A DNA stretch of 32,000 nt from positions 307,017 to 339,016 of the forward strand of contig NW_008806285.1 of the NCBI RefSeq assembly GCF_000400465.1, read 5' to 3'. Position numbers and translations under genes: made by a program. The notes under the pieces are model-generated. The model was not told the origin of the DNA, ran no database searches, and saw only the letters and a program-made list of their open reading frames with translations. Positions within the stretch are counted from its first letter, which is position 1. The number at the start of each line of letters is the position of its first letter. This stretch comes from Wallemia ichthyophaga EXF-994 (Eukaryota > Fungi > Basidiomycota). This document shows positions 1 to 32,000 of the stretch, piece by piece.

Positions 1-11
1 GGACGCGAGCC

Positions 12-1131
12 ATGACGCTCAGCACGGATATCCTATCAGTCGTTAGCACCTTACCTCGACTGTCAGAGCTGGAAATCAATTCCGGAAACGATATAAGATA
101 CGATGACATCTTCAAACCCACTCCAGCCCGATGGCGCACACTGCACACCCTGAAAGTTATCCTGCCTGATCGTAGCATAGCGCGCGCTTTGCGGCCATTT
201 CTCCAGCAGCGTGGCCAGCAGCTGCGATCGCTGATGATATTGGCCAAAGAGAGCGGCGTGATTGACGATAAATACCTCAACAGCATTGCGGGAAGCTTGA
301 CAAACCTCCATCAGCTCAGTCTTGGTGGATTGAAGCGCGTGACGGATAGATCTATCGTGAATATCCTCGTGCGGAACCCACACATTACCTCACTGGCATT
401 AGAATCGCTCAGCTTGACTAGCACTCACTGGGAAATTATTATGCCTTACCTCACACATCTCAGTGTGACATATAACTCTTCAGGCGTGCTGGATAAACTA
501 TTAGACGCTATTAGACCGAGCAAGTCGTTCAAGAGCTTCACTATATACTCGTCAGGGATGGACAGTCTGCCGTATCTGCCCGCGGAGTTTCTCGAGCGTT
601 TGGTCAATATGCATTGCTATACATTGACGACACTTAGGGTAAGCGTATCTCTGCTTTGCCCGGATAGGACTAACAACATTTACAAACAGATACATCACGT
701 CTTGGTTACTCAGGAGATGCTCACTAACGTATCCAACAAGTGCCCTCATCTCACCGAATTGGTGGTGCATCTCCCCATTGTAGACACCGGCATTCTGATG
801 AGCGAGTGTGCACCGAACTGGACCAGGCTTGAAAAGCTACATCTGCTGGGTGACTCCAGCACTGGTAAGGAGATACAGATGGAGCACCTCCTACCCTTCG
901 TGGAGATATGCCAAAACCTCACACAAGTGGGATGGCGATCGCGGGTTTGGAAAGTTCACAGACATGGCCAGGATGTACGTCTAGATCTGTACAAGCAGAT
1001 TTATATTCCTAGCGTGTTTTCGGTGTGTACTGAGTACCCTACTAGACTTGTGACTCACGACACTCAAGGTTATTCGAACATGAGCTTGAGGAGGAGGATG
1101 AAGCCTTCGGTGCATGGAAGGATGAACACTG
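12..1131 (+). CDS. Leucine-rich-repeat (RNI-like / F-box-LRR type) protein, possibly 5'-incomplete
   Basis: ORF 12..1262 has repeated LxxLxL units (LPRLSELEI, LTNLHQLSLGGL, CPHLTELVVHL, LEKLHLLG). The frame is open to the window edge. The ORF tail looks non-coding. A short intron ending ...CAAG at ~1068 would give the end LFEHELEEEDEAFGAWKDEH* at ~1131, so the 3' end is tentative. Confidence 0.6.
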
Positions 1132-1394
1132 AGATAGCAATTTTGAACACAAGTTTTGCATATGCCCCTCACTGTACTATAAAGAATCATATATATATTC
1201 TAGGACATAGAATCGAAGATAAAGTTAATCATAATAATATACTTGTAATGTTCTCATTTTGAATGTCACTTGCTGAAAGACAAAGAAAACTTTCAATACA
1301 CCAACCATAGATGGAGACCAGCTCTGCAAGGAATAAGGAGACCAGCTCCAATTAGCTTCTTTATGGCGCACACGACTTTTAAACCCAATCACAA

Positions 1395-2761
1395 TCACAC
1401 TTTACCTCCGTACATGTTAAAGTACTGACCCGGCTGTGGTCCCGGACCTGGCACCGGATAGGCAGTTTGTGGATGGGGCGAAGGAGTACCGCCATAAGGA
1501 TGGAGGAGAGAAGCTTCGCTCTGCGCATGTGCCCAAGGAGGTTGAGGCGTCTGAGAGGAAGGAGGTGCTTCATTCGCGAATGGATCTGCGTATGCATTGT
1601 CGCTATATCCAGCACCTGCTCCAGCATGTTCATCACTGTAATAGGCCATACCAGTGAGTGGATCAAAGTACTGCGGATGTGCTACTCCACCGGCAGCTGC
1701 TGCTGCGTTTGGAGGCATAGGATAATCGCTATAAGGCGCGTATCCCATTGCACCCGGGCTGTTTGAACGCATTCCACCGATAGAGTGTGACGCGTTGGTT
1801 AGTGGCTCACCACCTAGACTCAAATCGTCATCTGTCTCGTTCGTTGGATGTGGGTTGCTGTAGCTGCTCTCCATCTCTATACCTGCACCACCGGTAGGGC
1901 GAGCAGGCAATGGCTGGAGTGCGGTTGCTGATGGTCCGTCTTCATCTCGCAATTGAGGCCATTTAATGTCGTCTGTTTCTGTGTCAGAATCTATCACCAC
2001 TTAAGAACCCACTCACCACTGTTGTCCTCGTCGTCTTCGATATCTGCGTATCGTCTCTTCACACATCTCCAGATAACAAAGCCGGCGGCGGCTATCGCGG
2101 CAACACCTACGCCCACAGCGATACCAATGATACCACCTGTGCTCAAACCGTCTGATTCTTCACTCGATGCGTTGCCTGAGCCCGGCGAAGGCGTCTGCGT
2201 TACTGTCACCACATTTCCATTGTTTTTAGTTAAAAGGCTTGGTGATGGTGTTGAGCTGTTTTCACTCGCAGTCGACGCATTCGAGGCAGTGGACTGTGAA
2301 GAGGCAGTAGACTGCGATGAAGCAGAGGATTGTGATGAAGCAGAGGAGCGAGATGCGCTACTGCTGCTGCTGTTGGTATTATTGTCACTGCTGGTATTAC
2401 CCTCAGACGGGCTAGAGTCGGTGCTACTATCGCCGCTATTTGATGAGCTACTGCTGCTGTCATTACTGCTGCTGCCACCATTATCATTATTGTCGGTGCT
2501 GTTGTCGTTGTTGCTGTCTGAATTGTTATCGTTGTTGTTCGAATTATTGTGATTGTTGTTCGAATTATTGTCGCTGTTGTTCGAGCTACTCCCACCATTG
2601 CTGCTATCACCGTTGCTGCTATCACCGCCCGAACTATTATCGCTGTTATCCTGGCGTCTACTATTGTACAGAACAGGCAAAGGCGTCGGAGCTGCGAATG
2701 AGGATGCTGCTCCCACCGACAAGGATATCAATAATAGTCCTCCTAAGGTTTTTGGTTTCAT
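1395..2761 (-). CDS. Mid2/Wsc-like single-pass cell-surface sensor (signal peptide, Ser/Asn-rich ectodomain, one TM helix, Pro/Tyr-rich cytoplasmic tail)
   Basis: ORFs 1994..2812 and 1395..2000 join through a 38-nt intron (2016..1979, GTGAGT...CAG), giving ...DNS-ETDDIKWP. The signal peptide starts at MKPKTLGGLLLISL (ATG 2761). The TM is GLSTGGIIGIAVGVGVAAIAAAGFVIW, followed by RCVKRR. Confidence 0.75.
2532..2590. repeat. Imperfect 21-bp tandem repeat inside the Ser/Asn-rich coding region
   Basis: ttgttgttcgaattattgt at 2532 and 2553, with a degenerate third unit at 2574. It encodes NNNSNNN-type repeats, flanked by (ctg)n/(cta)n-rich Ser codons. Confidence 0.75.
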
Positions 2762-2853
2762 TTGTGATTGCGGTGCAGGAGAAGGAGGTTGCGTGCCTCG
2801 CAAAGACCACAAAACTCAATGCTTGAAATAAGTTAAACATCCATTAAAATATA

Positions 2854-4237
2854 TTAAAAGCTTTTCTTTAGTTTCTCGTCCTCATTTTCAATTAGATGCT
2901 CAGACTTTCTCCTCTTATTCGCGCGACCCTCTTCTTCGTTAGCTTCATTCGCTGCATTCGCTGCATTCTTATCGTCAGAATCACTGTTATCACTCGTGTT
3001 ATTTGTATTGCTGCTACCATTTCCACTTTCAAGTTGTGTTGTACTGCTCAGGGACACAGGCTCTTCTGCAACCTTGCCCTGCCCAGCGTCCAACTCATCG
3101 ACAATACCAAGATGTTCCTGTGCAGTCGTTGGTTGCGGTGGTGGCTGAGCGTCACTTTCTCCATCGGCAGAATTGGTTCCTCCACTCAAAGCTGCTGCTG
3201 CTGCTGCCGCTGCATTGCTACTACTGCTCGTCGGACTTGTTGGCCTGTTAAGATTCACATTCCCAAAGTCCTCTACATCAGCTTGGGTGTCTTGCATACT
3301 CAATGGAGATATTTCTCTGCTTGTCTTTCTATTAGCTAAAAACGGTATCGGTGAGAACATTGGGGTTGGTGGTGCGCTTGCCCTGCTTGAATGTGAGGGT
3401 GAAACATTCAATGCCGATGCATTGCTTAATTCAACTGAATCTAGAGGCACGGCGCCTTCTCCATTAAGGAGTCCACATGTATTCGTATTAGATGTACCTT
3501 CCATCGCCTTTATTTGTGCATCGAGTGATATTTTACCTGATGTCACCATTACTACTCTATGCAGCGCCCGCAAATATTTTCCAACGGTTCTATACGAGCC
3601 TCTATCCTTGTTGTCATTGTATATAGCTAATTCGGATATTCGTTGTATCGTGAATGGAGGTTCACTGTTGATATTCCAATTCACGTCAGCAACTCCTTGA
3701 TCAGAATATCAACATACTCAACGAAATCCACTTCGATTATCTGCCAGATGCTATTGAACTCTTCAAAGGCTTCCTTCTCCGAAACGCTCTCAACAACCGG
3801 TGCACGTTTCGGTCCAATCACAACAGCAGGTGTTTGTACTCGTGACTTGTCTGGAGACTGACTGTGTTCGTCACTTTGCCCGAGTTGTAGGTTATTGCCG
3901 CCGTCGGCTATATTGATCTCTGGCTCAGTTCTTGTGCGCGTATCGAGTTCGACTTTAGGTTTGTCCATCTCTCGGGTATTCTTTAGGTCATCGTGTTGGG
4001 TATTATGGCTAGTGTTGTCGTAGTACTTCTTTATATTCTGTGACGCGCAGTTTAATCTACTGTCTCCTGTCTCGCCGGCGACATTCACTCACCTCCTGAA
4101 TTCTCTCCTTAAGCGCCTGTCTAATAACATCCCACGACTGGCTATATATTGCTGCGTTAATGTCAAGCATTCAATACACCTCCACCTCACCTCGGCTCAA
4201 CGTTATCAGTCATCTTCTCCAATTCGCTCAACGACAT
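2854..4237 (-). CDS. PPP4R2: Protein phosphatase 4 regulatory subunit 2 (PPP4R2/Psy4-like)
   Basis: Contains the EPPFTIQRISEL...KYLRALHRVVMVTS signature. Intron 3717..3665 (GTATGT...CAG) joins ORFs 3681..4088 and 2854..3684. Upstream exons give SWDVIRQALKERIQE-NIKKY. The start at 4237 is inferred through two more short introns. Confidence 0.8.
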
Positions 4238-4279
4238 GATGAAGGCAATAAACCAAGCCAGAATTCAACACATTCATTT

Positions 4280-7200
4280 CTAACAAACATCAATAATACA
4301 TGGCTTTGACTTGTAATCTTGTATTCTCTCCACTGATCTTCTAACGCGCTCGTCCCAGTCGATTGTCGCATCAACTATGTCATCAGCATACACTTCCTCT
4401 AATATCACCACAACTTCAACGCGACATTTTGACAATGGCAGTATTCTAACATGCTGCACAGTCTCCTCATCCGATTCAAGACGTTGGAGATGCGTCCATT
4501 CCGGTCCCTTAATAATCACGCATCCTTCCACACTCGCTTGGACTTTGTATTTCAACTTCATAAAGCGCTCACTTTTGTTCGCTATGCGCAGCCTCAGTTG
4601 AGCTTCCTTTCCAATCACTATCTTGTCCCATGAACTCTGTGCCAAATCTATGTCTATATCATTTAGTTTAACCATCTCCAACATCCTCCTGCTCAGCTTA
4701 TGTTTGCGGAGGTTGAAGTTGAGGTTTCCAGCTCTTGGTGTGTCCGTCGTTGAGTCGGGTTCACGCCAAAATAGTCTCACATTCTTGTATAGCTCTTGAC
4801 TATACCAGAATATCTCTCTCATGATCCTCTCCTTCTTCAGTGGTAGACTTGTTTGTGATACTGTAAACTGTCTCTCACAGAGACTTGGTATGTTAGCCGT
4901 CGAAGTCGCTTCTCGTAGCTTCATTCTCCGCACAGGCAAAACAAGCCTTGCAGTTGAACCAGGCTGAACCAATCGACAGACTCCAAATTCGGTCATGTAT
5001 TCCTCTTCTTCGTCTTCTTTGACTCTCTCCAATACCACTTCAAATGGAGTACCGAATGAATTTCGAATATCGACGATAAGCAGAAACTCCTTGGTATCTT
5101 TGTTGCTATTCTGGAGCAGCTGTGATTGCTCTATCAGGGGCAGATGTGGTGTACTAGGCTGCGTCATTTGTGTCGGAGTCATTGGTTGGCTGGCGCTAGC
5201 GCTGGGTGAATTAGGCCACAATCCGAAATAATCCTTCTGCTCCAACTCGGAGGCCTTCTCGACGCCTTCGAAAGGCAAAACAGAGATTTGTTGAGCTTCG
5301 AGCGTCTGTTGCACTGTTAATGACAGCGAGTAAACAAGCTGACGCGCGTAAATCTGTTCAGAGTCCTCGCTGTCACGACCATACTCAACGATGATTGAAC
5401 CCTGGTTACAACCCACTCTTCCATAGCAATATATATCTAAAACTGCTCTCCGTCTTGCTGGTATAGTTATTGCCGAGATATCGGTACAAGGTCTGAAGAC
5501 AGGCTCGTGCGCGACCGTGTATTCCATCTCGTGCGTTTCAGTCAAACTACCCTGCTGCTCTTCTATAGCTGATAACAAACATTCCGTTGAGTTATCGCTG
5601 AATTTTATGTCGATGAAATCTACATCAACGTCCGACGTATTCTCTAGAATCAACTTGAGCGTCGTACTAATCGCGTTGTCAGATAAAGCACTGAAGTCTA
5701 TCAGACCCACCATTCTCCACTGTAAAGCATTAAAGCATGATGATTCATATTAGTCGCCGCAACGACGAGCGTTGGTAGTGAGTGAATTGCAGTAATATTG
5801 ATATACTGGGGACTTTTCATACCTCCAGGAGCGCTCGTGAGAGTAGTCCTCCGGGAATCGTTCATAGAAGCAATGGTTGAGGATCTACTAGACATACTCT
5901 GCCTTTGTAGAGATGGTGTACTGTTCAATGCCGAGCTCTTCATCTTGCTCCTCCGCTCTAATTTCAAACTCCGAGCTTTGCTCTTACGTTTCTCTTCGTC
6001 CGTGTTAGACAACGGGAGAATAATTTCCTTCGTCACCGTCCCTTTCATTCTCATTCTACATCCCAGTACTGTCAGTTGGCCCGTACTCTGTACTAAACCT
6101 TTCAGTAGCAATGTCTGATATGAAACTGGTGCCAGACAGACGTCCATCTTCTCGCCCTCAAAGCATACACCCGAAGTGCTCAGGACGTGTCAGTACCACC
6201 CAATATATTCGAAATATGACTTACATTAGCTCAACACCTTGTAGCTCTAGTGGGAATTTATAAGGATTATGCAGCGTTGCTGCTATTTCTAACATCTCAT
6301 TTTGTACAGTCATAGCCTGGATATAAATGTCAACTTACTCACGCAATCTTAACAAACTAACCTCTGCTATTCTCAAAGATCTTCTAGCTGGTGTGTTTGC
6401 AAGCTTTCGAATTGATGATCGCTGCGAGCTGTATGCAAATGGTATGGCATTTCCTGGTAGTCTTGGGGATGTTAAATGGAAGCGCGCTATTCTACGATAA
6501 ACCCACGTTATAAGCTCCAGGCTGAGGAGTGGGTCAGGAACCCAAAAAGCGAGTTCAACAGTAGTGGTTAAACTCCGACGCAGCACATCCAGTGCTGCAA
6601 GCATAATCTGAACAATTCTAACCTGCTCAGGAGCAGCTAGTGCAAAATAGAAATACCTCAACAATATAGCAGAATACTTGATTATGGCATTAAAGTCGCC
6701 AATATGCTCTACGATAGATATGGCATCTCTGAGAAAGTTTCGCTGCATAGTAGTCCAATTAAAGCTATGCTCGAGCTCCTCTTTGAAACTATCCCTCGCT
6801 TCATTATCTTCGTCTCTATAAAGGTATCTAAACTGCGTGTCTATCCCGTAAACATCACAAACATCATCCAGAATCTTGACCAACGATTCACTGTTGTCTT
6901 TCAATTGCCTCAGTACAACCTTTGGGTAAGATTCTTCGGTCTTAAGATCGTTCCGTGATGCTTCAAGTAAATCTGTACAGATAGCTACAACTTCCTGACG
7001 GAAATAGGCTGCCTTGCGCGCATAGCCGATGCTATCATGCGTATATAACAGCGCTATTGTAACCTTTAGCTGCTCCAATCTGTCTAATTGAAGTAGATGT
7101 GCTCCATGAGCCATTTCTGCAATCAATGAGATCTGAGATCTGGGCAAATGAGGCATCTTGTCGGCATGTTCCACTATCATATCACGATCTGGCTGAGTTT

Positions 7201-8276
7201 CCAGAAAGACGGGCGAGCCTCCAATCACTAATGCATTTAAAGACTCATCATTCAGACCCCCACAAGCCCAAACTGTCAAGAGGAATTTCGAAAACCTCAG
7301 GCACGCGCGGACGTAAGTCCTCACAGCTGTCAAGTTTGTATTGGAAACTGATAGATTGTTGATATTTAGACTTGAGTTTGAGGCGGGTGCACTACTAGAT
7401 GAGGTCTGTAGCAGACGTTTATATGACGCTAAAGCGCTACTGAATTTGTCGTATATTGCAGCCCAAGGAGTTTCGAGTAATGCGTGGATGGGTATTTTTT
7501 CTGTTTTCTGCCAATATAGTAAAACCTGTGCAACCGCTTGGCATTCAATGGCGGATGCATGATGGAATGAGTCGACAGGTGCACGTAGCTGCGACAAACT
7601 CTCGTTATAGTTTGCCAAACTCTCTTTTAGCCTGCCTGACATGAGAAAAAGATCGCCATAGAGCTTAGACTGTCTACCGTCGTTTTTGCGCCTCTCGCCT
7701 GCTGTTTCTGCAAACCAAGACAAAATGCTGCCGATGATATCAGCAATCAGGGTATTCAAGTAGAATGCGCTGTCTTCAACCAGCGCTAAATGAGAAGAAG
7801 GATTGTTAGCGGCTCTTTCACTGTCTCTAGGCTGGAATGCCCAGCAGCGCTGTATGGGTGGTTTGAGCGATGCAGGGAGCCCCACGATGGTGTGATTGAA
7901 CGCGTCGTTGGCTGTATCTAGAGAAGAATGCGAGGGACAGTCGACTACGCCAACCACAGCATGAAATTGGTCGCTGAACGCAACCTGTGCGTCGTTGATG
8001 ATGCTGTTAGGATTCGAGTGATAGTTGATGTGTATTGTGTGACTCGTCGGAGACAGCGGAGGAGGGTGAAATGCAGCTGTACAAATAGCGTCAGGTGTAC
8101 GTCTCTGTTGATCTCGAAGTCAACCCACAGAATCCTGGCACTTCAGATCCTTTCATCTGCTGGAAGCTGCTCAAAGCTTCTAAAGAGCTCTTGTAGACTG
8201 ATTTACGTATGGGCTTGATTGGCACGACTAATATATTCAAGCATCCCGGCTGGATGAATCTCTCGCCATCTTTCAT
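4280..8276 (-). CDS. TRS120: TRAPP II complex subunit Trs120 (TRAPPC9)
   Basis: Multi-exon gene covering ORFs 8091..8306, 6335..7957, 5701..6147 and 4280..5713. Motifs include NILVVPIKPIRKS, VVGVVDC, GDLFLMSGRLKESLANY, DIYCYGRVGC and LIVDIRNSFGTPFEV...VQPGSTARLVLP. Likely ATG at 8276 (MKDGERF). Confidence 0.85.
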
Positions 8277-8413
8277 CGCAGAGAGATAGTGGACGTCAAC
8301 ATCCAACAGAGATAGCAGAAATATTTTGTTGATAGTCGCGTTGAAATGTATGATTAGTCTGGCCAGACGCTCCTGTTATCGCTAGAAATCCCACCGAACC
8401 AGATGAACTAACC

Positions 8414-8502
8414 GTGCGCGTCGTGCGCGTGAATGTAGGCATTGTTAAGAAAAACACGCGATTAGGAAGAAACTAAATCATACTATCACCGGACATACGC
8501 GT
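8414..8502. promoter_or_regulatory. Cluster of MCB-like (ACGCGT/CGCG) elements in the TRS120/CENP-A divergent promoter
   Basis: GTGCGCGT at 8414 and 8423, ACGCGA at 8456 and a perfect ACGCGT at 8497, all 60-150 bp upstream of the CenH3 ATG. Confidence 0.4.
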
Positions 8503-8559
8503 CCCTTTACACATCACTTTCGCTTCGATCAATACCGTCATCATCAGTTGCTATCGAAA

Positions 8560-9184
8560 ATGGCTCGGATGAGAACAAAACCAAATGGCGAGAATGGCGC
8601 GGAAGCACGTGAGTGACATTATTTAATGTTTACGTTATTCTAAGGCCAACTAGCTGGCGATCCAGCTACTAATGGTAATCGCAATAGAGATCGCGACACG
8701 AGTGGTAGAGGCGGCCAGCAGTACGCAGAAAGGGGCGGAAAGAGTCTAAACGCCTACAAATCAACAGGAACCGGAAAAAGGCGGTACAAACCAGGTATGG
8801 CCGCGTTAAGAGAAATCAGAAAATACCAGAAGTCGACAGACTTGCTCATTCAAAAACTGCCTTTCTCTAGATTGGTATGGGCTATCTAAGAGAAATCTCC
8901 TCGCTAACAAAATCAAGGTTCGCGAGATACACGAAGAATTTCTTAACACAGGGTACAGATTGGAGGAATTTCCTGCGCGTTGGCAGTCTTCCGCGCTACT
9001 ATGCTTGCAGGAAGCTGCAGAAGCCTATCTTGTGCATCTGTTCGAGGACGCGTGGGTGTCACTAAACAAACAAAACGACGTCACTAACGACAATGATAGC
9101 TATCTATGTACAATACACGCAAAGAGAGTTACTTTAATGCAACAGGATATACGTCTCGCTCGGAGAATACGCGGGCAGCAATAA
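8560..9184 (+). CDS. CSE4: Centromeric histone H3 variant (CENP-A/Cse4)
   Basis: Three introns (8609-8644, ~8875-8917, 9052-9099) give MARMRTK...[105 protein letters not shown]. CenH3 hallmarks are a non-H3 N-tail, PFSRL instead of PFQRL, an extended loop 1 and RWQS. Confidence 0.9.
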
Positions 9185-9218
9185 TACAACATGTTTAAAG
9201 CATTCTAACGCATACATT

Positions 9219-10286
9219 TCATTTCCCGGCTTTGGCTCTGCGTTCGGCAAACCTCCTCTTGGCAGCGTCGATGGCAGACTCATCGTTACGTCTTTCGAGT
9301 GTCTTGGCTTGTTGGGTTTGTGTTGCAGATTTCTGCTGCTCTTCCTTCTCTTTCGTTAGGGACAACATCTGCTCCTCAACCATTTTACTGTGACGTTCTC
9401 TAATTGCAGCTTGTGAGGCGTCAGTACCCACTGCCTGTCTTTTGAATCCTGCTTCTTTGTTGTTTGAAGTTGGAAGAGATGGTCCTTGAGGAGCTCGCCT
9501 CTTCTTTCCTGCATTCAGACCCGCAGATAAAAGCTGGACTTTATCAACAGCCTGTCCTTCATCATCAATCTCAACATTGTTGCCTTTAGATTGAGCCTTC
9601 TTAAGCATTGAGTCTGAATCAATTTCAGTCTGCGAAGCAGGCGGCCGTATAACGTTTGATTTGTTTTCCTGTGCAGCTTTCATAGCAGCAGCATGCTCTT
9701 CCTCCTTATCGTCGAGTATACCGCGCATAAATGCTGATGCACCAGTTCCTCTGCCGTCTCTCTCCTTCTTTTCCCTGGCTTCTTCCTCTTCCTCCGCCAG
9801 TCTAATTTCCTCAAGAGTCTTCTTGTAGCCTTCGGTGACAAACTCTTCGGTGCCTTGATACTCATCACCTTCTCTTTCTCTAGTCTTTTGTATCATCTTC
9901 TCTTCAGCTCTACTTCTGTCGAGTTTGCGCTTTTCTGCAGCAACAGCCAATCCTTCAATGTATTTGGGTGCGCGTGTGCTGCTTTCTTTTTTCCGACTAG
10001 CCTCGACGGCCTCTCTGGCAGACTGCATCTGATCAAACACTTCGTCATACTCAAAAACACTATCGTCGAGCTTTTTGGCATCTTCCAGCTGCTTTGCTAT
10101 CCTCGAGCTGGTTGCTTGGGCAGCTTGGGCTACCATTCCAGTACCCTTACCACCACTGCTGCTGCTGCTGCTCTTGGCGGGTGGCTTGAACCCGGAATCA
10201 TCGTCGCTGTCATCGCTATCTTCCAGTATAGATTTTTTAGGCTTTTCCTTTGGCTGGTTGAGCCCACCACCTAGCTTGATATTCAT
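9219..10286 (-). CDS. Nuclear speckle splicing regulatory protein 1-like (NSRP1/CCDC55, DUF2040)
   Basis: Intronless 355-aa coiled-coil protein with DDSVFEYDEVFDQM, PKYIEGL and EEFVTEGYKK, ending AAKRRFAERR. Confidence 0.8.
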   Translation of the reverse strand: MNIKLGGGLNQPKEKPKKSILEDSDDSDDDSGFKPPAKSSSSSSGGKGTGMVAQAAQATSSRIAKQLEDAKKLDDSVFEYDEVFDQMQSAREAVEASRKKESSTRAPKYIEGLAVAAEKRKLDRSRAEEKMIQKTREREGDEYQGTEEFVTEGYKKTLEEIRLAEEEEEAREKKERDGRGTGASAFMRGILDDKEEEHAAAMKAAQENKSNVIRPPASQTEIDSDSMLKKAQSKGNNVEIDDEGQAVDKVQLLSAGLNAGKKRRAPQGPSLPTSNNKEAGFKRQAVGTDASQAAIRERHSKMVEEQMLSLTKEKEEQQKSATQTQQAKTLERRNDESAIDAAKRRFAERRAKAGK

Positions 10287-10318
10287 AGTCCTTCTTCAAG
10301 AAAACCGCCAACACTGCA

Positions 10319-10758
10319 ATGGGAAAACGCAAGGCAGCCAGGAAGCCAACGGGTCCGAAGAAGGACAAAACTACGCTGCCAAAAACATTCGAGGTGTGTT
10401 GTGAGCAGCTCCTCTGCCACGCTTACACGCTCAGTGTCTTTTCTGTAGTCGCAACGATGCGGTACAAGTAAAACTAGATCAGAAGAACGGCATGGGCTAT
10501 CTGAATTGCAAAGTCTGTAATATGAGATTCGAGTCGACTATAAATTGTAAGTTGTTGGGCGCAGAGCTATGGCCGTAAGCTCACCATCGACAGCGCTCAC
10601 TGCACCTGTTGATCTCTATCACGACTGGATTGTGAGTATCTCTGCCATGCTTTTGAACCTGCTCACGCTCGCAGGATGCTAACGATGAGGTCAACTTCCC
10701 TCAGCAAAAGAAAAAGAGAGTGGAAGATAGGCCACCAGCCAGCGACGAAGAAGATTAA
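10319..10758 (+). CDS. ELF1: Transcription elongation factor Elf1 (zinc ribbon)
   Basis: Not shown as one ORF in the track. Spliced over three introns it reads MGKRKAARKP...LPKTFE-CLFC...LNCKVC...LTAPVDLYHDWI-DANDE...SDEED*, with CxxC/CxxC and the DWID motif. Confidence 0.85.
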
Positions 10759-10840
10759 GTCATAAATTGAGAAGAAGAGTGTACACTAGCATCTTGTAGT
10801 TTGTATCAAAGAAGCATCGATTTCCATATTAAGCAACAAC

Positions 10841-11826
10841 TTAGAATCCATATACTTTGCTAGCGTTGCCGCGATTTGCTTTACCCTGTGAAATCTTCTC
10901 TTCTAGTTCCGTTCGTTTGTTAACAGCTTCAGATATGAGCGAACTGAGTTGACCACGGGCTCTAGCTCCTCTGCCTTGCGGTCCACTGACTTCGACGTGT
11001 TCCTGCGGCTTCTCAGCTCCCATTTGGGTTGGTCTCATCTGTTTCTGTATGTCCTTAGCATTCACATCCACTATATCCTTTCCTGATAATCCTTGCTTGC
11101 GCTTGCGTTCCTCCTCTTCCTCGGCCTCTACGTCAATACCCGCGTCTATCTGCCACTGACGTACTTTGGACTGATAGAAAGCAGGTTCATAAGATTCCCA
11201 TTCACCGCTTGGTTTCCGATAATAACCTGGATATGGATCGTAGGGTGTAGGATCAGGTGGGACGTAATCTGGTAATTCGGGTGCAACGCTCATCTTGATC
11301 GCGCTTTGTGCTTGTGTTCTTAGCGTTGACGGCTTCTTGAATGTGCTTGTGGATGCTGAGAAGTACTTGAGCTTAATTCGAGCACAATTGTACACTCACC
11401 ACCTAACGAGAAGATATCAACGGGTGCTGAATGTTTGGAATTCCTGCTTGTGCTCGTACTCGATAGATCGGCATCCTTATCTTGTGTTGCTTCTTTATTG
11501 TGAAACTGTTGCTGCTTCTGCTGCTGGACTTGCGCTTTCTTTGGTGCGGGTAGCATACCCAGCAGGCCACTCAGACTATTTCCATTCGAAGTGGAAGTAC
11601 TGGGCTGTGGCCTTTTGCTAGATTCACCAACTAGAGCAGCCACATCATCGTCTTCGCTCTGCTTGCTTCTCTTGGCACTATCGGACTTAATCTGGACGGG
11701 TGCTCTCTTTTGCCCAGTTGAAGGCTTTGGCAGAGAGCCAAAAAGACCGCCATTATTCCTTTGCTTCGGCTGCTCGACTTTCACGTCCTCCTCGTCACTG
11801 CTGCTGCCGTAGTCTCCAACTAGCAT
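10841..11826 (-). CDS. PRCC-like (MAD2B-interacting) proline-rich protein
   Basis: The N-terminus is MLVGDYGSSSDEED. The C-terminus is RARGQLSSLISEAVNKRTELEEKISQGKANRGNASKVYGF. One intron near 11370-11405 joins the two ORFs. Confidence 0.75.
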
Positions 11827-11852
11827 GGTTGTATCGATTCAACGACTGCTAA

Positions 11853-12437
11853 ATGGCAAAAACAGCTCTGATTACTGTAGGATCTACGAAGTTCGATGGA
11901 TTGATAAGCCAGGCTGTAGAAATTTCTCAAGCGCTGTCTAAGCAGGGCTATCACAGTCTCGTCATACAGCACGGCAAGTCCAAACTACCGGAAGGGCTGC
12001 CCGGGAGCGTGAAAGAGACATTCGAATATTCTGATAGCTTGAGCAATTACATTGATAACGCTGATATCATCATATCCCATGCAGGTGCGCGCGTAAGCTG
12101 ATAGCATCAATACTATCTGATTACTCAAAGGTACGGGGACGATAATTGAAGTTCTTAGGAGCAAGAAAACGCTTATAGCTGTGCACAACGACAAATTGGC
12201 AGATAATCACCAGCGAGAACTGGCGCGTAGACTGTGCAGGCTGGGATACTGCATCCACAGCAGCGCTGAGTGAGTTTGTGTGTTTTATCAGCAGATAGAG
12301 TTTTAACAATCCTCAGAAATCTCATCGACACTATAAGCTCAATAAATCTGCTTGAATACACACCTACCAGATTTCCAGAATTTGCAGCTGACAGAGTCAG
12401 GCATTTCTTCGACAGCGAGGCGGGATTCCCTGTGTGA
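11853..12437 (+). CDS. ALG13: UDP-N-acetylglucosamine transferase catalytic subunit Alg13
   Basis: [14 protein letters not shown]...[14 protein letters not shown]...[15 protein letters not shown]. Two introns; the stop TGA is at 12435-12437. Confidence 0.9.
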
Positions 12438-12553
12438 TATATCTGGTACCCTATATAAACCCATTTCACTCTCATTGCCTTCAGCCGTCATTCCGGCCAT
12501 TTCGTTGCTTGTACAATCCTTGATCCTGACGTCGACGTCGGTGCGCTGTAAAT

Positions 12554-14181
12554 ATGCAGGTCGTAGATGCGAAGCAGACGGCTTTAAGCAACACAAACGC
12601 CCTCGAGTACACGAGCAAAGAGAAAGCCTTGGAAAGTCTGCTCAGTGCCCCAGTCATCTTCCAAGAAGCCAGCAATCCAGCGAGTAAGGGATTGGGTATA
12701 CCGAATGGCTATAAAGCAGTCAACGAGGAACTTAAGGTAAAACTTCATAACTCTTTTGCGATTTACTCACACATCTCATCTCATAGGCTACACCAAAAGA
12801 AGAACAGCCGTACTCTCCATCCAAAGCCAGTCCTGCCGCATCTGAATCTGCATCTGCATCCAATTCCGCCACGACGAGTGCTGCTGCATCTCCGGCTACT
12901 AAGCCTTCTGCCAAAGATCTCTACCCATGGCCAATCGCACCAGCTTTTCCCAAAGGCATCAACAATGTCGGCAAAGGGTTGAGGAACGTTGGAAACACGT
13001 GTTTCTTGAACAGCACGATGCAGTGCTTACTACACACACCCTCCCTGATGAACTTCCTCCAATCACAGCATGCCAAAGGTAGACCCGACAAGAAGTTCTG
13101 TATGATCGAAGCACTCAAAGCCTGTGCAAAGAGCTCTTTCTCGGGCTCAGGTGGAAGTTATGCTCCAGCACCTGTGGTGAGAAATCTCAAGGCCATCGCC
13201 AAACATATGACAGTCGGTCGACAGGAAGATGCCCAGGAGTTTCTTCGTTATGCCGCAGATGCACTGCAAGCTTCTTATCTCTCAAATTTCCCTAAATCAG
13301 CCAAAGGAAAGCAAGCCGAGACTAACCCAATACATAAAATCTTCGGCGGGAAACTTAGATCGAGAGTTCTGTGTCAGAATTCGAAACACGCTTCGGATAC
13401 ATTTGACACCTTTATGGATTTGAGTGTCAATGTTAAAGGTTGCAGCAACATACAAGAATCTTTCAAATCTTTCACTGCCCTTGACAGACTCGAAGGTGCT
13501 AACAAATACAAATGCGAAAGTTGCAAGAAGCCAGTACCGGCTACAAAGCAATTCACGGTACATGAAGCACCGCAGTGTCTGACGGTGCACCTGAAGAGAT
13601 TCTCACCATTGGGTCAGAAGCTAAACGGTAGTCTTGCTTTCGATGAGAACCTCGACATACAGAAATACATGAGCAAAGGGCAACCATCACCCAAGTACAA
13701 GCTCTACGGTGTCGTGTCCCATTATGGAGGTAGTGCGAGGTCCGGACACTACATCGCGCACGTCAGGGCACCTAATGGAAGATGGTACGAGATGAATGAC
13801 GATATGGTATCGCCCTCGAAACCCCCATTCGGATCTAAGAATGCCTACGTGCTCTTTTACGAGAAAGAAAGAAGTAGCACATTGAAAGATGCTGTCCAAA
13901 GCGCAACATCAGCCACTCCATCAAGTGAAAAGATATTAGGCAAGCGTAAGGTGAATGAAGATGGCTCAGAATCACCTCAGAAGACACCGCTGAAGACGCC
14001 AGTACGCAACAAAATGCAAACCAAGGCACAAACGCCGGTAAGTGCGCCAGCACACAAACCCAGATTAGTATCATTCGATATGCCCTCATCAAACAAAGCA
14101 AAGAAGAGGAGAATGTCTATGCCATTTAACAAACGGGATACACCCTCAGATGATCTTGGATCTCCTGTTGTACGCCGTTGA
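12554..14181 (+). CDS. Ubiquitin C-terminal hydrolase, peptidase C19 (USP36/USP42-like)
   Basis: Cys box GLRNVGNTCFLNSTMQCL, QEDAQEFL, His box GHYIAHV...WYEMND. An intron at ~12737-12786 links ORF 12554 to the catalytic frame. Confidence 0.85.
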
Positions 14182-14222
14182 TTGTATTTTTTTATTTGAT
14201 AGATTATGGGTATTCAACTTGT

Positions 14223-15689
14223 TTAAACTACATGCTTTTCTATTCTAGATGTGTGGCTCGAAGTTGAGGGTGAGTGCTGATCGTTGTCGAACAAGACGTC
14301 CTCCTCCGCAGGGTGTTCTTGAGGACTATCAGAGGTAGATATCCGTGCAGCTTGGTTCGGTTGCTTGTTTGGTGTTTGTGATCGCGAGTGAACAGCAGAG
14401 CTAGCGTGAGATATTGAGCTTGATCTGGATTCAGACTGGGGGAGAAGGTTGTTCAGATGAGCATGGCCATGTCCGTCGGTTGGGCTGCCGAGTTGAGATG
14501 GAAGATCATCCAATGCATACTCGGAATCAGCCGCTGCAGACCAGATACGTCTGTGTCCATTAACAGCACTCCTAGCGCCTGAAAATGGAAGTATCTTTTC
14601 CTTACCGATGTCTGCATTGGTAGGCAGACCGCCCGGATCTCTAAGATGCTCAGGAAGCAAGACGTAGAAGCAAGCAGTTGCTAAACAGGCACCTGCAACT
14701 GCATCGACCAAGTAGTGATGACTGAGGTACATTGTCGCCCAGTACAGCCAACCTACATACGCCCAGTAGAATGCCTTGAATCTAGGGAAGAAGTGCGACA
14801 AGAAAAGCGCCTCTATAGTCGCTGAACCAGCATGCAGAGATGGGAATGCACCAAATACAAGTGGCGATGCACCAAATGCGGAAGAATATGAATGCGAGTG
14901 CATCAGTTCATCGATTCTAGCCAATCCAGCTGGGCTACCAGGAATGGAATAATCAGCTGGAAGCAATCCGTAAAGGAGTTCATACCCTGAGTATTTCATC
15001 AGCAACGGTGCATCGTATCTCAAACTATACCCACAAGGAGGTGCGCAAGGGAAACTGACCTGCACAATAACACCAATGATGTTCATTACACCAAATACGA
15101 AGCCCCAGAACTGCAAGGCGGAGTATGGCTTATGTCCATTTCTGTCAGCGCCGCCTTTGGCAGGTGCGTAGACCCACGCAACGGCGGCAATAACGAAGGG
15201 AACGACGTAGTGAACCAGTCCGTAAGGAAACCACGCGCATATATCCAGTATCCAATGTCTGTGCGTTGTAACCAGATTGCTGATGTTGGCGCCATACCAC
15301 ACTGATTCTAACGTCGGCAGAATAGTAACATTGATTGTAGGTCTTACGGGCGTTGGTATGAAGCGTGCACAGAAAAACGTCATTAACCAACACAATATTG
15401 GCGTACCAGGAAGAAAGAACTGAGAAGTCACCGGAGTGATGATCAACCCGAAGTAAACGACAGGTATCAGCCATTTCACGAGAGGGATAGGAATTGACAT
15501 CATTATAAAGCTCGGGAGCGCAATAAGGAAGTAAATTAACCACTGTATATCAAATTTACGCCATTTGTGTGTTTTGAGCTTCTCTACCGTTACTTTGGGT
15601 GACAAACCATAATCAAGTGATAAAAAGGCTGACTTTATGTCGCGTATTAAATTAGAGACGGGCTTTGGTGCTCTCAGCCCGATACGCAT
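14223..15689 (-). CDS. AUR1: Inositol phosphorylceramide synthase Aur1
   Basis: GAFPSLHAG and MYLSHHYLVD catalytic motifs, PAGLARID and multiple TM segments. Removing a 48-nt intron (15034..14987) restores APPWYE. Confidence 0.9.
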   Translation of the reverse strand: MRIGLRAPKPVSNLIRDIKSAFLSLDYGLSPKVTVEKLKTHKWRKFDIQWLIYFLIALPSFIMMSIPIPLVKWLIPVVYFGLIITPVTSQFFLPGTPILCWLMTFFCARFIPTPVRPTINVTILPTLESVWYGANISNLVTTHRHWILDICAWFPYGLVHYVVPFVIAAVAWVYAPAKGGADRNGHKPYSALQFWGFVFGVMNIIGVIVQVSFPCAPPCGYSLRYDAPLLMKYSGYELLYGLLPADYSIPGSPAGLARIDELMHSHSYSSAFGASPLVFGAFPSLHAGSATIEALFLSHFFPRFKAFYWAYVGWLYWATMYLSHHYLVDAVAGACLATACFYVLLPEHLRDPGGLPTNADIGKEKILPFSGARSAVNGHRRIWSAAADSEYALDDLPSQLGSPTDGHGHAHLNNLLPQSESRSSSISHASSAVHSRSQTPNKQPNQAARISTSDSPQEHPAEEDVLFDNDQHSPSTSSHTSRIEKHVV

Positions 15690-15725
15690 CGTCCTCGTTG
15701 TGGTGGTCGAGTCGTAAGAGTGGAT

Positions 15726-16677
15726 TCATTTTCTTTGAAATGCTATCGTACAAATTGTGCTGCCTTTACTTCCGCCAAAGGAGAATGAAGGATGTTCTAC
15801 GCTGGAATGATACGTAAACCCTGGGAGAGTGTATCGTCAGCTTTGTGCACGGGCTCGGGAAGTCTACTCACTGTCTTGGTTGAGGAAAGTTGATTTTATC
15901 TCTTCCTCCGTGAAGTTACACGATGTAATCAGAAGCTTACCGCCTTTTCGCACCAAGTCCGCGGCGTGCTTGGCATATAAAAGGCGGTTTGAGCCAGTCG
16001 ATAGACAGATAGCGTCTGCATGATTAGATATGCGACTTTTGAACTTGGAATACCTACCAAATGTCCCTTTGTCCATCACGATGTCCCATTCACCTAGCCG
16101 ATTGATCTGCTGTTGATCGAGTACATCTAACACGTCAAACGAGACTGCTTCACAGTCCTTGCCTCTGCTCTTGGCTATGTTGTAAGAAAGCTTAATAGAA
16201 GCAGGACTGTAGTCAACGCCCTTCAAATACTGGCCATCATAGCCGTTGCTAACCAATTCGAACAATAGATGACCGTTGCCGGTTCCCATACTACGAGCAG
16301 GGTTATTTCGTGATGCAGGAGATACCAAAAAGCTTACTCTAGCACACTCGGGCCACTCTCTTCAGGCGTTGCATTATCTAAAGCCCAATCAACCATCTTC
16401 TCGACGCTATCTTCACCGAACCTGGAGACTTGTGAGATGTCTTTCACTAGACATATCACTATTCTAACCATATTTCTCCCTCTTCACCTATCTCTTCAAA
16501 ATTATTGACTTCCCGTCTGAAAGCCCGGTGAGCTCATACGACTGACGCACGCAGACGCAACCTACTCATATACATCATCCCAGCTATGCAAATTGAGTTT
16601 TAAGCGCTGATCAAATATCCCACTCACTGCTCCTTCGTTCCTAGCCTGGACGAAGGTAGATCTTCCACCTGGGCCAT
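15726..16677 (-). CDS. EFM4: Protein-lysine N-methyltransferase Efm4 (EEF1AKMT2-like)
   Basis: Spliced product is MAQVEDLPSSRLGTKEHWDDVYEREVNNFEEIGEEGEIWFGEDSVEKMV...GTGNGHLLFEL...DKGTFDAI...ITSCNFTEEE...FSFGGSKGSTICTIAFQRK*. Several short introns. Confidence 0.85.
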
Positions 16678-16745
16678 GATCGTTTATTATCAAAGGCTTG
16701 TACAGAGTAAGAGCAACTATACATTGGTTTATACATAAAAGCACA

Positions 16746-19083
16746 TCAATCGATTTTATTTTTGGTTGCACGAAGTAGTGCGACATCCTGGAGTAGTGTT
16801 AGAGCAACAGTACGTAACCTACAAACTCACGTAATTCTGGTCCATCTTGTAGTTGGTATACATCTGTACTATTGTGAATTTCGAAGATAAGCATGAAATC
16901 TTCACTCACCCAAGGCACATCATTCTCACCATATTTTTCAACTGGCCTTTTATACGTGAGATACTCATCAGCCAATGCGTTACAGACCTTGTCGTCTCCG
17001 TACAATGGTAGGAACACGCCAAGCTCCCAATTAGTTATACTGAGACTGCCTGTCTTGGTGAATCTTCCCCATGCAGATGGTGTAAAGTTATGCGAGCCAA
17101 CATAAACCCATCCGCCAGCCACATCCTTTTCAGTGACGCGTTCTGTTGTGTCAACTTCGGATTCCGTAGCGCTCGAATCAGTGTCTTCATCGGATGTGAA
17201 TGTCACTTTTTCCTTGCCGTCCTTTGCCTTCTTCAATTTCCCAGCCATCTTGTTTTTAGTAACGGAATGTGTACGCTTTAGAATACCACAAATTGTCTTA
17301 GCATGCATGAAGATATTTCCACGCTTGCTCGGGTTTCTGTGCATTACGTCGCGTGGAAAGTCTGCATTAAGCCACTTTTTGGCACTAATTGTGTCGTTAG
17401 CTTTGGTCGGTGTAATATCACCTCTTACTCCATGAACATGTTGCCTCCCATATCTGGTCCTCCCAAGTTCTCCTGGGCCATCTTTTTGGTAGGGAAAAGA
17501 ATCTTGATAGGAGGCCATTTCTTGCTGTCCTCTTTCTTTTTGCTTTTAAGTGCAAGTGCATCGTCTTGTAATCCTGGTATGAGATTAAAACGACCCGAGG
17601 CTGAGTTGTAGAACTGTCTGATATTAGATTGCGCGACTGCTTACAGCATAACCTACCTCCCTTCCCCAATGAGCTTTGTATGCACCAAGCGAGCTACCTT
17701 GGCACTCTAAGTCAACGAACCATTCATGCTTTGCAGAGTCACCGCGCGCATCAATGAGGTCACCGTTAGCATCAACACCACATCCAGCCCCTCTAATCAG
17801 ATCCGCGAGACGCGCATGTCCGACGCGCTTGATGTTGTCTACGCCTTTGTGCTCCCCGTTTATGCTAGCAACAAGGCGTGCTTTGGATCTTGAGAAGTCC
17901 CACTGACTTATCGCATTAACATTGGGCAATGGAATGTCATCCATTTCAGCAGCCACGCCCGACAGAGTGCTTTGTAGCTGTGAGTATTGACTTAGAAGCA
18001 GAATGCTCCTGCTCACTCATTCAATTTCAGCTTGTAGAGGAACCAACTCCAATCTGTTTCGAATGCCGATGCTTGCTTGCTGCTTGATCCATCTAAAGTA
18101 TTTCCTTTTGGTGGAAAGTCTTGTATAAATAAAGTCTACTACGCGTTAATGAGGGCCATTTGGATTTGTTCAATACCCTACATTTTCATTTAACTTCCAG
18201 TCCATTTCAATGAAGTTTGCAGTTGTCACCAAGACTCTCATCCATCCATCAGTTGTAAATATCTAAATTTAGTGAGATTCGTGTAACACTCTTGCTATGA
18301 CATAACTTACGATAGCGAACTACTTTAACTTAGAGAGGGTTTAAAGTCAAGTTAGGAAGTCTTACCTTCGCATGGTAAGTACCGCGTGCATCTACGTTGT
18401 GCATATACCAATTCCTTCAGATGTCGTCAGATCGAGATAACGGATACCGATCACTTACCTGTTGTTGACAGTTGAAGCGAGTTTGCTCTGCCTTAACATT
18501 AGTTCTAGAAATTATTTTCATAGTAAGGCGTACTGGTTGCGCGCAAATGACTTTTGCGTCGCCAAATAGCGGTATCATTAGCTCATCTTGGCGGACATAG
18601 CTGGACATGATGACCAATTTGAGTCTATTGGGCTAGAATTAAGATGCGTCAATAGATACCACAGCACGAATCGCAGCGTACCTGTCCGAAACACTTGTTG
18701 ATTGACCAAGAATTCTCATTTCTTTCGGTCAGGTAGTTGACAGTTTGCTTTACAACACCGTCGGGATACTTGTCTGCACCGCCAGTATTAGCTTGGGGCT
18801 GTTGCTGAGTAGAATGGTCGCGCTTGACGTGCTTGGCTTGTCGTTCCAGACGTTCAGCCTCAAGCTTCTTCCTCTCCTTTAAGAAATCGAATGGAGCGTT
18901 CTTGGAAGTTAACGTCGATTCTTTTGCCGAATTTGTCGCGTCATCTCCATTAACCATCTCTGGAACCGCAGATGGCTTTATTTGCTTCGGCGGGATGATT
19001 TCATCTGACTCATCTTGTGTACTGCCACGGTTTTCGTCTTCGCTATCTGAAATATTGATAACTTGTGCGCTTCTCTTGGACAT
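16746..19083 (-). CDS. TDP1: Tyrosyl-DNA phosphodiesterase 1 (phospholipase D superfamily)
   Basis: Two HxK motifs: GTYHAK near 18365-18385 and IFMHAK near 17300-17320. Also ECQGSSLG, YVGSHNFTPSAWG and NWELGVFLP. Many introns; the 3' end is inferred through a 15-nt micro-exon. Confidence 0.85.
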
Positions 19084-19143
19084 GGTCGCTACACAGATGA
19101 CCGTGTACTCTTAAGAGATAACGACCAACATCTCGTAGATAGT

Positions 19144-20732
19144 ATGCGGTGGGCATTCAGGGCGAGCAGCCGCCTACTTCAAAGCAGAAACGTGTACAAG
19201 GAAATGCTGGATAGGGGGTTTGTGAAGGATGTTACGAGGTGAGTTTGCGCGCCAGATTGCTGGATGAGTGTCTGACGGGATTAGCGATCTTCTGGGCAGG
19301 CATCTCGAGAGCAGCAGAACAATTTATAGCGGCCTGGATCCTACCGCTGAGTCACTGCATGTCGGACATCTACTGCCTCTGCTCGCCTGCTTGCATCTTC
19401 ATCTAGCAGGACATAGAGTGATTCCACTCGTATGTGCAGTTCACTGCTATTTGCTTCTCGAGCTAATCACGCGTAGATCGGCGGTGCGACTGGCTCAATA
19501 GGAGATCCGTCAGGAAGATCAACAGAACGTTCACTGATTAAGGCAGAGACTCTCGATAAGAACATAGCAACCTTAACAAAACAATTGGGCGTTTTCTACG
19601 AGCGAGGTAGAGAATACGCGCGACATCACGCCCTTTATGACTCTACAATCGGGGAAATAAGTGTCTTAGACAATAAGGAATGGTTAGCGAAGCTCTCTTT
19701 ACTAGAGTTCCTGTCGACTACCGGAAAATTAAGCAACATTGGACCTATGCTGGCTAGAGATTCAGTGAAAAATCGCTTGGCCAAAGGTATCTCGTACACC
19801 GAATTCACTTATCAGCTACTCCAAGCTAGAGACTTTGAGCATCTCTTCACCAGCCACGAATGTACAGTGCAGATTGGTGGTAGCGATCAATGGGGGAACA
19901 TAACCGCTGGCGTTGAATTGATCAGGCGCGTCACCTCAGATGAAACTACTCAAGATAAGGCTTTTGGATTAACATTACCGCTTCTTACAACAAGCAGTGG
20001 TGATAAATTTGGTAAAAGCGCTGGAAATGCTATTTGGTTAAACTCCTCCCTCACTTCTGTCTTTGACTTCTATCAATTTTGGCTCAAGACACCTGATGCG
20101 GATGTGGAGAGGTTCCTCAGGCTGCTCACTCTTGCTCCGTTGAGTGATATTGAGCAACTCATGGAGCAGCATAAAGTAGGTTTTGCACTTTTCTTTTCTA
20201 TCACCTAACGCAAGTGAATTAATTAGGTTGTACCTGAACAAAGATCTGCTCAGCGGCGGCTTGCTGAAGAAGTAACCACTTTGATTCACGGGAGTTAGTC
20301 TGTGAACTAATCAACTACTCACTTCTAACCCTAAAAATAGGAAGTGGACTGGAAATTGCACGCATAGCCACGGGTGTTCTGTTCGGAAAAGACTTGTATG
20401 CACTCAAGACACATCAGGTCGTAGCTGCATTCGAAAATGATTCTCGACTAGTAAGGAAATTACGCAGTGATGTAGTAGGCCAGCGTCTGACACGAGTGTC
20501 AACATTTGGTCGGACTGTAAAATCGACATGTGAGTGACTATTAAGAGTATAATGGAACAACTGACACTTAGTAGCACAAGCCAAAACACTCGTTGCTTCA
20601 GGAGGAGTATACGTCAATGGTGAAAGGATGACAGATGTCAACAGAACACTGACGGAGGAAGATATCATAGACAATCACCTGATCTTCATCAGAACTGGCA
20701 AATCATCGCATTTGATTATACACTTAGACTAA
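19144..20732 (+). CDS. MSY1: Tyrosyl-tRNA synthetase, mitochondrial (bacterial-type)
   Basis: [15 protein letters not shown] (HIGH), [38 protein letters not shown] (KMSKS-like) and an S4-like C-terminus (ASGGVYVNG). The Arg/Ser-rich N-terminus [12 protein letters not shown] resembles a presequence. Several introns. Confidence 0.9.
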
Positions 20733-20782
20733 CATTATCATTATGCATACAAAATAATACAATCAATTTAAGATCATTGTCA

Positions 20783-21856
20783 TTATGGTAGCATCCCACG
20801 CGTGCCCATTTGAAGAGTCTGTAGCAACTTTTTCCACAAACTATCACTCCTAGCTAGTCTTTCTCTGATTGAACGAGCTGCATTAGCATTATCTCGCCGT
20901 CTGTTAGCAAATAAGACTGCCAAGATAAAGATTAACAAAGGTGGTAACACTCTAGGCAGAATTTCTTTCAAAGGGTTTAATAGCATCATGAGCTTTGCTG
21001 TGGTAGTAAGCTGCTTCGGACTGTTTCGAGCCATTGGTTCGATTGGTGGTGTCTTGGCATGCTCAGTCATTTGCGAGCGTATTTCAAGATGCTGAGGTAG
21101 AGTTGCAGAAGTTGTAGGGTTTGCTGCAGGTGACCTTGATGCCACTGTAGCACTATCGGGCTTCCCTCTCGTCTTCAATCTGGCAGGTGTTGCTGTATAC
21201 GATGATCCGTTGGAAGAAGATCTGGATAGACTTGGTGTTGACGGCTCAGTGACTGTAGAGCTTTCTGGTGTGCTTGTGCTTTTCTCCTTGCTCGTTGCTT
21301 CTTGTAAGTCTGCGAGCCGTTGCAGCAATACCTAAATGATGTCAGCTTAATTAGTTCCAGTTTATTTATAACGAACCTCATTTTCTGGTCCACCACTCGA
21401 GGAGGAAAGCAAGAAGTCTCGACTCACTTCCCACTCGCCAAATTCTGGCAGTATGATGAACGCATATACGTCCCTGACTTTGATATAATCCTGATCTGCG
21501 TTGCTAGCACTGTAAAGCCATTCCTCAGCTTCCAGCTTGGCTTTTTCCAATTGATCCAGCCTGATTATAGCGAGCAGAAGCGCCGACTGCGAGCCACCCG
21601 GTAATTGACCGTCTATACGGGAATGAGAAAGACGGATGAGAAAATCGACAAATTGAGAAGTGGTGTATCCAAGCTGAGTGTAATCTGACTTTTTATCATT
21701 ATTCAAGTAGAGCGTAAGCCAACAAGTGAGCTCTAGTGATAGCAGCTTGTTTAATAATCCCGTGCTGTTGGCTCCTGGATAGCAAGCAGCGACGGTGTCC
21801 AAGCATCCAGTGAAATTCTTATTGAGAAGCTGCTTGGATGCTTTGTTGTATGTCAT
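20783..21856 (-). CDS. Tail-anchored membrane protein, possibly peroxin Pex26-like
   Basis: ORFs 21362..21856 and 20783..21328 join through an intron (~21378..21335). It has a helical N-domain with YAFIILPEFGEWEVSRDFL, a Ser/Thr/Pro linker, a C-terminal TM (LLIFILAVLFA) and WKKLLQTLQMGT, which resembles fungal Pex26 from memory. Confidence 0.5.
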
Positions 21857-21897
21857 TCGACTTGTTCTGACTCAACGTCGACGAAGACAACGAAGAG

Positions 21898-24529
21898 ATG
21901 GCCACACCAAGTTTGATTCCATTGGTGGATACAACACCGAGCAAAGATTTGTTGTTAAGCGCCGCAAGAATTACTCCTGTCCTAGTTCCATCTAGCAATC
22001 TCAGCAACACCGTCTCTACCATCCCAAAGTCATCCAGCTACTACGTCTTAGTAGCAGACGATGAGAGCTTAGACAGCGCCATTAGTTACCTCAATAACGG
22101 CGCATCAGCTATCTTCGCTTCTGTCGAATTGGCTGACAGATGTATCTCTGCTGGCGTCCCTTCAGAAAAGCTCTATGCGGTCTCTAGCAGCACTGATATT
22201 CCAGAGGATGTCCTCAAAGGCATCAAAGGTGCCCTTATCAAGATTTCTGGCGTAAATTCAGCCACCCAACTTCCGAAACCAAAGGTTACTCTCTACTTAG
22301 ACGAATCTAAGATTATCCCAACCGAGAAGACAGTTGCTTCCTTACACAAGAGCAATGCTGCGCTTGCGGTGCCACTATCTCAACTCACCAACGACGCCAC
22401 ATCCTCATCCAAGTTGAACATCACAAACGCATTCTTGGCACCAATCACGACCGATAGACCAGATGGTTTGTTCAGCACCATCGTGTCATCCTACCTTCAC
22501 GGTGGAAAGTCATTAGGATTGTGCTATTCATCAAAGGAGTCAATAGAAGAATCCGTCAGAACAGGCAGAGGTGTCTACCAATCTCGCAAACATGGATTAT
22601 GGCGCAAAGGAGAAACAAGTGGTGCTATCCAAGACGTCGTTAAGATCGACCTAGATTGCGACTCTGACTGTCTCAACTTTGAGGTCATTCAACATGGCGC
22701 TGGGTTCTGTCATTTGGACACGCCAACTTGCTTCGGTCAATTGAGCGGCTTAGCTGCTTTGGAAGAGACTCTTGTTTCACGCCACCGATCAGCACCCGAG
22801 GGTAGTTACACTAAGAGACTGTTCAACGATGAAACTCTTCTCAGATCAAAGATTATGGAGGAAGCTGATGAGCTATGTGCTGCAAAATCCCAAGAGGATG
22901 TTGCATTCGAGGCAGCCGATTTGATTTACTTTGCATTAACAAGATGTGTCAGCAAGGGTGTCAATCTCGCAGATATCGGTCATGCATTAGACAAAAAAGC
23001 TGCTAAAGTATCGAGACGACCAGGAAATGCTAAGCCTAAATATCTTGAGCAGGCTCAAGCTAAGATTACCCCAGCTCCTGCACCATCGACCACCCAACAA
23101 CCTCAACCAACATCATTTGGTAACGATTTGATTAGAATGCGCAAGACTAAGCTGGACGGAATTGCCGAAGAGGAGCGCCTGCAGTTGTTGCGTAGACCTG
23201 TATTGAACTCAGGCGCAATGATTGATCGTGTCAGACCAATCGTTGAAGGTGTTAGTACTAAAGGTGACAAGAGCTTGCTTGATTTCATTGCCAAGTTAGA
23301 CAAGGCAGACCTGAAGTCGCCTATTGCACGTGCGCCATTTGAGGAGCCAACAATCCAACAAGATGTCAAGGAAGCAATTGATATCGCTTATGAAAACGTA
23401 CGTAAATTCCATGTTGGTCAAGCAGAGAAGGAGCCTTTAGTCGTTGAAACCATGCCGGGTATCGTTTGTCAAAGGTTCGCTAGACCAATCAGCAGGGTTG
23501 GTCTGTATGTGCCAGGAGGTACAGCAATCTTGCCCTCCTCTGCTCTCATGTTGGGTGTACCAGCGCAAGTAGCAGGATGCAAGGAAATAGTATTGGCAAC
23601 TCCGCCAAAACCTGATGGCAGCATTGCACCAGAAGTACTCTACGTCGCAAAGAAGGTCGGCGCGTCTGCCATTCTCAAAGCAGGAGGTGCACAAGCCGTA
23701 GCAGCTCTCGCTTATGGTACAGAGACAGTGCCAAAGGTTGACAAGATTTTTGGTCCTGGTAATCAATGGGTTACCGCCGCTAAGATGTTCGTATCGACGG
23801 ATGCTGACGCTCAAGTCGCTATTGATATGCCTGCTGGTCCATCGGAAGTACTGGTTATTGCTGACAAGACAGCCAATGCTTCCTACGTTGCCAGTGACCT
23901 TCTTTCACAAGCTGAGCACGGTGTCGACAGTCAAGTTGTGCTGGTGACGATCGATCTCAGTGAGAAGGAGATAGATGACATTGAGAAAGAGGTTGAACAG
24001 CAAGCTAGAAAGCTGCCACGTGTCGATATCACCAGAATTTCGGTATCAAAGAGTTTAATCGTATCAACTAGTGACGTCAAATCCGCATTCGATTTCTCGA
24101 ATGATTACGCTCCTGAGCACCTCATTCTTCATATTGACAGTGCGTCTGAGAAGGTGCCGATGGTCGAAAATGCTGGTAGTGTGTTCGTTGGACAATACTC
24201 TCCAGAGAGGTAAGTGTTCCGGCTATACCTGAAGCCAGCTGACTTCGCTTATAGTTGCGGTGATTATGCATCTGGCACCAACCACACACTTCCAACAAAC
24301 GGGTTTGCTAGACAGTATAGTGGTGAATACAGTCAAATCTCTTATGAATCAGTCTAACACGAAAATAGGTGTAAACACTCTTTCATTCCAAAAGCACATT
24401 ACTTCACAAGAACTTACTAAGGAGGGATTAGATAAATTGGGGCCAGTTGTCGTAAAATTAGCTGAATGTGAAGGATTACGCGCGCACGCCAATGCCGTAC
24501 GAGTAAGACTCGGTATGCAATCACCATAA
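21898..24529 (+). CDS. HIS4: Trifunctional histidine biosynthesis protein (PRA-CH / PRA-PH / histidinol dehydrogenase)
   Basis: [23 protein letters not shown]...FCHL, SYTKRLF...[46 protein letters not shown]. Two introns near the 3' end restore [17 protein letters not shown]...SG-VNT. Confidence 0.95.
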
Positions 24530-24578
24530 ACGCATGCAAGTATCTATGTTATTGTTCAATTCTATATTATAAATGGAT

Positions 24579-25433
24579 TCAAAACTTATGCTCCTCCCCT
24601 ATTAAAAGTTCTAGCTCGTCCATCCGTTGCTCTACAGCCATTTTTGCAACTTTTGTTTGATCCGCCTTATCTTTCAATTTTTGGAGATAGTTCTCGTCTG
24701 GTACTCTATAGAACTTGAATCTCTCCCACCATTTGTGAGTGACTGGTTCTTCAGGTGCCGGTTGAGGTGGTCGTTCGACAATACGCATGTGGTTTTCTTT
24801 GTCTTCTTCTTCTCTGTCTCTCCTTTTCAGCAAATAATTAATCCGCTGCACTCGCACCTCGTTAGCTACTGCTTGGCCCGTCGAACAAACCAAGACTGCT
24901 GTTATCACACCCGGGATAACACCTGCTCTACCGCCTTGAAATTATTAGTTTGCTGTGTATTGTGTGATAATCACCCACGAAGACGATAATTCCAGGCACC
25001 TCCACCAAGTGCACCCGCCAACGCTGAGTCTGCCATCTTGAAAGTCCTTGTCGGTTTATCCTGGTTGACAGGTGCGTACTTGCGTAGCGATGGGGTAACA
25101 AGCCACTCCCTCAAACCTTTGAGATTGTTAAAGGTTTCTGCTGAGTAGTCGCAGACGTACTAAAGAAGACGAAGGACGTGAGAGCGACGTTCTTGGCCGT
25201 ATTGAGACCTCTATCAAGAGCGTTTAGCAACATCGTTAGTCGTGCCTGCTACTCACAAATCCAACCCGTCGATTCCTTTCTGTGAGCCAGTCGCACCAGC
25301 GAGAAGACCTCCTCCGAGTGCTCCACCAAAAATCAGCCAGTGGTCCGATAAGCACATAGATAAACTCACTAAATCCAGCTGTGTTTATAAATATGTTCTG
25401 AGCTGCTTCTGTATCTGCTGGCCAGCTATCCAT
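24579..25433 (-). CDS. Small multi-exon membrane protein, Tim17/Tim22/Tim23-like
   Basis: Spliced over about four introns it gives Gly-rich TM segments: LGGGLLAGATG, AKNVALTSFVFFSLRE, DSALAGALGGG and GRAGVIPGVITAVLVCSTGQ, then a coiled-coil tail. The start (MDSWPAD, 25433) is tentative. Confidence 0.5.
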
Positions 25434-27269
25434 AGTAGACGAAGTATTCTTATCAACGTGGTCAGAGTCAAGGATGTTCTCGTTCAGATTGACTGCTGAA
25501 CGAGAAATAACTTCTTTCTTTTGATTTTAATAAGCGTGAAGCAGCACAAGATATACAGTCATTAGATGTGGATGCTATCAATGAAGTCATTTGCAGCGCG
25601 ATGGATTGACTGTACAGGTTTAAGAGGAAGTTGCAGAAGCGTCAAAATCTTAAATAAATTATGCGTTTGATATAAATTGAAACACCTTAACAATCTTTCA
25701 AAAGCAGCGTCTCAATATGAAGGATTCTGGCTAAGAGAACCACAGGTATGTTGCAGGAAGGGTGATTTGATATCTACAAATATAAATCCTACTCATCATA
25801 ACTCTGCAATTCTAACGCAGCTTTAATCACCCCTCCTTCACATTATTTGAAATTTCGAAGTTAACTAGTCGGAAGCAAAATCCCCGATGTTAGACTTTTG
25901 ATGACCCCCTAATTTCTATACCTAAATATCTTTGAAGTTTGAAGCGAGGCGGAATAGCAATTTTTCTCGGGAGTCAAGTTTGATAGCTGTGGACGCCATG
26001 TGCCGTAAAACGTTTTACGCGTTTAAAGGGTGGTAAATTGTGATTATGGTTCCTTGCGATCTGTAAAAATAAAAATAATGTGCTCCAAACGATGAAGTGC
26101 GTGTGATCCTCATATCTATCCTATGGCGTGCTGCAGAATGATTTCGGACTGTTGCTTCCGAGCAGCGTACAGAGCGTGATTTGAAGCATCAAGGAAATAA
26201 ATCTGGCAAAATCATACTATCTTCCGCCAGAGCTATAAGTTAAGCCTTTTTATTTGGAGATCATAAAAAGTCGTAAATCATCCATTTGGGATGAGATAGG
26301 TGTTAGAGAATGTATGTTGAAGGATATGAGCAAAAGATTGAAATAGTGCTGTATTTGAGATCCTGAAAATGCTATGAAGTGATGTTGTTGCTAAAGTATT
26401 TGAATCGTCAGTAAATGACATCGCTGTGTTTGTCTTCTCACTTAGTGCGTCTTTCGCGGGGAAAATAAGCATATCTGATTCAATTCAATGGTTCAGAGTT
26501 TTGAAAGCGTCTGAAGGAACAAAATGATAATGAAAAGCTATTCAAACCACCCTTACATCCAATAAGAACATTCTGATGTCATTAGAGTTGTAGAGTTGAG
26601 TCCATTTGAGCGATTGTAGGGAGCAACGGAGAATATGGTTGTCAAGATACAACCATACACTGATATATATCTAGACACTTAATAATGTACAAGTTATGTG
26701 TTTCAATCTCCAATACGCATACATTTCATAACACTTTTGTGACTCAGCGGCGGTAAAGAAGTGGCAGTAAGCACTCAATCTGCGCCAAATTCGAGAACAC
26801 TGATGCTCTTCTCTATCTCCGCTTTACCAGTAAATGCTCCAATCGATATGAATCCTCAGTGCCTGTTGAGGTCGCTACTGTAGTTTCAATTCAGATCAAC
26901 GATTCCCAGCGAAATCCGTTTCTGGATATATCTGAAGACTAGCACTCGCTACCATCAGCTCAGCATTGAATTCATATTGTGCATGTGATATGTATCATTT
27001 TCATCTACCAAATACTACATTCATAAGGACATTATATTTACATTTGCTTGATTCCCGGCAATCCGAGCGATGGGAATCCGTAAGCAATCTTCAACTGCTC
27101 TGGCGTCCAGCCAAAGATCTTGCCGTTGCTAACGATTCCGTAGTTTACTCTCGATTGCGTTACGTATAATTTTCGCTATCATGGTCGAGTCACTAATCAT
27201 GTCATCCACCAATAAACTTCTTGGTTGGTTACCATCAAAATTTAACCGAGTTTAATGTTTTAGAGGAGA

Positions 27270-28545
27270 ATGTCAAGCAATCTTTCAAGTTCTCTACTAA
27301 GCTCTCACCTCAGCCGCTCACTCAGGAAGCGTACAATGAACATAATACCTTCGTGGTTCGCTGTAACGATGGGGACTGGGATTCTTTCAATCCTGCTATT
27401 TAACTCACCTTACCAATTCAATGGCCTGCACGTAATAGCCGGCGTGATATTCGCCATTAACATCATCGTATTTGTTGTGTTACTGATATTTACTATACTC
27501 CGATACGCTATTTGGCCATCGCTGCTCCCACTGATGCTCACACACCCCGTCAACCTTTTTTTGGGGACGTTTCCAATGGGATTAGATACGCTGATTACAA
27601 TGATTGTCAACTCTCTAGTCCCCCGATATGGTTACAACTACGTCTTACTAGCCTATGTGCTGTGGTATATCAGCGTTGCCATTTCAATAATCACCTGTAT
27701 AGGTATTCCTTTTATTCAGATGAGCAGGCAGAACGTCGAAAATAGACAGATATTCGCGACTGCACTTCTACCCACCGTCAGTACAATAGTCGCAGCGTCT
27801 ACAGGTGCTTCTGTGGCGACTGTCCTCCCAGACTCACAGGCTAGGATCACTATTGTCATTTCATACATCCTCTTAGGCATGGGACTGCCAATATCCGTAC
27901 TCCTCATGGCTAATTACAGTTACAGACTTATCCTATTCAAGTTACCCCAGCCTGCTTTCATTAGCTCGACCTTTATCACTATAGGGCCATGCGGGCAGTC
28001 TGCATATGCCATCCTCAAGCTGAGCAGCGATGTTAATATGCTTATCTCAAAAACAGGTCTGGTTCCATTCACGGGTGTCAGAGATGAACAAGCTGCGAGA
28101 CTAGCGGGTATTGCGCTACAAACAGTATCCATTCCGATGGCTTTGTTTATCTGGGGATTCGGCGTGCTTTGGTTCTTCTTCGCTGTGATATCCTTCGCTG
28201 ATACATGGGCAGCTAAGAAAATACCTTTGAATCTGTCTCTCTGGGCATGCACGTGGGTGTATCCGTTGTCGAAAAAATCCTTGACTTACCTGTCTCAGCT
28301 TCCCTATCGGCACGCTGGCCTTGTCTGCTCAAGAGCTGGGCAAGGAGATGGACTCAACAGGGATGAAAGTCGTCGGTACTATCCTGATGATGCTCTTGTT
28401 GATAATTTGGCTGCTTCTTTTTCCAGTGACTCTTTACTTCAGCGTCATTAAGGATTCTTGGTTCACTAGCCCGTGTCTGTCGGAAGTCGGTGGCCAGCCG
28501 CCTTCATTTGAGGAGGTTGACTTTATCAAGAACCGCAAGTATTGA
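27270..28545 (+). CDS. SSU1: TDT/SLAC1-family transporter, Ssu1 sulfite-efflux-like, copy 1
   Basis: PSWFAVTMGTGILSILL, LFLGTFPMGLDT, ALLPTVSTIVAASTG, FITIGPCGQ; about 10 TMs. A 46-nt intron (28253-28298) restores WACT-FPIGTLAL and the C-terminus in ORF 28321..28545. The substrate (sulfite versus dicarboxylate) is not provable from sequence. Confidence 0.8.
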
Positions 28546-28658
28546 ACGAATATAGATATGTTTTATAGAATCAAAGCCAGGATGAGATTGTATGATGTAA
28601 TGTATTTAATTTATTTTCCCTAATTTTTTTCACTGTCTTCTTATCGGGTGCTAAGAGG

Positions 28659-28982
28659 ATGGGCAGGAATAAGCTCGATTCTGGCTGGAAAGGACGCCAG
28701 CAGAAGCAGTCTGAGGATTAGAAGCCTAACAATGATCTTAAGGGGGGCTATAAGAAGAACTTTAAGAAGGACAATAAGAATGACTCTAACCACTCAAGTA
28801 AACACGACAGAGGCTACAAAAACCACAGCAAGTCACATAGAAAGTCATCTGTTTCTCATAAACCAGTCACAGATGCAACCGCAAACGGCCAGGGTCAGTT
28901 GCATCCTTCATGAGCAGTCAAGAAAGCACAGGCGGAAACCATAGCAAATGCGCCAACGCGCACCAAAATTACATTCGAATAG
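28659..28982 (+). pseudogene. Decayed coding-like fragment (K/N/D/H-rich) with two internal stops; repeated at 31469..31792
   Basis: The frame from ATG 28659 reads MGRNKLDSGWKGRQQKQSED*KPNNDLKGGYKKNFKKDNKND...QLHPS*AVKKAQAETIANAPTRTKITFE*, with internal TAG at 28719 and TGA at 28911. Confidence 0.35.
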
Positions 28983-28999
28983 ACAAACTATAAATACAT

Positions 29000-29992
29000 T
29001 TAACTTATTGTGCCTGCATGATACGCGGATTTTGTTGTGATTGGAATGCGCATTCGACTAACGCCATCCTCGTCAGCGGGGGGCAAGCGACCACCTCGAA
29101 TATTGAACTGAATAGCAGGATGAAGGAGTTTTGGTGTGTTGAGAGAACTATCTTTCTCCATTCTGAATTGAGCAAAGTGGTCCATCTTGATATGATCATT
29201 GAGAAGCAGCTGATCTGCGACGGTAGTTGAGCAGCTCACCTGCTTACCATCACCTGGATAATCATGACCGACGAAAAGCTTGGTGTCACCAGCCAGACCC
29301 ATCAGCCTATCGATGGAAGACTTCAGCTGGGACGCTACACCGCCTGGAAAATCCGCTCTAGCGGTGTGAGTGGGGGCCAAAAATATGGAGTCGCCGGTGA
29401 AGACGTGTCCTCCGAACATATAACCAACATGGTCAGGCGTATGACCCGGAAGATGGATGACGTTGCCTGAGCAATCACCCAGCGAGATGGTCTCTCCATC
29501 ATCAAGCAGTCCATCGAAGCTACCTTGCAGAGAATCGAGAGAAAGGTTGTATCTTGGTCCGAAAGTGCGCTGCACGTCCACTATCCGCTTCCCAATGCTA
29601 ACGGGTGCGTGGAGGTGGTGCCTCAGGTAACGCGCTGCAGTGAGGTGGTCTGCATGTGCATGTGTCTCCAAAATATGGCGTACTTCTAATTTGCTCGTGG
29701 ATATGTGCGCTAGTAGTCCATCGGCACTCTGCGTACTCACATGCCCACTATTGCTGTCATAATCGAGCACTGGGTCTATCACCGCGGCTTGCAGTGTTCT
29801 AGGACAGTGCAGCACGTACGTCCATGTCGAACTGTCCTTATCGTAGAACGTCTGGGTTGTGGGTGTGTTGGCAGCTACATGCGTACGGAATGGCGGGGTT
29901 GGAGTAACTGCAGCAGTACTTTGATGTCTAATACCACCTTTAATCCCACCAGCTACTTTCCAATTATGATTACGTATAATTTTCGCTATCAT
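29000..29992 (-). CDS. Persulfide (sulfur) dioxygenase-like metallo-beta-lactamase, ETHE1/Blh family, with a putative mitochondrial presequence
   Basis: Intronless. Motifs: STWTYV, AAVIDPVLDYD, ILETHAHADHLTAA (HxHxDH), LPGHTPDH, FTGDSIF, TARADFPGG, LFVGHDY and PKLLHPAIQFNIRGGRLP. In-frame ATGs lie at 30010 and 29992; MIAKIIRNHNWK...IRHQST is basic and has no acidic residues. Confidence 0.85.
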   Translation of the reverse strand: MIAKIIRNHNWKVAGGIKGGIRHQSTAAVTPTPPFRTHVAANTPTTQTFYDKDSSTWTYVLHCPRTLQAAVIDPVLDYDSNSGHVSTQSADGLLAHISTSKLEVRHILETHAHADHLTAARYLRHHLHAPVSIGKRIVDVQRTFGPRYNLSLDSLQGSFDGLLDDGETISLGDCSGNVIHLPGHTPDHVGYMFGGHVFTGDSIFLAPTHTARADFPGGVASQLKSSIDRLMGLAGDTKLFVGHDYPGDGKQVSCSTTVADQLLLNDHIKMDHFAQFRMEKDSSLNTPKLLHPAIQFNIRGGRLPPADEDGVSRMRIPITTKSAYHAGTIS

Positions 29993-30079
29993 GGTCGAGT
30001 CACTAATCATGTCATCCACCAATAAACTTCTTGGTTGGTTACCATCAAAATTTAACCGAGTTTAATGTTTTAGAGGAGA

Positions 30080-31355
30080 ATGTCAAGCAATCTTTCAAGT
30101 TCTCTACTAAGCTCTCACCTCAGCCGCTCACTCAGGAAGCGTACAATGAACATAATACCTTCGTGGTTCGCTGTAACGATGGGGACTGGGATTCTTTCAA
30201 TCCTGCTATTTAACTCACCTTACCAATTCAATGGCCTGCACGTAATAGCCGGCGTGATATTCGCCATTAACATCATCGTATTTGTTGTGTTACTGATATT
30301 TACTATACTCCGATACGCTATTTGGCCATCGCTGCTCCCACTGATGCTCACACACCCCGTCAACCTTTTTTTGGGGACGTTTCCAATGGGATTAGATACG
30401 CTGATTACAATGATTGTCAACTCTCTAGTCCCCCGATATGGTTACAACTACGTCTTACTAGCCTATGTGCTGTGGTATATCAGCGTTGCCATTTCAATAA
30501 TCACCTGTATAGGTATTCCTTTTATTCAGATGAGCAGGCAGAACGTCGAAAATAGACAGATATTCGCGACTGCACTTCTACCCACCGTCAGTACAATAGT
30601 CGCAGCGTCTACAGGTGCTTCTGTGGCGAATGTCCTCCCAGACTCACAGGCTAGGATCACTATTGTCATTTCATACATCCTCTTAGGCATGGGACTGCCA
30701 ATATCCGTACTCCTCATGGCTAATTACAGTTACAGACTTATCCTATTCAAGTTACCCCAGCCTGCTTTCATTAGCTCGACCTTTATCACTATAGGGCCAT
30801 GCGGGCAGTCTGCATATGCCATCCTCAAGCTGAGCAGCGATGTTAATATGCTTATCTCAAAAACAGGTCTGGTTCCATTCACGGGTGTCAGAGATGAACA
30901 AGCTGCGAGACTAGCGGGTATTGCGCTACAAACAGTATCCATTCCGATGGCTTTGTTTATCTGGGGATTCGGCGTGCTTTGGTTCTTCTTCGCTGTGATA
31001 TCCTTCGCTGATACATGGGCAGCTAAGAAAATACCTTTGAATCTGTCTCTCTGGGCATGCACGTGGGTGTATCCGTTGTCGAAAAAATCCTTGACTTACC
31101 TGTCTCAGCTTCCCTATCGGCACGCTGGCCTTGTCTGCTCAAGAGCTGGGCAAGGAGATGGACTCAACAGGGATGAAAGTCGTCGGTACTATCCTGATGA
31201 TGCTCTTGTTGATAATTTGGCTGCTTCTTTTTCCAGTGACTCTTTACTTCAGCGTCATTAAGGATTCTTGGTTCACTAGCCCGTGTCTGTCGGAAGTCGG
31301 TGGCCAGCCGCCTTCATTTGAGGAGGTTGACTTTATCAAGAACCGCAAGTATTGA
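30080..31355 (+). CDS. SSU1: TDT/SLAC1-family transporter, Ssu1-like, copy 2
   Basis: Identical to copy 1 except for Thr->Asn (VATVLP -> VANVLP, A30630). Intron at 31063-31108. Confidence 0.8.
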
Positions 31356-31809
31356 ACGAATATAGATATGTTTTATAGAATCAAAGCCAGGATGAGATTG
31401 TATGATGTAATGTATTTAATTTATTTTCCCTAATTTTTTTCACTGTCTTCTTATCGGGTGCTAAGAGGATGGGCAGGAATAAGCTCGATTCTGGCTGGAA
31501 AGGACGCCAGCAGAAGCAGTCTGAGGATTAGAAGCCTAACAATGATCTTAAGGGGGGCTATAAGAAGAACTTTAAGAAGGACAATAAGAATGACTCTAAC
31601 CACTCAAGTAAACACGACAGAGGCTACAAAAACCACAGCAAGTCACATAGAAAGTCATCTGTTTCTCATAAACCAGTCACAGATGCAACCGCAAACGGCC
31701 AGGGTCAGTTGCATCCTTCATGAGCAGTCAAGAAAGCACAGGCGGAAACCATAGCAAATGCGCCAACGCGCACCAAAATTACATTCGAATAGACAAACTA
31801 TAAATACAT

Positions 31810-32000
31810 TTAACTTATTGTGCCTGCATGATACGCGGATTTTGTTGTGATTGGAATGCGCATTCGACTAACGCCATCCTCGTCAGCGGGGGGCAAGCGA
31901 CCACCTCGAATATTGAACTGAATAGCAGGATGAAGGAGTTTTGGTGTGTTGAGAGAACTATCTTTCTCCATTCTGAATTGAGCAAAGTGGTCCATCTTGA
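31810..32000 (-). CDS. Persulfide dioxygenase-like gene, copy 2 (3' end only; the rest lies beyond the window)
   Basis: Identical to 29000..29190 (…PKLLHPAIQFNIRGGRLPPADEDGVSRMRIPITTKSAYHAGTIS*). Confidence 0.85.
   Translation of the reverse strand, partial: KMDHFAQFRMEKDSSLNTPKLLHPAIQFNIRGGRLPPADEDGVSRMRIPITTKSAYHAGTIS

Follow-up and report, generated by a model that had tools for sequence, protein, structure and literature searches.

The stretch of DNA analysed here (the window, 32,000 nucleotides) comprised the last 32 kb of scaffold KE007235.1 of Wallemia ichthyophaga EXF-994, with 100% identity to the scaffold end; window base 32000 is base 339016 of the 339,016-bp scaffold, i.e. its physical end. 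W. ichthyophaga is a halophile of salterns and salted food, and EXF-994 originated from a hypersaline saltern location common to strains 7 and 8. The assembly dates from 2013 and was built from short reads (500-bp and 2-kb libraries) with SOAPdenovo at K=21. The window contained no Ns, and the following features were located towards its right-hand end:

27038 to 27161, minus strand: 3' remnant of an aldo-keto reductase (AKR) gene, last 40 codons and stop
27160 to 27182, minus strand: dead dioxygenase stub, opening 7.7 codons (MIAKIIRN), in an out-of-frame fusion with the AKR remnant
27160 to 28647, plus strand: partial cassette unit 1, 1488 bp, from within dioxygenase codon 8 through the SSU1 3' region
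27270 to 28545, plus strand: SSU1-like putative sulfite efflux pump, copy 1 (T184), exons 27270-28252 and 28299-28545
27820, plus strand: sole difference between copies, C (Thr184, ancestral) versus A at 30630 (Asn184, derived)
28647/28648, no strand: unit-unit junction, blunt join of the SSU1 3' region's end (…CTTATCGG) to mid-BUD22 (GTGCTAAG…)
28648 to 28982, plus strand: pseudogenised BUD22 3' fragment, about the last 110 codons, two in-frame stops
28648 to 31457, plus strand: complete cassette unit 2, 2810 bp, with BUD22 pseudo-fragment, predicted persulfide dioxygenase, 87-bp intergenic region and SSU1
29000 to 29992, minus strand: intact predicted type II persulfide (sulfur) dioxygenase, metallo-beta-lactamase fold, 330 aa, intronless
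29993 to 30079, no strand: shared intergenic region, 87 bp, between the divergent dioxygenase and SSU1 genes
30080 to 31355, plus strand: SSU1-like putative sulfite efflux pump, copy 2 (N184), exons 30080-31062 and 31109-31355
31458 to 32000, plus strand: partial cassette unit 3, 543 bp, with BUD22 pseudo-fragment plus a second dioxygenase copy (3' part)

An earlier note on this DNA had described a 2810-bp head-to-tail repeat with one difference (27820 C, 30630 A), and direct sequence comparison confirmed it: 27160-29190 and 29970-32000, which lie 2810 bp apart, agreed at 2030 of 2031 positions, and left of 27160 identity between the offset copies dropped to background (about 20%). Chance cannot account for a match over 2031 nt with a single mismatch. 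The copies ran head to tail with a constant period of 2810 bp, and no other repeat of at least 40 nt was found anywhere in the window, so that the rest of it is single-copy, as had been said. The unit had been placed at 27160-29969; its period held, but its phase did not. When phase was set against the source locus, which is single-copy in five other assemblies, the new unit-unit junction fell at 28647/28648, and 29969/29970 was rejected as a unit junction, being ordinary contiguous source sequence within the dioxygenase reading frame. In four single-copy loci (L001, L006, L008 and L009) the CTTATCGG and GTGCTAAG sides lay ~2.8 kb apart, the SSU1 3' side running on into YVC1 and the other side into upstream BUD22, and the novel junction was absent. 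Unit 2 aligned end to end with these loci (L001:8470-11277, L006:8110-10926, L008:389-3208 and L009:8107-10925; identity 95.1-95.7%). Unit 1 aligned with L006:9434-10926 and L001:9776-11277 and was identical to 29970-31457 save at position 27820, while unit 3 was identical to 28648-29190 and ended at the scaffold end. More copies had been thought possible beyond 32000; unit 3 does run off the end, but position 32000 is an assembly break rather than the edge of unread sequence. The right-hand junction of the cassette with the rest of the AKR gene was not found, its right end falling past the scaffold end, and no 5' part of the AKR gene was recovered from EXF-994.

The left-hand boundary, 27159/27160, is a junction of another kind, between unique flank and mid-unit sequence, and fell at unit position 1323 of 2810, within dioxygenase codon 8. 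The left flank was collinear with the eight loci shown of other strains. Collinearity with strains L012-L019 (99.0-99.3%) ended at 27161, beyond which the rest of the AKR gene follows in those strains, and AKR was intact in all other strains examined. The minus-strand translation of the remnant, TQSRVNYGIVSNGKIFGWTPEQLKIAYGFPSLGLPGIKQM followed by a stop, is the C-terminus of the 316-aa AKR of other strains, and the reading that passes through the dioxygenase stub into the remnant is MIAKIIRNAIESKLRNR followed by a stop. The final bases of the remnant (27160-27161, TT) are common to the cassette, giving a 2-nt microhomology. Searches of other assemblies and of Logan contigs found neither junction 27159/27160 nor the exact window-type dioxygenase protein, and no EXF-994 protein was present in the AKR cluster (17 NCBI contigs). 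Whichever route formed the array, the insertion destroys the AKR gene.

The unit holds an SSU1-like gene, and that gene proved complete. In copy 1 a 46-nt GT..AG intron (28253-28298) left an open spliced frame for a 409-aa protein, and copy 2 corresponds to EOR00443 (P0079). The unspliced ORF matched PF03595 over residues 26-328 (6.5e-65), and against TIGR00816 the protein scored 128.8 bits, under the cut-off of 237. The copy 1 protein was 99% identical to W. ichthyophaga proteins named 'Sulfite efflux pump SSU1' at source, and many fungal homologs (36-45% identity) carry the source name SSU1, names that point to sulfite as the probable substrate. The PF03595 family also takes in malate and tellurite transporters. 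The one difference between copies is nonsynonymous (T184N) at a residue that is variable across the pump family, and all four strain copies covering the position had C.

The divergently oriented partner gene encodes a protein with a PF00753 match whose PDB matches included 9g8t (6.4e-66) and 4ysk (2.6e-60), with human ETHE1 (4chl) at 5.9e-14. Dioxygenase-type structures (9g8t, 4ysk, 4efz) matched at 1e-59 to 1e-66, compared with 1e-9 to 1e-15 for glyoxalase II and about 1e-3 to 1e-5 for beta-lactamases. The NCBIfam Blh dioxygenase domain matched at 1.2e-81; the whole-protein Blh cut-off was missed because the cassette dioxygenase lacks the sulfurtransferase domain. The motifs HAHADH (at 111), GHTPDH (at 183) and TGDSIF (at 199) were present, supplying the HxHxDH motif and the downstream His and Asp ligands of ETHE1-like metallo-beta-lactamase proteins. 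By these similarities the protein is predicted to be a persulfide dioxygenase, being closer to dioxygenases than to glyoxalase II or beta-lactamases. Its 43-aa N-terminus, basic and acid-free, may be a mitochondrial presequence. To type II persulfide dioxygenases and ETHE1 (4ysk, 4chl) it showed full-length similarity (E 1e-60 to 1e-66) with conserved metal-binding motifs, and sulfite would be the expected product; 4ysk is a structure that we take to be of a bacterial PDO, its PDB name itself being generic. Unlike 4ysk and human ETHE1, the Wallemia protein is fungal, has an N-terminal extension and is fixed head-to-head with a sulfite exporter. No description of such a head-to-head pairing was found in the literature, and the divergent arrangement was the same in W. 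mellicola and another Wallemia species.

Across Wallemia the locus order GDI-BUD22-PDO-SSU1-YVC1 was conserved, with BUD22-PDO-SSU1-YVC1 between the same flanks in four other W. ichthyophaga assemblies, W. mellicola and another Wallemia species. Comparison with these loci shows that the cassette was evidently copied from the BUD22-PDO-SSU1-YVC1 locus, with the two segment ends joined at 28647/28648. EXF-994 still has a canonical copy, terminal on scaffold KE007243.1, which was 94.9% identical to the window unit versus 98.6-99.3% to other strains and broke off at the scaffold end, 59 nt into SSU1. That scaffold end was mosaic, containing window-type tracts as well as a 10-N gap, and paralogs were therefore mixed there, either by the assembler or by gene conversion.

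The cassette genes differed from the source locus by about 5% (dS 0.09-0.14, omega 0.03-0.16; dioxygenase dN/dS 0.15), while HIS4 dS between EXF-994 and other strains was 0.009-0.013. Set against each other, these values show the cassette to have split from its source long ago, at an apparent distance ~10x the strain divergence at HIS4. The BUD22 fragment differed from EXF-994's own BUD22 (L010) by 20 nonsynonymous and 7 synonymous changes (omega 0.72), its two stops replacing a Gln and a Trp codon. The dioxygenase and SSU1 are thus shown to be under purifying selection while the BUD22 piece decayed. GC>AT changes outnumbered AT>GC changes 59:12, 13 of the former being transversions; RIP-like hypermutation was rejected, the changes having no enrichment in CpA or TCG contexts. 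The earlier note had read the repeat as a very young gene-dosage amplification, which sits poorly with a dispersed paralog at 94.9% identity, a dS of 0.09-0.14 against about 0.01 at HIS4, and two stops in BUD22; judged on these comparisons, a brand-new local duplication is not supported. Only the similarity among the array copies is young. Their near-identity stands, and recency is one of several possible readings of it: recent unequal exchange or re-amplification, concerted evolution, or in part a K=21 assembler re-using one consensus. It is awkward that an insertion seemingly 10x older than strain divergence occurs in 1 of about 22 strains.

We consider it probable that the scaffold end carries an ectopic, strain-specific tandem array, built from an old accessory cassette and placed inside another gene. 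An unlikely but appreciable alternative is that its position and copy number are products of assembly and scaffolding, the diverged cassette being genuine but residing at the canonical BUD22-YVC1 locus or elsewhere, or in another copy number; the HIS4/AKR flank join and the 1.7-unit layout would then, with the same low but real probability, be products of SOAPdenovo scaffolding and gap closing. Such an origin is consistent with the position of the array at a scaffold end, with a canonical locus that is likewise scaffold-terminal (59 nt into SSU1, with its 10-N gap and window-type tracts), with a K=21 assembly of short libraries, with a flank-cassette junction seen in no other strain, and with the fact that a tandem duplication at the source locus alone would create 28647/28648. 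Yet flank and cassette share 2 nt only, so a K=21 graph path needs real reads, the window is free of Ns, and the EXF-994 annotation lacks the AKR protein found on 17 NCBI contigs, as expected of a disrupted gene; moreover, tandem copies at one locus would not normally sit 5% from the first copy and yet be 99.95% alike. The flank-cassette join is probably real, since no junction with 2-nt homology can be made up by a K=21 de Bruijn contig. A unitig cannot cross a 2.8-kb repeat twice; scaffolding and gap filling therefore produced the 1.7-unit layout, and neither array copy number nor the 'single SNP' can be relied on in this short-read assembly. Since window-type sequence across 29969/29970, junction 27159/27160 and both the C and A variants were all in one contig, there would be at least two window-type SSU1 copies if these contig features reflect reads.

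The segment copied from the source locus comprised the last ~110 BUD22 codons, the dioxygenase gene, the shared 87-bp intergenic region, SSU1 and the SSU1 3' region. For the ectopic array, we postulate that a circular or multimeric intermediate integrated by end joining inside the AKR gene. Such an intermediate is suggested because the array is circularly permuted and meets the chromosome mid-unit through a 2-nt microhomology: the unit junction consists of the two source ends, and the permutation is seen at the left chromosomal junction. Alternatively, the same pattern would be left if a slice had been cut out of a tandem duplication formed earlier. A similar route is known from Saccharomyces cerevisiae XylA/pXI2-6, in which circle formation followed by a chromosomal tandem array was shown (Demeke et al. 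2015; PMC4352087). In both cases the two ends of a short segment free of repeats became linked on the basis of little homology or none, and the outcome is a head-to-tail chromosomal array raising metabolic-gene dosage. The XylA array, however, re-formed at its original locus and its circle and process were seen experimentally, whereas the Wallemia array lies at a different locus within another gene, is old relative to its source, and has a circular intermediate suggested by permuted structure alone. It is quite improbable that the 2810-bp element is still at least partly an extrachromosomal circle, rendered by the assembler as tandem copies and meeting AKR at a single contact, either integrated or chimeric. 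The unit junction would be the exact circle junction of two joined source ends, the repeat runs off the scaffold end, one molecule would make its 'copies' near-identical, and in yeast gene amplification has been documented to pass through eccDNA intermediates. Against this, two sequence variants (C/A) exist and the junction to chromosomal DNA lies in a gap-free contig; persistence over a dS of about 0.1 needs a replication origin and stable inheritance, with no evidence of either, and the unit carries no autonomous-element genes, its contents being limited to pump, dioxygenase and BUD22 fragment.

Selection by sulfite preservatives had been offered, speculatively, as a plausible driver should the organism be a food-associated xerophile, by analogy with SSU1 rearrangements in wine yeasts. 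A very recent in-place amplification of SSU1 dosage under exogenous sulfite in food appears very improbable to us, and as to origin it is largely refuted. The copies do differ at 1/2031 positions, SSU1-type pumps give yeasts sulfite tolerance and SSU1 rearrangements are adaptive (PMC7336578, PMC8631656), and W. ichthyophaga is found on salted food too. However, the cassette is foreign to its site, about 5% off its source and carries a decayed BUD22 fragment; EXF-994 is a saltern strain; and the food strains examined have single-copy canonical loci and intact AKR. In wine Saccharomyces the VIII-XVI and XV-XVI translocations, the XVI inversion and the S. uvarum equivalents (PMC7336578, PMC8631656) replaced the SSU1 promoter while keeping a single gene copy. 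The Wallemia array shares with these a structural change at an SSU1-family sulfite exporter that plausibly raises output, but the analogy fails in that no foreign promoter was fused: the native 87-bp intergenic region, also present at 27183-27269, is kept in every array copy (110 nt of native sequence lie upstream of SSU1 copy 1), gene number is raised, the persulfide dioxygenase is co-amplified and there is no known link to added sulfite. The tie between the pump and a dioxygenase predicted to make sulfite favours the export of endogenous sulfite over preservative selection.

By homology, the dioxygenase would oxidise glutathione persulfide to sulfite and SSU1 would export it; extra cassettes would therefore raise the capacity to dispose of sulfide and persulfide as exported sulfite. 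Dermatophytes and Candida have an axis of cysteine dioxygenase plus SSU1 sulfite export. The predicted Wallemia pair resembles it in coupling a sulfite-generating enzyme acting on a sulfur compound to SSU1 export, but the dermatophyte and Candida enzyme belongs to another family with another substrate, and its genes are co-regulated rather than physically paired or co-amplified. The gene model GME4544_g, which matches copy 2, was reported as up-regulated at 30% versus 10% NaCl (log2 ratio 2.16); at least one array copy is transcribed, and is reported induced at 30% NaCl.

The repeat that the earlier note had reported at the end of the window was confirmed base for base: 27160-29190 equals 29970-32000 at an offset of 2810 bp, the sole exception being 27820 (C) versus 30630 (A), and to the left of 27160 identity between the copies falls at once to background. 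The rest of the window was likewise single-copy as claimed, with no further repeat of at least 40 nt, and the window as a whole had neither Ns nor any tRNA gene or Rfam match. The unit phase proposed in that note (27160-29969) was wrong: the sequence across 29969/29970 is plain source sequence, at codon 8 of a dioxygenase gene, and the novel unit-to-unit join lies at 28647/28648, where it is blunt and reads CTTATCGG up to the join and GTGCTAAG beyond it. The repeat's left edge at 27159/27160, where the flank meets the array, is a second junction of a different kind. The window corresponds, at 100% identity, to the terminal 32 kb of scaffold KE007235.1 (339,016 bp; strain EXF-994, assembly GCA_000400465.1), and its base 32000 is the physical end of that scaffold. 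The structure is a genuine structural variant, probably an ectopic tandem gene amplification and thus of a type already known, and the draft reference is unreliable in this part.

Features of the array and its left edge (positions in the window)
Up to 27159: unique flank
27038-27161, minus strand: remnant of an aldo-keto reductase (AKR) gene, last 40 codons plus stop, the final two bases (TT) common to the cassette
27160-28647: partial unit 1, 1488 bp
27270-28252 and 28299-28545, plus strand: exons of an SSU1-like transporter, 46-nt intron, 409 aa
28648-31457: full unit 2, 2810 bp
28648-28982: BUD22 3'-end fragment with two in-frame stop codons
29000-29992, minus strand: predicted type II persulfide dioxygenase, intact, intron-less, 330 aa, metallo-beta-lactamase fold
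87 bp: intergenic region, with dioxygenase and SSU1 divergently transcribed on either side
31458-32000: partial unit 3, 543 bp, followed by the scaffold end

The transporter belongs to the TDT/SLAC1 family (PF03595, 6.5e-65), and its spliced product shares 99% identity with proteins of Wallemia ichthyophaga; relatives of the transporter are labelled 'sulfite efflux pump SSU1' by their sources. The deposited models EOR00441 and EOR00443 (27720-28545 and 30530-31355; 259 aa) start at an internal Met and lack 150 codons; the full frame opens with ATG at 27270 and 30080, 450 nt upstream of the deposited starts, and, spliced at a single 46-nt intron, gives a protein of 409 aa. SSU1 models in other strains and in W. 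mellicola (387-401 aa) match this full-length frame. The single difference between the copies changes Thr184 to Asn, with T184 (copy 1) ancestral and N184 (copy 2) derived: all strain copies that cover 30630 have C like copy 1. Position 184 varies freely across the transporter family. The closest solved structures to the dioxygenase were 9g8t (6.4e-66), 4ysk (2.6e-60) and 4efz (5.4e-59); human persulfide dioxygenase ETHE1 matched at 5.9e-14, with glyoxalase II and beta-lactamases much weaker. The dioxygenase half of the NCBIfam model Blh, a bifunctional sulfurtransferase/dioxygenase, was also matched (1.2e-81), and the motifs HAHADH, GHTPDH and TGDSIF were found. Homology thus points to a type II persulfide dioxygenase that would yield sulfite as product. 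Its residues 1-43 are basic and free of acidic residues, and the enzyme is probably mitochondrial.

The source of the cassette is a single-copy block, GDI(-), BUD22(+), dioxygenase(-), SSU1(+) and YVC1(+), present in the W. ichthyophaga assemblies L001, L006, L008 and L009, in two metagenome contigs, three W. mellicola loci and one further Wallemia species (L026, Wallemia sp. from SRR25399871). One stretch of this block (e.g., L006:8110-10926) matches the window unit over its whole length; it runs from mid-BUD22 to just beyond the SSU1 3' region, and the sequences that flank it at the source are missing from the window. The head-to-head dioxygenase/SSU1 pair, flanked by BUD22 and YVC1, is conserved in at least three Wallemia species; we found no description of the pairing in the literature, nor any mention of SSU1 in W. 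ichthyophaga. EXF-994 has its own canonical copy at the end of scaffold KE007243.1 (L010), where BUD22 is followed by the dioxygenase and the scaffold ends 59 nt into SSU1. As this copy is 98.6-99.3% identical to other strains and just 94.9% identical to the window unit, the window copies are paralogs within one genome and are neither the canonical locus nor an allele of it. A simple reciprocal translocation between the AKR gene and the BUD22-YVC1 region was rejected, since SSU1 copy 1 leads into the BUD22 fragment and not into YVC1, and since the EXF-994 canonical scaffold retains its own canonical-type dioxygenase-SSU1 adjacency. Contamination from another Wallemia species was also rejected: the window SSU1 is 99% identical to W. 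ichthyophaga P0001, with the next species at 68-85%, and it departs from the canonical copies by a dN of just 0.003-0.007.

In the assembly, the site of the array differs from its source. The left flank (12001-27161) is collinear with eight loci of other strains at 99.0-99.3% identity; beyond 27161 these strains run straight into a 316-aa AKR gene and then POP1, while in EXF-994 the join is made with 2 bases of microhomology (TT). Read on the minus strand, dioxygenase codons 1-8 lead out of frame into the AKR remnant, giving MIAKIIRNAIESKLRNR and then a stop. The AKR protein cluster comprised 17 NCBI contigs from other strains and none from EXF-994. The assemblies of the other strains were built by IDBA-Hybrid with EXF-994 as guide and still contradict the EXF-994 structure here, so an intact AKR gene in those strains is credible. 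A search for the right-hand junction among AKR cluster members and Logan contigs returned only intact-AKR haplotypes of other samples. For the 214-aa gene annotated beside the junction, no set of one or two GT-AG introns yields the annotated length, and the strain comparison rests on HIS4 and the AKR gene in its place.

SOAPdenovo 1.04 (K=21) was used to assemble the EXF-994 genome from Illumina libraries of 500 bp and 2 kb (PMC3849046), and an artefact of position or copy number is an unlikely alternative that deserves weight. A K=21 graph could not produce a join with 2 nt of homology without spanning reads, which speaks against such an origin; on the other side, the flank junction and the exact window-type dioxygenase occur in no other assembly or Logan contig searched, the dioxygenase protein having been found in EXF-994 only. 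The short Logan contigs carrying SSU1 were canonical loci. For these reasons we hold the ectopic array to be the probable reading, with confidence somewhat above even. Window-type sequence over 29969/29970, the flank junction and each of the C and A variants are all present in the contig; if read-derived, they imply two or more window-type copies of SSU1. Since no unitig can traverse a 2.8-kb repeat twice, the layout of 1.7 units, the number of copies and the single SNP result from scaffolding and gap filling. The canonical end of EXF-994 (L010:11540-13040) is itself a mosaic, with window-type tracts at the equivalents of 29191-29372 and 29558-29874 adjoining a 10-N gap; either gene conversion or K=21 bubble popping has mixed the paralogs there. 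Together with the scaffold end and the truncated SSU1 models, this mosaic shows the reference to be unreliable in this part.

If the array is ectopic, a circular or multimeric intermediate may have integrated by end joining at another locus; the repeat junction joins the two ends of the source stretch, and the chromosome is met in mid-unit elsewhere, which is what suggests integration. In yeast, circles form without flanking repeats and then become chromosomal tandem arrays (PMC4352087). The same structure would arise if the source had first been duplicated in tandem and more than one unit had then been captured ectopically; with the right-hand junction past the end of the scaffold, the two routes are not separable.

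The amplification had been described as very young, which holds for the likeness among array copies but fails for the cassette relative to its source, where dS is about ten times that of HIS4.

Divergence of the cassette and of HIS4
Dioxygenase, window versus canonical: dS 0.10-0.14, omega about 0.15
SSU1, window versus canonical: dS 0.09-0.12, omega 0.03-0.07
BUD22 fragment, window versus L010: dS 0.11, omega 0.72, two stops
HIS4, EXF-994 versus other strains: dS 0.009-0.013

Genome-wide SNP density between strains is 0.13-0.40% (PMC6738226). Over the same BUD22 stretch, the canonical copies L010 and L001 differ by two nonsynonymous changes only. The separation of the cassette from BUD22 thus goes back about ten times as far as the divergence of the strains, and both of its genes stayed functional over that time. 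There are 81 fixed differences between cassette and canonical copies, 59 being GC>AT and 12 AT>GC in the cassette, and the cassette is poorer in GC (46.4%) than canonical copies are (48.3-48.9%). RIP-like mutation was rejected as the cause, as the context of the substitutions does not match and shows just a mild 5' G preference. Outgroup polarization was weak (12 sites canonical-type, 7 window-type), with L026 and W. mellicola too distant at 61-70% nucleotide identity.

The cassette appears ten times older than the strains, yet is present in one strain only. An old-looking cassette in one strain alongside a diverse canonical locus could possibly be due to an old accessory element having relocated, to introgression from a lineage outside the sample, or to cross-talk in mapping and assembly. 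At the canonical locus, strains L001, L006, L008 and L009 differ by 0.5-2% (dS up to 0.06, several times HIS4), and runs of cassette-type alleles occur in some of them, e.g., in L009 at the equivalents of 29132-29191 and 29501-29534; canonical BUD22 also has a 12-nt in-frame indel polymorphism. Reads from the canonical locus of other strains will mis-map between paralogs, and apparent diversity there may be inflated. In a far more speculative reading, which we think improbable, the cassette would be an accessory element of long standing, able to amplify and move by itself, persisting in the W. ichthyophaga gene pool or an unsampled sister lineage via circular intermediates, moving between sites or strains and exchanging sequence with the canonical locus. 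This would account for an age ten times that of the strains despite presence in a single one, for the canonical polymorphism and for the cassette-type tracts found there.

In the cassette, an enzyme that should turn glutathione persulfide into sulfite is coupled with a pump that should export the sulfite. The most economical functional reading is that extra copies would raise the dosage of a pathway disposing of sulfide or persulfide as exported sulfite. The analogy that had been drawn with SSU1 rearrangements in wine yeast fails mechanistically, since here the native intergenic region is retained in every copy. Selection by sulfite preservatives, also proposed, has no ecological backing: EXF-994 shares its hypersaline saltern location with strains 7 and 8, and no link to added sulfite is known. 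The T184 copy and the dioxygenase are not in the table of differentially expressed genes (Table S6, Zajc et al. 2013). The N184 copy (30080-31355; GME4544_g in that table) is listed as up at 30% versus 10% NaCl with a log2 ratio of 2.16, at low expression (RPKM 1.65 to 7.40; 17 versus 78 reads) and from transcriptome reads that do not distinguish near-identical copies.

The W. ichthyophaga genome has been described as tiny, compact and almost without duplications (PMC6738226, PMC3849046). If the array is true, the type strain has at least three sulfite-pump and at least two persulfide dioxygenase genes and is without an AKR that other strains possess, a difference located in the reference genome that all population work uses for mapping. 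The head-to-head pairing across Wallemia suggests that sulfide or persulfide has a route of its own to export as sulfite, one that could be of importance in sulfidic brines of salterns.

Two further observations concern the unique flank. The EXF-994 HIS4 protein (21898-24529) differs from that of all other strains by 6-11 residues over the compared ORF, the position of the ORF end excluded; 9 of about 15 nucleotide differences are nonsynonymous, and this HIS4 haplotype was found in no other assembly or Logan contig. Between 25358 and 27037, about 1.7 kb has no ORF of at least 70 aa, no tRNA gene and no Rfam match, with GC falling to about 39% at 26001-27000; such a stretch stands out in a genome with about 72% coding sequence, and it is present in other strains too at about 98% identity.

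Follow-up and report, generated by a model that had tools for sequence, protein, structure and literature searches.

In dermatophytes and Candida albicans, sulfite is produced by cysteine dioxygenase and exported by Ssu1, and the genes of the two proteins are co-regulated and not known to be adjacent. For C. albicans, this producer-plus-exporter pair is cited in 10.1101/2025.03.13.642974. Type II persulfide dioxygenases (PDOs) are described as predominantly proteobacterial. The iron ligands of PaPDO, for which GSSH dioxygenase activity was measured, are H71/H146/D163, and the glutathione-binding arginines of PpPDO are R174, R244 and R247 (PMC12856154). In the TDT transporter family, overexpression of Ssu1 of U. 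trichophora (UT_05271) raised malate yield, a result that is not a transport assay. The window analysed here, 32,000 nt from W. ichthyophaga EXF-994, ends in an array in which a TDT transporter gene and a metallo-beta-lactamase (MBL) gene are paired. The original prediction read this pair as a fungal PDO-SSU1 cluster and knew of no description of one; none was found in the literature searched.

Organization of the tandem array

Positions 27160-32000 consist of a 2,810-bp unit repeated in tandem (Table 1). The copies number 1.72 or more, a lower bound because scaffold KE007235.1 stops at window position 32000. At an offset of 2,810 bases the sequence matched itself perfectly from 27160 to the window end, except for one mismatch (27820/30630) by which the two transporter copies differ in a single residue (T184N, position 30630). 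Each repeat unit carries an intact TDT/SLAC1 transporter gene, an intact MBL gene and a 3' piece of BUD22 that is about 10% diverged from the native gene. Since this piece is dead, with two in-frame stops, there are just two intact genes per unit, in agreement with the prediction. The head-to-head arrangement, with 87 bp between the ATGs at 29992 and 30080, was also confirmed. The tail-to-tail contact that had been described exists, but it is confined to the tandem-duplication junction 28647/28648, which shows 1-2 nt of microhomology. This layout is a by-product of duplication. At the left edge, the repeat periodicity begins exactly at 27160 and homology to the native locus at 27154. Only the first 7-8 codons of an MBL copy are left at this edge, as a stub that abuts unrelated sequence on the HIS4 side.

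Table 1. Features of the array at the end of the window.
Feature	Position	Strand	Remarks
Array left edge, stub of PDO-homologue copy	27160..27182	-	23 nt; first 7-8 codons (MIAKIIR)
Divergent intergenic region, copy 1	27183..27269		87 bp
TDT transporter, copy 1	27270..28545	+	exons 27270-28252 and 28299-28545; intron 28253-28298; 409 aa
Transporter 3' flank	28546..28647		reaches tandem-duplication junction 28647/28648
BUD22 3' fragment, copy 1	28648..28982	+	335 nt; last 111 codons; two in-frame stops
Type II PDO homologue (MBL)	29000..29992	-	330 aa; PF00753
Divergent intergenic region, copy 2	29993..30079		87 bp
TDT transporter, copy 2	30080..31355	+	intron 31063-31108
BUD22 3' fragment, copy 2	31458..31792	+	
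Next PDO-homologue copy, C-terminal 62 codons	31810..32000	-	truncated at scaffold end

The transporter and its possible substrate

The transporter gene has a single 46-nt GT..AG intron. The open reading frame first assigned to it (27270-28451) does belong to this gene, but exon 1 was read through into the intron. The protein matched PF03595 (E 1e-79, residues 26-372 aligned to positions 3-330 of the 331-position profile), which places it in the TDT family as predicted. The designation "Ssu1-like", however, is a database label. The protein showed 24% identity to ScSsu1 (87 bits; the ScSsu1 query was approximate and not an exact database match) and 25% to the validated S. pombe Mae1 (P50537, 107 bits), and all four Wallemia proteins gave higher BLAST scores with Mae1 than with the approximate Ssu1 query. 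In a neighbor-joining (NJ) tree of 65 sequences the Wallemia transporter was placed outside the ascomycete Ssu1 clade with 68% bootstrap. A sister relationship to Mae1 (NJ, 37% bootstrap) disappeared with denser sampling, and backbone support in a 127-sequence NJ tree was 0-9%. The best non-Wallemia relative was the U. trichophora Ssu1 (41% identity over 393 aa), which was joined with the Wallemia transporter in one basidiomycete group at 4% support (NJ).

The bacterial TDTs nearest to the fungal group showed 26-38% identity. In Sphingomonadaceae and Caulobacterales the genes of these nearest TDTs immediately precede sorA (PDB 2blf, E 7e-116), a cytochrome c gene being present at 12 loci, and several Rhodobacterales and Hyphomicrobiales have sulfite-oxidase-family genes near TDT. 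No link to sorA or sulfite was found at 44 Pseudomonas TDT loci, which share other conserved neighbours. The chances that the Wallemia transporter would act as a sulfite carrier appear no better than evenly balanced.

Conservation of the divergent pair and a proposed module

In W. ichthyophaga, W. hederae, W. mellicola and a Wallemia sp. the TDT and MBL genes are arranged head-to-head, their ATGs lying 87-280 bp apart, and the divergent pair is ancestral to the genus Wallemia. The survey of PDO-SSU1 adjacency that had been suggested yielded the pair in four Wallemia species and not outside the genus: it was absent from all four loci inspected beside Trametes and Sporobolomyces PDO genes and Microbotryomycetes and Tilletia TDT genes. 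It occurred at 1 of 80 bacterial TDT loci (absent at 79) and at 0 of 80 PDO loci, and recurrence in independent lineages was not established over these 4 fungal, 80 TDT and 80 PDO loci. In Sporobolomyces the MBL orthologue and SQR stand head-to-head. No SQR was found around the native W. ichthyophaga locus out to 10 kb. Among 80 metagenomic loci of MBL relatives, TauE lay no more than 3 kb from the PDO in 14, which bears out the expectation that bacterial PDO loci often carry this exporter. The same loci contained SQR (at least 8/80), a rhodanese-YgaP protein (9/80), a YeeE-type sulfur transporter (9/80; a further family, 4) and an ArsR regulator (12/80). A TDT gene near a bacterial or metagenomic PDO was found at none of 80 loci. 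Near-matches to the CYS-3 site were present in the 87-bp spacers at 27196-27205 (1 mismatch) and 30006-30015; across the window, 22 CYS-3-like matches against 14 expected was not significant.

We propose, with a probability of roughly 0.45, that the TDT-MBL pair may function as a producer-plus-exporter module. The MBL enzyme, probably imported into mitochondria, would convert glutathione persulfide and O2 to sulfite and GSH, with persulfide supplied by SQR, sulfurtransferases or sulfane sulfur. By its sequence, the enzyme very probably turns persulfide into sulfite. The TDT protein would be a plasma-membrane anion exporter, its substrate narrowly taken as sulfite/bisulfite, and would clear the sulfite made by the enzyme whose gene starts 87 bp away. 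A single short shared promoter region would drive both genes, and the additional copies in the array would increase the dosage of each; we infer this shared control, the mitochondrial import and the benefit of dosage. For the two proteins to form one detoxification unit, sulfite is required as the cargo of the exporter. The location of the two proteins argues against the module, as two membranes would separate an enzyme in the mitochondria from an exporter in the plasma membrane. A more far-reaching version seems unlikely. It would take the pair as a eukaryotic cassette for sulfide/persulfide detoxification, with co-regulated genes and with a TDT channel (not TauE) exporting PDO-made sulfite. 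The second locus of EXF-994, old, under selective maintenance and amplified in tandem, would then have adapted the most halophilic fungus known, through gene dosage, to saltern brine rich in sulfide and sulfate.

The two genes may also be neighbours by descent only, an explanation which we consider somewhat doubtful. The MBL would still be a PDO, the TDT protein would export C4-dicarboxylates (malate/succinate) or a broad range of anions with no pathway link, and the pair would have been kept by block synteny in a compact genome. The higher Mae1 scores of all four Wallemia proteins agree with this, as does the link of the closest studied relative, the Ustilago Ssu1, to malate export, although the latter evidence is indirect (yield after overexpression). 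The lack of the pairing outside Wallemia at the fungal and bacterial loci surveyed, and the use of TauE and not TDT at bacterial PDO loci, point the same way. Moreover, synteny within Wallemia extends over the entire neighbourhood, with the flanking YVC1-like, BUD22 and GDI genes equally conserved in place, and coding sequence makes up about 72% of the genome, so that adjacency and a short spacer weigh little. On the other side, the closest bacterial TDTs sit in sorA operons, and a chance neighbour making exactly the ion exported by the best-known family members would be unlikely; the latter argument has to be discounted because the pair was chosen for being interpretable.

Divergence from the native locus and selection

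A native W. ichthyophaga locus contains YVC1-like, TDT, MBL and BUD22 genes, and the region is a paralogous copy of it, about 5% diverged and repeated in tandem. Transporter copy 1 is 99% identical to W. ichthyophaga P0001. Within this one genome, the array and native types are about 5% different across 2.8 kb, and their proteins share 99% (TDT) and 95% (MBL) identity. At dS of 0.09-0.14, dN/dS between array and native genes was 0.15-0.17 for MBL and 0.04-0.06 for TDT. Substitutions could be polarised onto the array and native lineages alike. On the array lineage, 3 nonsynonymous and 6 synonymous changes were found in MBL (p 0.008 against neutrality) and 1 and 10 in TDT (p 7e-6). The results indicate that purifying selection has been retained on both genes; meanwhile, the co-duplicated BUD22 piece decayed and gained two stops.

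These data bear on the possibility that faulty assembly created the tandem array or joined it to the HIS4 neighbourhood, in which case the genome would have just a native or simply duplicated locus and no amplification. For EXF-994, 500-bp and 2-kb libraries were assembled by SOAPdenovo (K=21), the array lies at a scaffold end, and a gene is interrupted at codon 8 by its left edge. In addition, the native copy lies at the start of another scaffold, is broken inside the TDT gene and contains a 10-N gap, and array-type MBL is found in no other strain's annotation. However, the fact that the two types are about 5% different with a coherent selection pattern indicates that the array has a sequence of its own and did not arise by mis-stitching of the native copy. 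The polarised changes on both lineages, and the presence of the junction 28647/28648 and the copy-specific substitution 27820/30630 in N-free sequence, also argue against an artefact, which we therefore regard as distinctly unlikely. It is very unlikely that selection on the duplication concerned the transporter alone, with the array MBL copy as a passenger. TDT is indeed the more constrained gene, by omega and by protein identity, but the array MBL copy is intact and departs from neutrality, and a true passenger is at hand in the BUD22 piece with its two stops.

Identity of the MBL

The enzyme had been described as an ETHE1/Blh-type MBL and candidate PDO. The PDO lineage was upheld, but structure matches assign the protein to type II and not to the ETHE1 type I. 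Its best solved-structure matches were PaPDO 9g8t (E 6e-66), PpPDO 4ysk (3e-60) and 4efz; type II structures as a group matched residues 44-321, C-terminal extension included, at E 6e-66 to 5e-59. Type I structures (4ysb, 4chl, 2gcu) gave 1e-24 to 1e-11, PDO-rhodanese fusions 1e-7 to 1e-8, and glyoxalase II structures 1e-9 or weaker. Identity to the type II enzymes of P. aeruginosa and P. putida was 42% over about 275 residues. The HxHxDH motif is H111-A-H113-A-D115-H116, and the further site residues are H184, D201, R212, H243, R277 and K280. The equivalents of the iron triad (H111, H184 and D201) align with those of PaPDO. Across 15 sequences from fungi and bacteria neither these residues nor the glutathione-binding R212 and R277 vary. 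At the third glutathione-binding arginine position the array MBL has K280, and W. mellicola has R. The N-terminal 48 residues are presequence-like (6 K/R, 0 D/E). We consider it highly likely from these matches that the protein is a type II PDO. A glyoxalase II or another thioester/lactone hydrolase, to which the generic Pfam match (PF00753, E 1e-11) and database names such as "Glyoxylase B2" and "Zn-dependent hydrolase" would point, is highly improbable given that type II PDOs score at least 40 orders of magnitude better than glyoxalase II structures, that the PDO ligand set and glutathione-binding arginines are conserved, and that relatives occur in SQR, TauE and rhodanese contexts.

Comparison with known systems

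The Wallemia MBL shares with the type II PDOs PaPDO (9G8T) and PpPDO (4YSK/4YSL) the HxHxDH motif, the 2-His-1-Asp iron ligands and the C-terminal region. It differs from them in keeping two of three glutathione-binding arginines, the third being replaced by lysine, and in being a eukaryotic gene product with a 48-residue basic N-terminal extension. Activity was measured for PaPDO, whereas the Wallemia protein is known here from sequence.

The ascomycete Ssu1 pumps resemble the Wallemia transporter in family (PF03595, TDT superfamily), length and full-length match, but identity is only about 24%, and the Wallemia protein lies outside their clade in the 65-sequence NJ tree, with the backbone unsupported at 127 sequences. 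Mae1-type carriers belong to the same family, at 25% identity for Mae1 and 41% for the U. trichophora Ssu1, the closest relative with functional data. In the TDT-sorA arrays of Alphaproteobacteria, as would hold for the Wallemia pair, a TDT is tied genomically to sulfite metabolism; there the partner, a sulfite dehydrogenase, consumes sulfite, whereas the Wallemia partner would produce it.

The C. albicans system is, like the proposed Wallemia pair, a fungal sulfite producer with an exporter, but its producer is cysteine dioxygenase, and in Wallemia it would be a PDO homologue. The bacterial sqr/pdo/rhodanese/TauE/ArsR clusters likewise encode a PDO beside a candidate exporter of its product. 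In these sulfide-oxidation clusters the exporter is TauE and the genes form an operon, whereas Wallemia has a TDT in a eukaryotic divergent pair with no SQR at the locus.

Structure of the array

Comparison of the window with itself at a shift of 2,810 bases showed identity that starts at position 27160 and lasts until the window stops, broken by one mismatch (27820/30630) and free of N. Position 32000 is the final base of scaffold KE007235.1 (339,016 bp; assembly GCA_000400465.1). The window thus has 1.72 copies of the unit, and the array runs off the scaffold. The shifted identity, the rebuilt open reading frames and the BUD22 piece with its stops bore out the original description of a repeat with two intact genes, a metallo-beta-lactamase (MBL) gene and a TDT-family transporter gene, placed head-to-head with 87 bp between their ATGs (29992 and 30080, respectively). 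The genes had also been described as tail-to-tail. Both arrangements were seen, but the tail-to-tail contact exists only because of the junction at 28647/28648, where the TDT 3' flank runs into mid-BUD22 across 1-2 nt of microhomology. Such a fusion is the signature of non-homologous tandem duplication.

The left edge at 27160 interrupts an MBL copy after codon 7-8, and the adjoining neighbourhood, HIS4 included, differs from that of the native locus. Both the copy number of the array and the HIS4-side junction rest on an assembly made by SOAPdenovo with K=21 and short inserts. A search left of the array for repeats or a mobile element found none. The 1.8 kb directly left of the array (25358-27159) is AT-rich (GC about 0.39-0.43) and without an annotated gene, which is unusual given that coding sequence makes up about 72% of the genome. 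The window also has short tandem repeats (period 15-21) at 2286-2627; these, apparently low-complexity coding sequence, are unrelated to the finding.

Features of the array, its flank and the related loci.
Feature	Sequence	Position	Strand	Description
TDT gene	window	intron 28253-28298	+	46-nt GT..AG intron; splicing restores the frame and family motif LWACTFPIGT; 409 aa; PF03595, E 1e-79
MBL gene	window	29992-29000	-	330 aa; PF00753
BUD22 remnant	window			third element of each unit; last 111 codons, two in-frame stops
HIS4	window	21898-24529		beside the array, left side; intron 24144-24234; spliced protein rebuilt, 846 aa
SQR-PDO pair	L013, S. salmonicolor	5641-7685; 8001-9302	-; +	sulfide:quinone oxidoreductase and type II PDO homologue
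TDT-SorA	L056, Sphingomonadaceae	7965-10467		likewise in L040-L089 (Sphingomonadaceae), L036, L029; nearby in L018, L019, L020, L021, L022, L023
LysR, TDT, MBL	L034, Gallionella MAG contig	2337-5078		LysR regulator, TDT and PDO-like MBL in series; MBL cut by contig end

Origin of the unit

The order YVC1-like gene, TDT (one strand), MBL (other strand), BUD22 and GDI was found in four other W. ichthyophaga strains, W. hederae, W. mellicola and a further Wallemia sp., with 87-280 bp between the TDT and MBL start codons. This distribution makes the head-to-head layout the ancestral state in the genus Wallemia. A duplication artefact, suggested by the repeat boundary within the MBL gene, was rejected as its source, because native loci of other strains and species share the layout. 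The repeat unit corresponds to positions 8539-11345 of one native locus (L001).

In EXF-994 itself, scaffold KE007243.1 opens with the native copy (L009), whose sequence starts partway through a gene, within 5' coding sequence of TDT (L009 1-1001). Both scaffold breaks, at the array end and at the native-copy start, fall within repeated sequence. This 11-kb locus contains a run of 10 N, and its annotated MBL, EOQ99198.1, is a shortened model of 284 aa.

The MBL as a probable persulfide dioxygenase

The best solved-structure matches of the MBL were type II persulfide dioxygenases (PDOs), namely PaPDO 9g8t (E 6e-66), PpPDO 4ysk (3e-60) and 4efz, all of them far ahead of type I enzymes and of glyoxalase II. 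Identity to both PaPDO and PpPDO was 42%. GSSH dioxygenase activity has been demonstrated for PaPDO, whose ligands are H71, H146 and D163, and in PpPDO three arginines bind GSH (PMC12856154). In the MBL, H111, H184 and D201 take the place of these ligands, and R212, R277 and K280 that of the arginines; apart from K280, all are invariant in 15 fungal and bacterial homologues. At the N-terminus the four Wallemia MBL proteins are extended by 38-48 residues, of which 5-7 are K/R and 0-1 D/E, a composition resembling that of a mitochondrial presequence.

Gene context of the relatives also supported the PDO assignment. The Sporobolomyces salmonicolor orthologue lies head-to-head with an SQR gene (E 5e-30 against human SQOR), and by homology this locus is a eukaryotic SQR-PDO gene pair. 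Among 80 metagenomic loci encoding MBL relatives, neighbours were TauE (14/80), an ArsR regulator (12/80), a rhodanese-YgaP protein (9/80), a YeeE-type sulfur transporter (9), a further YeeE-like family (4) and SQR (at least 8). Structure matches, ligand residues and this context agree with the predicted persulfide dioxygenase; the structure matches place it in type II and not in the type I lineage of ETHE1, the original description having been "ETHE1/Blh-type". At a distance of about 6 kb, the native PDO has as a neighbour a mitochondrial carrier gene (287 aa; L001 16750-17613). Sulfite and thiosulfate are among the ions that dicarboxylate carriers transport.

Family and candidate substrate of the transporter

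The transporter belongs to the TDT/SLAC1 family (PF03595). It was 25% identical to S. pombe Mae1 (107 bits; the sequence used is an exact database entry) and 24% identical (87 bits) to an ScSsu1 sequence that is not an exact database match. The latter, 87% identical to S. kudriavzevii Ssu1p, was kept out of the trees, where Ssu1 was represented by database orthologues from S. kudriavzevii, S. uvarum, Lodderomyces and S. octosporus. In a neighbor-joining (NJ) tree of 65 sequences with 100 bootstraps, as used throughout, the ascomycete Ssu1 clade (68%) excluded the Wallemia protein. The latter fell among sequences of other basidiomycetes, and the sister position of Mae1 was weak (37%). After 97 representatives from an exhaustive search were added, backbone support was 0-9%, and the sole grouping joined Wallemia with Tilletia, Meredithblackwellia and Microbotryomycetes (52-58%). 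Solved structures gave no match to the transporter at E 0.01 or better. The family membership in the "Ssu1-like" call stood, and the Ssu1 label itself is automatic naming, on which the NJ trees, with their weak deep nodes, do not decide.

Two lines of evidence on the substrate point in opposite directions. The best match outside Wallemia was U. trichophora SPO29983.1 (41% identity over 393 residues), whose C-terminus (ASPSR) and internal MGFGIT fit the primers that cloned Ustilago ssu1, UT_05271. Overexpression of that gene gave a higher malate yield (PMC5678829), which indirectly favours a dicarboxylate role for the Wallemia transporter. Two near-identical Ssu1-type TDT copies (P0297 and P0444) lie on different U. 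trichophora contigs of 659,599 and 682,140 bp, a further TDT gene duplication in a basidiomycete.

The opposite indication comes from the closest bacterial relatives (26-38% identity). At 18 Sphingomonadaceae loci the TDT gene is followed on the same strand, after about 107 bp, by a SorA orthologue (PDB 2blf, E 7e-116), and a cytochrome c gene comes next in 12 TDT-SorA loci. A SorA-type gene adjoins or overlaps TDT in a Phenylobacterium MAG and a Caulobacteraceae MAG, and sulfite-oxidase-family genes lie 0.3-4 kb from TDT in Paracoccus, Falsirhodobacter, Sulfitobacter/Roseobacter, Methylopila and Aureimonas. These neighbourhoods suggest that the alphaproteobacterial TDT subfamily nearest the fungal Ssu1/Mae1 group moves sulfite. 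For the Wallemia transporter, we put the chances that sulfite is the ion carried at about even.

Divergence and selection

The best database matches of both array proteins were from W. ichthyophaga (transporter 99% identity, MBL 95%). The native EXF-994 copy was 99.1-99.4% identical to the native loci of other strains and 94.9% identical to the array. With a species-wide SNP density of 0.13-0.40% (PMC6738226), this divergence makes the paralogue far older than the sampled population. In contrast with that age, array-type MBL was not found among the annotated MBLs of other strains.

Between array and native copies dS was 0.09-0.14, and dN/dS was 0.15-0.17 for MBL and 0.04-0.06 for TDT. Outgroup-polarised changes in the array lineage were 3 nonsynonymous and 6 synonymous in MBL (p 0.008 against neutrality) and 1 and 10 in the transporter (p 7e-6). 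The BUD22 fragment is about 10% diverged and has gained stops. These substitution patterns and the decay of the BUD22 piece indicate that both array genes have been kept functional by selection.

Against the native loci, 79% of array-lineage substitutions at 28648-31457 were GC-to-AT, versus about one third in the native lineage, and GC was 0.464 in the array versus 0.485. RIP-like mutation of the repeat was rejected, as there was no preference for CpA/CpG or any other dinucleotide context and coding was preserved despite the bias. TDT dS between two native loci (L001 and L004) was 0.05, far above the genome average, and one native MBL (L010) is nearer to the array type. The excess of strain differences at native copies may reflect gene conversion between paralogues.

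Is the gene pair a functional module?

In the mechanism we prefer, the MBL enzyme would form sulfite from glutathione persulfide, probably in mitochondria, and the neighbouring transporter would carry sulfite or bisulfite out through the plasma membrane; the spacer between the two genes would drive their expression, and their dosage would rise with the array. We give this mechanism as a whole a probability of about 0.45. A lesser but serious possibility, and the main rival, is a transporter for malate or other anions whose gene lies beside the MBL gene by inheritance alone. This reading draws on the Ustilago malate result and is opposed by the SorA neighbours of the bacterial TDTs. With synteny extending over the whole block in Wallemia, and in so compact a genome, neither the adjacency nor the shortness of the spacer argues strongly for coupling.

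Distribution bears on the same question. The Trametes elegans and Sporobolomyces PDO genes had no TDT partner at a distance of up to 8 kb, and the Tilletia horrida TDT gene had no PDO partner over that range. In Microbotryomycetes sp. JL221 the contig with the TDT gene, 7.8 kb long, contained no PDO. A PDO-like MBL was present at 1 of 80 bacterial TDT loci, immediately downstream in a Gallionella MAG, and TDT at none of the 80 PDO loci, so that the Gallionella contig holds the sole PDO-TDT adjacency among 160 prokaryotic or metagenomic loci. The proposal that the pair mirrors bacterial pdo-tauE with an unrelated transporter accordingly held for TauE near PDO relatives and failed for PDO-TDT pairing outside Wallemia at the four fungal loci.

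The TDT/PDO spacer matches the N. crassa CYS-3 site ATGRYRYCAT with one mismatch at 27196-27205 and 30006-30015, and the W. mellicola spacer matches it perfectly at a comparable position. The ATGTCAT core occurs in the spacer of three Wallemia species, and in one locus (L005) some 40 bp separate it from the downstream MBL start codon at 6001. We rejected the site as a signal, since matches in the window were not enriched (22 vs 14 expected).

Relation to known systems

Sulfide oxidation in fungi is poorly described. As originally supposed, the literature searched contained no described fungal PDO-SSU1 cluster: we found no paper on a fungal persulfide dioxygenase or its pairing with SSU1, nothing linking a fungal PDO with a sulfite pump or treating this Wallemia locus, and nothing relevant on Wallemia and sulfite efflux. 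The closest paper, on algal genomics, lists both gene families separately, and reports that fungal SSU1 and MAE1 functions are not separable by phylogeny. If the coupling is true, the pair would bring the bacterial pdo-tauE logic to a eukaryote, with another exporter family. It would also give a handle on the real cargo of basidiomycete "Ssu1/Mae1" proteins, bearing on sulfite tolerance and organic-acid production strains. If it is false, the pair is an ordinary one, two genes of known families that a segmental duplication took along. The diverged tandem copy, maintained by selection, is a neat example of how a gene pair is amplified in an extremophile whose genome is very compact. A PDO beside an exporter is a known pattern, and we class the finding as a lineage-specific variant of it, built from two known families with a candidate amplification.
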